Source: Zootoca vivipara (taxonomy: Eukaryota). Taken from it: a stretch of DNA of 64,000 bases. The stretch lies in NCBI RefSeq assembly GCF_963506605.1, contig NC_083283.1:6882001-6946000 (forward strand), in the 5' to 3' direction. Under the pieces are notes generated by a model. That model was not told where the DNA came from. It made no database searches and saw only the letters and a list, made by a program, of their open reading frames with translations. Positions within the stretch are counted from its first letter, which is position 1, and every line of letters begins with the position of its first letter. Position numbers and translations under genes: made by a program. This document shows positions 1 through 64,000 of this stretch, piece after piece.

Positions 1-1438
1 GGGAGACAATTGGGGAGAGTTGGGGGAGGGGAAGAATATGCCATCAAGAATATGCACACACCCGGATTGCAGAATTTTTGTCTTCTTCCCCATTAAATAA
101 TGGTTGCTTGCAGAGAACATGAAGTCCTGGCGGGACTTGGTCAGTCACCTACTTCATACGCTGCCACGTGGTATGATCTTTTGAAGCCACCAGAGGAGCC
201 AATGCAGGCAAATGAATGGGTGGTTCTGCAACAGATACCATGCAACAATAGTTATTTATTTAACAACATTTACACAGTATGATCGTGTTCCAGGGGTGGT
301 GTGCATCTACAAAAAATGCATATACTCAAACCACTTCTTTGGAACTGCCCCCATTCTTATCTTTCTAGGACCATGCACTGAGTGGGCCATGCGTGAGAGC
401 ATCCTGGATAATATGCTAGGCAGAGAGCTTAAAAGCACTTTCTGCACCAGGAAAACTCTGTACAAAAAAAGAGTTTTTAAGCTCTACACCTTCTGTGCAT
501 TTCGTCTGTGTGATTTCTTGTTTCAACAGGCTTTTGGGATCTGATGGCTTTTAACAAAAGTGCTAGTGCTGTGTTGCTTTCATTGTAATTATTTGTACGG
601 TTTTAATAGATTATGTGTATACAGTTTTAATTCTATCAATGTTTAATGGTTTTTTAATGATTGGGTTTCCCCCCCCCCCGTGTTTTTAGTGGTCTGTATT
701 TTTACCTGTAAGCCACCTTGAGTCAGGCCAGCGAAGAAGGTGGGGTATGAATAAATCTCTAGTAACAATAATAATAATTTACACTGGCTGGCCTTCAGCC
801 ACATAAAGTCCAATTCACACATGATAAATGTGTGTAAGTTGCAATCATATTTATAATTGTAAAAAAGAAATACTCAAAGTGGTTTACGAAAAGATAGCAT
901 AGATACAGCATGTCAATTTCTCCTTCGGAACAGAATTTAGTTTTCCTTTTTCTCAACCCACCCTGTTTTTAGTATTATCTTGTACTATAGTGGTTACTAG
1001 AAAACAAGCTTTTCCCTTGCAGTTAGTCATCTTTGCAAAGCTGCTCAGAGAGGGTACATGCAAACTTTAAGGGATGTGCCATCCAAAATACTCAAGTAGT
1101 GTGGATCTCATTGATGGAAAAGATAGATATAACATACATGTGTGTCAGTGACCATCCTGCTATTACTTGGGTCCATGGTCACACTTGGAGAAATTTCAGA
1201 GGAACCCACCACTTAAATGTCAAAAACAGAGAAGGAGATCTGGAAAGGAATACAGTACAGTAGATGAATATGAGCAAAGTCTTTTAGAAATGGGTTGCTT
1301 TCATTTTGGTTAGGATGATGACAAAGAAGTTAAGCCAAAATCTTTAGAGAACAGGTTTTCTTTGAGGAGGATGTGAAGGAAGGGAGAATAGGAAGTGGCA
1401 TCAAAGAAGAGGAAAATGGACCACCCAAAATATCCTAC

Positions 1439-1720
1439 CTTATTCAATCCCACCTGGTTTCCCCCCACAAGGCTTGGGATCTTCTCTTAGAATTCTTGGG
1501 TCTGAATCAATCTCTCTTTTCTGGTTTCAAAAGAGATGTTGCCCATTCAGAAGGCAGCACTCAACCTTGGTCAGACAACATCAGAGAGATTTGTGTTTGT
1601 TCAGGAAAGGTGGGGTAGAAAACCGATATCCTGTTAAAATGTGCAAATCCATTAGCAGGTGCAGGTTCTCTTTCTCCTTCTGGGTTCTTCAGCAATCTTC
1701 TGCATGTGTGATCTGACTTC
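1439..1720 (-). promoter_or_regulatory. Putative 5'-UTR exon/promoter module of an MRGPR gene lying left of the window
   Basis: About 1240-1720 is similar to 18610-19140 upstream of the gene at 16039-17004, including a minus-strand donor (plus-strand CCTAC|CT at 1434-1440). Exon status is inferred. Confidence 0.45.
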
Positions 1721-2019
1721 CTATTTTTAATGGGTTGAGTTATGCAATGTATTGCTGGGTTGATATTGTGTATAATTTGATGTGTTGCATTGTATGTGTC
1801 ATTTGTTATGTGTTATGTGCCATTGTGCATTATGCATTACAGTGCAATCATCACACACAAGAATTCTGTTACAGGTGAAGTGTGTTTGTGCAAAATCCGT
1901 ACATAACCAAAAGCCTCTGGCTAACAATCTGGGGTGATGCCCTGCCCAAAGGCTCTCCCTGTGTCTCCACTGCTTTTCAGTGGTACTTCCGGTTATGAAC
2001 TTAATTCATTCCGGAGGTC

Positions 2020-3815
2020 ATAGAATCATAGAGTTGGAAGAGACCACAAGGGCCATCCAGTCCAACCCCCTGCCAAGCAGGAAACACCATCAAAGCATTC
2101 TTGACATATGGCTGTCAAGCCTCTGCTTAAAGACCTCCAAAGAAGGAGACTCCACCACACTCCTTGGTAGCAAATTCCACTGTCGAACAGCTCTTACTGT
2201 CAGGAAGTTCTTCCTCATGTTTAGGTGGAATCTTCTTTCTTGTAGTTTGAATCCATTGCTCCATGTCCGCTTCTCTGGAGCAGCAGAAAACAACCTTTCT
2301 CCCTCCTCCATATGACATCTGTCACAGTGGCCGGAGTGGGCTACTTCAGAGTAATGACTCTACACAGCTCTGCATTTTATCTTTTTATTGGTGCTGCGTA
2401 TTTACAGTGCTAAAGGCAGTGCTATTTACAGAGACACATCTTATCCGCTTGAATCAGAACCTCCGAATGGCGTTTGGCGCGTTTTTCTCCAACATAACAA
2501 CTTGGGGAGACCCATCCTCTTCCCCCTACGTTTTCTGCGCAATTCCGGAGTTGGGGGGACAGGTCTGCCCCCCTTGCTTCCCCCTTCCTGTCCCACCTGG
2601 GATGCTGGCTCTGCTACCCTGTCTGAGCCTCGGACCCCACTTCCTGTTTCCCCACTTGAGACGGAACTCTCCCTGCTTTCCCCTGCGCTCGGGGATGGGC
2701 TGGAACTCAGGAGGGGAGGGACTTCGCGATATCCCCTGTCCCTCACATCCACCCCCCTCCCAGGCCCCCCTTCTCCCCTCCCGAGGGGCTCCAAGGGCGT
2801 CGGTGACGACTGAAAGCCTAAAAACTCTGTGCTGTCCGAGCCGGTTGGTGTGAACACCTCTTCCCAATCCCTCGAGCTCCCTCCTTCCGCCTGAGAAGAC
2901 TGAAATCCCAAAAAGTCCGTGGCGTCAGAGCTGGTGGGGGTAAAAATACGCTGCCAGTCTGCCTCTTCCTCTGACAGGGTGGACCTCGGAGACGCCCATA
3001 CCTCTTCCTCCGGGTCCTCAAACTCCGCTTCCCATCTCCACAGTGAACTGCTCTCTGCGACCTCCTCCCCTTCCCCCTCCCTCTCCCTTTCCATGTGCCA
3101 GGACTTGGGCCTGTGTGGGAAGAGGGCGTGGAATTCTTCCACCAAGAATTCCTCCTGTATCTGAGTGGCTGGGACCCATTCATTCTGGGAAGGCGGGGCA
3201 TCCTCCCATGCCATGAGGTACTCCAGGCCCCCCACCCCTCTCCGTGAATCAAGGATGGCCGTGGCTTCATTGAGTTGCTCCCTGCCTCCCCTCTCCCCCC
3301 CTCCCTCGGGGGTCTGTTCGCGATATCCCCTGTCCCTCACAACATCCTTTCAAATATTTGAACATGGCTATCATATCACCCCTTAACCTTCTCTTCTCCA
3401 GGCTAAACATACCCAGCTCCCTAAGCCGTTCCTCGTAAGGCATCGTTTCCAGGCCTTTGACCATTTTGGTTGCCCTCCTCTGGACACGTTCCAGCTTGTC
3501 AGTATCCTTCTTGAACTGTGGTGCCCAGAACTGGACACAGTACTCCAGGTGAGGTCTGACCAGAGCAGAATACAGTGGTACTATTACTTCCCTAGATCTA
3601 GATGCTATACTATTGATGCAGCCCAGAATTGCATTGGCTTTTTTAGCTGCTGCATCACACTGCTGACTCATATCAAGTCTGTGGTCTACCAAGACTCCTA
3701 GATCCTTTTCACATGTACTGCTCTCAAGCCTGGTGTCACCCATCCTGTATTTGTGCCTTTCATATATTTTTTTGCCCAAGTGTAGTACCTTACATTTCTC
3801 CTTGTTAAAATTCAT
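2020..3815 (-). mobile_element. 5'-truncated CR1 LINE (RT C-terminus and 3' tail), interrupted by an LTR-like element
   Basis: Translation [14 protein letters not shown]...[15 protein letters not shown]...[16 protein letters not shown] continues after the insert as ...FLTVRAVRQWNLLPRSVVESPSLEVFKQRLD. CR1-type ATTCTATG tail at ~2020-2030. Confidence 0.9.
2320..3341 (-). mobile_element. Solo-LTR-like Gypsy (chromovirus) element encoding a chromodomain
   Basis: TG...CA termini and 5-bp TSD ACATC (2315-2319 / 3342-3346). Minus-strand AATAAA near 2385. ORF 3340-2441 contains AILDSRRGVGGLEYLMAWEDAPPSQNEWVPATQIQEEFLVEEFH. Confidence 0.8.
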
Positions 3816-4371
3816 CTGTTCTTAACATGAAACCGCTCTTAACCTGAGGCGCACTTTCGCTAATGTGGCCTCCCGCTGCCACCATGCCGCCGGCGCGTAA
3901 CTTCTGCTCGCATCCTGGGGCAAAGAGTTCACTACCAGGAGCATCTACTTCCGGATTAGCGGAACTCGTTACCTGAAGCATTTGTAAGGGGAAGGTATAT
4001 AACCCAAGGTTCCACTGTATTGGGAGGGAAGTAGCAAATTGCTTTTTCTCTTCTACAGTGTGTCAAAGCATGAAGGAGAGAGCAGGGAATGGCAACCAGC
4101 CTTCCTCTGCAGCTGCTACACAAGGGATAACAGAGGCAGAGAGAGAGACATGCAGAGGCTGACTGAAGCTCCATTCCAACTTCATTCGTCTGTTTTTCTG
4201 CCTGCATCACTCTCTGCCTCTCCCCTCCCTTCTACAACCAATGGAGCCTGTGTTTCTTCTGTCTCAGTCTGCCTCTGACACTTCCATGATCATCTAGCAG
4301 TATAAGGAGCCAGGAATCTTTTTCCTCTGTCTCTGTCTCTCCCTCTTCCATTCATATTATAAGCCTATCTA

Positions 4372-4945
4372 CCTTCTTTATTTGGTGATCACTCGTAGCC
4401 AAGTAAGATTGTCTTCCATAAACACGGTTTTAACAATGAGTCCGTAAGTGACTGGAGGCCAATTCTGGATCCACACGTCCTTCCACAGTGGGGACATTGG
4501 TTTCCGGGCTGGAGTTGATCACGGTGTGGATTTGCGAAGCGTGCCTTCCTCCTAGCATGTTTCTCCCTTGCATCCTGAGTTTGAGTGTCTTCAAAGCCCA
4601 ATACACCTTTGGTAAAGGCTGTTCTCCAACTGGAGCAGGCCAGTGTTTCCCAGTTGTCAGTGTTTATACTACATTTTTTTAGATTTGCCTTGAGACAGTC
4701 TTTAAACCTCTTTTGTTGACCACCAGCATTATGCTTTCCATTTATAACTTCGGAATATAGTAGTTGCTTTGGAAGACAATCATCAGGCATCTACACAATA
4801 TGACCAGTCCAACGAAGTTGATGATGAAGAATCATTGCTTCAACATTGGTGATCTTTGCTTCTTCCAGTACACTGATATTAGTTCGCCTGTCTTCCCAAG
4901 TGATGTGTAAATTTTTTGGGGAGACACCATTGATGGAATCTTCCG
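4372..4945 (-). mobile_element. RTE-clade LINE 3' fragment
   Basis: HITWEDRRTNISVLEEAK...QLRWTGHIV / MPDDCLPKQLLYSE...GGQQKRFKD...CPHCGRTCGSRIGLQS is a typical RTE ORF C-terminus, here with stops and frameshifts. Confidence 0.85.
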
Positions 4946-5239
4946 AGGAGTACCTACCTACCTGCCTACTTAATATACAGACCAATTATGTAACCATTTA
5001 TCCAATTCCTCCTCTACCCTGTGAACTGTTTCTATTTAAATGATTCTAACTCCACATATTTCAGTGATTTTCCTCCATAGGGAAGAAGGGTGAGATAACA
5101 ATTTTAAACTAAATAAAGTCTAATTCCACATCTTTAATTGCATTCTTTATCTCTGTTAAATGATAATTATATATCATTTAATCATCAAATATATATAATT
5201 GCTTTACACGTTTCTGTCCTTAACTAACACATTCTATCT

Positions 5240-5375
5240 CAGGCATCCCCAAACTGCGGCTCTCCAGATGTTTTGGCCTACAACTCCCATGATCCCTAGC
5301 TAACAGGACCAGTGGTCAGGGAATATGGGAATTGTAGTCCAAAACATCTGGAGGGCTGAAGTTTGGGGATGCCTG
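5240..5375. mobile_element. hAT MITE (136 bp)
   Basis: TIRs CAGGCATCCCCAAACT / AGTTTGGGGATGCCTG and a perfect 8-bp TSD TTCTATCT. Confidence 0.9.
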
Positions 5376-5559
5376 TTCTATCTAATAGCTAAAGCTAAAT
5401 GAACATATCAGACACCTTCAGAGATTGGGGGATTAGAGCTCCTTAGAATACATTCATTGTCCCAGTGTTACTTCCTACTGCAGAGGAGGTTTGGATTTTC
5501 TGAGAAACGGCCCATGTAGCCTCACATGAACATTGCTGGCCCCACCCCAAAATGTTCCA

Positions 5560-6335
5560 CACATTAATGAGATTTTCTGTCCTGCCCGGAATAAGTCTAC
5601 ATCTACTTCTGCAAAGCTGTTCAGATACACATGTAAATCCTTCCCCAGTATTTACATTGTCCAAAGTTTAAATGATACTGACACCAAAACTAGGATTTGC
5701 ATGGACAACTCCTTCAGTGAAAAATGCTGTTTTATTTTGGTTAGAATGCATTGGATAAATTCATGGGTTCATTTAAATTGTCACTGATAGCTGAAGGGAA
5801 GTAAACACAAGCTGTGTTTGGATGATAATTTGAGTCTTTGTAAATTGTTTATGATGCTATAAACAGGCATCGAGGCCAAGCACTTCTCACCATCCTTCAC
5901 TCCTGCTCTGTTGAACCAAGACTGGACCGCAGTTTCTTGGTGTGAAGAAACAGGGGACTGTAGCACAATGCAAGCCAGTATTCGCACCAAAGCTGACATG
6001 TCATGTAAGGAGGGAAAGTAGAGGGCAAAAAAGGCCAGTTCATCCCAGATATCATGAACACTGGCATGTGGAGCCTCAAAAGTATGCTGCCGTCCACACC
6101 TTAAAATGTGCCACACATTGGTATGCAGGTCTGCACTGCACTGAATAAATCCTCTGTCTATGTCTGCAAACCTGTTTGGATACACATGTAAATGCTTCCC
6201 CAGCATTTACATTGCCCAATGTTTAGATGACACTAAAACTAGGATTTGAATGAACAGCTCCCTGAATGTTTTCCTTTTGGTTAGAATCTATTTGATAAAT
6301 GCATAAGTTCATTTAAATTGCCATTGATAGCTGTT
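5560..6335. repeat. Diverged local direct repeat (~230 bp, two copies)
   Basis: About 5560-5793 resembles about 6105-6333 (GATACACATGTAAAT...AAACTAGGATTTG...TTCATTTAAATTG...GATAGCTG). Confidence 0.7.
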
Positions 6336-6999
6336 AGATTTGTATAATGCCATTATGATATCGGCAGTTTTATTTCCAATTCCTTTCTCAATGATCCCTA
6401 GCATGGAATTTGCCTTCCAAAGCACATTCTCTTGTATACTCCTGTTTAGAGCTATGCAAAGCCAAACCCACTATGGTTTTCAACACACCTTTGAAGAGAA
6501 ACAAAGCTGGGAGAAGATAGTGTTATAGATTGGGGAAACCCCACCCCACCCCGCAAACCCTGAAAATTAATAAATGGTAGGATTATGATTATTTGGGATG
6601 TGAATCAATATGGTGGAAGTGGAAATGTTATAAGTAGAGCACGATGGCTAAAATTCTGAACCAAATACACCTCACTGCAAAATGTTGTTTCAAGGACTAT
6701 GTATGCAACTATTGGGATATATGTATTTCAGTGTGCAAATGTTACTGTCTGAAATCCCTGACTGGATCCTGCTCTGCTTTCCATGGGCATCATTTCAACT
6801 GAAGAAATCAAATAAAAAAATTCATTTAATCAATGTTGCTACATAGATCCTTCGCATATGCCTGGTTGTTCAACGAATCTTTACCTAGCACCTTTCCCAG
6901 ATTGAGGAGGGACTTTAGAAGTCATTCTATGCAAACCCTGAGATCCATAACCCACAATGAACACAGGTCATCAAGGCTACAAGCAACTCAACACAAAGT

Positions 7000-7361
7000 T
7001 AAAGGTAAAGGGGCCCCTGACCATCAGGTCCAGTCATGTCCGACTCTGGGGTTGCGGCGCTCATCTTACTCTATAGGCCGAGGGAGCCGGCGTTTGTCCG
7101 CAGACAGCTTCCAGGTCATGTGGCCAGCATGACAAAGCTGCTTCTGGCGAACCAGAGCAGCGCACGGAAACTCCGTTTACCTTCCCGCTGGAGCGGTACC
7201 TATTTATCTACTTGCACTTTGATGTGCTTTCGAACTGCTAGGTGGGCAGGAGCTGGGGCCGAGCAATGGGAGCTCACCCCATCACAGGGATTTGAACCGC
7301 TGACCTTCTGATCAGCAAGCCCTAGACTCTGTGTTTTAACCCACAGCGCCACCTGGGTCCC
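7000..7361 (-). mobile_element. Sauria (Squam1-type) SINE
   Basis: Minus strand starts GGGACCCAGGTGGCGCTGTGG, has a tRNA-like B box (GGTTCAAATCC) and ends in an ACCTTT tail. Flanking AACACAAAGTTA duplication. Confidence 0.85.
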
Positions 7362-7459
7362 AGTAACACAAAGTTAGGCAGGTTTAATTAGTAGGAACTA
7401 GAAAGCTTCATTAGAAGAACTGGAATGATAAAGCTAGAAGTGACGATCATTTGGAGCCA

Positions 7460-8437
7460 TCATAGCTGAGTTTCAACGGAGATATCAAGTTTCTGTTGGG
7501 AGTTTTCTTCCTCTTTGAAAAGATTCTGGAGTGTGGCTTTCATGCTCTTCCTTGGTCTGCCTCTCTTCTGTCTTCCAATAAGGAAGTAGGTCAAACGGTT
7601 AACACTGCCGTTCATGCAGACACATAAGTAGACATAAAATGTACGATGTGGAAATGGGGAGTCAAAAACAAACAGGGCAATGTAAATGCCATTCAATGGA
7701 AAAGAAAAAAAGAGGAAGAAGAACAGAGTCAACAAGATGACTATCAGAAGCTTCCTCCGCCTCTGCTGTTGTGGTTTAAAGCAGAACTTGATGAAGAGAA
7801 CCAGAGTGGAGATAGTCATGAGTGGGAGGCAAAGGAAGCCATTTAAAATATACTGGTAAATGCTTATGTTCTGATAATCCATGTCAACAGTCAGCCAAAG
7901 AGTGAAGTTAGCAGCAGGGGGGAGGAAAGAGAGTACCCATATAATGGCACACACGGTGGTGGACAAATTCACTGGTCGGTGGCATCGATGCCAAAGTGGG
8001 AACAGGATGGACACACACCTGTCAATGCTAATTGCTATCAGTAAAAATTGCCCAGCATTGTACATGACTAAGAAGATATCATCAAATAATGCATACAGAA
8101 GGCCTATCCTATTACTATATCCAATCAAATAAATGCCCAGAATAAAGTTAGCTGTGAGTGACCCAAAGTCAGCAATGGAGAGGTTCAGGATAAAAGTGGT
8201 GAATTGGTTCCTCTTAATGCAGAAGCCAAGCAGCCAGATGACAGTCCCATTCCCCCAAAGCCCCAAAATGCTGATTAACATGCAGCTGATCATCAATATA
8301 TTTCGTTCTAGCTCATCACTTGATGCTGAATCATCATCACTGTGGCTATTGTTGTAGAAAACAGTTTCATTGTCTGCTCCATAATAGTCTTCTCCAGCAC
8401 TCAGAGGAGACACAGATGTTAGGCTTAAATTGGTCAT
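7460..8437 (-). CDS. Mas-related G protein-coupled receptor (MRGPR-like), 325 aa
   Basis: Seven hydrophobic segments; GLWGNGTVIWLL, ILNLSIADF, SIDRCVS-LFPLWHRCHRP, FSFP; TM7 reads NRLTY instead of NPxxY; ends ETQL. Splice-acceptor-like sequence ~46 nt upstream of the ATG. Confidence 0.9.
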   Translation of the reverse strand: MTNLSLTSVSPLSAGEDYYGADNETVFYNNSHSDDDSASSDELERNILMISCMLISILGLWGNGTVIWLLGFCIKRNQFTTFILNLSIADFGSLTANFILGIYLIGYSNRIGLLYALFDDIFLVMYNAGQFLLIAISIDRCVSILFPLWHRCHRPVNLSTTVCAIIWVLSFLPPAANFTLWLTVDMDYQNISIYQYILNGFLCLPLMTISTLVLFIKFCFKPQQQRRRKLLIVILLTLFFFLFFSFPLNGIYIALFVFDSPFPHRTFYVYLCVCMNGSVNRLTYFLIGRQKRGRPRKSMKATLQNLFKEEENSQQKLDISVETQL

Positions 8438-8689
8438 TGGCCAACCTTTCCTCTTTTGCTTCTTCTGGTGTAGACACTTCTGCCTGGGAAGGGAGAAAAG
8501 TTGGAATTTGTATTTACTAAAAAAATAATGATGATCTTTGTCATCTTTGTGTCAATTTGGGAGCCTATTCTTATTCTTGCATCTTCACCAACATGTATGC
8601 AATCAATAAAGGCTCTATTCTCTATGCTTTGAAGTGCTTTTTTTTTTTACACACCCACCCTTTTTATACATCTCTGTAGAGTAAATATA

Positions 8690-9045
8690 AAAAGGTAAAG
8701 GTAAAGGGACCCCTGACCATTAGGTCCAGTCGTGACCGACTCTGGGGTTGCGCGCTCATCTCGCATTATTGGCCGAGGGAGCCGGCGTATAGTTTCCAGG
8801 TCATGTGGCCAGCATGACAAAGCCGCTTCTGGCAAACCAGAGCAGCACATGGAAACGCAGTTTACCTTCCCGCTGTAGCGGTTCCTATTTATCTACTTGC
8901 ATTTTGACGTGCTTTCGAACTGCTAGGTTGGCAGGAGCTGTGACCAAGCAACGGGAGCTCACCCCGTCACAGGGATTCGAACCGCCGACCTTCTGATCAG
9001 CAAGCCCTAAGCTCAGTGGTTTAACCACAGCACCACCTGGGTCCC
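8690..9045 (-). mobile_element. Sauria SINE
   Basis: Same consensus as 7000-7361; TSD AGAGTAAATATA on both sides. Confidence 0.88.
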
Positions 9046-9537
9046 AGAGTAAATATATCTGTATGCAAAAGTGCTACATTTTTAATCCAACTAAATTTGC
9101 ATTGAAACAGGGCTCCCTCTCTCATCTCTGTCCCTGCAGACCGCATCTCATGGGGACAGTGTTTGCCAAGCTGTCACAGCTGATGTCATTTATAACTTCC
9201 AAAATGGCCCCAAATAGTGGCATGGGCTAAATGGGGATGACAGATGAGCCTGTTTGCCCCATGGGCCAGAGGTCCCCCACCCCTCCTTTATTACAGGCAT
9301 CTTGGTGGTCATTCAGTGGAGCCATCCACATTTGCAGAGGGACAACGGGGAGCTCACCTTGTGTCACAGCTGGGTGTCGGGCAGTTCAGAAGCTGCAGAA
9401 CAGAGCTTTGCTGGCTTGATCCAGTACAACCTCAAGCTCACTGTCCTAATGAATAAGGCAAACACAGAAACAGGAGACTTTTTAACTCCAAGGGTTGAGC
9501 CTAGTGCTAATGTACCAGACCAATGCTTCCTAGAGAA

Positions 9538-9695
9538 GGGGTTGTGGCTCAGTGGTAGAGCATCTGGCCTGCAAGCAGAAGGTCGCTGGTTCAATCCCTG
9601 GTGTCTAAGGTAGGACTGGGGAAACACCACTGTCTGAAAGCCTGGAGAACAGCTGCCAGCCAGTGTAGACAATACTGGGTTAGATGAACCAATGT
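9538..9695 (+). mobile_element. Old tRNA-derived SINE
   Basis: A box TGGCTCAGTGG and B box GGTTCAATCCC followed by a non-tRNA body. Relatives near 52075-52190 and 33330-33460. Confidence 0.6.
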
Positions 9696-9710
9696 CACCT
9701 GTTAACTAGT

Positions 9711-9890
9711 CATAGGAGCCAACTCCGAGGGCCCAAGGGGTCTTCCGCCCCCCATAAAATTTGAGGGGGTCGCCCCCCTCCAACGTTGATGGGCATTGCC
9801 ATTCAAATGGTGTGTGTGCATCGTGTCCTGCGATTGAGCAGGACAGGGCTTACTCCCCCCCCCAATATTTTATTTAAGTTGGCACCCCAG
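9711..9890. mobile_element. Degenerate hAT MITE
   Basis: CATAGGAGCCAACT / AGTTGGCACCCCAG termini; 8-bp TSD TAACTAGT / TAACCAGT. Inverted paralog at ~32385-32543. Confidence 0.6.
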
Positions 9891-10024
9891 TAACCAGTTC
9901 ACCCCAAGAGCCTGAACCTGTGCCTGTCTGCAAGAATAAAATGACCGCATACTTCTGCCACTGAGCAATGACTTCCCTCCTGCCCTTGGCAATGAAGAAC
10001 TTTGAATTTGAGTTGTTCACTTAC

Positions 10025-10270
10025 CTGTGGCAAACTCTGGATCAGGTATTCTGAATCAGAGAGACCAAGAGACAAAAAAATAATAATTCTGTGCTGGAAT
10101 AGCTTGCAATCAGGAAATTTGCAGAAACCAGAGAAACCTTGAGGTCCTGAGGGAAATTCAGTGTCTCAAGCTTACTGCAAAATATACCGGAACTCACACA
10201 AAACTCTTCATCTGTACTTGAACAGTTTGCCAGTATCATGTGATGAGGAAAATGATTGCCAGTGGGTTAT
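10025..10270 (-). promoter_or_regulatory. Putative non-coding 5' exon of the MRGPR at 7460-8437
   Basis: Minus-strand donor CAG|GTAAGT at 10025. Homologous blocks ending in donors lie upstream of other paralogs (28929, 42759, 52783, 55766). Confidence 0.55.
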
Positions 10271-10382
10271 CAAGATTGTCACCAGCAAACTTAGGAGGAG
10301 ATTCTTCCTAAGAATAGGTGGAAGAAAAGTAGGTTTCCAAGTGGTGGAGGAGGGTAAAATCAACTCTGACTATTTCAGGAGA

Positions 10383-10577
10383 CAGGTAGGTAGCCGTGTT
10401 GGTCTGACGTAGTCGAAATTAAATAAAAATAAAAATCCTTCCAGCAGCACCTTAAAGACCAACTTAGTTTTTTTTTATTTTGGTATGAGCTTGAAGTGTG
10501 CATGCACATGAAAGCTCATACCAAAATAAAAAACTTAGTTGGTCTTTAAGGTGCTGCTGGAAGGAATTTTTTTATTT
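10383..10577. mobile_element. Short Penelope-like insertion (inverted terminal-repeat pair)
   Basis: Inverted arms CAGCAGCACCTTAAAGACCAAC...TATGAGCTT / AAGCTCATA...GTTGGTCTTTAAGGTGCTGCTG; 12-bp TSD TATTTCAGGAGA. Confidence 0.8.
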
Positions 10578-11369
10578 TATTTCAGGAGAGATGCAGTGGT
10601 TGAACAGAATCATAAAAAGGCTTCTAAATTTCAATTCTTAACTGGGTTAGGATATGGAAAAGAGCACAAAACACTTTCAAGGCTATAGCAAATGTAAGAT
10701 GTCCCATAAATAAAATTTAAAAAGAAAATAATAAAGAAACAAAGGCCAAACTTTGGAGATGCCTCATAGCTGGAAATATTTGTTGGATTTGAAACAAAGT
10801 TACTACTGTTGCTTCTACTAGTTTCAAAATACTTTTTTGGGGGGGAGGGGTTCAGGCACAATTCTGAATTGCAGCAAAAGAATATTGACATGACAAGGGA
10901 GTTTTCTCAGGAGGGTTTTTCCCGTCATTTTTGATAATTTCAGGGAATTGAGATTTAGGAACACGGGGTGAGGGGAAACAAGAACATCCACTTTGTTTCT
11001 AGTACTGCTTCACCTTCAAGAATACTCTGTCTCTCATATCTACATTTCCAAGCAAAATAGATTTGATGATAGACCATAACTGTCTGACATTTAACTCCCG
11101 CTATCATGTGCCGAGGCTATGTTCATGTATTGGGAAGTACATATATATCAGATATCTATCTGCAATATCCTTGTGTTCAGTTCCCCCAGAGTCATTCTGT
11201 GCCTTTGTGTAATAACAGGTCAAACTGGAAGGGTAATTGAGGAAAAGGAAGGCCAGCTTCATAGTTTTGTTTACTGCACTTTGGGATGGAGCGAAGAGAT
11301 CATGTAAGAGAAACCTATGGCAGAATAATTTTGCATTTTGAGGAGATAGGTTGATAATTGGTTTGTATA

Positions 11370-13125
11370 ACTCTTCCTCCTTGCTTATTGACTGCCAATG
11401 GCCCTTGGTTTGCTTTATCTTCTAGATTTACTGTTTGTGCTCCAGGTAGAAGTATCAGTAGGATCTGGGAAGATCCACTTGAGGGTCAGCTGAAGGCTGA
11501 GTGTCTGCCAGCAACAGTGCAGCTGCAGGATTAATTCACTTTGCTGGCCCCCATATATTTCCCTGTATGGGAGGTGGGAGGAATTTAGATATCAGGCAAG
11601 CCAGCACATAGGTATAGAAATCTCCCTGATGAGGGTATGACCTTTGAGCTTTGATGTATGCCTTGCTCCGGGGGTGCTGTTTACTGGTCAGCTGGAGTCC
11701 CTCCATTATCATTCCCTGGAGCACCCAGTAACTGAATGAGGAAGCATTTTATTTTGTTTATTCCATGTTGATGTTAGGATTCATTCCTTGTGTTGCAGTC
11801 ATGGGATTGCCTATACTCTGCTGATCCTGAAGTGTGCTGATGGTATCAGTCGCTGTGATGTTTGGGCTGGAGAAAGCTTTTGAATCTCCCGAATGAACGA
11901 CCAGGAGGGAGAGAACATGGCAGTCGGGCATGGGTGTCTCTGCCTGACTCCTACTCGTGTGTAGGACCTCCTGGCAGTTATTACATTCAAAGACAAGTTC
12001 ACTGCTTTTTATTCTGCGTTCAAGGCTGCTACATAACAATGGTTTTCTCCACTAGTGTTTTCCACTGAGGTTTTCTCCACTAGTGTTGTTATTGCCACAT
12101 AATCAAAAACAGGTCTTGCATTTGGCAAAGCAGATGGGAGGGCAGCGGTTTGACCCCATTACTACTCCACTTCTGTTGGAATAACCCAAGAAACTACTTT
12201 CCCCAAATAAATTTTTTAATTCGACTAGCTTTCCTTGTTCAGTGTATCTCCTCATACCAGGAACAATGGCAAAGTAATCATTCTCTTAGCACAGGGAATG
12301 TGCATTAGAAAAAAGTCTTGACTATATTATATGTATTTTCATTATTTTATTATATCATATTTTATTATTTTATGATAGGTATTTGATTATTTATTATCTG
12401 TATTTTTATTTCCTTTCATTTATCACCTTCCTTTGCTCCAACATGGAATCAAAGATGGAATACATATGTTTTCTAGGAGTTCTCCCATCTAGCCACTGAC
12501 CAAACCCAGACCCGCTACACGTCCAGCTAAGGGGTGGCCGCAGGTGCCTTCAGACCATAATCCTGGAAAATGTCATTTTTTTCAGTTATGTAGAGCTGAG
12601 TATAGTACTCTCCTTGTTCCTGGCAGCTGGCAGTGTCTTATACAGCAGTACTAGTGAAAAACAATGACTAAAATAACTACTATTATTCTATTTATAGATA
12701 AGTAGCTGTGTTGGTCTGCCGTAGTTGAAACAAACAAAGAAAAATTCCTTCCAGGAGCACCTCAGAGACTAACTAAGTTTGTCATTGGTATGAGCTTTTG
12801 TGTGCATGCACACTTCTTCAGATACTGTATCCCGAAAGCTCATACCAATGACAAATTTAGTTGGTCTCTAAGGTGCTACTGGAAGGATTTTTTTTTTTAC
12901 TCTTATTCTTTCTGCCTAGACCACTGGCTCTTTCTTCTTGTATTGACTGCCAATGGCTTTTGGTTTGCTTTATTGTCTAGGCTTACTTGTTTCTGCTCCA
13001 GGTAGAAGTATTAGGAGGATCAGGGAAGATCCGCTTGAGGGTCAGCTGAAGGCTGAGTGTCTGCCAGCAATAGTGCAGCTGCAGGATTGATTAAGTATGC
13101 TGGCCTCCATATATTTGCCTATCTT
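11370..13125. repeat. Direct repeat pair (~200 bp) at ~11370-11570 and ~12927-13125
   Basis: Shared ATTGACTGCCAATGGC...CTCCAGGTAGAAGTAT...GAGGGTCAGCTGAAGGCTGAGTGTCTGCCAGCAA...GCAGGATT. Confidence 0.75.
12695..12897. mobile_element. Short Penelope-like insertion (inverted pair)
   Basis: Same repeat family as 10383 and 30324; the inversion is centred on the hammerhead-like motif. Confidence 0.75.
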
Positions 13126-13310
13126 AAAAGGGGCAAGGGTGGCACTGTGGTCTAAGTCACTGAGCCTCTTGGGCTTGCTGATCAGAAGGTTGGCGGTTTG
13201 AATCCTTGCGACAGGAAGAGCTCCTGTTGCTCTGTCCCAGCTCCTGCCAACCTAGTAGTTCGAAAGCATGGCAGTGCAAGTAAATAGGTACTATTGTGAT
13301 GGGAAGGTAA

Positions 13311-14591
13311 TGACTGCTCTACACATTAAATGGGGGCGACCTTTACATGGTCACACACAGCCCCCTGATCCCATTAGGCGACTCCCTGGTAGTTCGGTGC
13401 TGGCACCGCCTTCCCAGGTAGGATGCCAGGGGTCTTCGCCTATCCCAGCCTAGCATCCAATCCTGCTTGGGGAGGTGTTGCCACAGGGTGGCCAGGTAAG
13501 GAGAGGGACTTTCCAGCTCACACAATAGAATTTGAATCTTACCTCCAAGCACTAGTTGGCTCCAGAGCTTCTCCCACCCTCCACACCCTTATTCAAGTTT
13601 CTTTTGCAGGTTAACCTTTTTTCCACAGGTACACAGGGGCTGCTACGTCAAGGTCGCTGTTGAAGGGCCGGAAAGGATTTTCCCTGCATTGGCAGGTTTT
13701 GCCTTTCCCATAGCAATACGTCACAACTTGGCGGTTTCAGGCCTTGGGCGAAATTCTTTGGCGATTTTCCTAGAGGGAGGGGTGTGAAGCGGAGACTTCA
13801 CCCCCTTGCGGCAACAAGATCGGGGTATTGGGGAAAGCGTTGACCATACCATTAGGTGTCATCGCTTCCCCCTTTCAGCGAATGGGGGGCGAGCTCTCTC
13901 TGCTTGAACATATGTTCTCCAGAGCCAGCCCCAACCCCCATGCATTTGGATAACCCCAAAGCCTCCCAGAACCATAGCTGCCAAGTATCCCGTTTCTGCC
14001 GGGAAAACCCCTTTTTTCTTACCATTTCCCGGTGGTCTCCTGTTTAGTTTTTAATCCCGATATTCTCCCTTAAATTGGCTTCTGCCGGCGGCCATTTTTC
14101 TGGTGCCGCTTTGCCCTTCTACGGGCACCAGAAAATGGCACCGCTGGCGCCGGAAGTCGCTTCCGCGCATGACTGGAAATGCATAAAAGCGACTTCCGAT
14201 GGCGCTTTGCCTTTCTATGGGCACCAGAAAATGGCGGCGCCGGAAGTCGCTTTTACGTGTTTCCGGCCATGTGTGGAAGCGACTTCCGGTGCTGGCCCCG
14301 CCATTTTCTGGTGCCCATAGAAGGGCAAAGCGCCACCGGAAGTTGCGTTCACACAACTTCCGGTGTGCGCGCGCTGCAGATCCCGGATCTTTCCGTCCAG
14401 GACTTGGCAGGTATGCCCAGAACCCCGGCTGGGGTCTGGGGAGGATAATGCCCAATGCCTGAGCCAAGGTCTCCCTACATCTGAATCTTAATAAAGTTGT
14501 GGCCAATTTGAATCCCATAGCACATTGTATTGCGTCATTATCCCACTCAGGGGGTCGCCTGGGATTTGGGGGACTCCGCCTGTCCACGGAA
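13311..14591 (+). mobile_element. Non-coding insertion element, probably a solo repeat of an Ngaro/DIRS-like tyrosine-recombinase retrotransposon (830 bp after removing the nested MITE)
   Basis: Precisely interrupts a SINE with no TSD beyond AA. Shares AGCAATAYGTCACAACTTG, AATAAAGTTGTGGCC and an ACG(G/C)AA end with 56188-57056. The family assignment is inference. Confidence 0.6.
13973..14415. mobile_element. hAT MITE with internal GC-rich repeats
   Basis: TIRs CATAGCTGCCAAGT / ACTTGGCAGGTATG and a perfect 8-bp TSD CCCAGAAC; repeated CCGGAAGTCGC and GGGCACCAGAAAATGGC units. Confidence 0.85.
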
Positions 14592-15309
14592 ATGGCATTT
14601 CTGTTCACACTGGTTTCCGTCACAGTGTTCCGTTGCACCAGAAGTGGTTTAGTCATGCTGGCCACATGACCCAGAAAGCTGTCTGTGGACAAACGCCAGC
14701 TCCCTCGGCCTGAAACGAGATGAGCGCCACAACCCCATAGTCGCCTTTGACTGGACTTAACCATCCAGGGGTCCTTCACCTTTCCTATTTCCTAAGAAAC
14801 ACTTGAGATGTTGCTGATCCTATGTCTTCCACAAGCTTGCCCTTCAGTTCACCAAAATCACCACCTTGTGAAAGTATTGTTTTAATACAATTGTTACAAC
14901 GACATGTTTAGGCAGCATACTATGAGGGAAATATGCATAGTCAATTTGCAACATGCTTTGCATTTACACAGAAATATGTTAGCAGTTTAGAAATCCCAAG
15001 AAAAATAAATCAATATTAGGAATATGTTTTCCATGTGATGTAGACGCCAGTTCAACTGAAACATGGAGGTTATCTGTGATCCATGGAATGGAGGTTATCT
15101 GTGATCAATATGCCTAATGCTCTGAGAAGAATGTCAATCAACTCTACAGTAAGTCAGGTACGGCAGGTGTGGCAATTTTTCCACTGTCTTGTGGAATCAT
15201 TTGCAGTTGATGTGGCCTGATGATGTCTACAAGATACTTGTGTTGTGGCTTTTCATCTGACGATGTGCCCTTTGGATCTCTGTCCATCCTAGCTGGTGAA
15301 AGCCAGCTG

Positions 15310-15311
<2 letters not shown>

Positions 15312-15357
<46 letters not shown>
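15312..15357. repeat. (GT)n microsatellite
   Basis: Direct observation. Confidence 0.95.
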
Positions 15358-15358
<1 letters not shown>

Positions 15359-15439
15359 ATTGGATTCAGGGTTTAGCAAACACTTCATTGCCTGATGGGG
15401 ATAGTGCATTCCATTTGGGGATAAGGTAGTGGAGATAGT

Positions 15440-15656
15440 TGTCAGGATTACGGTCTCCCTCTCAAACGTGTCTGAAAGCTGTGCCTGTTCTTCCTGCCTT
15501 CCCTCTCCCTGTGAATTAATGACAGGCATTCTAGGAGAGGAGGGGCTCAATTCTCCCTCTGCCTGTACAGAGAGCAAGCTTTCGTCCCTTTCTGCCTCCC
15601 CTGCCCCTATCTCCTAATCTTCTCCGCTTTCACTCTGGGAATGAACAATCCTGACA
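15440..15656. mobile_element. Possible degenerate Gypsy LTR fragment
   Basis: Bounded by TGTCAGGATT...AATCCTGACA; no clear TSD. Confidence 0.35.
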
Positions 15657-16038
15657 GTCCTGGTAGTTTAATCCCCTCCAGCTGTTCCTGGAGTGACATT
15701 TTATCACAATTTCAATCTGGGTCCAGGACTGAGAGAAGGAGCATGATGCTGCTTCTCTTTGCAGCTTTTGATAACATTGAACATGATATCCTGCTGGACC
15801 AGCTCTGTGGGATGGGTCAGATTTAGATAGTCACATTGAAGGCTGCTCCTTCAGACCCCACTACATTATACATTTCTACAGGGCTATCCAATGTCAATCT
15901 ATTTAAGTTTTTACAAAGCACACACCAGAATCCTTAGCACTAGAATGTGGAGCACAGAAGCTCTGTTGAAGCTCTTGAGAGAAATATCGTGTACAAAAAT
16001 ACCGAATGAAAAAAAAATAAACGATATAGGCATCATAA

Positions 16039-17004
16039 CTAGGTTTCAAGTTCCTCTCTACTCTCTCCCTCCTCCACAAAGATTTTCTTTAGTATACTCT
16101 CCATGCTCCTCCTAGTTTTGTCCCTCCTCTGTCTCCCAACCAGGAAATAGATCAATGGATTAACACTGCTGTTTAGGCAGGCACAGAAGTAGCCATAACG
16201 CATAATATAGGAGGGCAAGTGCTGATTAAGCATTTTCATAAAGTGAAAAACATTCAGCGGGAAAGAAAAAATGAGAAAGAAGAGCAGAGTCAGCAATATG
16301 GCTACCAAACGTTTTCCTCGCTGGTACGGTTGTGACTTAAAATAGACTTTGATGAACAGAGTCAGAGTCGAGATAGTCAGGAGTGGGAGACAGATGGTGC
16401 CATTTATGATGATCTGCAAGGGTCTTAAGGAATAATATTCAAATTTATGTGTCAGGAAAAGAGTGAAGTGAATTGCAGGGAGAAGAAGGGACAGGATCCA
16501 CAACAGGGCAGAGACGGTGCTGGATAAGTGTGTTGGCCGGTGGCATCGATACCAAAGTGGGAAGAGGACAGACAGACACCTGTCAATGCTGATGACAGTC
16601 AGCAGAAATTGGCCAGCACTGTACATGAACAGGAAGAGGTCATTGAACAGTACACTTACAAGGTCGCGATACGAATTAGATATGCTCCAGTATGTTAGTA
16701 GAATACTTTCAACAATGAGCAACCCAATGTCGGCAGCGGAGAGGTTTACAATGTATGTCGAGAAAGTGTTCCTCTTAATGCGGACGCCAAGCAGCCAGAT
16801 GACAGTCCCGTTGCCCCACAGCCCAAACACGATGAAGGGAAGAGTGGTGGTGAAAAAAATAAGTGTTTCTAAATTATATTTAGCAATCGATCCTGGATCC
16901 TCGTTGTTGGTAGCATTGTTTGGAAGCTCAGTGCCGTTGTATGTCGCTGGATATCCTTTGCTGACATCTGGATGAGGCAAGGATGGCTGAATGAAATTAG
17001 CCAT
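16039..17004 (-). CDS. Mas-related GPCR, 321 aa
   Basis: GLWGNGTVIWLL, VNLSAAD, SIDRCLSVLFPLWYRCHRP, FSFP, NSSVNPLIYF. ATG at 17004 (the ORF track starts at an upstream TTG). Confidence 0.93.
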   Translation of the reverse strand: MANFIQPSLPHPDVSKGYPATYNGTELPNNATNNEDPGSIAKYNLETLIFFTTTLPFIVFGLWGNGTVIWLLGVRIKRNTFSTYIVNLSAADIGLLIVESILLTYWSISNSYRDLVSVLFNDLFLFMYSAGQFLLTVISIDRCLSVLFPLWYRCHRPTHLSSTVSALLWILSLLLPAIHFTLFLTHKFEYYSLRPLQIIINGTICLPLLTISTLTLFIKVYFKSQPYQRGKRLVAILLTLLFFLIFSFPLNVFHFMKMLNQHLPSYIMRYGYFCACLNSSVNPLIYFLVGRQRRDKTRRSMESILKKIFVEEGESREELET

Positions 17005-18838
17005 TCTGTTCAAATTTTGCTTTCGGGTTCTTCTGCTGTAGAATCACCTCCTAAAAGAACAGAGAGAGGGGTGGGGTTGGAGTCAGTCCCTGTACTGAGC
17101 TGGACAAATAGATGTCAGGGAAGGCTGGCATGCTTTGCCTCATGTTTTTGCTGGCATGTTTTAGCTGATATTTTTAAATGGAAGAACTTGTGGGCAAGAG
17201 AGAGGGGGGAGCGTTTTCTCTGGTGGTTCCATGTCTCTGGAACACTTTACTTATTGGCTTTGCGCCATTCTTTTTGGAAGGCTATGTCAGCAGCATTTTA
17301 GAAAAGCAACATTATTCAGCTGTGGGGGCATTTTACTGCTTATTTTATGAGCAATGTTTGTAGAATTTATTTGGATACTGTAAGTCTTTTGGAGTTTGGG
17401 GCGGCTAATTTATTCTGTTACTTTTGTCAGTAGGCAAACTAGGTTGGATGAATTTTTGTTCAGAAACACACATGCACACACACACATAAACACATAAACA
17501 CACATGGATTTCCATGTCATCATCAGACGTCATTATACCGGTGTGTACTTCCCTGCATTCTTCTTTACTTCCCTTCTTCCTATTCCCCTTCTGGTTTGTC
17601 ATTAGGATGAAAATGACCTGCATTCCTTAGCAAAATTAGCTGCCTTTCTGTGTCTCCCTTAGTCTCCATTTTCTCTTCTTTTTCTGTTACCTCCTTATCT
17701 CCAGTTTCCCTTTACAATGCTTCCTCCCTTCTTCTGCCCCATGAACCCAGCAGCAACATCTCCCCAACCATTTCCTTCAACCTTCTGTAGAAGTGTTGAG
17801 AGGCTTCAGAACCCTTTGCATTTTTCTGCAGCCTCATTTCCAGTCTGTCTGAGCCCTCCTGGTTGATTGGAACACTACCCAGGAGGCAGCTCAACAGTTG
17901 TAGTCTCCATGCTCTCCAGACACGCAACATTTCACACAAAACCCTCTCTTTGCTTTAGGATACATATGTTTCCCCTTTCAGTATGCAAAGTTTTCCATGT
18001 TGTTGTTGGCATCTGCCAATCTCAGGATTCTATGGAGTGTGCCTTTGGGGGTGAAGTCAAACCAATGGAAAATTACAGGACCTGGTGTGGTTGTAGAGAC
18101 TGATATGGGAGAGACCCATTGCATTGCAAGTGGGGCAGATGAAGGGATATGCTGTTACTTACATTGTCTTTACAAAACCCAGAGTGGCCATTAAACCCTT
18201 CTCATGTTTACTCCATTGAATTAGGGACCACTCCTAACTATATATGTATAGCCTGTTACAGGGACTATTGACAAAAAGTTTTTCCTTGTCTCTGACGGGC
18301 AAATCAAACTTCTCCATTGAGATATAAAATGAGATAATGCAATCCTGTAACTTTTTAAGCACCAGTGTTTAAAACTTTTTAAGCACCAGGAGTTGGTTTT
18401 TTTGCTCAAATTTTGTTGTGTTATAGTCCCTCCAGACAGCAATAATGTGGTAGCATTTGGGAAGTATCACAGGACAACTCATAAAGCGGAATAAACCCAA
18501 ATGTTATACACTATTATTGTAGGAAGAACATGTTGCGGAAAGCAGACATAACAAAACATTTAGTCTGCCGGGGGCTGAAGACACAAGTTTAATGTCAGCA
18601 GTGAAAAATATAACTTGGAAAGGAAGAGATGAATATGAGCGAAGGCATTTTAAAATGATTTTTTTTCTTCCTCTTAGTAAGGAAAATGACTAAGAGATTC
18701 AGCCAAAAGCTTTACAGAACTTTTACTTTATTTTTTTGAGGAGGGGTGTGGTGGAACAAAGAAAGGCAGATTGAAATAGAGACAAGAACCACTGATAATT
18801 TCCCATCAAGAAAAGATTCCATGCACAGAAAGTCCTAC

Positions 18839-19140
18839 CTTTGTCCAATCACATCTGTTTTCCAGGAAATGGGAGCAGAGAGACTTGCGATATTCTGATT
18901 GTAGAATTTCAGGGTCTCGGTCACAACCTCTTCTCTGCATTCAACACATATTGTACATCCACCACTGAACACAAAATCTTGAGCAGATAATGTCAGGGAG
19001 TGCTTTGTGTTCAATAAGGGCAGGGGTGCAGAATTCATATCCTGTTAAAATGTTCATATCCATTAGTTGGTGTCCCAATTAGTCATGGGCAGGTCTCTAT
19101 TTTCTCAACCTAGATACTTCAGCAATCTCATGTGTGTTCA
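18839..19140 (-). promoter_or_regulatory. Putative 5' exon and promoter of the MRGPR at 16039-17004
   Basis: Minus-strand donor AAG|GTAGG at 18839; block conserved with 1439-1720. Confidence 0.45.
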
Positions 19141-19374
19141 GGAAATTGCTTATTGAAGTCTCAAGAGACATATGCACTTTATGCTTTCAAGTGTTTTTTG
19201 AGGGCTCTTGCTCATCTGCAGAGCTTGGCATGCAGAATGTCCTGGATTCACTCAGTGTCAGCTCCAGGTACGGATAGGAATGATTCCTGCCGATATCCTT
19301 CCTGGTCAGTGTCAGCAATCTGAGCTAGGTAGAATTATGGTCTGACCATGTACAAGGCAGTTTCCTATATTTAT

Positions 19375-19743
19375 TTAAAAAGCAGAGACATCACCTTGCC
19401 GACAAAGGTCCATATAGTTAAAGCTATAGTTTTCCCTATCCATTCTGAAGGAAATCAGCCCTGAGTGCTCACTGGAAGGACAGATCCTGAAGCTGAGGCT
19501 CCAATACTTTGGCCACCTCATGAGAAGAGAAGACTCCCTGGAAAAGACCCTGATGTTGGGAAGGATGGAGGGCACTAGGAGAAGGGGACGACAGAGGACG
19601 AGATGGTTGGACAGTCTTCTGGAAGCTACGAATATGAGCTTGACCAAGCTGTGGGAGGCAGTGGAAGACAGGAGTGTCTGGCGTGCTCTGGTCCATGGGG
19701 TCACGAAGAGTCAGACATGACTAAACAACTAAACACAACAACA
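19375..19743 (+). mobile_element. BovB (RTE) LINE 3' fragment with internal deletion
   Basis: MRREDSLEKTLMLGRMEGTRRRGRQRTRWLD...WRALVHGVTKS; (CAA)-type tail. Confidence 0.9.
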
Positions 19744-20322
19744 GCTGGTTAACATGGTCATATGCACACAACAAACTCAAAGATATACATGCTAATGTAT
19801 TTATTTATTATTTCATAATATTCATACACTGCTTGATGGTAGAAAATCTCAAAGCAGTTTACAGAAATGTAAGAGGCATCATTAAAACAAAAAACCATAC
19901 AATTTTTAAAGGCATCCTGAAGAGTTGGGAAGATCTCCTTCCTTCATTTACTGTTCATGGTGATGTCATATAGCAGTAGCATCACTGGAAACTGGAGGAA
20001 CCTTGTATCCCCCTGATCAGTGTGGGCAGGTTTTCCACACCCCAGTTCCCCTAAGACGAAGATGTACTGCCCAGTAGCAGCAGTATCAATGGGATGTAAA
20101 GGATAGGAGGGTGGGCTTTTTATTTATTTTGGATTCTCCCCTGTACATTGCTCATGATATTTAGTCTGCCAAGTTTCTTCCCCTTGAGCAGTAAGGCAAA
20201 TGTCATTCCATTCCTCTATGACTCCTCTGTTACAACTCAGTTCACATTCTCTGCACATCTCCTACATGTCCTCTTTCCAAAACTCAGCTGCCTGAAGAAA
20301 TCACTTCTTCCACCACTCACAA

Positions 20323-20558
20323 CAGTGGTACCTCGGGTTACAGACACTTCAGGTTACAGACACTTCAGGTTACAGACTCCGCTAACCCAGAAATAGTACC
20401 TCGGCTTAAGAACTGTGCTTCAGGATGAGAACAGAAATCGTGTGGCTGCGGCGCAGCGGGAGGCCCCATTAGCTAAAGTGGCACCTCAGGTTTAGAATGG
20501 TTTCAGGTTAAGAACAGACCTCCGGAATGAATTAAGTTCTTAATCAGAGGTACCACTG
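20323..20558. mobile_element. Tigger-like MITE (with a second fragment at ~20620-20684)
   Basis: TIRs CAGTGGTACCTC / GAGGTACCACTG followed by TA. Confidence 0.8.
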
Positions 20559-21712
20559 TATCTACTATTTGGGGGTGAGGGGAATAAACCGTATTGTTGA
20601 TTCTGCACTCCGATACACAAGAACAGTTTCAGGTTAAGAACAGACCTCCAGAACGAATTAAGTTCTTTACCCGAGATACCACTGTATTTGGATTCGCCCC
20701 TCCCCCCAGTTTAATTCATGGGATTTCTAGACCTTCCCACCTGCAGCAGGAATGCCTTAACCTTAATTTTAATGCCTCCCTCCCCCCACCACACACACTT
20801 CTGCCCTTACTGCTTTGTAAGTTAGTGGCAATTGTTACTTCCTCTCCAAATCTACCAACCGCAACTGACTAAAGCCCACCTACTTCATTAAAGAGCTCTG
20901 CTCATTCCCTGTTGATGAGCTCAAAACATGGAACTCCCCACCCTTAAGTATCTATCCAAGACGGAACCTTTTGCAAGGTTGCAATACAGAAGTAGGTGGG
21001 CACGGGAAACTTCTTCATGTTCCAGGGTTTTCATTTTTCAGGTTACCCCCCCCAAAAAAAAGTGGGCTTCAGAAGGCATATGGTGGCTTTGCAGGGATTG
21101 AACTAAATGACCCTTAGGGTCCCTTCCACCTCTACAATTCTGTGATTCTATGATTCCAAGTCAAAACGATTTTGGCCATACTAGTGGAGTTTGTGCCAAA
21201 TAGAAACTGTCTTCAGTCACGGGAAAACACTGCAAACTCATCTGTATAAGCTCAAGCGAGATGTGAATATTGAATACAAATTAAATAGGCTACAGGAAAT
21301 GCAACCTGAAGTTATGGACATTTGCTTAGTAGAATCTAGAATGCCATAGCATAAACTAGATAAAAGTAATGGTATTTTGGGATCATCAGCACCTCGTTTC
21401 AACAGAGGTCTCCGCTTCCCCTGTTGAGCTTTCCTCCTCCTTGAAAACATTCTGTAGGATAGCTTTCATACTCTTCCTGGGTCTGCCTCTCTTCTGTCTC
21501 CCAAGCAGGAAATAGATCAAAGGGTTAACACTGCTGTTCAGGCAGGAAAATAAGTAGACATAATTTGAAGAAAAGGTAGAGGCTGAACCAGAAACATAAA
21601 GGCTTATGTAATGGGCATTCAGTGGAAATGAAAAAATGATGAAGCAAAGAAGAGCAAGCAAGATGGCTATTAGAGCTTTCCCCTGCCTTCGCTGTTGTGA
21701 TTTGAAGGAGAC

Positions 21713-22088
21713 TGTTATGTACTGAGCTGAATCCTAGAACAATAGGATTCAGAATCAGCGGGAGCTACCCAATCCAACTCCAGGTGGAAGTGAATCCGCA
21801 ACCTGATTGGCCTGCTGGAGCAGCCAATCAGGCGGCTGGCAGAAGTGAATCTGCTACCTGATTGGCCTGTAGGAGCAGCCAATCAGGCTGCAGGCAGAAG
21901 TCAATCCACAATATAATTGGCCCACAGGTGTAGCCCTGAAGTAGCCAATCACGCAAGGCCCATTGTGTAAATAATGTATATAAGCAGATGGTTTTGGGAA
22001 AAGAGCCACTCGTCTTCTCTTCTCCTCCTTGATGACTATGAGCTGAATAAAGAGCATGAAATTCACTCTCGACTCCGAGTATATTTCA
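21713..22088 (+). repeat. 5' LTR
   Basis: TGTTATGT...ATATTTCA; CCAAT boxes, TATATAA and AATAAA; identical by eye to 26298-26673. Confidence 0.95.
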
Positions 22089-22089
22089 C

Positions 22090-22107
22090 TGGCGACGAAG
22101 GTGGGAT
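22090..22107 (+). promoter_or_regulatory. Primer binding site, complementary to a tRNA-Ser(GCT)-like 3' end
   Basis: TGGCGACGAAGGTGGGAT directly after the LTR. The tRNA identity is recalled from vertebrate tRNA-Ser(GCT) ends, not searched. Confidence 0.75.
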
Positions 22108-22216
22108 CCTGCTGAGCTGACCGCCACCACGCACTGCACCGCAGCACCGCCACCTGCTGCACCGCTGCATCGCACCGTGCATCCAGGCTTCAGCTCCAGG
22201 ACCCAAGGAACCCAGA

Positions 22217-25200
22217 ATGGCAACCGACAGCAGCTTCTCGCCATTCAAACCAGCATCAGGAGACTGGGAAGGGTACGCCGCCCGTTTCAACTTCCTCCTG
22301 CAAGCGAAAGAAGTCACCAACGATGCCATGAAGAGGGCGACATTCTTCAGCGTCTGTGGAGAGGAGACGTTTGAAATCGCCCGGGCTCTCCTTGCACCTA
22401 GAGATGTCGCTACCGTCTCTTACAAAACAATAATGGAACGGCTGAAGGAGCACTTCTCACCACAGCCCTCGGTGGTAGCTTGCCGAAATGCCTTCTACGC
22501 AAAGCGGCAAGCCCCGGGGGAAACCATAACTGGGTTTGTGACCTCCCTCCGCCAAGCCGCCCGGTTATGCAACTTCTCAGAATTGGAGAACATGCTTCGT
22601 GACCGCCTCGTCGGTGGCCTGAGGGACGAGATGTTGCAACGACGCCTCTACGCCAAAAAAGACCTCACGTTCCAGATTGCTCTGGAGGAAGCCCTGGCAA
22701 CCGAAGCCGCCGAGAGGTCAACGCAAGAGGCACGACCGGCCCCGCCATCCCAACCGAGGGTCTACCACGAAGACCTCACCGACGAATCCGAATCTGACAG
22801 GGAGGAAGTACACAGAGTACAGCGGCGCACTCAAGCAGCACACACACCACAGCAGCCTCGACGAGAAGGAGGGAACTGTGCAAGCTGCGGGGAGAACCAC
22901 GAGAGGAGGACCTGTCGTTTCCGCAACGCAGAGTGCAGGCAGTGCAGAAAATTAGGACACATCGCCCGGGTGTGTCGGGCTCGACTCACACGTCGACAAG
23001 CATCAGATGACCGACCCAGGAGCCCCAGGCCACACGGCACCATGCACCAAGGCAACTCGACGGAGATCACAGACTATCAGGTATTCCAGTTGCCCCATCC
23101 CAGCACAGAGAAAATTTATATAGAGGTACAGATAGAGGGAGCCCCATGCCGCATGGAGCTGGACACGGGTTCAACTCTATCCATAATCTCAGCCCGAACA
23201 TTAAGGGAACTGTGCCCTAATGGGGGTCCCAAACTAAGGCCGGCCCCATTCACCCTCCGGGACTTCCAGAAACGTAAGGTCCCTACTATGGGGGTGGGAA
23301 CCTTCAGGGTGCAATATCGAGGGCGAAAGCAACAATTGGACTTGCTGGTAGTTAAGGGCCCCTACGTTAGCTTACTGGGACTGGCATGGTTTGGACCTCT
23401 GGGGCTAGCCGTTACCGGGGTGAACCGCACTAGCTTACAAGTGGACGTGGACGCCATATGCAAAGAGTTTCCAGGGGTTTTCGATGGGGCATTGGGACGA
23501 TATACAGGACCCCCCATTGCCCTACAGCTAGACCCCGCTGTACGACCCATCAGGCACAAGGCCCGCCGGGTCCCGTTCGCCCTGAAACCCCGCATAGACG
23601 AGGAATTGGACCGGCTCGTGGAGCAAGGAGTGCTGGAGCCGGTGCCCAACGCCCCCTGGGAGACTCCAATTGTCACACCCGTCAAGCCTAACGGTTCGGT
23701 CCGCATCTGTGCAGACTACAAATGCACCATAAACAAGGCTCTCACGGCCCATGCATACCCAGTGCCAGTGGTCAGCCATGTCCTCGCCACCCTGGCTGGG
23801 TCAAAAATCTTTGGCAAACTGGACTTGGCCCAAGCGTATCAACAGTTGCCTGTGGACGAAGCCACAGCAGAGGCCCAGACGATTGTGACGCACAGAGGGG
23901 CATTCAGAGTAAAGCGGCTGCAATTTGGCGTTAGCGTGGCACCAGGCATATTCCAGAATCTAATGGACTCTCTCCTTAAAGGGATTCCTGGCGTCACCCC
24001 CTTCTTCGATGATGTACTGATCGCCGGGCCCACACCAGAGGAATTTGAGGACCGCCTCCGCTCCGTCCTGCACCGTTTCCAGACGGCGGGCCTCAAGGTG
24101 AAGCGGGAAAAGTGTTTACTGGGAGTGCCGCAGGTGGACTTTCTGGGATTTAAGGTGGACGCAGAAGGGGTCCATCCAACCGGTGACAAGGTACGGGCCA
24201 TTTGTGAGGCCCCAGCGCCCAAGAGCAAGCCCGAACTTCAGTCATTCTTGGGACTATTGAACTTTTACCATGCCTTCCTTCCCCATAAGGCAGCGGTAGC
24301 AGAGCCCCTACACAGACTCCTAGATAAAAGGGCCCCTTGGGTGTGGGGCCAGCGACAAAGGGCCGCATTCCAGGCAGTCAAGGACTTGCTCGTCTCGAAC
24401 TCGGTCTTAGCACACTTCGACGAGAGGCTGCCAGTGGTGCTGGCATGCGACGCCTCTCCCTATGGCATCGGCGCTGTCCTGGGACACCAACTCCCGGATG
24501 GAAGAGAGGTGCCGGTGGCATACTTCTCCCAGACGCTTGCTGCAGCCGAACGAAACTACTCACAGATTGACAAGGAGGGTCTGGCAATCGTGAAGGGCGT
24601 AAAAAAATTCCATGATTTCTTGTACGGGCGGCCCTTTACCATAGTGACTGACCACAAGCCGTTGCTTGGCCTGTTTGCCCCTGAGAAGCAGACCCCCCAA
24701 GTGTTGTCTCCACGTGTCCTCAGGTGGTCAATTTTCCTTGCCGGCTACCAGTATGCACTAATCCACCGCCCTGGGAAGGCGATGGGCCACGCAGACGCCC
24801 TCAGCAGGCTACCACTACCAGAAACAGGCCCCGACCCAGCGCCTGCGCAAGAGGTTATGACCCTGGAGCTGCTTCCCGACCGACCCATTCAGGCACAAGA
24901 AGTTGCGCACCATTCCACAAAAGATAGGGTCATCTCCCGGGTCCTGGACTGGGTGTGGCGAGGATGGCCCAGCAGCAGCCCCGGGCCAGAATTCGCTGGC
25001 TACACAAACCGCAAACATGAACTGTCGGCCCACAAGGGGTGCCTGTTATGGGGAAGCAGGGTTGTTGTTCCCCAGCCCCTCCGCAAAAGGGTCCTCACAG
25101 CCCTACACGAGACACACCCAGGGGTAGTGAGGATGAAGGCCCTTGCCAGGAGTTATGTGTGGTGGCCGGGGATTGACAGAGAGATAGAGGCCTGGGTCCA

Positions 25201-26287
25201 ACACTGCCAGACCTGCCAAGAATCCCGCCCGGATCCCCCTAGGGCCCCAGTCCAGCCCTGGGAGTCCGCCCGACATCCATGGTCACGCTTGCACGTGGAC
25301 TTCGCTGGCCCCTTCCAGGGAAAAACATTCTTCATAGTGGTGGATTCCTACACCAAATGGCTGGAGGTCGCACTGGTACCATGCACTTCTACGGCGGCAG
25401 CCATCCGGGTACTACGTAAGCTGTTTGCGACCCACGGGCTCCCTGACACCCTCGTCTCGGACAATGGAACCGCATTCACGTCAGAGGAGTTCCAGACCTT
25501 CACAGCGCAGAACGCCATCCGCCACATCCGCTCAGCACCATTCCACCCTGCCACCAATGGCCAAGCGGAGCGCATGGTGCGGACCACCAAGGACAGCCTC
25601 CGCCGCATGACACAAGGGGACTGGGAATACCGCCTTGCCGCATTTCTTCTAGCACAGCACAGCACCCCAAGCACAACGACGGGCCGGAGCCCAGCTGAAT
25701 TACTAATGGGCCGGCGCCTTGCAACTAGACTGGACCGACTTCACCCCGACAGAGCTCAGGATGAGGTAGTGGTGGGGAAAGGCAGGAACCCCCGGACATT
25801 TGTGGCCCAGGACCCAGTGTATGCAAAGAATTTTGGGGCAGGCCCAGCATGGGTACCCGCCACAGTCACCAAGGTGACCGGTCCCGTGTCGTACGAGGTA
25901 CTAACGGAAGGGGGGCAATGTTGGCGCCGCCACTGCGACCAGCTACGGCGACGATTCCCAGGAGGAACCCGGGAGGAGAGCGGGACAGAGGGGTCCCAAG
26001 GGGACAGCAGGGCAGTGAGGCCTGTAGAGCGAGAGGGGTGGGCAGGGGAAGCAGAAGCAGTAGGCACAGAGGGGCGCCCCGAGGCTGGAAGGACACCGGA
26101 ACCAGAGCTACAACCTGGTGGTTCAGTGGCGCCAGACCAGACAGCCCCGGCACAGCCAGCAGCCTCGGAACACGAGCCAGAACCAGAACCCCTGACCAAG
26201 GAACACCCCAGGCCACAACGCACACGGAGGCGGCCAGCAGACCTTGGGGACTACGAATGCAACTTCCCGGGCAAGACTGGAACTTAG
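22217..26287 (+). CDS. Gag-Pol polyprotein, 1356 aa
   Basis: Zinc knuckles (CASCGENH..C, CRQCRKLGHIARVC), protease LDTGS, RT (ICADYK, FFDD), RNase H (DASPYGIGAVL), integrase HHCC plus DFAGP / SDNG / NGQAER; Gypsy domain order. Confidence 0.96.
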   Translation: MATDSSFSPFKPASGDWEGYAARFNFLLQAKEVTNDAMKRATFFSVCGEETFEIARALLAPRDVATVSYKTIMERLKEHFSPQPSVVACRNAFYAKRQAPGETITGFVTSLRQAARLCNFSELENMLRDRLVGGLRDEMLQRRLYAKKDLTFQIALEEALATEAAERSTQEARPAPPSQPRVYHEDLTDESESDREEVHRVQRRTQAAHTPQQPRREGGNCASCGENHERRTCRFRNAECRQCRKLGHIARVCRARLTRRQASDDRPRSPRPHGTMHQGNSTEITDYQVFQLPHPSTEKIYIEVQIEGAPCRMELDTGSTLSIISARTLRELCPNGGPKLRPAPFTLRDFQKRKVPTMGVGTFRVQYRGRKQQLDLLVVKGPYVSLLGLAWFGPLGLAVTGVNRTSLQVDVDAICKEFPGVFDGALGRYTGPPIALQLDPAVRPIRHKARRVPFALKPRIDEELDRLVEQGVLEPVPNAPWETPIVTPVKPNGSVRICADYKCTINKALTAHAYPVPVVSHVLATLAGSKIFGKLDLAQAYQQLPVDEATAEAQTIVTHRGAFRVKRLQFGVSVAPGIFQNLMDSLLKGIPGVTPFFDDVLIAGPTPEEFEDRLRSVLHRFQTAGLKVKREKCLLGVPQVDFLGFKVDAEGVHPTGDKVRAICEAPAPKSKPELQSFLGLLNFYHAFLPHKAAVAEPLHRLLDKRAPWVWGQRQRAAFQAVKDLLVSNSVLAHFDERLPVVLACDASPYGIGAVLGHQLPDGREVPVAYFSQTLAAAERNYSQIDKEGLAIVKGVKKFHDFLYGRPFTIVTDHKPLLGLFAPEKQTPQVLSPRVLRWSIFLAGYQYALIHRPGKAMGHADALSRLPLPETGPDPAPAQEVMTLELLPDRPIQAQEVAHHSTKDRVISRVLDWVWRGWPSSSPGPEFAGYTNRKHELSAHKGCLLWGSRVVVPQPLRKRVLTALHETHPGVVRMKALARSYVWWPGIDREIEAWVQHCQTCQESRPDPPRAPVQPWESARHPWSRLHVDFAGPFQGKTFFIVVDSYTKWLEVALVPCTSTAAAIRVLRKLFATHGLPDTLVSDNGTAFTSEEFQTFTAQNAIRHIRSAPFHPATNGQAERMVRTTKDSLRRMTQGDWEYRLAAFLLAQHSTPSTTTGRSPAELLMGRRLATRLDRLHPDRAQDEVVVGKGRNPRTFVAQDPVYAKNFGAGPAWVPATVTKVTGPVSYEVLTEGGQCWRRHCDQLRRRFPGGTREESGTEGSQGDSRAVRPVEREGWAGEAEAVGTEGRPEAGRTPEPELQPGGSVAPDQTAPAQPAASEHEPEPEPLTKEHPRPQRTRRRPADLGDYECNFPGKTGT

Positions 26288-26297
26288 AGGGGAGGGG
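26286..26297 (+). promoter_or_regulatory. Polypurine tract
   Basis: AGAGGGGAGGGG immediately before the 3' LTR. Confidence 0.9.
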
Positions 26298-26673
26298 TGT
26301 TATGTACTGAGCTGAATCCTAGAACAATAGGATTCAGAATCAGCGGGAGCTACCCAATCCAACTCCAGGTGGAAGTGAATCCGCAACCTGATTGGCCTGC
26401 TGGAGCAGCCAATCAGGCGGCTGGCAGAAGTGAATCTGCTACCTGATTGGCCTGTAGGAGCAGCCAATCAGGCTGCAGGCAGAAGTCAATCCACAATATA
26501 ATTGGCCCACAGGTGTAGCCCTGAAGTAGCCAATCACGCAAGGCCCATTGTGTAAATAATGTATATAAGCAGATGGTTTTGGGAAAAGAGCCACTCGTCT
26601 TCTCTTCTCCTCCTTGATGACTATGAGCTGAATAAAGAGCATGAAATTCACTCTCGACTCCGAGTATATTTCA
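26298..26673 (+). repeat. 3' LTR
   Basis: Identical by eye to the 5' LTR. Confidence 0.95.
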
Positions 26674-28489
26674 GAGACCTTGAAGCACAGAATTAGAGTT
26701 GAGATAGTCATGAGCAGGAGGCAAAGGATGCCGTTCACAACATAATGGTAATGTCTCATGGTATAATTGTTCACCTTTTCAGTCAGGTAGAGGGTGAAGT
26801 TAATTCCACCAAGAAGGCTTGAAAGTACCCATATTACAGAACACAAAGTGGTGGACAAATTTGCTGGCCGGTGGCATCGATGCCAAATTGGGAAGAGGAC
26901 TGACACGCACCTGTCAATGCTGATGGCTGTCAGTAGATATTGACTAGCACTGTACATTACTTGAAATACATTTTCAAGAAAAAGATACACAGGTCCATCA
27001 TATATTCCTGTTGCAAACCAAATGATTTCTATAAACAAGTTAGCTGTGACTACACCCAAGTCAGCAACAGAGAGGTTCAGGATGTAAATGGTGAAATGGT
27101 TCCTCTTAATGCAGAAGCTAAGCAGCCAGACGACAGTCCCATTCCCTAAAAGCCCCAAAATGCAAATTAAAATTGTGAGTATAGACAAAACCTTTCCTTC
27201 TATGTCAAGATATGAAATACTTTCTGGATAATCATAACTCCCATTGTTGGGGAACCAAGTTGCATTGTCTTCTCCATAATGGCCGCCTTCAGCATCGACA
27301 GGAGACAGGGCCATTGGGCTGAAACTGGGCATTGTACTCAGTCGTCGCTGTTGAGTTTCTTCTTGTGTAGATATGTCTGCTGGGGGTGGAGAGGGTGGGA
27401 TTAGTTTTTGCTAATGAATAAAGATGAAGCCAAAGTTTTTCAGCCTACTCTTCCTTGTCTTTGTGAGTTAATTCCTAATATGAGAGTTAATTTTTAAGGT
27501 GAAATGGCTCATCTGTTTCATCTCCAGTTCAAGCTGTGTCTTCAGTAACAAACCTATTATCAGGGACTGGCTGGATGAGGAGGAGTGGTGGGAGCCTCCT
27601 GCCCTATAGCACCCCCCCTCCCGGAAGGACACAGAAGATTAGGACATTTTTATTCCAGCTGAAATCTATACTGCCACATGGCTACTGAAATGATTTCTCT
27701 CCCATCTCTGTCTCTGCAGAGCACAAGGGATGGGGTGGTGTTTGTCCTCCTGTCAATCACCTGACATCATAAGTGGTTGTCAGGTGCTTCAGAAGTTACA
27801 CAAGGAGCCTTTGCAGGCATGGTTAGTTAAGCCCAATTTGGTCAAGCTCTACTTTTCTTCCTCACACAAACTGGGTTCATGGCATGAATGCAGAAGGTTG
27901 ACAGGCCATATTTGGCCCATCGGCTGGAGGTTCCCCACCCCTGTTTTATAGAGGTTCAAAGATGTTTGGGTCATGCATTGGAGCCATGTCCACTTGCCAA
28001 TGAACAACGGGGAGCTTGCTCCATGGCTCCTGGTTGTTCCTTTGCGGTTTCACTGGCCAAATTAATAACCTGGCTTGGACTAAATTTCTCCATGGGTTTG
28101 GAGATTCTCAGTGTTTGATCTAGTACAACATCAGGCTCAGCACAGTCCCTGTCCTACTGGAGAAGGCAAAACAGAAATGGGGAACACAGAACAAGATGGA
28201 AAAAAGTGGTGAAACTGGTTTACTGAGATAAGCAAGAGAAAACGGACCCAGGTAATTGAAACAGAATTGCTTCAGTGAGGGAGAAATAAATGATATACTT
28301 GAACATATGCCTTATATTAGCCCCCTCTTCATCCATCGTGCATTCAGTAAGTGCATAGGAGGGAGAGCATATTTGTCAAAGCAGATCCTGTCTGTGACCT
28401 CCACACAGCCATCTGGAGAACTTGTGGAGCCATTTAGATGTACATGAGTGAACACACAGTCTCTGCCTATTCATTCTGGGATGCTCCCT

Positions 28490-28692
28490 TTTGAAGTTTT
28501 TGGAGTAAGATCTCGGAGAGCAGTTTTCAAATTCCCACACAGACATAAAACTCACTGGGTAACCTCAGACCAGTCAGAGTCCTTCAGCCTGACCTATCTC
28601 ACAGGTTTGTTGTGAGGATAAAAAGAAGAGCAAGATGAATAATGTATGCCACCTTGAACACCTTGGAGGAAAGGTGGGGTGTAAATAAATAA
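28490..28692 (+). mobile_element. Old Squam3/MIR-like SINE (paralog at ~52295-52522)
   Basis: CAGCCTGACCTATCTCACAGG.TTGTTGTGAGGATAAAA core and a (TAAA)n tail. Confidence 0.55.
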
Positions 28693-28812
28693 ATGGACTG
28701 AATTTTAGAAGGCAGCTTCCTATACTTTTCTGTTCCTAAAACCTCATACAGAATCTTTCACAGCTGTGTAATCTTTTGACCTTTTAACCCCAGGGATCGA
28801 AGCTGTGCATGT

Positions 28813-28851
<39 letters not shown>

Positions 28852-28928
28852 GCTTAATTCTGCCACAGTAATTACTCCTCTTTCTGCTCTTGCAAGCAAA
28901 GAATTTCTACCATGAGCTTTTTGCTTAC

Positions 28929-29170
28929 CTGTGACTAACGTTGGATCAGATATTGTGATAGAGAGAGAGAACCAGAAATAGATAATCCTGTACTGGAATA
29001 AAGAACCAGAAGATTTGCAGACACCAATGCAACTCCCAAGTCTTGGGGAAACATTCAATGCATTTAAAAGCTCATGATGAGATGTACAGGAATGTGCCCA
29101 TTTGCCTTCATTTATGCTTAATCTGTTTGCCAGTGTCATGTGACAAGAGAAAAACATTATCCTTGGGTTG
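28929..29170 (-). promoter_or_regulatory. Putative 5' exon of the Gypsy-interrupted MRGPR
   Basis: Donor CAG|GTAAG at 28929; homologous to the blocks at 10025, 42759, 52783 and 55766. Confidence 0.55.
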
Positions 29171-29443
29171 TCAATATATAGTCTTTAGAGGATTGTGATC
29201 GTGCACACTAACAGCTCCATTTGTAAAATATACAAAAGTGCTTTGAAAGGCTCCATTACAGTTCAAAAGCCTGCAAGTAAGTTTTAAGCACTGAGAAGCA
29301 CTTTGCTCCCCACACAGATTTCCAGAACACCCGGGGAAAGAAAGCCCAGCTGATCTTCTTGCAGTCCATGGCACTCTCAAGAGTCTCCTCCAGCACCATA
29401 AATCTGTGAGGCAGGGGTGTGTGTGTGTGTGTGTGTGTGTGTG

Positions 29444-29707
29444 ATAAAAAAAATTCCTTCAGTAGCACCTTAAAGACCAACTAAGTTTTTATTTTGGTAT
29501 GAGCTTTCGTGTGCATGCACACTTCTTCAGATACAGTGAAATGGAAGTTTCCAGGCACTTATGTAGAGAAGGGGTGGGGAGGGGTGGGGATGGGGAGGGG
29601 GGATCACTCAGAAGGGTGGTGGAAATGGGTGATTGACTGACTGATAGCTGTTGATGACCGCAAACGACTGCAAATGGTTTTGCATGAAAAAGCAAGGGTT
29701 GAGATGG
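29444..29707 (-). mobile_element. Penelope 3' terminal-repeat fragment
   Basis: Essentially identical to 30360-30622; lies at the edge of the inverted duplication. Confidence 0.85.
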
Positions 29708-30411
29708 ACTCAAGCGGAGTTACTCTAGGGTAGCCACGACGACCCTCTGAGGTATCGCAATACATGAACATAGCCTTGGCACATGATGTCTGCAGTTAAA
29801 TGTCAGACAGTTATGGTCTATCATCAAATCTATTTTGCTTGGACATGTAGATATGAGAGACAGAGGTGAAGAAGTACTAGAAACAAAGTGGGTGTTGTTG
29901 TTTTCGTGAAAAATGACTGCGAGTTCAGGTTCTCCCCTCACCCCATGTTCCTGAATATCATTTCTCTGAAATTATCGGAAAAAATCCTCCTGAGAAAACT
30001 CCCTTGTTATGTCAATATTCTTCTGCTGCAATTCAGAATTGTGCCTGAACAAAAACAAAAAAGTATTCTGAAACTAGTAGAAGCAACAGTAGTAACTTTG
30101 TTTCAAATCCAACAAACACTTTCAGCTAGGAAACAAAGTTTGTTCTTTGTTTCTTTGTTTCATTTTATTTTTAAATGGTCTTGATGGGACATCTTACATT
30201 TGCTATAACCTAGAATGTGTTTTGTGCTCTTTTCCATATCCATTATTATTTTAACCCAGTTAAGAATTGAAATTTAGAAGCCTTTTTATGATTCTGTTCA
30301 ACCACTGCATCTCTCCTGAAATACAGGTAGGTAGCCGTGTTGGTCTGGATCGAAGTAAAATAAAAAAATTCCTTCAGTAGCACCTTAAAGACCAACTAAG
30401 TTTTTATTTTG

Positions 30412-30449
30412 GTATGAGCTTTCGTGTGCATGCACACTTCTTCAGATAC
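30412..30449 (-). ncRNA. Minimal type I hammerhead ribozyme motif (Penelope-associated)
   Basis: Reverse complement of the motif at 31802-31839. Confidence 0.7.
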
Positions 30450-31801
30450 AGTGAAATGGAAGTTTCCAGGCACTTATGTAGAGAAGGGGTGGGGAGGGGT
30501 GGGGATGGGGAGGGGGGATCACTCAGAAGGGTGGTGGAAATGGGTGATTGACTGACTGATAGCTGTTGATGACCGCAAACGACTGCAAATGGTTTTGCAT
30601 GAAAAAGCAAGGGTTGAGATGGCTGAAGATCGCTTATCATGTATAATGAGATAAGAACCCGATATCTCTGTTCAAACCAGGTCCCTCCATGGTTTTGAGC
30701 TTGGTGATAAGTTGCAATTCAGCAACTTCTCTTTCCAGTCTATTTCTGAAATTCTTTTGTAGTAAGACAGCTACTTTGAGATCTTGTATAGAATGTCCTG
30801 GGAGATTGAAGTGTTCTCCTACTGGTTTTTCTGTCTTCTGGTTCCTGATGTCAGATTTATGTCCATTTATCCTTTGGCGTAGGGTTTGGCCTGTTTGTCC
30901 AATATAGAGAGCTGAAGGGCACTGTTGGCATTTGATGGCATACACAATGTTAGAGGATGAGCAATTAAATAGTCCTGAGATGGTATGTTGGATGTTGTTG
31001 GGGCCAGTAATGGTGTTGTCTGGGTGTATGTGGCAGCAAAGTTGGCATCTGGGTTTATTGCAGGCTCTGGTACCAGTGTCCATGTTAAGTCTGGGAGGAA
31101 GACCTTTCATTGCCTACAGACAGCCACCCAATCTTAAACAACTCCTCACCCACAATAATACAACCACCAGACTTAACATGGACACTGGTACCAGAGCCTG
31201 CAATAAACCCAGATGCCAACTTTGCTGCCACATACACCCAGACAACACCATTACTGGCCCCAACAACATCCAACATACCATCTCAGGACTATTTAATTGC
31301 TCATCCTCTAACATTGTGTATGCCATCAAATGCCAACAGTGCCCTTCAGCTCTCTATATTGGACAAACAGGCCAAACCCTACGCCAAAGGATAAATGGAC
31401 ATAAATCTGACATCAGGAACCAGAAGACAGAAAAACCAGTAGGAGAACACTTCAATCTCCCAGGACATTCTATACAAGATCTCAAAGTAGCTGTCTTACT
31501 ACAAAAGAATTTCAGAAATAGACTGGAAAGAGAAGTTGCTGAATTGCAACTTATCACCAAGCTCAAAACCATGGAGGGACCTGGTTTGAACAGAGATATC
31601 GGGTTCTTATCTCATTATACATGATAAGCGATCTTCAGCCATCTCAACCCTTGCTTTTTCATGCAAAACCATTTGCAGTCGTTTGCGGTCATCAACAGCT
31701 ATCAGTCAGTCAATCACCCATTTCCACCACCCTTCTGAGTGATCCCCCATCCCCATCCCCACCCCTTCTCTACATAAGTGCCTGGAAACTTCCATTTCAC
31801 T

Positions 31802-31839
31802 GTATCTGAAGAAGTGTGCATGCACACGAAAGCTCATAC
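31802..31839 (+). ncRNA. Minimal type I hammerhead ribozyme motif (Penelope-associated)
   Basis: GUAU-CUGAAGA-A-GUGUG(CAUG)CACAC-GAAA-GCUC-AUAC: stem I, catalytic boxes, stem II, and a palindromic AGCU in place of stem III. Confidence 0.72.
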
Positions 31840-32792
31840 CAAAATAAAAACTTAGTTGGTCTTTAAGGTGCTACTGAAGGAATTTTTTTATTTTTCTCCT
31901 GAAATAGTCAGTTGATTTTACCCTCCTTCACCACTTGGAAACCTTCTTTTCTTCCACCTATTCTAATAGGGGAATAATCTCCTCCTAAATTTGGTGGTGA
32001 CAATATTGATAATCCACTGGCAATCATTTTCCTCATTGCATGATACTGGCAAGCTGTTTAAGTACAGATGAAGAGTTTTGTGTGAGTTCCTGCACATTTT
32101 GCAGTAAGCTTGAGACACCAAAATTCCCTTGGGACTTCGGAGTTTCTCTGGTTTCTGCAAATTATCTGATTGCAATCTATTCCAGCATAGAGTTTCTTTG
32201 TCTCTTGGTTTCTCTGATTCATAATACCTGATCCAGAGTTTGCCACAGGTAAGTGAACAACTCAAATTCAAAGTTCTTCATTGCCAAGGGCAGGAGGGAA
32301 GTCATTGCTCAGTGGCATAAGTATGTGGTCATTTTATTCTTGCAGACAGGCACAGGTTCAGGCTCTTGGGGTGAACTGGTTACCGGGGTGCCATGTTGAA
32401 TAAAATATTGGGGGGCCCAGGTAAGCCCTGCCCTGTGTATTCAATCACATGATGCTGTGCACACACGCTGTTTGAATAGCAGTGCCCATCAACTTGGGGG
32501 GGGGGGGCTTGAAATTTTATTAAGGACGTAGTTGGCTCCTATGACTAGTTAACAGGTGTCATTGGTTCATCTAGCCCAGTATTGTCTTTCAGTACTGGTC
32601 TGCCTTAATGGAGGCAGCTCCCATGACAGTGGGGGATTGTTGGTGAAGGAAAAATGAGGATGATTGAGGGAAAGTATCCTTGCAAATTCCCCCCAGGGAC
32701 AGGGGGGGGGCGACTGGCTTCACTCGCAGTTCATCTCGGTACCTGGCTCTCCCTCTGGCATGGATGCGGGAGGCAGGAAGGTACTGAGTTCA

Positions 32793-32793
32793 A

Positions 32794-32847
<54 letters not shown>

Positions 32848-33140
32848 TTATTTATACCTCACCCATCTGGCTGGGTCTCCCCAGCCACTCTGGGCGGCTT
32901 CCAACAGAAAAATAGAACACAGTAATCTATTAAACATTAAAAGCCTCCCTCAACAGGGTTGCCTTCAGATGTCTTCTAAAAGTCTGGTAGTTGTTTTCCT
33001 TTTTGACATCTGTTGGGAGGGCGTTCCACAGGGCAGGCGCCACCACCGAGAAGGCCCTCTGCCTAGTTCCCTGCAACTTGGCTTCTCGAAATGAGGGAAC
33101 CGCCAGAAGGCCCTCGGTGCTGGACCTCAGTGTATACTGG
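32793..33140 (-). mobile_element. L2 LINE 3' fragment with (ATT)n tail
   Basis: TLRSSTEGLLAVP...RAFSVVAPALWNALPTDVK...TFRRHLKATLLREAF. Confidence 0.85.
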
Positions 33141-33487
33141 ACCGAGGCCATTTAGGGCTCTCTGCCTGCTGAAAACCCTCCTCTGCCATCATAAAGAAGC
33201 AGAGGTTCTCCTGTTAATTAGAGCTTAATTTGGTCTAAAGTACAGGTGTGTGCTAGAAGAGATGAGATCATAAACTGCAGATTATTTATTACATTGTATT
33301 GGTAGTGTAGAAACCTAATGAGGCAGATGGTTAGTCTGCATAGCCCAGTATTTCCTACTTGCACCGGATTTGGCTCCCATGCTGATATCCCAAGACTCCA
33401 GGGATTCAACCAGGGCCTTCCTGGCTGCAAACCATGTACATCTCTTCCACTCAGCTATGGTTCACCTCCTGCTTTTGTGAATAAACT

Positions 33488-33650
33488 ACCATACTTTTCT
33501 ATGTATAAGACTATGTTTTTTTAAACTCTAAAATAATGTTCAAAACTGGGGCTCGTCTTCTACACAAATACATCTCCCCCCCACCCATTTTCTTAAACCG
33601 GAGCCCCCCAAAATATACATGGGGGCTTCTTATACACAGAAAAATACAGT
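33488..33650. mobile_element. Tc2/Tigger-like MITE
   Basis: Degenerate TIRs TACCATACTTTTCTATGTATAAGAC / TCTTATACACAGAAAAATACAGTA. Confidence 0.55.
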
Positions 33651-34083
33651 ACATCAGCTTGAGAAGCCCACGTACCTGTGAGAAAATGCTGATCAGCAAT
33701 CTTCAGATATGGTGAGTGGGAGGCAGCAAATGCAGCACTCAGCACTGGAATAAGTAGATGGTTGGAAGGCTTGCAGAAATGAATACAACCCAATGGGAAT
33801 AAAACCAGGTATGTCCTCAAGTTCCCTGTATGAAGTTTAGGGCTTCACCCACTTCACCTTTTAAGAATTCTGCCCACATCATGTGACTAGAATATACTTT
33901 CCAATGGTTATCAATATTGTGAATATAGGAGGAGGTTGATGTCACAGAAGGGCATTATTGAGAAAAGTGGGTTAGCAAATTGCAGGGTATGAGGAACAAG
34001 ACAACACTCTGCAATGCAATCAGGGAACTATTTTTACTGAGTCTTGTCTTCATGTTTCGTCTTCATTTTGCTATCCTCTAGCT

Positions 34084-34218
34084 CAGGCATCCCGAACTGA
34101 GGCCCTCCAGATGTTTTGGCCTACAACTCCCATGATCCCTAGGTAACAGGACCAGTGGTCAGGGTTGATGGGAATTGTAGTCCAAAACATCTGACGGGCT
34201 GAAGTTTGGGGGTGCCTG
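34084..34218. mobile_element. hAT MITE (same family as 5240-5375)
   Basis: CAGGCATCCC...GGGGTGCCTG; TSD CTCTAGCT / CTTTAGCT. Confidence 0.85.
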
Positions 34219-34374
34219 CTTTAGCTGGTTAGCATGGTCATGGGTACACAAGAAACTCAGACATACATGCAGATGTATCTATTTTTTATTTCATAATATT
34301 TATATACTGCTTGATGGTAGAAAATCTCAAAGGAGTTTACAGAAATGTAAGAAGCATTTTTATATATAAAAAAC

Positions 34375-34421
<47 letters not shown>

Positions 34422-34485
34422 TTTAAAGGCATCCTGGAGGGTTGGGAAGATCTCCCTCCTTCATTGACTGTACAAGGCAATGTTC

Positions 34486-34924
34486 TATCAGAAACCAGGT
34501 GTACAGCTCTAATGAGGAATGGTGGGAGCCTCCCCCTCCCTCTGCTCCTCACCAGGTTCCTGAAGCTGCCCAAAAGCAGTGGAGAAGCATAGATTTGGAA
34601 CAGCGGTTTGCAGAGGGGCATAGTTCTGAAGACAAAAGTTGGGAAGAAACGGGGGGGGGGGGGTTGAACAGCAAGGTGAACAAAAAGTGGAATAGTGGAG
34701 CAGATAAGGTGACTATACAAAAAAACCACTGTGGTTGTGAGATCAGGTTATATGCAGCGGTAGTGACTAAGGGGGAAGTGGGTGGGAACCTTAATTGGGA
34801 GCACCTTTCCTCTGAGAAGGATTCTTTATTCTTGAGCTGTGATCATTAAAATCTCTTTAAATGGTAAGAGACTCATTTTCCATGGCCAAAGGGAGGGAAG
34901 AAGTCACTCTCCCAAAGCCTGACA
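34486..34924 (+). mobile_element. Degenerate solo LTR (439 bp)
   Basis: TATCAG (from TGTCAG)...CTGACA termini; TSD TGTTC / TGTCC; absent from the paralogous site at ~19965. Confidence 0.65.
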
Positions 34925-35516
34925 TGTCCTATAGCAGTAGCATCACTGGAAACTGGAGGAACCCTGTTTGCACCTGCTCAGTTGGGGGCGGGCAGGTTTG
35001 CCAGACCCCAGTTCCCCTAAAATAAGAGTTACTGTCATGTAGAAGCAGAATCAATGGGATGTAGAGGATAGGAGGGTCGGCTATCCAAAACTCATCTGCC
35101 TGAACCAATCACTCAAATATTTGGATTCCTCCCTCCCAGTTGAATTCATGGGATTTCTAGACCTTCCCACTTCCACAACAAATGCCTTAACCTGATTCTA
35201 CATAATGCGTCCCCCACCACACCTTCTGCCCTTACTGCTTTGTAAGTTAGTGGCAATTATCTCTTCCTCTCCAAATCTATCAACCGCAACTGACTAAAGC
35301 CCTCCTACTTCAATAAAGAGCTCTGCTCATTCTCTGTTGATGAGCTCAAAATATGGAACTCCCCACCCTTAAGTATCTATCCAAGAAGGAACCTTTTGCA
35401 AGGTTGCAATACAGAAGTGGGTGGGCACGGGAAACTTCTTCATGTTCCAGGGTTTTCATTTTTCAGGTCCCTCTCCCCACTCCAAATGTAGAATGGTGGC
35501 TTTGAAGGGCTTGGAC

Positions 35517-35652
35517 CAGGCATCCCCAAACTTCGGCCCTCCAGATGTTTTGGACTACAATTCCCATCTTCCCCGACCACTGGGCCTGTTAGCTAGGGAT
35601 CATGGGAGTTGTAGGCCAAAACATCTGGAGGGCCGCAGTTTGGGGATGCCTG
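35517..35652. mobile_element. hAT MITE (same family as 5240-5375, opposite orientation)
   Basis: Perfect TIRs; TSD GCTTGGAC / ACTTGGAC. Confidence 0.88.
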
Positions 35653-35682
35653 ACTTGGACTAAAGGACTTTGAAGGGCTTAG

Positions 35683-35897
35683 ACTTCCTAAACATTAGGA
35701 AGAACTTTCTGATTGTAAGAGCTGTTCGACAGTGGAATTTGCTGCCAAGGATTGTGGTGGAGTCTCCTTCTTTGGAGGTCTTTAAGAGGAGGCTTGATAG
35801 CCATATGCCAGGAATGCTTTGATGGTGTTTCCTGCTGGGCAGGGGGTTGGACTGGATGGCCCTTGTGGTCTCTTCCAACACTATGATTCTATGATTC
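35683..35897 (+). mobile_element. CR1 LINE 3' end
   Basis: Same family as 2020-2315; ATTCTATGATTC tail. Confidence 0.85.
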
Positions 35898-36076
35898 ATG
35901 GTCCCTTCCACCTCTACAATTCTATGCTTCTATGATTCTAAGTCAAAATAATTTGGCCTGCAGTTATGGACATTTGCTTAGTAGAAACTAGAATGTCATT
36001 GTATAAACTAAATAAAAGTGATGGTATTCTGAGCACATCAGAACTTTGTTTCAGCAGAGGTCTCCGCTTTCTCTGT

Positions 36077-37018
36077 TCAGTTTTCCTCCTCCTTGAAAAC
36101 ATTCTGTAGAATAGCTTTCATGCTCTTCCTGGGTCTGCCTCTCTTCTGTCTCCCAACCAGGAAATAGATCAAAGGATTAATACTGCTGTTCAGGCAGGCA
36201 GATAAGTAGACATGATTTACGTAAATGGTAGAGTCTGAATCAAAAACATAACCACTGATGTAATAGGCATTCAGTGGAAACGAAAAAATGATGAAGAAAA
36301 GAAGAGCAAGCAAGATGATTATTAGAGTTTTACCCCGCCTTCGCTGTTGTGATTTGAAGGAGACCTTGAGGCACAGAATTAGAGTTGAGATAGTCATGAG
36401 CAGGAGGCAAAGAATGCCGTTCACAGCATACTGGTTGTGTTTCATGGTATAATTGGCCACCATTTCAGTCAGGCGGAGGGTGAAGTTAATTCCACAGAGT
36501 AAGTTAGAAAGTACCCATATTGCAGAACACAAAGTATTGGACAAATTTGCTGGCCGGTGGCATCGATGCCAAATTGGGAAGAGGACTGACACACACCTGT
36601 CAATGCTGATGACTGTCAGTAGATATTGACCAGCACTGTACATTACTTGAAAGACATCTTCAAGAAAATGATACACAGGTCCATCATACATTCCTGTTGC
36701 ATACCAAATTATTTCCATAAAACAGTTAGCTGTGACTACACCCAAGTCAGCAACAGAGAGGTTCAGGATGTAAATGGTGAAAGGGTTCCTCTTAATGCAG
36801 AAGCTAAGCAGCCAGACGACAGTCCCATTCCCTAAAAGCCCCAAAATGCAAATTAAAATTGTGAATATAGACAAAATATATCCTTCTATGTCAATATCTG
36901 AAATACTTTCTGGATAATCATAACTCCTGTTGTTGGAGAACCAAGTTGCATTGTCTTCTCCATAATGGCCACCTTCAGCATTGAAAGGAGACAGGGCCAT
37001 TGGGCTGAAACTGGCCAT
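36077..37018 (-). CDS. Mas-related GPCR, 313 aa (C-terminus shortened by a premature stop)
   Basis: All seven TMs, SIDRC, NSSINPLIYF. After TGA the frame continues TEKAETSAETKF*, matching the paralog tail. Confidence 0.9.
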   Translation of the reverse strand: MASFSPMALSPFNAEGGHYGEDNATWFSNNRSYDYPESISDIDIEGYILSIFTILICILGLLGNGTVVWLLSFCIKRNPFTIYILNLSVADLGVVTANCFMEIIWYATGMYDGPVYHFLEDVFQVMYSAGQYLLTVISIDRCVSVLFPIWHRCHRPANLSNTLCSAIWVLSNLLCGINFTLRLTEMVANYTMKHNQYAVNGILCLLLMTISTLILCLKVSFKSQQRRRGKTLIIILLALLFFIIFSFPLNAYYISGYVFDSDSTIYVNHVYLSACLNSSINPLIYFLVGRQKRGRPRKSMKAILQNVFKEEEN

Positions 37019-37312
37019 TGAACTCAGTTGTTGCTGTTGTGCTTCTTCTTGTGTAGATATGTCTGCTGGGGGTGGAGAGGGTGGGATTAGTCTTTGATAA
37101 TGAATAAAGATGAAGCTAAAGCTTTTCAGCCTACTCTTTCTTGTCTTTGTGAGTTAATTCTTGAGTTAATTCCTAATATGAGAGTTAATTTTTAAGGTGA
37201 AATGGCTCATCTGTTTCATCTCCATTTCAGGCTGCCTCTTCAGTAAAAAAACTAATGTCAGGGACTGGCTGGATGAGGAGGAGTGTCTGTTTAAGGCTTC
37301 AACTTTTATATT

Positions 37313-37663
37313 CAGTTAGGTAGCCATGTTGGTCTGACACAGTCAAAATATATAAAAAATATATAAAAAATGTCCAGTAGCACCTTTGCTGTTGTTGTTT
37401 AGTCATTTAATCGTGTCCAACTCTTTGTGACCCCATGGACCAGAGCACGCCAGGCATTCCTGTCTTCCACTGCCTCCTGCAGTTTGGTCAGACTGATGTT
37501 GGTAGCTCCGAGCCACTAATAAACCATCTCGTCCTAAGTAGGTGTCCAGTAGCACCTTAGAGACCAACTAGGTTTGTTGTTCAGAAGTGTGCATGCACAC
37601 AAAAGCTTATACCAAGATCAAACTTAGTTGGTCTCTAAGGTGCTACTGGACATTTTTTTATAT
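37313..37663. mobile_element. Short Penelope inverted insertion containing a BovB 3' fragment (37387-37542, minus strand)
   Basis: Outer TSD TTCAACTTTTATATT / TTCAACTTTCATATT; inner 16-bp TSD TGTCCAGTAGCACCTT. Confidence 0.8.
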
Positions 37664-38234
37664 TTCAACTTTCATATTGTCATGGAAGTGACTAAGAAAT
37701 CTTAAATAAATAACGTGATATTGATTGTGTCAGAGTGTGTTTGTCGAAATTAAAGTGGAGATTACACTCTAAAGTCTCATATAGCAGAAAGAAACTACTG
37801 AGAAAAATTAGTTTGCAAATGGTAGGGAAGGGAGAACCAGCTAATGGCTCTGTGACTTGATCAAGTGAAATTCATTTATTGATTAGTCATACCATGCTTT
37901 TACATTTCCAGGCTCAATCTGGTTAACGGAATCAGAACGGATGTAGAGGGGGGGGGGGAGGTACAAAAACACGTAATATTTTAGCCAATGTAAAAACTAC
38001 CATAAGGGACATGACTAGTTGCAGCTGGTAATTTGTGAATATTTCTTATGCACTCATTATACTCAAACTTGGGATTGAAATACTCAAACAAGGTATTTCT
38101 TCACACACCATCTGTGCCTTATGGGATTTTTACCATGGTCATCCTTCTGTAAAGTTTATACCTGTAGTCAACCATATCCTACTGGTTTTTCCCATCCCAA
38201 AAGGCTTCTTTTATGCTCACTATGTGAATGCCAA

Positions 38235-38558
38235 GGGATGCAGGTGGAGCTGTGGATTAAACCACAGAGTTTAGGGCTTGCCGATCAGAAGGTCGGCGGT
38301 TCGAATCCCTGCAATGTGGTGAGCTCCCGTTGCTCGGTCCCAGCTCCTGCCAACCTAGCAGTTCGAAAGCATGCCAAAGTGAAGTAGATAAATAGGTACC
38401 GCTACAGTGGGAAGGTAAATGGCATTTCCATGTGCTGCTCTGGTTCGCCAGAAGCGGCTTTGTTATGCTGGCTCCCTCGGCCAATAACGCGAGATGAGCA
38501 CCGCAACCCCAGAGTCGGTCACGACTGGACCTAATGGTCAGGGGTCCCTTTACCTTAC
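38235..38558 (+). mobile_element. Sauria SINE
   Basis: Consensus match; TSD CTATGTGAATGCCA / CTATGTAAATGCCA; uninterrupted GGGAAGGTAAATGGC site. Confidence 0.88.
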
Positions 38559-38999
38559 CTATGTAAATGCCACCTGGACATACTGCAGCAGGTAGGTAGG
38601 ATAGTCACATGTGCTCTTCTGTATCAGTAATGGCCAGACCACATCTCGAGCTGCAAGCAAAATATCAGCAAAAACAGAGCTTGGAGCAAATTTGGAGACT
38701 CCTTCAAAGATGAAGCATGTGAAGAATTTCAAAGAAAGCCAAAAGATGGGATCAAAGATACCTCAAAGGGTGTCTGGTTATCCCTAGGTTGTCAGTGGGT
38801 TTTGCCAAAGGGGAATTTTAGAACATGGTTGATGACTCACTGACATTTATTTTTTTCAAATGAGTCAAAATAATTTTTCGGCAAGTTTTTTGTTTTTGAT
38901 ATAACAATAATTCTGTGTTAGGCAATGCAACCAACAGTAACTAGACTGTGTAATCAGAATTACAGTGATAAAGACAAAAGTGATGATCTTTTGGAGCTA

Positions 39000-39965
39000 T
39001 CATAACTGAGTTTCCACAGGTGCATCTACTGCCTCTTGGAGGTTTTCTTCCTCCTTGAAAGCATTCTGGAGTATGGCTTTCATGTTCCTCCTAGGTCTGC
39101 CTCTTTTCTGTCTTCCAACCAGGAAATAAATCAAAGGGTTAATACAGCTATTCAGATAGGCATAAAAGAAGGCATATTGAAAGAAAGAAGGAGGATTTGA
39201 ATCAAGAATATAAACAGTGATGAAAAGGGCATTAATTGGAAAAGAAAAAATGATGAAGAAGAAGAGAGCAAGCAGGACTATAATTAGAAGTTTCCCCCTC
39301 TTCCTTTGGTGTGATTTAAAGCAGACCTTGACAAAAAGGATAAGAGTGGAGATAGTCATGAGTGGGAGGCAAAGGAAGCCATTCGCAATAAACTGAATGA
39401 TCTCTATGATATAAACATCGAAATCAGCCAGAAAGAGAGTGAAGCAAATTGCAGGGGAAATAAAAGAAAGTCCCCATATTGAGGCACAAACAGTGGTGGA
39501 CATATTTGGTGGTCGGTGGCATCGATGCCAAAGTGGGAAGTGGACAGCCACGCACCTATCAATGCTGATGGCTGTCAGTAGAAATTGACCAGTGGTGTAC
39601 ACAAATAGGAAAATCAACACAAGCATTTCATCTGCAAGGTAAGTTAAGAAGTCTGATACCAAACATATTCTACTAATAAACACAACTGTGAGTAAACCAA
39701 AGTCAGCCACGGAGAGGTTCAGGATGTAAGTGGTGAAAGGAGTCCTCTTAAGGCAGAAGGCAAGCAGCCACATAACAGTCCCATTCCCCCAAAGTCCAAA
39801 AATGCTTATTAAAAAAAGACTGGTATGCCATATATATTGTCCTAATGTCAATCCAGAATCATTCTCACTGCGGCTATTGTTAGAGAGAACAGTTTCATTG
39901 TATGTTCCATTATATTCCTCTCCAGCATTTAAAGAGGGCAGTGACGGGAGGGTGTAATTCATCAT
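39000..39965 (-). CDS. Mas-related GPCR, 321 aa
   Basis: GLWGNGTVMWLL, ILNLSVADF, SIDRC, CHRP, FSFP, NSCINPLIYF; ends ETQL. Confidence 0.93.
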   Translation of the reverse strand: MMNYTLPSLPSLNAGEEYNGTYNETVLSNNSRSENDSGLTLGQYIWHTSLFLISIFGLWGNGTVMWLLAFCLKRTPFTTYILNLSVADFGLLTVVFISRICLVSDFLTYLADEMLVLIFLFVYTTGQFLLTAISIDRCVAVHFPLWHRCHRPPNMSTTVCASIWGLSFISPAICFTLFLADFDVYIIEIIQFIANGFLCLPLMTISTLILFVKVCFKSHQRKRGKLLIIVLLALFFFIIFSFPINALFITVYILDSNPPSFFQYAFFYAYLNSCINPLIYFLVGRQKRGRPRRNMKAILQNAFKEEENLQEAVDAPVETQL

Positions 39966-40219
39966 TGCAATAAACCGTTGCTTTTATGCTTCTTTTGGTG
40001 TAGGAACAGCTGCTGGAAGAAATGAGAAAATGGTGGAGCTGGTCTTTGTTAATCAAAATACACAAAGAAACAGGAAGGTAAAGATTTTCAGCTTCAACTT
40101 CTGCGCCTTTATCTATTTCAAAGTGCACTGTCGGTGAAATGATTCTTGCTATTTCATTTCCAGGAAAAGATGCTGGTGGAACTAGCACAGCTATGGAAAT
40201 ATATAAAGGTCCAACCCAA

Positions 40220-40500
40220 TAAAAAAATTCCTTCAGTAGCACCTTAAAGACCAACCAAATTTTTATTTTGGTAAAATAAAAAAATTCCTTCAGTAGCACC
40301 TTAAAGACCAACTAAGTTTTTATTTTGGTATGAGCTTTCGTGTGCATGCACACTTCTTCAGATACACTGAAACAGAAGAAGTGTGCATGCACACGAAAGC
40401 TCATACCAAAATAAAAATTTAGTTGGTCTTTAAGGTGCTACTGAAGGAATTTTTTTTATTTTGTTTCGTCTCAGACCAACACGGCTACCCGCCTCTAACT
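40220..40500. mobile_element. Short Penelope inverted insertion with a hammerhead motif (40328-40365, minus strand)
   Basis: TSD AGGTCCAACCCAA (40207-40219 / 40501-40513); inverted arms. Confidence 0.82.
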
Positions 40501-41030
40501 AGGTCCAACCCAAGACATTTAAGCACCTAAGGAAGACCCAGAAATGTCCCCCCTCCCTACCAGGAAAGAAGAGGTTGTACACCAGGAACACATGGGAGGA
40601 GGGAGGAGAGAGAAAGACTGACAGTGGGATCTGCTGCCCTGGGTGGACCTTGCCACTTGAGGTGGTTGTCTCATCTTGTTTCATGGGCTGGCCAACTCTG
40701 AATATATGAGAGATTTCAGAGAGTCTCTGTGAAACACACCATCCACTTGAACTTCATAGCATAAGTCTTCATTTCCCATGCCTATAACTCAGGCTAAGTA
40801 TAGGTAATTGAAATAACTGGGTAATCTTTTCTTCTTAGCCTCACATCCTTTGTTCAGTTTTAGATCATAAGCTCCTTGGGTCACTATGGATGTAATAAAG
40901 AAGCATACATGAAATGCCCTACCTGAACAGAATGGCCTTGATCTCCTTGAAAAATTATGTGTATGCCATAGGCCACGATTTCACGGTTGGCACAAGAGTG
41001 TCTAGAAGTGGCTAATCTGAAACAAGAAGT

Positions 41031-41612
41031 GAGTAAAGTAAAAGTAAAGGAGCCCTTCATGGTTAAGTCTGGTCAAAGGCGACTATGGGGTGCAGCCAGT
41101 GGCGAAGCTGCATGCTCTTGCACCGGGGGCGGAGAGCAGGCAGGGGCGTAGCACGTGTGGCACGTCGTCGCAGGGGCATGGCATGCATCCCGGGGTGTGA
41201 TGCAGTGCCCGTGGGGGCGTGGCACCCTGCACAGTGGGGAGTGCGCGGAGTGTGTCTGGGGGGTGCACTCCCCCCCCGTTCCTCCGCCAGTGGGTACGAC
41301 ACTCATCTCACTTTTCACGCCAAGGGAGCCGGCGTTTGTCCACGGACACCAGGTCATGTGGCCAGCATGACTAAACCACTTCTGGCACAATGGGACACTG
41401 TGATGAGTGCCAGAGCGCACGGAAATGCCATTCACCTTCTCGCTGCAGCGGTACCTATTTATCTGCTTGCACTGATGTGCTTTCTAACTGCTAGGCTGGC
41501 AGAAGTTGGGACAGAGCAACAGAAACTCACCCCATGGTGCGGATTCAAACTACTGTCCTTCCAATTGGAAAGCCCAAGAAGCTCAGTGGTTTAAGACCAC
41601 AGCACCAGTTAC
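41031..41612 (-). mobile_element. Sauria SINE interrupted by a GC-rich hAT MITE (~41097-41292)
   Basis: SINE halves flank CAGTGGCGAAG...CCTCCGCCAGTG; outer TSD TGAAACAAGA(A/G)GT. Confidence 0.75.
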
Positions 41613-42123
41613 TTCACTTTGAAACAAGAGGTACAGCTAGGTGGGCATATGTGATTGACTGACATCAATCAAGGAATGTCTCAATTTTCTTTTGATTTAT
41701 GAGCAGGGGAAGATCCTTGGAGGAAGGGTTCCTGAGAGACTTTAAACTGGATTAATTTATGTAATTGAATATATGGGGATGTGTTATATTAGTCCTCTTC
41801 CCATAAAAGACCATGCATATAAGTGCATAGAAGGGGGCAGGATTGTGAAAGCAGATCTTTACTGTGTCTGCACATTCAGCTGAATTTGTGCATAGAGTTG
41901 GGCACATTTATAATTATACACAGTTAGGCTCTGCCAAGCATTCAGGAACTCTTTGATGTTTCCCTAATGACATGGATGGATATACGTGTAACCCAATACT
42001 TTGGATGCTATTTGATTAAGCCATACTCTGAATCGACCCACTGAAATCAAAGCACTTGGTTGTGACTTATTTAAGTCGGTTAATATTGACTTAGTTAGGA
42101 AGTTGGCTTACACCAATTCCGAT

Positions 42124-42325
42124 CAGTGGCGGAGCTTCATGCTCTGCCACCGGGGGCAGAGAGCAGGCGCACTACCCCCAAGGACGTGGCGTGTGTTCTG
42201 GGGGTGGGGAGTGGTACGCATTTTGGGGCAGGGTGTGCAGGGGTGCCGGGGAGCGTTTTGGGGGCGGGGCGGGCAGCCGCGATGGTGCCCCTGGGATCGC
42301 GCTGCCCTGGTTGCCACTCCACCAA
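42124..42325. mobile_element. GC-rich hAT-like MITE
   Basis: Starts CAGTGGCGGAGCTTCATGCTC, similar to 41097. Confidence 0.55.
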
Positions 42326-42758
42326 CCGTCCCTATCGTCCTACGCTACTGATTCCTTTCATTTGTTGAGCTAGTTTAGTAATATCCACTGAGCTAGGGAA
42401 AGCATCCAGAAAAGACTGGTGATAGATCCTCACATTTCAGACAAGGCAATTCCCAACCCTACCTGGCAGAGACTGTATCTCGAATCTTCTGCATGCAAAC
42501 CACTCTACTTCAGATTTTGGATACAAAATCCACACTTCCATTTGTGTGGCCATTGCTTATTCCTATGAAAACCTGCTATTTACTGTTGATTTGGGACAAA
42601 CATCAGTAGGGTGTTGGAAGGGTCATTCATAGTGTTGGACGTGAAGCTACTAAGGCCACCGGGCACTGAGATCTCCAGAACTCATTCTTTCCTAGTCCAG
42701 TGCCACCTGGGATCCCTATAACTCCTGCTACCCTTGCAGATGAAGTAAATTCACATAC

Positions 42759-43010
42759 CTGTGATAACCTGTGGCTCAGATACCATGAGCAGGAGGAAGC
42801 GGGAGTAACAGCGTTCTGTGCTGGGGAAAGTAGGCAATCAAAGGATTTGTAGGAATCAATGCAATCCCCAAGTCGCAAGGAAAACTTGTAAGTCTGACCA
42901 AGCTGACTTCAAGATGTCCTGTAAATTTTCCTCTCCGCTTCGTCTGCTCTTAATCAGTTTGTCAACATCTTGTGACAAGAAGAAACTGTTTCTTTACTGG
43001 TGATCAAGAT
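42759..43010 (-). promoter_or_regulatory. Putative 5' exon of the MRGPR at 39000-39965
   Basis: Donor CAG|GTATG at 42759; near-identical copy at 55766. Confidence 0.5.
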
Positions 43011-43344
43011 AGCCATCAGCAAAATTAGGAGGCGGTTGTTGCCGCCTTAAGTCTCACTGTTGTAGAAAGTACACTTGAGAAAAGTTGGTTAACAAGTCAC
43101 TGGGAAGCAGGAAACAGCTAACAACTCTGTGACTTGATAAAGTGATATTCATTTATTGATTGCTAATACCATAGTACAGTATGCTTCTTTCTATCCATGC
43201 TCAACCCGGTTAACATAATAATGTACATACAAAAAAGTACAAAAACACAGGGAATATTGCAGCCAATGGATACAGTAACAAAAGAGCCATGAGAAGTTTC
43301 TGCTGCAAAGTGGCAATTTCCTGTAGATTTCCCCCCCACACACA

Positions 43345-44956
43345 CACACACATGTAACCCCCGCTAACCACTCAAAACTCTTCCATTGTTTACAGCCTCC
43401 ACTTTCCTCATATCAGATTCCCCCAAGGATGTAGCATCCTCATATATGCCATTGCTTGAAGGTATTTAACTCAAACCACTGCTTTATTTAAAATTGCCAT
43501 TCCCCCCCCTCTGTTCTCTCCATCCCTGCTTTTACTCAAATGTGTTGTTTTAAGTCGCCATTTCCCCCTCTTATTTCATTGGTATCTCTTCTTGTTTCCA
43601 TCTTTGGGCTAATAATATTCTTGCTGCAGTTGTTGCATATAAAAACATTTTTTTATCTTCCTTAAGTATTTCTCTAATTGCAATACCTAATAAGAAGGCT
43701 TCTGGGGTTGTTTTTTTTATATAAATGTATATTTCAACATTTTTTAAAGTTCATTATATATCATATTCCCAGAAAGCCTTCACCTCCTTACACTCCCACC
43801 ACATATGATTAAAGGTGCCATCTTTTTCTTTACATTTCCAACATTGGTTATTTGTTCTATACATTTTTGTTAGTTTCACTCAGGGGTGGAGCAAGTGGGG
43901 GGCAGTAGGGGCGGGGAGCCCCGGGTGTGGGCCCTGGTGACACCCTGGAGGGGTGTCAGTCGGGGCCGCTGACCCCGCCCCTCTGCTCCATCGGGAGCAT
44001 GCTTCGGCCGAGGGAGGAAGCCGCTTGCTCCCTCGGCCGACGAACGCTGTCCATGTGCTGTCCCTGTGCTCTCCGCGCCGCAGGGAGAGCGCAGGGGGCG
44101 ACAAACCACAGTGGGTCAGTGACGAGCACCCCGCCTGCACATCGTGACGTCACGGCACTGCAGCGCGTAGCGGTGCCCCACCCCCTGGGGTGCTGCCTGC
44201 TTTGACGCCCCGGGCGTCAAAGCGCCTAGGAACGCCCCTGGTTTCACTGGCATTATATACCATCTATACATCATTTTCATTACATTTTCTTTGAGCAAAC
44301 TGCATGCAGTAAAATTTATTCCATCTTTTCACAATATTTCCCAATCTTCTAATTGTTATGCCCAGTATCTTTTGCCCAATGTATCATTACAGATTTAGCT
44401 TCTTCATATTTCGTATGCCATTCCAAAAGCAACTTATACATTATTGACAGCATTTTTACTTTATTGCTTAAAAAATCGAATTCAAACTAGATCTTATATA
44501 TTCACATTCATTTTTCTTTTTGTCTTCTGTAAACATTCATTTGTTTGACAATAATGCAGCCAATCATTTACCAGGTTTTTTATTTCCTCATAAGGTTTTT
44601 GTTTCCACTGGTTATCCATCTCCATCACCAAATCTCCATAGGTGGCCCATCCCCCCCCATATTTAACTTTTTGATACTTGATGCCTCTAACAGCAACAGC
44701 CAGCATGATATTTTACATTCTATTAAGTCTTATATCTATTCAACACCTCATATATTGATTTTCGAATTATGTGGTTCAGAAAAACTTCATGGACTTTTAC
44801 CTTCTCACACCAGAAAGATGTGTGCCACCCAAATCTATTATCAAATCCTTCCAGATCTAATAGATCTGTACTTTTTACCAATATCCAATCCCTTAATCAA
44901 CAAAGGCAAGAAGCTTGGTAATACAATTTCAAATCTGGTAGAGAGAAACCTCATAG
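43345..44956 (-). mobile_element. 5'-truncated, decayed L1 LINE (ORF2 C-terminus)
   Basis: GFSLPDLKLYYQA...KENVMKMMYRWYI.PVK...CWKC...GTFNHMWWEC zinc-knuckle region, with stops. Confidence 0.82.
43881..44240. mobile_element. hAT MITE nested in the L1
   Basis: CAGGGGTGG...ACGCCCCTG termini and a perfect 8-bp TSD GTTTCACT. Confidence 0.85.
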
Positions 44957-45480
44957 GAGTGGACATATTTGGAGGTCGGTGGCATTGATGCCAAAGTGGA
45001 AAAAGACAGCCACACACCTATCAATGCTGATGGCTATGAGTAGAAATTGATCCATGCTGTACAAGAATGCAGAGGTTCAGGATGTAAGTGATGAAATGAG
45101 ACCTTTCAATACAGAAACCAAGCAGCCAGATGACAATCGCATTCCACCAAAGCCCCAAAATGCTGATTAAAAGGTAGAATCCAACTGTGGAATCCACTCC
45201 CATAGTATATACACCAATGACCACCAACGTGGATGACTTTAAAAGAGGACTGAACACATCAATGGATGATCAATTAATATTCTGCCTCCTCTGTGTGATG
45301 CAGTATGCCTCTGAATTCCACTTGCTGAGAATAACCAATATGCAATATATACTGTCCTAATATCAATCCTGAATCGTTATCAGTGTGGCTATTGCTAGAG
45401 AGAACAGTTTCATTGAAAGTTCCATAATATTCCTCTCCATCATACAAAGGGGACAGTGATGGGTGGGTGTAATTGATCAT
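44957..45480 (-). pseudogene. Truncated MRGPR pseudogene (closest to 39000-39965)
   Basis: MINYTHPSLSPLYDGEEYYGTFNETVLSSNS..., an insertion in TM1, GLWWNAIVIWLL...ILNL, a deletion with frameshift across TM2-TM3, AISIDRCVAVFFPLWHQCHRPPNMST, then L1. Confidence 0.88.
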
Positions 45481-45842
45481 TGTGATCAATCTTTGCTTTT
45501 ATACATCTTCTGGTGTTTTCTGGTTGGAGGAATTTAGACAAAGGTAGAATTAGTCTTTACTAACGGAAATTAGCAAATACAAAGCTAAAGCTTTTCAGAT
45601 TAGTCTTTCATATCTTGTAGCTATTTTGGAGTGGGTTAAGGGGAAATGACTCTTGCTCTTTAATTGCCAGGTAAAGGGGCCAGTGGGGCTTGCAGCTACC
45701 TGAATATATGAGGGGTTTCAGATATTTCAGAATATATGCAGGTATATGGGTTTCTTTGAACTTCTGAACAGCCCAAGGACCTTGCCAAAAGTTTCAGAAC
45801 AGCAAGAGGAAAAAAGTGAATCATTCTGATTCTTTTGAAGCA

Positions 45843-46781
45843 TCATATCTGCGGGCTGACCTGGAGTTCTACCTCCTCTCTTCCATGTTCCTCCTCCTCC
45901 TTGAAAACCCTCTGAAATACAACCTTCAAGCTCTCCCTTGATTGAGAGTGTTTCTTTCTACCAACCAGGAAATAAATCAGTGGGTTAACACTGCTGTTTA
46001 GGCAGCTGCATAAGCGCCCAAGAACGTATCCACCAAAACTGTAAATATAAATAAAAGTATATGGGAAAGCTAAGAAGAGAAAGAAGAGGAAGGCAAGCAG
46101 GATGGCTGTTACAGCTTTCCCCTTCTTCCTCTGTTGTGATCTAAAGTAAACTTTTATAAACAGGACCAGAGTGGAAACAGTCATGAGTGGGAGGCAAAGT
46201 ATAGCATTCGTTAGAAACTGGTAGAAAGAGAAATGAAGTGAACGGTAAAAAATAGAAAGAATAAATTCGATTGCACTGAGCAGGAAAGAGATGATCCATA
46301 TTGTGGCACACACAAGGGTGGAACATTGTGGTGGACGGTGGCATCGATGCCAAAGGGGGAAGACGACAGAAACACACCTGTCCATGCTAATGGCTGTCAA
46401 CAGATATTGACCAGTGTTGTACATGAACCAAAAGAGAGAGATGTCAATTGTTGTAAACAAATGATATTCATACCAAGGTATGAGTGAAGATGACCAAAGA
46501 AGATATAGACTGGAATAAGTAAATAAGCATATGAGTGTCCCAAGGTCAGCAGCAGCCAGATGGAGGATGAAGGTGGTGAAATGATTCCTCTTCATGCAAA
46601 AGCCAAGAAACCAGAGGACAGTTCCATTCCCCATAAGTCCAAAAATGCTAATCATTACAATGAAGACAGAGAAAATAATTTCTGTTACAGAATACCATAA
46701 AAATCTAGTAAGCTTTTCTACTCCAATATCTTCCCATGAAGCATTCAAAGTGGACCAGGATCTCAGGCTACCATTGCTCAT
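45843..46781 (-). CDS. Mas-related GPCR, 312 aa
   Basis: GLMGNGTVLWFL, ILHLAAAD, SMDRC, CHRP, LAFP, NSSVNPLIYF. First ATG at 46781 (the ORF-track start is a TTG in the acceptor region). Confidence 0.92.
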   Translation of the reverse strand: MSNGSLRSWSTLNASWEDIGVEKLTRFLWYSVTEIIFSVFIVMISIFGLMGNGTVLWFLGFCMKRNHFTTFILHLAAADLGTLICLFTYSSLYLLWSSSLIPWYEYHLFTTIDISLFWFMYNTGQYLLTAISMDRCVSVVFPLWHRCHRPPQCSTLVCATIWIISFLLSAIEFILSIFYRSLHFSFYQFLTNAILCLPLMTVSTLVLFIKVYFRSQQRKKGKAVTAILLAFLFFLFLAFPYTFIYIYSFGGYVLGRLCSCLNSSVNPLIYFLVGRKKHSQSRESLKVVFQRVFKEEEEHGREEVELQVSPQI

Positions 46782-46929
46782 CTTGCTTAATCTTCGCTTT
46801 TGAGCTATTTCTTGTAGGGATCTTCCTACCAAGAGAAAAGGGAGTCAGTTTTGGCTTTAAAGCTCAACCATATTAAACTGAGACTCAAACAATAATGGAA
46901 GAGACATGGAATTCATGACTGATAAACAA

Positions 46930-46930
46930 A

Positions 46931-46994
<64 letters not shown>

Positions 46995-46996
46995 AA
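46930..46996. repeat. (AAAG)n microsatellite
   Basis: Direct observation. Confidence 0.95.
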
Positions 46997-47901
46997 CACT
47001 TTAGGAATATTGCTCATTGGAATGTTTGTCAAAATTTATCAGTTTCAAAGGTTTAGGGGGGAAATGCAGTTGGCCAATGGGTTATGGATTTTTCCTCCAA
47101 TTAAGGAATCTGCAGGCACATCATCAGTAAGCATATCATTTTTAACCTAAAATTCCCCTCTTCTGCTCTCTGAGTCGGACATAACATCTGAAATTAACGT
47201 GTTGTGTGCTATGCACTGAGATTGGGGCGGTTGGATGGGGTCAATGTTTCAAATCTGGAGTGGAGAAGAGGAACAGGAGAAGGAGTTGAATATCAAGAAA
47301 ACAAAAGCCATTATTATTAGTAGTACCCCAGCCACAGTGGACAGCTTCCAACATATATAAAAACATAACATAACAATGCACTAGGAAGGCATGTGTAAGT
47401 TTTTATTATTAAAATGTGATTTTTAACAAAACCAGATTAAATAAAATTCAAGTCAAATCCACTGCCTTAGTCTCACAGTGGCCAAACACATCTTTAAGTG
47501 AAGCCTACAAACAGCTTTGGAACATAAAAATCCTCTCCTCTGCTGTGGTTTTCTGCTGCCCCAACCAACCCCACTCGGGGCAACTTTGACCAACCTGCTT
47601 TTTTACGAGGGCATGGGGACACTTCTCTCCAATCCCAGATTCGATAACATGACCCCTAACATTCTTCAGATGGAAATAGGGATATTTTTCACTCCTCTCC
47701 TATTGAACCCCCTCTACCCCCTTTATTTGTCCCCCACATAGCATTTCCTAACATAAGAAGTACCACTACCAGTAAACGGTTTATGGAGGGGGGGGGAGAA
47801 CCCTATGAACTATAACAGAAAAATAATACACAAGTTAAACACACAAGTGTATTATATTATATATGTTATATTATACATATATTATTATTATTATTATTAT
47901 A

Positions 47902-50093
47902 CTAGCTGACCCGGCCACGCGTTGCTGTTGTTCTTTCCTGTGATCCCCCCCCCTAACCCTGTCCCGATCCTTGACGCATCCTGCCCCTCCTCCCTCCACC
48001 CCGGCTCATCCCTGTGTTTCGGTAGGATACCCTTCCCTCTGTTGTCCCTGGGGAGTGTTGGCCCCTCCCCCTGTATCTCCATACCTTGGCCCCCACCCTT
48101 CAAAAAGGAACTGTTAGGTTCTGGGTTCTATTTCCCAGCATGCACTTTTGGCTGAACCCTCTGTTGTCCCTGGGGAGTGTTGGCCCCTACCCCCGGTATC
48201 TTCCTACATTGGCCCCCCAGCCTTGGAGAAGGAGCTGTCAGTTTCTGGGTTCCATTTCCCAGTATTTACTTTTGTCTGAGCCCTCTGTTGTCCCCTCCCC
48301 CTGTGTCTCCATACATTGGCCCCTGCGCACGCATCATGAACATATATATTTAGATTAAGGACCGGGGGTGATGATGTGCCCTGGGACCCAGAGAACTACT
48401 TAAAAAATCCCAACCCGGGGGGGGGGTCAATTAGCGAAGCCCCATAGCCCCGTAGCAACAGACAGGCCCAGACAGAAGGAGGGGGGTCATATGGGCCACT
48501 TGGCGCGGGCCTCCGAATCTAAAGGAGGCCTCGGTCGGCATATTCACAATCATTAAAATGGAAAAAGTAACAAAAGGGTAAAAAACAGGGCCACATTATC
48601 TACCTGGCCCGGGCCTGGCAACAGAAGGCGCGTTCTGAAGCACCCGAGTTGTTCAGTTCCATAAAAAACCCAGGAAGTGGCAAGGGGAAGGTAGGGGATT
48701 GTAAATGGGGTGGGGGTTGGCCACTGCAAATATCTGGGGAGAGAAAGTGCATGGTTGTTGTTGTTGTTTTTAAAAAAAGACACAGAGGCTTAAAATCAGT
48801 TGTTTCTCTTAAAATAAGACATACCCATAAAATAAGCCATAGCAGGATTTCTAAGCATTTGCGCAATATAAGCCATACCCCGAAAATAGGACATAGTGAT
48901 AGGCGCAGTTTTGGAGGGCCCCAAGGAAGAGGCAAGGCTGGACGCGTAATAAAAAACATCCCCTGAAAATAAGCCAATGTGGGGCTATTTTAGGAATAAT
49001 AAATATAAGACGGTGTCTTATTTTTGGAGAAACACGGTAAAGCCTAGGTTAAAGGGGCACGACTGCCCTTACTTAAAATGGCTGCCGGAGCCTCGCATGT
49101 GACACAACGGCCACTTAATTATGAAGCGAAAACCCCTCGCTGTGCCCCCAAGTGCATGTTAGGAGAAATGATGAACGACTGCCTAATGCTGCAGGGCGTT
49201 TATTAATGCAGCCACCGGGAGAGGCTTTGGGCTTGGCCCCTGCGCACACATCGTGAACATATATATTTAGATTAAGGATGGGGGGTGATGATGCGGCCTG
49301 GGACCCAAAGAACTACTTTTAAAATCCTGACCGGGGGGTGTCAAATAGCGAAGACCCACAGCCCTATAGCAACAGACAGGCCCAGACAGAAGGAGGGTGG
49401 TCATATGGGCCACTTGGCATGGGCCTCCAAGTCTAAAGGGGGCCTCGGTCTGCATATTCACAATCAGTATAATGAAAAAAGTAACAAAAGGGTTAAAAAC
49501 AGGGCCACATTATCTTATCTACCTGGCCCGGGCCTCTGTCTGGCCCTGGAAGGGCCTGGCAACAGAAGGCGCGTTCTGAAGCAACCGAGTTACCAGCGTA
49601 TCTCATGACGTTTTGAAGGATGGTATTTATTTTTGTCTTGTGGTTATTTGGTGGGGGATTTGGTGGGGTAGTGGTGCTAAATTGTAAAGTAAAAACCCCT
49701 TGCTGTGCCCCCAAGTGCGTTGCTGTGGGTCGCCCCCCCCCCCCGGGCCTGTCGGGGCCTACATAAAACAAAGGCCTGGTTTGATAATGGCCGCCTTGCT
49801 GGTTTCAGTTGCTTGGTTGATGATGATGTCATTTGGTTTGTGGGTGTGGCTTAGATTTCACAGGAAGGGAGGGGGTGTACTGTGGGAGGAATTCCACTTG
49901 AGGGCGCTGTTTGACTTGGTGGAAAACCAGGTCTGTACCTGGGCAGGTGTGCGATTTGAGGGATTTTTGCCCCCAACAACGCGCGGGGAGTGGCCTGGAT
50001 TGTTGTGTCAAAATTTCAGGACGATCGGTCAAACGGTTACGGAGAAAAGTGGAACCTGGATTTTCACGATTTTTACATTTTTATATATATAGA
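47902..50093 (-). mobile_element. Non-autonomous Helitron (~2.2 kb) with internal duplications and a nested Tc2/Tigger-like MITE (~48797-49039)
   Basis: Minus strand reads A|TCTATATATATAAAA...GCGTGGCCGGGTCAGCTAG|T (5'-TC, 3'-CTAG, A|T target, no TSD). Confidence 0.72.
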
Positions 50094-50119
50094 TTGTGTA
50101 TTTAATGAGTTAAATACAC

Positions 50120-50270
50120 AGGTTAAGCACACAATATCGTGGGCTGTCCCCTGAGTCTGCTAGATGTTATCGGGGGAGACTGTTGTCTCAGAAGAGCGAG
50201 GAACATTCTCAGGGATGACTCACATCTGACCAGCACCTTTTTAATCTCCTGCCCTCGGGTAGAGTGGTAC
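50120..50270 (+). mobile_element. Rex1/Babar-like LINE fragment
   Basis: IVGCPLSLLDVIGGDCCLRRARNILRDDSH...LLPSGR-like translation. Confidence 0.55.
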
Positions 50271-50280
50271 AGTGATAATA

Positions 50281-50331
<51 letters not shown>

Positions 50332-51199
50332 AATGAGTTTAAAGCAGCAAAATGAGAGCTAAAATCTCTCTCTCCATGTGTGTGTGTGTGTGTGCTTGTG
50401 TGCATGTGCTGTTGAGCCTGACATTGAGTTTTTAAAAAAAATAAAGTTGTACCCCTATAGTAGAGCACTTGTGAGGCAGATTATGGGTTTGTCCAGTCCT
50501 GTATTCCCTTCTCCAGGGATTCAACCTGGCATTTTCCGCCATCAATGCATGTACACTTCTGTTTACGGTTCCCCAAACCCTTTTGCAAATGAACTATGTC
50601 AACTTGAGACATCTACATACCTGTGAGCAACTGTTGGATCAGCAGTCTAGTACAACATCAAGCTCAGTGCAGTCCTTTCCTACTGCAGGAGGCAAAACAG
50701 AAATGGGGAACATAGAAGAAGATGAACAAAGTGGTGAAACTGATTGAGTGAGATAAGCAAGAGACTGCTAGAGGTATTCATGGCATTGTAAAAAGTGGAA
50801 ATAAGCGGGCAAGTGCCAGCAATAAAGGCTTCTCTCATATTTGCTTTGATTTAAGAAAAGGAAACAGACCAAGGAAATTGAAAAGAAATGATATATTTGA
50901 ATATATGCCTTATATTAGGCCCCTCTTCACCCGTCATGCATTCAGTAAGTGCATAGGAGGGAGAACATATTTGTCAAAGCAGATCCAGCCTGTGACCTCC
51001 ACACAGCCATCTGGAGACCTTTGTGGAGCCATTCAGATTTACAGGAGTGAACATATAGCCTCTGTCCAGTTATTTTTTTTTATTATCAATAGACACGCAT
51101 ACCACCAACAAATCATCAATAGAATTTTTCATGTACACACATACACAAATAGATCCCCCTTCCTTGGCAGCCTAAGTGGTAAGTTGCTCATCAGTGTGA

Positions 51200-51609
51200 C
51201 TAATTTTGAGTATAAGCCTACTTTTTTGGCACCAAAAATGTGCTGAAAAACAGCCCTCGGCTTATATTCGAGTGAGGCGGGCAGCGGTGGAGAAAGACAC
51301 AGGTCTGGGGGTTCAGAGAAGCGCTGCGACTCTCCGAACTCCCGTCCTATGCCTGCTCTGTGCAAGGCAGCTGGGAGGAAGTAGCGGCAAGGAAGAGATC
51401 CTTCCTCGCCATTTCTCCCCCCCCACCCTGCCGCCGACAGCTGGGAAAGGCATAGGATGGTATTTCTTTTTATTTTTGAAATTTACAAGTAGCTGCTGCA
51501 TTTCCCACCATAGGCTTCTACTCGAGTCAATAAGTTTTCCCAGTTTTTTGAGGTAAAATTAGGTGCTCGGTTTATATTCGGGTTGGCTTATACTTGAGTA
51601 TATACGGTA
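51200..51609. mobile_element. Tc2/pogo-like MITE
   Basis: Right TIR GGCTTATACTTGAGTATATACGGTA and internal GAGTATAAGCC repeats. Confidence 0.65.
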
Positions 51610-52663
51610 GTTGATATCAGTGGATCTTTTGTGAGAGTGGATCTTTTGTGAGAGTGGATCTTTTGTGAGAGTGACTTCATTGGCACCATATTTTATGTAT
51701 AGTTTTAGCTATCATATGAAGGTCAAGATATGGGGGCAGAGGCACAACCAGTAATTTTTCTCTTTCTCTCTGCCGGTACTCACCATGAAGTTGTTAAAAT
51801 AAGTGCCATACTTTAAACATTTGCAGGGAAAAGGTGCTGGTACTGTGTACCTTTGAGTACCCCCAGAAAAACACACTGGGCACAAGCCTTCAAATCTCCG
51901 CACAATCCTAAATGTGTGCAGACTTCTAGTGAGGCAGACCAATGCTTCCCACCCAACAAGCAATGAGTCCCCGAAAGCTCCTACAAAGTGTTTACCACTC
52001 CTGCCACCTGCTACTCTTTTAACTCTGGGGGTTGAACCTAGTCCTGGTCCGAGTGTTTCAGATGCTTCATAGGGCAAGGAACATAGCTCTGTGGTACAGC
52101 ATCTGCCTCATGTGCAGAAGGGTTCAAACCCTGGCATCAGCAAGTAGGGCATACCCTTATCTGAAACCCTTGGGAAGTGCTGTCAGTCAGAGTCAAAGAA
52201 TCATAGAATCTTAGAGTAGGAAGGGTCCCAAGGGTCATCTAGTCCAACCCCCTGCAATGCAATACCAAAGCAATACTAGGCTGTAAGTTGGAAAGAGCCA
52301 ATGTGGCATTGTGGTTCCAATTTTGGAGTAAGATCTGGGAGATAAGCGTTCAGATTCCCACACAGACGTAAAACTCACTGGATAACATTGAACCAGTCAG
52401 AGTCCTTCAGCCTGACGTACCTCACAGGCTTCTTGTGAGGATAAAAAGAGGAGCAAGACAAACCCATGTATAGCACCTTGGATGAATTCCTTGGAGGAAA
52501 GGTGGGGTGTAAGTAAATAAATGGACTGAATTTTAGAAGGCAGCTTCCTATACTTTCATGTTCCTTAAACCTCATACAGAATCTTTCACAACTGAGTTAT
52601 CTTTGAACCTTTCAACCCCAGGGGATCATGCTGTGCATGTCAATCAATCAATCAATCAATCAT

Positions 52664-52664
52664 C

Positions 52665-52718
<54 letters not shown>
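52664..52718. repeat. (TCA)n microsatellite
   Basis: Direct observation. Confidence 0.95.
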
Positions 52719-52719
<1 letters not shown>

Positions 52720-53275
52720 CTGCCAGACATGTTATTCATCTTTCTGCTCTTGCAAAAGAAGAATTTCTAACTTTTCACTTACCTTTGACAAACATCAGAT
52801 GAGATATCGTGATAGAGAGAGGAAAAAACCAGAAGTAGATAATCCTGTGCTGGAATAAACAACCAGAAGATTTGCAGACACCAATGCGAATCCCAAGTAT
52901 TGAGGAAACATTCAATGCTTTTAGGAGCTCATGACAACATGTACAAGAATGTGCCCATTTGCCTACATTTATGCTTAATCAGTTTGCCAGTGTCATGTGA
53001 CAAGAGAAAAACGATTATCATTGGGTTGTCAACATAGTCTTTAGAGGATTGTGATCATGCACACTAACAGCTCCATTTGTAAAATTCTGTATACAAAAGT
53101 GCTTTGAAAGGCTCCATTACACTTCAAAAGTCTGCAAGTAAGTTATAAGCACTGAGAAGCACTTTGCTCCCCACACAGGATATTTCCAAAACACCTGGGG
53201 AAAGAAAGCCCAGCTAATGGGCTGGAAAGAGCAGGATGATGGTACAGTAGGGATACAGAACCTTTTTCCAGCAAG

Positions 53276-55670
53276 AGGACCTCATTTTTTCTGGGAAACC
53301 TCCTAGAAGGAAATACATACAGCCAATCTACTGCTTTCAAGCAGAGAGTTCCGTTTGGATAAAAGTAGGATGCTTGAAATCTCTCAAGCCTCTTTGCTTC
53401 CAGATGCAAGCTACAAAAATTCTATGCACGGCAGGAGAGAGTGCAGAAAGGTAAGGAAGGCACTTCTCATGGCAGAATGGGGGTGAATGGAAAGGACGAA
53501 GACTGGAAAAGGTGCAACAAGAGTTTGTGGTTGACATTTGGTCCTCTGCTTCAGCAAGCAAAATGTCTTGCACCAGCATTAACACATCACATCCTTTCTT
53601 TTTGCCTTTTTCTCCGTCTCTTTGGCATCTGGACTCATTTATATTCATCCCTCCTTCAGTCTGTGTTGGTATTGAGCCGAACCATACACATATTAATTAC
53701 TCAAGCCACGCATACATTCAAAACTCTGAATAAATAAACATAGAAAACTGCCTTGTACAAGGCAAAACAGTTATTCTATGTAGCACAGATTGCTGACACT
53801 GACCACCAGCAGGGATATAGGCAGGAATCATTCCTGTCCCTACCTGGAGCTGCCACTGAGTGAATCCAGCACATTCTGCATGCTAAGTCAAAGCTCCGCA
53901 TATGAGCAAGAGTCCTCAAAACACCTGCAAGCATAAAGTGTATATGTCTCTGGAAACTTTGATAAGCGATTTCTTTTTTGAATTTTTTAAAATAAGTTCA
54001 TTTCCTGAACACATAGGAGATTGCTGAAGTACCTAGGCTGAAAAAAGAAAGAAACCTTCCCATGACGAATTGAAACACCAACTAGTGGATATGAACATTT
54101 TAAAAGGACATGAATTAGCCCTACCTGGCAGAGACTGAATCTGTAATCTTCTGCATAGAAACCACTCAGCCTCAGATTCTAAGTATAACTCTATAACATA
54201 CGTTGAACTATGATTTCTATGCAACGATATGAGAGGTTATTCTTTTGTTCCATTGCTTTTTCCCAAGAAAAGCTGCTGTTTACTGTTGATTTAGGACAAA
54301 GATCAGAAGGGTCTTTGAAGGGACATTCAAAATCCTAGTGTTAGACCTTAAGCTACTAAGGCCACCAGGCACTGAGATATCCTGAACTCATTCTTTCCAA
54401 GCCTGCCACCTGGGATCCCTAAGGTAAAGGTAAAGGTAAAGGTAAAGGTAAAGGTAAAGGACCTCATTCTTTTCTGGGAAACCTCCTAGAAGGAAATACA
54501 TACAGCCAATCTACTCCTACTTTTAAGCAGAGAATTCTGTTTGGATAAAAGTAGGATGCTTGAAATCTCTCAAGGCTCTTTGCTCCCAGCTGGAAGCTAC
54601 AAAAATTCTAAGCACGACAGGGACGGCAGGAGAGAGTGCAGAAAGGTAAGGAAGGCACTTCTCGTGGCAGAACTGGGGTGAATGGGAAGGATGAACGCAG
54701 GAAAAGGTGCAGCAAGAGTTTGTGAGTGACATTTGGTCCTCTGCTTCAGGCAGCAAAATGTCTTGCACCAGCATTAACACATCACATCCTATCTTTTTGC
54801 TTTTTTCTCCTTCTCTTTGGCATCCTCACATATTTCTTTTCCTTCATGCTCCTCCTCAAAGGCAACCTTTATGGTGAAGCTTCTGGACTCCTTTGTCTCC
54901 ATCTCTCCTTCAGTCTGTGTTGGTATCCAGCCCAACCACACACACATCAATTACTCAAGCCATGCACACGTTCAAAACTCAGAATAAATAAACATAGAAA
55001 ACTGCCTTGTACAAGGCAAGACCATTATTCTACGCAGCTCAGATTGCTGACACTGACCATCAGGGATACAGGCAGGAATCATTCCTGTCTCTACCTGGAG
55101 CTGCCACTGAGTGAATCCAGCACATTCTGCATGTTAAGTCAAAGCTCTGCAGATGAGCAAGAGTCCTCAAAACACCTGCAAGCATAAAGTGCATATGTCT
55201 CTGGAAAATTTGATAAGCGATTTCTTTTTTGAATTTTTTAAAATAAGTTCATTTCCTGAACACACAGGAGATTGCTGAAGAATCTAGGCTGGGGGGAAAA
55301 GAAACCTTCCCATGACTAATTGGAACACCAACTAGTGGATATGACCATTTTAAAAGGACATGAATTAGCCCTACCTGGCAGAGACTGAATCTGTAATCTT
55401 CTTCTTGCAAACCACACAGCCTCAGATTCTAAGTATAACTCTATAACATACATTGAACTGTGATTTCTATGCAACGATATGAGAGGTTATTCTTTTGTTC
55501 CATTGCTTTTTCCCAAGAAAAGCTGCTGTTTACTGTTGATTTAGGACAAACATCAGAAGGGTCTTTGAAGGGACATTCAAAATCCTAGTGTTAGACCTTC
55601 AGCTACTAAGGCCACTGGCACTGAGATATCCAGAACTCATTCTTTCCAAGCCTGCCACCTGGGATCCCTA
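53276..55670. repeat. Tandem duplication (~1.15-1.2 kb units 53276-54421 and 54458-55670) joined by (AAGGTA)n
   Basis: Both units start AGGACCTCATT and end CCTGGGATCCCTA. Confidence 0.9.
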
Positions 55671-56017
55671 TAACTCTGTTCATGTCAGTGTGCAAAATGC
55701 TTGCTAATTATCCCACTGAGGAATGGCTCTCCTGCTACCTTTCCAGGTGAAGTATGTTCACATACCTGTGATAATCTGTGGCTCAGATATCATGAGCGGG
55801 AGGAAGCAGGAGGAACAGAATTCTGTGCTGGGGAAAGTAGGCAATCAAAGGATTTGTAGGAATCAGTGCAATCCCCAAGTCACAAGGAAAACTTGTAAGA
55901 CTAACCAAGCTGAATTCAAGATGTCCTGTAAATTATCCTCTTCTCTTTGTCTGCGCTTAATCAGTTTGCCAACAGCTTGTGACAAGAAGAAACTGTTTCT
56001 TTACTGGTGATCAAGAT

Positions 56018-57236
56018 AGGTAAAGGTAAAGGGATCCCTTACCATTAGGTCCGGTCGTGACCGACTCTAGGGTTGCGGCGCTCATCTCACGTAATTGGCC
56101 AAGGGAGCCAGCGTACAGCTTCCAGGTCACGTGGCCAGCATCACAAAGCCACTTCTGGCAAACCAGAGGAGCACGCGGAAATGCTGTTTGCGTAACAAGG
56201 CCCCAAGAAATCCCAATAACTCACAACGGACACAATAATTATGGTTTGGTTTTTGGCATTAACTTTTTGGCCACAACTTTATTTAAAATACAAATTAATT
56301 TCGAGTGTTGGCTTAGGCTTTGGTTAATCCTTCTGTCCACCCTAAGGGACAGGACCATTTCCATCTGACCACTGGGTCAGGACCATACCATCTGCTCAGT
56401 TAAGCAGGACCAATTCCATCTGACCATTTGGGTCAGGACCAACTCCGACTTACCTTGTGGTTGGTAAGTCAAGTAAACACCCCAAGGGATTGGAGGTACG
56501 GTTTCCCAGTACTCTCCTTCCCCCAAGGAGTGTTCCCCGAGGCTCGGCTCTGTAATGGACACACCATCCTTGCTTAAGGCCGGATGATGGACTAGAGTCC
56601 CTGAGCCCCAGGATTCCTTTAACAGAATACTTCTATAAGGAGCCAATAATTGGGGGATAGGCCTATAGGCCATGCCCCTCCAAAACCATTTAACCAAAGC
56701 CTAACGGCCAACCTAACAAGTTGTGACATATTGCTCGTCAGTAGGCGAAAACCACATGGCAACAGCCAATCAGCCAAGTGGAAAAATTCCTACTGAACTC
56801 CTGAATACAGCGAGCCCCGCTAATCGGGCAAGCAGTGTCGGCTAAGGCCTAAAATCAGCGGCGGGTGGGTGGGGATTCGAAGCTTCTCAATCGGACTGGG
56901 CAGAAACGAAAGTGAGCGATCATTAAGTTAGAAGTGCCTGTCAATCAAACTCAAGGCACGCCCCGTGACTCAGCTTAACATTTTAACCCACCCCCTCCCA
57001 GATTTCTCTCAGGCCTGTCCGCAAACGCCACTACACTTTATTGAGTGTAATGGTCCTTACCTTCCCGCTGGAGCGGTACCTATTTATCTACTTGTACTTT
57101 GACGTGCTTTCAAACTGCTAGGTTGGCAGGAGCTGGGACCAAACAACAGGAGCTCACCCCGTCGTGAGGAAGCGGCAACCTTCTGATCGGCAAGCCCTAG
57201 GCTCTGCGGTTTAACCCACAGCACCACCCGCATCTC
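56018..57236 (-). mobile_element. Sauria SINE split by an insertion
   Basis: Halves 56018-56187 and 57057-57236 match the intact SINEs at 7000 and 8690. Confidence 0.88.
56188..57056 (-). mobile_element. Non-coding insertion element (869 bp), probably an Ngaro/DIRS-like solo repeat
   Basis: Same SINE position, orientation and motifs as 13311-14591; internal ~27-bp CAGGACCA repeats at 56348-56445. The family assignment is inference. Confidence 0.6.
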
Positions 57237-59159
57237 TAGATAGCCATCATCAAAATTAGGAGGAGGTCGTTGTTGCCTTAAGTCTCACTGCTGTAGAAAG
57301 TACGCTGGATAAGTACGCTGGATAAACGCTGGTTTCCTAGTCACCGGGAAGCGGGAAGCAGCAACAACTCTGTGACTTGATTGAGTGATATTCATTAATT
57401 GATTAATAGCTTAGTATGCTTCTATCTTTCTATGCTCAACTCATTTAACATAATAATGTATATAGAAAAAAGTACAAAAACACAGGGATTATTGCAGTCA
57501 ATGGGTACAGTAACATAAGAGGCATGAGAGGTTTCTGCTGGAAAGTGGCGATTTCCTGTAGATTTCCCCCCCCCACTCCCACATGTAACCCCCGCTAACC
57601 ACTCAAAACTCTGCCATTGTTTACAGCCTCCACTTTCCTCATATCAGATTCCCCCAAGGATGCAGCATCCTCAAATATACCATTGCTTGAAGGTATTTAA
57701 CTCAAACCACTGCTTTATTTAAAATTGCCATCCCCCCCTCTCAGTTCTCTCCATCCCTGCTTTACTCAAATGTCCACTCTTGTTTTAAGTCACCATTTTC
57801 CCATTGAAAAATGCCTCTTCATTCATTGGTACCTCGTCTTGTTTCCATCTTTGTGCTGATAATATTCTTGCTGCAGTTGTTGCATATAAAAACAATGTTT
57901 TATCTTTCTTATATATTTCTCTAACTGCAATACCTAATAAGAAGGCTTCTGGGGTTGTTTTTTATATAAATGTATATTTCAACATTTTTTAAAGTTCATT
58001 ATAGTGTCTGCGGGGCTCATTTCTTGCCTGAAGAATTCTGCAATTATCTACATGTACACAGGTCAATAATCGTGTCTCTAAAACAGTCAACTTCTGCCTT
58101 AAATTATTTGCAGATTTAAACAAAACTTTTGGACATATTCACAGCATTGTTGATATACCAGTTCTTAGATATTAATGCAGAAAGCTACTATCAGATATTT
58201 GGTGGAAACTGCTTTGAGGCCAAGCTGAGAAACAAGTACAGTTTTGCCATGAAACTACAACAGGGTGAAACATGGTATTGCCTGAACAATTTAATTTTGT
58301 AAGAAACGGAGGTTTTATTTTAGGGGGGAATCTACCAACTTCTTTGCCTTTATTGTTGCCAGAAAAGATGAATTATGAAAATGCAGTTTAAAATTATAAA
58401 AGATAAAATTTCAGAAAACATGCATACAGAAGATCTGGACAGAGGCTCATCGCACCCAGCATCTTGCTATCAAAGTAGTCAGGTAAGTACCTACGGAAGC
58501 CTTCAAGCAGAATCCAACTGCAAAAACTCTTGCCTCATATGAGATTCCTAGCCACTGGCATTCAGAGACATACTGCCTACAATTATGAAGGGTGGAACAC
58601 ATGGCTAGAAGCTTTTGAGGCAACCATTACCGAGTCATTAACATTCATCTCTGAGCTCGGAGTCCAGAAAATTTCGCCAGCAGATTTTCACACCTGTGAG
58701 TAGGCACTGATCAGCAGTCTTCAGATGTGGTGTGGGAAAAGCAGCAATGGTGTTTGTTGTATGTGGAATGGGACTGCGGTGGGGAGTCCTGAAGAGAAAA
58801 TGCTGCAATCATCAATGGAATATGAAGTGATATCTGCCAAATTTGTTGCAAGAGGCACTGTAGATTTTGTTTGCTTGCTATCCTGGCTTTTTCAGCTTGC
58901 CAGCCTCATAGAAGGGAAATAATATGTCACTTTATTGCCGACTAAGGTAGCAATCAGTGATTTTAGGGGGAATTGGAGTTCTTTTGCAATCTGCTCAACT
59001 CTCAATGTGACTGGGTGGGAACATTTGATATTGGAACAAAGTAGTGCACTAAAAGAGAATTTTACACAGTCAATGGAGGAGAGGGAAAGGTGTCAATGCA
59101 TCAAAGGGATGTACCAGGTGTCCAGGCAGGTGTGTGTGTGTGTGTGTGTACACACACAA

Positions 59160-59790
59160 GGTATGACTGGACAATTCAGTGAATGGTCACATAAATTGGG
59201 CAGCAAGAAATATTTGAACATACAATCGGCATCGGAAACCCACAAAATGCTCACAATTGTGTACAGAGATGAAGCTGTAACTCGAAAGACAGTGTATGAG
59301 TGGTTTTTAGCATTTCCGTGAAGGGTGGGAAACCATCAAAGATGACCCTCAGTCTGGCAGATCGTCGACGAGCAAAACCACTGCAATTGTTGACAGAGTC
59401 CATGAGTTATTGATGCGGGATCGGCGTTTGTCCATCCGAAATATGGCAGAAGAATTGCATATTCCCTGTGAAATCATTACTGAGGTTACTGAGTTGTCCC
59501 ACCTCCATATTCTCCCGATCTGGTCACACCAGATTTCTTTATTTCTCCAAAACTGAAATATGCACTGAAAGGGCACAGATTTTCCAACATTTCACATGTC
59601 CAAGCTGCTGTGATGAGGGAACTGAAAGCAGTACGAAAATAGGACTTCTCCAGAAGCTTCCAACAGTTCTAAGAATGTTGTCAGTGGTGCCCTGTATCAG
59701 AGGGGTCTACTTTGAAGGCCTGTAATTTACCATATGTATGTTTGAATATTTCTCGCTGTCTGATTTCTGTGACCATTCACTGAGCGCACA
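59160..59790 (+). mobile_element. Internally deleted mariner transposon
   Basis: TIRs TCAGTGAATGGTCACA / TGTGACCATTCACTGA. HTH region ASETHKMLTIVYRDEAVTRKTVYEWF...DDPQSGR and C-terminal YSPDL..DF remnants. Confidence 0.85.
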
Positions 59791-60088
59791 TGTACACACA
59801 CACACACACACCTTTCCATAATCCAAGTCCTCACCTCAAACACTCAGTGCAAGGGGCAGCTTGTAGCTACCTCCAAAATAGAAAAACAGACCAAGCAAAA
59901 GTCTGTGGAAGATGCACACAAACATTGTGGTTTTTTTCCCTGAATTCCATGCACAGCATCACTTTATATGCTCTTAGCTTCATATATAACTGCACAAGTG
60001 TGCTTGCACACACAGCGTATAATATGAAAGGTGCTCACGGGCAGCCATACTTAAAGTTTGAGCCCATACCAGTATGAGCCCCTAGGGT

Positions 60089-60711
60089 TAGAGCCGTCTT
60101 TCCCATTGGGCTTACTGGCACGTTGCGCCAGGGCGCTGGCCTCTCAGGGGCACCCCAGCGAGAGGGGGAGCTGTGCAGCTTTGCCGGCGACCTCCCCTTT
60201 CCCTCCTGCATGCCTGCCAACTGCGCCCCGCCAACCTTATGGCTGGCGGGCATGCTGTTTCCTTCCCAAGCCTCCGCGGGAGGAAAGCGATCTCCGCAGA
60301 CGCTTAGGATGGAATAGAATAGAAATAGAATAGAAATAGTTTATTGTCACTGTACCACTTGTTTACAGTGAGATTAAACGAGCCCCTCCCCCCAATCTCT
60401 CAGTCCTTGTTACACTCTGTGTGCTGTCGTATGACCACCAACCCCAAACATCAGCTGCAATGTTGCTGTCTTCCATTCTGCAGCCTCACGGCCCATGGGT
60501 AGATACTGTTCTTTAACCTGTTGGTGCGGCTTATCATGCTTCTATATCTCCTGCCCGAGGGCAGTGCAGCTTCCTTCCCAAGCCTCCGCGGGAGGAGAGC
60601 GATCACCACAGAGGCTTGGGAAAAGGTCAACAACTCTGGTAAACAGGGATGGGGGTGGGGCGCCAGGGGGATCTTTGCACCACGGCGCTGGATATGCTTA
60701 AGATGGCCCTG
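60089..60711. mobile_element. hAT MITE containing a Rex1/Babar-like LINE 3' end (~60312-60565, minus strand)
   Basis: 8-bp TSD CCTAGGGT; inner LPSGRRYRSMISRTNRLKNSIYPWAVRL with a (TTCTA)-type tail. Confidence 0.75.
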
Positions 60712-60901
60712 CCTAGGGTATATTTTCAATGTTGCAGGAAAGGAATGAACACCTACAGTGAGCTAACTCTGTGCTGCCGAGTTCAGAGTCTGTAGCATTA
60801 GAATCGTCCCTCTTCAAAAGCAAGCAATATATTATTAGATATGAATAAATGTTTGGTAACTTTAAATAATCTGTACATGTATTTTTTAGAACAACAACAA
60901 C

Positions 60902-61585
60902 CAGGGGCGTAGCCAGGATCAAAATGGGGGCAAGGGGCGGGGCCAAGGCACGGGTGAGGGGCCACAGTGGGGCAAGGAAAGCCATGGTCGTTCAGGGGCG
61001 AGGGGGCGCCAGGATCAGCCCGAAATCGGGCTGCTCCGACTCCCTCATTGACCGGCAGGGGCGAGGGGGCACCAGGATCAGCCTGAACTTGGGCTGCTCT
61101 GACCCCCTCCGCGATCGGCAGGGGTGAGGGGGCGCCAGGATCAGCCCGAAATTGGGCTGCTCCGATCCCCTCCTCCCCCTCCGCGATTGCCGGGGCGGGT
61201 GGAGGGAAAGCTGGCTTTCCCTCCACCCGCCCCACAGCCAGCAAGGGAGAAGGGAGACGTCCCTTCTAGCTGGCTGGCTGTGTGGTGGGTGGAGGGAAAG
61301 CCCCAGAGCCACACAAAGCGTTTGGCTGGCTTTCCCTCCACCAGCCCCACAGCCAGCCGGCTAGAAGGGACGTCTCCCTTCTCCCTGGCTGGCTGTGGGG
61401 CGGGCGGAGGGAAAGCCAGCCAAATGCTTTGCGCGGCTCTGGGGCTTTCCCTCCACCCGCCCCACAGCCAGCCAGGGAAAAGGGAGACGGCACCGGGCAG
61501 CGGCGGGCAGCGGGGCAGGCTGGCCAGCGGCCCTGCTTCTAGGGGGGGGGGAACTACCCCCTCTTGCCCCCTCTGCCTACGCCAA
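60902..61585. mobile_element. GC-rich hAT MITE with tandem and inverted internal repeats
   Basis: CAGGGGCGTAGCC...CCTACGCC termini within ACAACAAC flanks; three ~63-bp tandem units and a long internal palindrome. Confidence 0.7.
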
Positions 61586-61671
61586 TTACAACAACAACTA
61601 GGAAAATCTTCTGCCACTTAGACTACAACTTCCATATCACCAGATAGATGGCACAGACTGGGGGTAGGCTC

Positions 61672-61714
<43 letters not shown>

Positions 61715-61754
61715 GTAGTAGTAGTAGTAGACAGCTTAAGCTTCTATGGAGGCT

Positions 61755-62720
61755 TCAATATTTATTTTGACTGGGGAACTCCAATTCCCCTTTGCTGTCT
61801 CCCTCCTCCTTTAAAACATTCTCAAGTATACTCTTAATTCTCTCCCGGGATTGATGACTCTTCTTCCTCCCTACCAGGAAATAAATCGCAGGATTAACGG
61901 TGCTGTTAAGAGAGGCACATATGAACGCATATTCTAGGAGGTAGGGATTTTTATGAAACAAGGCCAGGTACTGAACAGCATCCATTGGGATAGCAAGGAG
62001 GAGAAAGAAGAGGAGTGTAAGCAAGATGGCCATTATAAGCTTCCCCCGCTTACGCTCATGTGGTTTTAAGTAGACCTTCATGGAAAGGGTTACGGTGGAG
62101 AAGGACATTAACAGGGTGCAGAGCAGGGCAATGGCAAGAAACTGGTAGGAGCTTAGAGAACAATATTTCCCAGTTAGCAAGAGCGTGATATGAATTCCAG
62201 AAGACACGAAGGCAAGGATCCATATTGCGGCGCACACGATGACGGACAGGTGTATGTGCTTATGGAAGCGATACCAAATTGGGAAAAAGATGCACACGAA
62301 CCTGTCAGTGCTGATAACCGTCAGTAGAAGCTGGCTAGCACTGTATGTGAATAGGAAGACAGTGTAAAACAACGACCTTAGAAGCTCGAAATCCAAGTAA
62401 TGTGACTTACATACAATCCAATTCAAATCAATAGCAACTACAGCAGTGAGTACGCCAAAGTCAGCAATGGCGAGGTTCAGGATGTAGGTGCTGAAGTGAT
62501 TCCTCTTGATGCGGAATGCCAGAAGCCAGATGACTGTCCCATTTCCCACAAATCCAAAAAGGCAGAGAAGCAAAGTGAAGGTGATCATGAAAAACATTTC
62601 TAAAGAACTATCGGCACAGCTCCTTGGATCATAGCTGTTATTCGTTGGGATACTTTGCGTTCCATTGTGTTCTTTTCCAGCATCCAGCGGTGACAGGAGT
62701 GACCGGCAGAAATTTGCCAT
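61755..62720 (-). CDS. Mas-related GPCR, 321 aa (divergent paralog)
   Basis: GFVGNGTVIWLL, ILNLAIADF, STDRF, LAIP, NSTVNPAIYF; acceptor TTCTAG at ~62760. Confidence 0.92.
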   Translation of the reverse strand: MANFCRSLLSPLDAGKEHNGTQSIPTNNSYDPRSCADSSLEMFFMITFTLLLCLFGFVGNGTVIWLLAFRIKRNHFSTYILNLAIADFGVLTAVVAIDLNWIVCKSHYLDFELLRSLFYTVFLFTYSASQLLLTVISTDRFVCIFFPIWYRFHKHIHLSVIVCAAIWILAFVSSGIHITLLLTGKYCSLSSYQFLAIALLCTLLMSFSTVTLSMKVYLKPHERKRGKLIMAILLTLLFFLLLAIPMDAVQYLALFHKNPYLLEYAFICASLNSTVNPAIYFLVGRKKSHQSRERIKSILENVLKEEGDSKGELEFPSQNKY

Positions 62721-64000
62721 CCTGATCAGTTTCTGCTTTGATATTCCTTCTGGTGTATCCTAGAAGAAAAGAGAAGAGTTGGATTTGTTTCTTGATTTGG
62801 GGCTAAATGCATAATGATGCTGCTCAAGTTCTCAGCTGGGTCTTCTTTGCTCCCTGCTCTTGATCAACTTTAGAAGCCATTTAGATTATTTCAGGTCCAT
62901 GTTATTTTCAGATCAGTTCATATTCATACTACACTGCTCCAGAGAAAATTTCTCAGGTGCAGAGCGATTGCAGAAGGAAGCACAAAAATTTTGAAACAAT
63001 AGAAATGAAAATACAGCTCCTTTCATTTAGAGAGTAATTCTACCCATAGGACTATTCAACTGATGGAACTCAAAGAGTAATTTTTAATGCACCAGAAATT
63101 GTGTTCAAGACCATCCAAATATGAAGACGCATGCTGTACTTGTAACTTTCATGGGGTTGGAAACATGGGAAGCTTTCATATTTGGAATATTCCTTGCTTG
63201 TATTGTCTATACTAGGTTGAATCCATATTAAATGAATTACAATTATTTTCCATTGAAATCAGTGGGACTTAAGTCATGGATTGGGTCAGCTAACTTGACT
63301 ACCACTCCAATTACCTGGGAATAAACTTATTTGAATTCATTGGAACTTGAAGTGGACATGGTGAGGATTGCATTGCGAGCTATTCCTTAACTCTAGCTTT
63401 CAGAAATTTCTTCCAACCAACTATTTTTTGCACATACTTTTTGACTAAAGCACACATTTCTGCATTTTATTCTCACTGATATCTTTATTTCAATCCACAA
63501 TTTCACTTAAATATATGTGTTAGTTTAAGCATTCTTCGGTTGAAGAACTGCATCACAAAATTCAGATAAGTGTGAATTTTGAAGGACAGTTCTATTTCAG
63601 TTCACTTATGGTTCCAGTAAGCGTTAATTTGATAGATTCAGCTTTAAATGCACAATGAATCAATTTCTCCCCCATTTCTAAGAATGAGGACTAAGAGGAT
63701 GGGCCAAAAGCGTTAGAGAAAATATTATCTTTGAATAGGATTCTAAGGAAGAGTAAATGAGGGCATGTTGGAACCACAGGAGAATTGACCATTAATAAAA
63801 GTTGTCATGCACAGAATGCCCTACCTTTACAAATCACAGCTGTTGGCTCACAACTGGGTATAGCTATACTTCTGATGTTCTCCTCCTTGATTTTCAGGAC
63901 CTCAAGCCATACATCTCCTTTCTGCTTCAAAAAAGTACTTTGCCAACTACAACATGCCCATGCACACTGAGCATACTACCTGGAGCTGGGAGGGTCAGGG

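Follow-up and report, generated by a model that had tools for sequence, protein, structure and literature searches.

Two oppositely oriented Penelope-like insertions bracketed by the same 12-bp duplication in paralogous segments of the Zootoca vivipara genome

Insertions of Penelope-like elements (PLEs) normally consist of a copy with an inverted, truncated partner, a tail of 30-40 nt on one side only, and a short TSD (PMC8557442). The same features are found in elements of the Pen2a_Av type, the TSDs of the rotifer examples being 8-10 bp long (PMC3846280). The Neptune and Nematis clades are characterised by a linker between RT and EN with the motif CX2-5CxxC (PMC8557442), a hammerhead motif in the pLTR is described in PMC4209133, and Neptune and Poseidon had the widest distribution of all PLE groups among 35 sampled animal species (bioRxiv preprint 10.64898/2026.07.22.740005). 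Compared to these canonical EN+ insertions with a Neptune/Nematis linker (PMC3846280, PMC8557442), each of the two insertions described here, A and B, is ordinary by its anatomy when taken alone. It is the pair that is not described: a literature search, which reached few subscription papers, gave no report of two such PLE insertions that face opposite ways at homologous sites and have both TSD ends in common.

The closest biochemical system is the PLE protein of the anole, PAc (Anolis Poseidon), which was seen in vitro to cut both strands and to extend them (Frangieh et al. 2024, PMC11167929). Its RT has two internal start sites close to each other, the tail being the stretch between them, and the choice of start does not differ between the strands; a dimer is predicted for the protein, PLE enzymes have been reported to make nicks in the pLTR/tail region of their own element, and the later integration steps were left unvalidated by the in vitro work (PMC11167929). 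Cutting of both strands, two RT starts bounding the tail and a predicted dimer make up the symmetry that the A/B pair would need. PAc nevertheless belongs to the Poseidon clade, which is probably not that of A and B, and it prefers ATT, whereas neither putative nick at A and B is plainly at an ATT. The main text of that paper gives no in vivo case of one site filled both ways (PMC11167929).

The nearest genomic parallel comes from SINEs. In mammals, 0.01-0.29% of SINE insertions are precise parallel insertions, and the two elements of one whale case face opposite ways (PMC10531181). As for A and B, independent elements occupy the same homologous position in these cases and are told apart by subfamily (PMC10531181; PMC554112). 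SINE cases are L1-driven, concern orthologs of different species and allow a TSD shift of at most 1 nt, whereas A and B are paralogs within one genome, exact at both TSD ends, and involve a GIY-YIG enzyme. The features of a precise parallel insertion that are present in our pair are the same position and TSD at homologous sites, with copies separable by subfamily and orientation. A second parallel is the full conversion of the Alu Ye5AH181, where a younger subfamily is found at the site of an older one (PMC554112), as B would be if it had replaced an earlier insert. Orientation and tail side are however reversed between A and B, while an Alu conversion should preserve orientation.

Insertions A and B lie in a 64,000-nucleotide stretch of Zootoca vivipara DNA, hereafter the window, within two segments that are inverted copies of each other (Table 1). 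The flanks of the two inserts are collinear inverted paralogs, and agree at 621 of 684 aligned columns on the left side and at 474 of 515 on the right side; identity between the segments is 91-92%, and close to the site 36 of 596 columns differ, which makes about 6% substitution.

Table 1. Positions, in the window, of the duplicated segments, insertions A and B, comparator copies and neighbouring features
Feature	Position	Strand
MAS/MRGPR-like single-exon GPCR ORF served by segment A	7460..8437	-
Segment A, upstream/first-intron DNA of the first MAS-related receptor gene, paralogous to segment B	9667..11135	+
Consensus donor AG/GTAAGT (10025/10024), ~346 bp from the TSD, for a putative first exon without coding sequence	10017..10037	-
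A, left TSD copy, 12 bp	10371..10382	+
A, tailed arm, element 3' end, with 38-nt tail at 10383-10420	10383..10492	-
A, untailed inverted arm, starting at the palindromic stem of the hammerhead-like motif	10493..10577	+
A, right TSD copy	10578..10589	+
Copy E, older-type, 11-bp TSD with 1 mismatch; comparator	12679..12909	-
Copy C, untailed 261-bp fragment identical to the B tailed arm, bordering the inverted segment	29447..29707	-
Segment B, inverted duplicate of A, no receptor ORF ahead of its exon copy	29755..32587	-
B, TSD copy beside the tail (right copy in flank orientation)	30312..30323	-
B, tailed arm, with 33-nt tail at 30324-30356	30324..31094	-
B, untailed inverted arm, coding up to a stop at 31624	31091..31894	+
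B, TSD copy beside the untailed arm (left copy in flank orientation)	31895..31906	-
Copy F, older-type, 15-bp TSD with 1 mismatch; comparator	37298..37678	-
Copy D, B-type, at an unrelated target, 11-bp TSD; subfamily comparator	40207..40511	+

Judged by their sequence, A and B are fold-back insertions of a lizard PLE with a GIY-YIG endonuclease and a Neptune-type linker. The Penelope identity proposed in the earlier note is supported by the GIY-YIG domain, the linker motif, the one-sided tail, the inverted partner and the TSD. The untailed arm of B encodes the last part of the RT-EN linker, together with a CX4CX2C motif and, at the C-terminus, a GIY-YIG domain (PF01541, 25.3 bits for a cut-off of 22.6), and a GIY-YIG coding remnant is present in its tailed arm, within 30637-31113. 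In translation the linker motif reads CNKPRCQLC, which fits CX2-5CxxC and does not separate Neptune from Nematis. No RT core was found in A or B, both being 5'-truncated; in a 585-aa relative, 95% identical, the same C-terminus is preceded by PF00078 upstream. Among named relatives, gene-model fragments of Zootoca vivipara are the nearest (87-93% identity), followed by turtles (53-68% among the best matches). An inverted, 5'-truncated partner and a one-ended tail of 30-40 nt are features of both A and B. The endonuclease fragment of the element was also found in eight gene models of Zootoca vivipara (87-93% identity), seven of which contain PF00619 as well, which we take to be the CARD domain; this reflects either exonisation or an annotation artefact.

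A core of the form CTGAAGA...GAAA with a palindromic AGCT can be made out on inspection (in B, near 30420-30450), and the fold includes helices I and II. Rfam reported no hammerhead at gathering score, its only match in the window being tRNA-like (9538-9599). We regard the core as a putative, minimal hammerhead-like motif just inside the 3' end of the element. The arms of A meet at the palindrome of this motif. Those of B copy the same part of the RNA and meet via a 4-nt overlap: CTGG ends the tailed arm and, according to the ALGGRP reading of the relative, would also begin the untailed one. All four short inserts of the window (10383-10577, 12690-12898, 37313-37663 and 40218-40500) turn round at most about 40 nt from the hammerhead-like core, which suggests that the RT stalls or switches there.

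The exact 12-mer TATTTCAGGAGA was found four times over both strands of the 64 kb, at the four TSD positions of Table 1, for a chance expectation of about 0.008 (2x64000/4^12). Five more sites resemble it with at most 2 mismatches, and none has an element end within 15 bases on either side. Between the TATTTCAGGAGA copies, the insert measures 195 bp in A and 1571 bp in B. A 24-nt motif from the end of the tail matched exactly at 10383-10406 and 30324-30347, on the minus strand both times; in the control for this motif, 4 matches were reached in 0 of 100 shuffles. Read in flank orientation, A is arranged as TSD, tail, arm, inverted arm, TSD, and B as TSD, arm, inverted arm, tail, TSD, so that the tail comes after the left TSD in A and before the right TSD in B. 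According to the junction table, the TCTCCTGAAATA reading of the TSD joins the tail of A and the untailed end of B, and the TATTTCAGGAGA reading joins the tail of B and the untailed end of A. The tail-TSD and untailed-TSD joins are exactly exchanged between A and B. Coordinates and junction table therefore agree with the earlier claim of one 12-mer bracketing two inserts of opposite orientation, tails at opposite ends; the sequence variants quoted in support are present, and the repeats are true TSDs, 12 bp and exact at both loci. The tails, 38 nt in A and 33 nt in B, end on the same base, where the tail of copy F ends too. The inner boundary of the untailed end is the same in A, B and copy D, and C, E and F lie near it.

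Inverted repeats and near-identical paralogs are liable to be misjoined, and the two halves of B, about 730 bp, repeat each other almost perfectly in inverse orientation, with a 261-bp identical copy 915 bp away, so that an assembly artefact has to be considered. However, at every junction TSD, flank and element end meet in a short join that is unique, paralog-specific variants are present in the flanks on both sides, and the arms match within loci and not across them. The window contains no N, and a fold-back artefact would not be expected to yield TSDs or a one-sided tail. We hold a misassembly to be hardly credible.

Six insertions of the family in the window could be sorted by small variants. 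The one-G form CTGA is present in 5/5 arms of B, C and D, and the two-G form CTGGA in 6/6 arms of A, E and F. A further variant, GCTG, is found in the two arms of A, at a position where B, C, D and F have ACTG. The tail spacer of A is of the long form, as in E and F, about 4-5 nt longer than that of B and D, and the untailed arm of B is identical to that of copy D (65/65). Since these subfamily markers differ, A and B derive from different donor variants. Moreover, both arms of each locus share the markers of that locus, which argues against a half-swap between A and B, a scenario that we discarded on this basis, and against a common ancestor with two tails. That the tail was displaced through homologous recombination between any of the three identical arms (the two of B, and copy C) was rejected too: by reasoning, such exchanges leave each tail with its outer flank.

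The two-tailed ancestor, which the earlier note had itself raised, or an exchange between A and B by crossing over within the hairpin, with subsequent loss of one tail per locus and conversion of the arms, would make sense of tails that end on the same base. It could also draw on a 77-bp run, identical between the flanks of A and B, that covers the TSD (permutation P about 0.02) and hints at local conversion or constraint. A 95-bp identical run was found in the left flank as well, over the splice donor, and both runs may be read as weak hints of constraint or conversion. The tails, however, are different variants, of 38 and 33 nt, and the markers of B are common to copy D, at an unrelated site. 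Agreement of the arm markers within each locus is the reverse of what a half-swap predicts, and the untailed ends lie at the normal inner boundary, so that each loss would have to mimic the usual anatomy. As to the shared base, the tail of copy F ends on it too. Such an ancestry appears very unlikely to us.

The age of the insertions was estimated from the divergence of their arms. In B, 719 of 719 columns are identical, with 0 mismatches and one 10-bp indel in a G-rich tract; for arms as old as the duplication, given 6% substitution in the flanks, the binomial P is about 4e-20. Because the arms are identical while the flanks differ, B is younger than the duplication, barring conversion of the arms. 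The arms of A differ at 2/64 sites, which is compatible with an age equal to that of the duplication (P 0.25). We nevertheless infer that A is also younger than the duplication.

This latitude in the age of A leaves room for a replacement in place. An A-type insert would have been present before the duplication, and at B a young enzyme would have re-nicked the inner ends of the two old TSD copies, two new cDNAs being primed there and the old hairpin lost, so that the old TSDs would now enclose a new insert of opposite orientation. The identical TSDs would then be obtained without two hits on empty DNA; self-targeting of the pLTR/tail region is reported for PLEs (PMC11167929), and an older Alu fully replaced by a younger one is reported as well (PMC554112). 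On the other hand, no A-type trace or second tail is present at B, and both cuts would be needed exactly at the old junctions. A homology-driven conversion of the Alu kind would moreover be expected to preserve the orientation and the old tail, and the untailed arm of A, with 1 substitution/64 and 2 gap columns relative to the young B/D type, fits a recent origin. We consider a replacement at B improbable, and attach the same low credence to the view that a PLE enzyme re-cuts an occupied target at the old TSD ends and swaps the resident for a new element in either orientation. If this were true, the two-nick target would be reusable, and the orientation and subfamily of a PLE locus could change while its TSD remained constant.

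Summed over all readings that require a second retrotransposition, it is very probable that A and B represent two events at one staggered site. Two separate retrotranspositions using a single staggered cut had been proposed in the earlier note, and subfamily markers, arm identity and junction anatomy all speak for them. This evidence reaches further than the argument used there, that flipping between the inverted arms cannot move an outer tail; a replacement in place by B had not been considered.

Our preferred account is that two donors filled empty paralogous copies of the site through the same two nicks, with the roles of the primers swapped and the cut set at least loosely by the target; we hold it with moderate confidence. 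In target-primed insertion, the length of the TSD equals the spacing of the nicks, and two 3' overhangs are left. The receptor upstream segment would first have been duplicated and inverted, and Neptune-type PLE donors would then have hit the two empty copies separately. A 12-bp TSD would correspond to GIY-YIG nicks 12 nt apart, probably at ...GAAATA^G on the bottom strand and ...GGAGA^G on the top strand. Each 3' end would prime RT, an outer start giving the tailed arm and an inner start, 33-38 nt inside, the untailed arm, and the two cDNAs would be joined head to head, in B via the 4-nt overlap, in A at the palindrome of the hammerhead-like motif. The outer start would have been taken by the top-strand end in A and by the bottom-strand end in B. 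The same two bonds would have been nicked both times, and therefore the pair of nicks would be set at least loosely by the target, the orientation being a coin toss. A target-set cut is likely, and there may be some preference for this site; by analogy with the anole protein, the chemistry of the nicks and the symmetry of a dimer may apply here. Microhomology between primer and template at the tail junctions (1 nt in A, 2 nt in B, relative to the continuation in copy D) was tried as an explanation and abandoned, as it leaves the side of the tail unexplained.

How PLEs cut their target and complete integration is an open question. One target filled twice with exchanged primer roles is what a symmetric dimer predicts, and the pattern would be hard to obtain by a mechanism of the L1 kind, with a first nick and then a second. 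The single pair is a lead and not a demonstration. The site is a ready substrate for a cleavage assay, and same-site pairs in opposite orientation provide a genome-wide test. The pair is also a warning that two loci may have a PLE site and its TSD in common without common ancestry.

The suggestion of a cleavage hotspot at this position gained nothing from a search for signals in the window, where a single pair is available. The four distinct targets (A/B, D, E and F, with TSDs of 12, 11, 11 and 15 bp), a small sample, have no consensus in common. The dyad symmetry of the rebuilt sites reached a score attained by 46% (A) and 26% (B) of 6000 random centres, their fold energy was ordinary compared to 1500 random positions, and the likeness of the target to the element was at the median of 500 random stretches. 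A pyrimidine/purine symmetry of the 12-mer was dropped for this reason, dyad, hairpin and element-likeness all being ordinary relative to random positions.

Absence of motif, dyad and fold signals is also what would be expected if the 12-mer were nothing special and two independent insertions of an abundant element had met by coincidence at the same homologous position. Insertions of the family are frequent in this stretch, 6 in 64 kb, or about 1e-4 per bp. Under uniform insertion, and assuming a 30% match of TSD length, the chance of exact reuse is about 2.5e-4 per doubly hit 1.2-kb pair of paralogs, small for one pair and not negligible over many genomes; with an assumed few hundred doubly hit pairs, this makes of the order of 0.1 case per genome. 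The genome-wide figure is however built on assumptions, and both TSD ends match at A and B although TSD length spans 11 to 15 bp in the window. Coincidence is therefore rather unlikely in our view, yet it carries real weight.

The earlier note had also placed the site just upstream of a putative 5' exon and seen promoter DNA as the reason for cleavage. The first part stands in so far as a consensus donor is present at segment A together with a putative acceptor 46 nt before the receptor ATG, which point to a putative 5' exon. Donor copies are found near 32248 (+) and 28929 (-), and the donor is conserved in 3 of the 6 stretches checked. The promoter role gained no support: the exon copy of segment B points away from all 7 receptor ORFs of the window, and is thus probably an orphan.

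Four more distant paralogous stretches were aligned with the site. Two of them, near 43.1 kb and 57.4 kb, cross it without an insert, the sequence there being different, and the other two are too diverged at the insertion point. Among 24 sequencing runs compared, 19 contain part of segment A. Of its 147 words, a fraction of 0.48-0.86 was found in seven indexed runs from 3 studies and 0.06 in an eighth; runs with six other organism labels contained 0.06-0.11, and these word counts are silent on junctions or empty alleles. Pattern scans for further copies of the element in metagenome contigs (twice), viral contigs and prokaryote genome contigs gave 0 matches, and a fifth scan, by sequence, yielded none either.

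The receptors around the site form a cluster of 7 single-exon MAS/MRGPR-like GPCR ORFs of the rhodopsin type, all on the minus strand between 7460 and 62759 of the window, with PF00001 in 7/7. They are about 65-74% identical in DNA, one pair reaching 88-92%. For the first ORF, the best structure matches were MAS and MRGPR (MAS, E 2e-45). Upstream regions of the receptors have undergone further tandem and dispersed duplications, 84-92% identical, at 53276-55670 and between 42457-43758 and 54119-58003. A very young LTR retrotransposon at 21713-26673, with identical 376-bp LTRs, a 5-bp TSD and an open frame of 1388 codons (RT, RNase H, integrase), splits the third receptor ORF. A minus-strand frame with a chromodomain match, at 2441-3349, is probably the remnant of a chromodomain-bearing LTR element, and a tRNA-derived SINE-like repeat occupies 9538-9690.

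Some of the comparator copies have peculiarities of their own. Copy C shares the G-tract variant of B, has no tail and no TSD, and abuts a TG microsatellite. It meets the end of the inverted segment via about 47 bp without any other match in the window (29447-29754), and may be the trace of a recent rearrangement at this border of segment B. Copy D contains two untailed starts in tandem, one of about 56 bp and then a longer one. The short start has a variant in common with the tailed arm and the longer arm is purely B-type, as though one event had drawn on two template RNAs. Copy F is split by an insertion of about 150 bp of another repeat, also present at 19595-19745, with a 15-bp duplication (37373-37558).

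Follow-up and report, generated by a model that had tools for sequence, protein, structure and literature searches.

Solo A-X-B units of two Ngaro families in interrupted SINEs of Zootoca vivipara: a short target motif and a conserved, predicted ENE-like spacer fold

Among described vertebrate Ngaro elements, those with an SGNH ORF, such as DIRS-53_XT of Xenopus, have the same A1-ORFs-B1-A2-B2 repeats, gag, RT/RH, YR and SGNH as the lizard elements studied here, and likewise no methyltransferase (PMC9210276, as excerpted). In contrast to this type, the lizard elements carry a unique spacer X of 158-162 bp between A2 and B2, their repeats are longer (B 440-710 bp) and solo units greatly outnumber long copies; neither solos nor target sites occur as terms in PMC9210276. 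In the protist Cafeteria burkhardae, Ngaro solo AB units likewise occur as isolated units scattered in the genome, some of them within another repeated element, and are ascribed to recombination between repeats, whereas the available text mentions no spacer, target motif or RNA fold (PMC8547959). The same anatomy of A, unique internal piece and B is described for SIRE, the A2-spacer-B2 unit of VIPER from Trypanosoma cruzi, and whether such units are mobile or remnants is a question posed in the excerpted source (PMC6681497). However, VIPER belongs to a different YR clade and its spacer measures about 30 bp, compared with 160 bp in the lizard Ngaro. Thus, going by these partial texts, solo Ngaro or AB units are already known. 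DIRS-1 in turn is described with inverted repeats and an ICR, whereas the shared core of the lizard Ngaro is the AA within R-B-A-A|W (PMC7192593, in part). A further point of reference are the ENEs, for which the available parts of two sources list as hosts viruses, MALAT1/MENbeta and elements of plants, fungi, slime mould and stickleback, Ngaro not being among them (PMC12501189; PMC7583470).

The window analysed here is the whole 64-kb stretch at positions 6,882,001-6,946,000 of NC_083283.1 (C8:6882001-6946000) from Zootoca vivipara, and the genome searched comprises 1.44 Gb. Reading of the sequence confirmed that two SINEs of the window are interrupted as claimed by the original prediction: the first reads GGGAAGGTAA|TGAC...CCACGGAA|ATGGCATTTC and the second, on the minus strand, GGGAAGGTAA|GGAC...TTACGCAA|ACAGCATTTCC (Table 1). 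Exact GGGAAGGTAA is found at five places in the window, two being the interrupted SINEs, and two of the six SINE copies detected by blastn within the window are occupied. The host SINEs are about 350 bp long, end in an (ACCTTT)n tail and occur in tens of thousands of copies; they are called Sauria-type after the original prediction and by these features and not by alignment to a Repbase consensus. Tail type and copy numbers of Sauria SINEs are described elsewhere (PMC13295347).

Other details of the prediction held as well. The inserts are similar in net length, 830 bp for insert A, since a nested element of 443 bp sits inside it, and 869 bp for insert B. Both contain an exact AATAAAGTTGTGGCC near the 3' end (0.22 expected at up to two mismatches), and otherwise they are poorly alignable, with blastn matches of 17-19 nt only. 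The host SINEs differ, the joined empty site of A being nearest to the 41.3-kb copy (76%) and that of B to the 8.7-kb copy (87%). Furthermore, the inserts are unequal in age, as judged from about 90% (A; 88-91%) versus 97% (B) identity to their nearest relatives, and therefore go back to separate insertion events. Consistent with the prediction, we are dealing with two independent insertions and not with one duplicated SINE composite. Apart from the inserts, blastn revealed long near-identical repeats in the window (21305-22088, 26298-27587 and 35957-37285), a pair of 376 bp with 100% identity (21713-22088 and 26298-26673) and a second such pair of 261 bp (29447-29707 and 30362-30622).

Table 1. 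Coordinates of the two inserts, their parts and their host SINEs within the window.
Feature	Positions	Strand	Basis or remark
Host SINE 1, left half, Sauria-type, ends GGGAAGGTAA	13138..13310	+	blastn to intact window copies; sequence
Insert A: solo A-X-B unit, Ngaro family A, 830 bp net	13311..14591	+	~88-91% identity to best relatives
Repeat A of insert A, upper bound	13311..13551	+	one internally deleted A-SGNH-B copy (L167)
Spacer X of insert A, left edge approximate; splice-acceptor-like TTTTGCAG at 13602	13552..13728	+	comparison of copies
Predicted ENE-like hairpin of insert A: stem GGAAAGG/CCTTTCC flanking U-rich internal loop	13670..13708	+	predicted fold
Repeat B of insert A, split by nested element; AATAAAGTTGTGGCC at 14490-14504	13729..14591	+	matched by L165, L166 and L167 starting at insert position 419
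Nested non-autonomous DNA element, 443 bp, terminal inverted repeats	13973..14415	+	8-bp duplication CCCAGAAC at 13965 and 14416
Host SINE 1, right half	14592..14790	+	blastn
Host SINE 2, right half, ACCTTT-type tail	56016..56187	-	sequence; blastn
Insert B: solo A-X-B unit, Ngaro family B, 869 bp	56188..57056	-	up to 97% identity to dispersed copies
Repeat B of insert B, 524 bp (346-869); AATAAAGTTGTGGCC at 56283-56269, ends CGCAA	56188..56711	-	after SGNH ORF in L061, L065 and L066
Spacer X of insert B, 162 bp (184-345)	56712..56873	-	in long copies, confined to between A2 and B2
GTCACAACTT at X end, complementary to AAGTTGTGGC over poly(A) signal; second occurrence in insert A at 13720	56718..56727	-	pairing predicted with probabilities of 0.58-0.95 in both window copies
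Predicted ENE-like hairpin of insert B: stem CAGTAGG/CCTACTG, loops AATTTTT + TTTTCG, upper stem CCA/TGG	56739..56795	-	fold z -3.4
Repeat A of insert B, 183 bp (1-183); 5' hairpin 57050-57031	56874..57056	-	matches 5' end of long copies L065 and L066
Host SINE 2, left half, Sauria-type, ends GGGAAGGTAA	57057..57237	-	sequence; blastn

Each insert is a member of a dispersed family; 40 candidate relatives were scored per insert, and the flanks of the 30+30 best loci examined are unrelated. The original prediction further proposed a search for long copies with RT-RNaseH-recombinase ORFs between split direct repeats, and such copies were found among the relatives. A search of the genome with the coding core yielded 47 matches, and 20 of these stretches plus L061 were examined. 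Seven of the 21 loci show the order A1-gag-RT/RH-YR-SGNH-B1-A2-X-B2 (L070, L072, L075, L077, L078, L079 and L083), with split repeats that are 99.6-100% identical in six of them (all but L070). The other 14 comprise nine copies with a single B and without X, three partial ones, L061 with the 3' part only, and L084, a tandem neighbour of L083. For family B itself, split direct repeats are represented by B1-A2-X-B2 in L061 and by A1-ORFs-B in L065 and L066; for family A by rearranged remnants only.

Within the long copies, the RT matches PF00078 (E 1e-12 and 9e-12). RNase H gave no Pfam match in the long-copy proteins and no significant match in a PDB search; by eye we recognised acidic motifs in the pol frame which we take to be those of RNase H, and the frame ends about 30 residues past the last of them. 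The YR lies downstream of RT/RH on the same strand and matches PF00589 below the curated cut-off (E 2e-5 to 2e-4) and, with E 3e-5 to 3e-4, PF02899, for which two of four proteins exceed the cut-off; what are presumably the R, HxxR and Y motifs of a tyrosine recombinase were recognised as well. It is followed by an SGNH hydrolase ORF (PF13472, E 6e-5 and 8e-5, below cut-off), for which the L061 copy gave no match to this family, and no methyltransferase family was found at E<=0.1 in the long-copy proteins. At the resolved insertion sites a TSD is absent, and short junction homology is seen instead. Thus the predicted class, solo repeats of a tyrosine-recombinase element without TSD, was right for both inserts. 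The anatomy of the long copies agrees with the definition of Ngaro in the available parts of PMC9210276 and PMC4157794. Judged by sequence, the elements fit Ngaro on each structural feature tested, and both inserts are A2-spacer-B2 ends standing alone, from two Ngaro families.

One could instead take the inserts for conventional solo LTRs left by an ERV or a Gypsy element, a reading suggested by their size of about 850 bp, the promoter-like 5' part, AATAAA near the 3' end and the fact that solos far outnumber long copies. However, TG...CA ends and a target duplication of 4-6 bp are missing. Only 12 of 65 sites share at least four letters between left flank and element end, and this likeness is due to the RCAA motif. 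Since the long copies encode a tyrosine recombinase and their repeats are split and not terminal, the solo LTR is refuted and we give it virtually no chance.

The signature AATAAAGTTGTGGCC has 8,368 matches genome-wide (control 0), and the first 30 signature loci span many families, most of which end in C-R-C-A-A about 75-100 nt past the start of the motif. The signature is clustered on contig C1 at 12.0-12.95 Mb, with 24 matches in less than 1 Mb, whereas the genome as a whole averages about 6 per Mb. Two young full-length Ngaro copies stand head to tail (L083:244-8650 and from L083:8651 into L084), the second starting at the CAA end of the first. Among the coding-core matches are five young long copies, L078 and L079 being two of them, whose 100% identical repeats are intact and which share a deletion of about 436 bp inside the RT; this defective lineage seems to have been copied in trans.

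In insert A, the extent of repeat A was delimited with L167, in which positions 1-241 of the insert are followed by the C-terminus of SGNH and then by B. The nested element, which we take to be hAT-like, is missing in the 29 other family-A loci compared; it is rich in palindromes, and a related short element lies inside another solo (L130). The B part of family A adjoins SGNH remnants in L107/L167 and in L113/L165 (2 of 120 loci scanned), and beside one of these two loci YR and RNase H pieces are found in inverted orientation. A genome-wide search via the B|A junction brought up no intact long parent for family A, its two matches being decayed tandem or nested pieces. Consequently, the assignment of family A to Ngaro is a probable one, based on the SGNH/YR remnants at two loci and on common X motifs. 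For family B, positions 346-869 of insert B are followed by positions 1-869 in L061, and RT, tyrosine-recombinase and hydrolase-like frames lie upstream of this double unit. This B1-A2-X-B2 behind RT-YR-SGNH is 96-97% identical to insert B. Another solo of family B is split between positions 134 and 178 by an 821-codon ORF of a different element (L064:5304-7766, minus strand).

To describe the target, 90 loci were considered; 20 were without a clean end pair, one was a duplicate and three more were left out, namely both window copies and an internal junction in L005. From the remaining 66 sites the motif R-B-A-A|W emerges: position -2 is A in 64 of them and position -1 in 62, a purine stands at -4 in 61, a base other than A at -3 in 62 and A or T at +1 in 59, and no base bias is apparent beyond -4..+2. 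Two family-A solos on contig C1 (L102 and L103, at 21.96 and 22.06 Mb) have near-identical flanks 100 kb apart, which identifies a segmental duplication; one of them was dropped, and rates thus use 65 sites. The variant R-B-A-A|D fits 50 of these 65 sites and occurs once per 41 positions per strand. R-B-A-A|W resembles the element's own B|A junction (CGCAA|T/A/G), and a target like the element junction is what the circular-junction model of DIRS expects (PMC7192593, in the part available). The GGTAA|A site of the SINE conforms to the motif, and three full-length SINE copies contain 12-15 such sites each, counting both strands. No information about target sites was obtained from PMC3783388 and PMC6387122.

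The part of the original prediction that did not stand is the SINE as a sequence-specific target. Among 69 resolved sites, SINE sequence on both sides was found at two, both of them the window's own, and the flanks share nothing but R-B-A-A|W. The occupancy of one third is a figure of the window; genome-wide it amounts to about 0.02% of the intact-pattern sites. The intact SINE site has 30,253 exact genome matches, and the left-junction pattern of families A and B has three (two being the window copies) compared with five for a control. A right-junction pattern built on CRCAA had ten matches, of which only two were Ngaro inserts, the rest being SINE variants, chance matches and SINE right halves without an upstream Ngaro signature. 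As this pattern missed insert A, which ends in CGGAA, it was replaced by a family-independent one. The family-independent pattern gave five genome matches, namely the two window copies, L202, L203 and L204. L202 is a clean insert of 792 bp, L204 has partly lost its left side and L203 is without a left half within 1.5 kb. The control SINE site GATAA|A holds two clean inserts. Based on the motif alone, 5.33 inserts are predicted at GGTAA|A (5 observed; P(at least 5)=0.62) and 3.75 at the control site (2 observed), with expectations built on 65 sites and on background from the examined loci, and with exact patterns that miss decayed copies.

A tyrosine-recombinase family that uses the Sauria SINE as a safe-harbour target would explain why the same base and orientation were hit in two SINE subfamilies within 43 kb, and fits the three further genome matches at the site (one without visible left half) and one more in RNA run X18. 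In the latter, 11 reads join a SINE left half ending in GGGAAGGT to the start of a third, young family, which would be a further match at GGTAA|A. However, the five occupied sites stand against about 8,368 signature-bearing ends (0.06%) and against the intact sites, and equal the motif expectation; 67 of the 69 resolved junctions do not lie within a SINE, and the strict right junction occurs in none of 449 family-A 3' ends. In its strong form, safe-harbour targeting is refuted, and we attach almost no probability to it. Under a uniform model, two of five occupied sites would lie 43 kb apart with a probability of about 6e-4, uncorrected for the many sites, repeats and windows scanned; in view of these many possibilities and of the signature clustering on C1, the coincidence appears tolerable.

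A mild preference for the GGTAA|A site, up to 2-3-fold and exerted, in addition to the short motif, through open chromatin or sequence at longer range, would be in line with five inserts at this site versus two at the control. Older solos may moreover have been in place before many of the SINE copies arose, so that the true expectation would be lower. On the other hand, the counts agree with expectations of 5.3 and 3.8, base bias is not apparent outside -4..+2, and SINE copies beyond the strict pattern would lift the expectation to 11-16, so that we consider this preference improbable. We are highly confident that both inserts are solo A-X-B units of two Ngaro families which insert at R-B-A-A|W genome-wide, and that the common SINE position is most likely due to chance. 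A literature search found no earlier description of a SINE-targeting element of this kind, and for solo Ngaro units in lizards it yielded unrelated work only.

Conservation of spacer X extends to families with A and B repeats that are hardly alignable. In 24 copies chosen for diversity, the 13 predicted pairs are paired to 92% and seven of the 13 show two-sided changes; kinship among the copies can inflate the pairing and covariation figures. The covariation score was reached by none of 500 shuffles, and slid controls were 29-58% paired. The core of X is a 7-bp stem whose last two pairs are G-C, with a U-rich strand on either side and a short stem on top. Two G-C pairs adjoin the loop in 23 of 24 rows, the upper C-G is present in 22 of 24, and three T columns of the 3' loop are invariant among the 24 copies. 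The loop is open in four of five single-sequence minimum-energy folds, but pairing of the 3' U-tract with the AA that precedes the 5' one is possible; two of the five folds are no better than shuffles.

This arrangement, a stem-loop with a U-rich loop next to G-C pairs, is that of the ENEs (KSHV PAN; Evade, PMC12501189; review PMC7583470), whose position on the sense strand, in a 3' non-coding spacer and upstream of the poly(A) signal, is shared by the X hairpin as far as the excerpts of PMC12501189 and PMC7583470 go. The X core fits the search definition for ENEs given in the available text of PMC7583470, and flanking G-C pairs are needed in the Evade ENE according to that of PMC12501189. In contrast to ENEs, X has the extra AA before the 5' U-tract and no Rfam match: at E<=5 nothing was found for insert B, and the insert A region gave sub-threshold hairpin matches only, mostly on the nested element. 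Taken together, the U-rich internal loop in covarying stems on the sense strand suggests an ENE-like fold of X. A ribozyme was considered as well and dropped, no hammerhead core being visible in X by eye. Distant metagenome relatives were of no use for the fold (4 YR loci, 25-33% identity).

The X hairpin motif occurs once in 9 of 9 B1-A2-X-B2 copies and in 0 of 9 long copies with a single B, and for 95 of 103 distinct matches AATAAAG follows on the same strand within 900 nt downstream. Besides the hairpin, X ends in GTCACAACTT in 59 of 77 copies and AAGTTGTGGC lies over the poly(A) signal in 68 of 77, in a sample partly picked by this motif. The helix between both has high predicted pairing in 14 of 14 folded copies, and its local control is moderate, a median of 8.5% of other B windows pairing more strongly, partly from the neighbouring helix. 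In addition, the first part of B pairs with the sequence preceding the poly(A) signal in 17 of 17 copies shown (-22 to -38 kcal/mol; 20 copies requested, three without anchor), with matched changes between families. Such long-range helices are predicted to bring the poly(A) site beside the U-rich loop. Alternatively, these helices could have a role in packaging, in circularising the cDNA or in concealing the poly(A) signal. We found no published ENE in DIRS/Ngaro and no report of X conservation in the literature; reviews and Repbase/Dfam might hold the solos, the motif or the fold.

At the RNA level, three raw runs contain mostly sense-strand RNA over a young family (612, 430 and 62 reads, the usual library orientation being assumed), and reads spanning X|B were found in X17 (28) and X18 (5). 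Six reads with three different starts, all from run X16, show a splice from a GT donor in gag (L075:3021) to an AG acceptor (6421) where the SGNH frame begins. Both splice sites are in phase 1, predicting an in-frame fusion of the Gag N-terminus with the hydrolase, and the donor context CAGGTTCGTC is kept in L065, L066, L070, L072 and L077. This spliced gag-hydrolase RNA bears on the expression of a hydrolase of unproven function. Likewise, X starts in several families with a pyrimidine tract and (C/T)AG|G that resemble a splice acceptor (56849-56856, minus strand, and 13602-13609, plus strand, in the window); no read joint into this site was listed in the RNA runs.

How then could the solos arise? 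Following the published DIRS model, Ngaro RNA would be copied into a circle, and the recombinase would cross the B|A junction of this circle with a look-alike genomic site, the crossover probably taking place at the AA core. Solos may result from the loss of everything between A1 and A2 after insertion, from the insertion of short A-X-B circles, or from both. Of 449 B-starts, the first 100 listed comprise 90 that come after X and ten that come after the SGNH frame; all ten of the latter have X-B about 1 kb further on, which leaves 80 X-B without a long partner. The copies that are at least 96% like the young family, among 30 examined, are four solos and two full-length elements. Two X|B junctions on contig C3 (25995988 and 25997060) lie 1,072 bp apart on one strand and are probably tandem solos. 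Recombination between A1 and A2 explains solos. However, recombination between B1 and B2 should be at least as easy, because the B repeats are longer and closer, and would yield long copies with a single B. Such copies are rare among old ones, with 3 of 30 family-A ends lacking A-X before B in that manner, and this would be compatible with short circles being inserted directly or with a strong purging of long copies.

The spacer X and repeat B are predicted to fold such that the U-rich ENE-like loop comes to lie next to the B2 poly(A) site, which would likely stabilise only RNAs that contain X. One might go further and speculate that an ENE-type triple helix in X, clamped to this site, stabilises X-RNAs, that short A-X-B RNA or cDNA is circularised and integrated, and that the solos are mobile mini-elements and not scars of recombination. 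We hold this scenario only tentatively and consider it rather unlikely as a whole. If true, it would represent, as far as the literature was searched, the first ENE in a tyrosine-recombinase retrotransposon.

Independent of this scenario, the 66 sites yield a target motif for a vertebrate Ngaro recombinase, and the conserved, covarying spacer fold bears on how Ngaro handles two identical poly(A) signals. With young full-length elements, long copies with a single B and thousands of solos in one genome, Zootoca vivipara offers a testing ground for the question raised by SIRE, namely whether such units are mobile or remnants.
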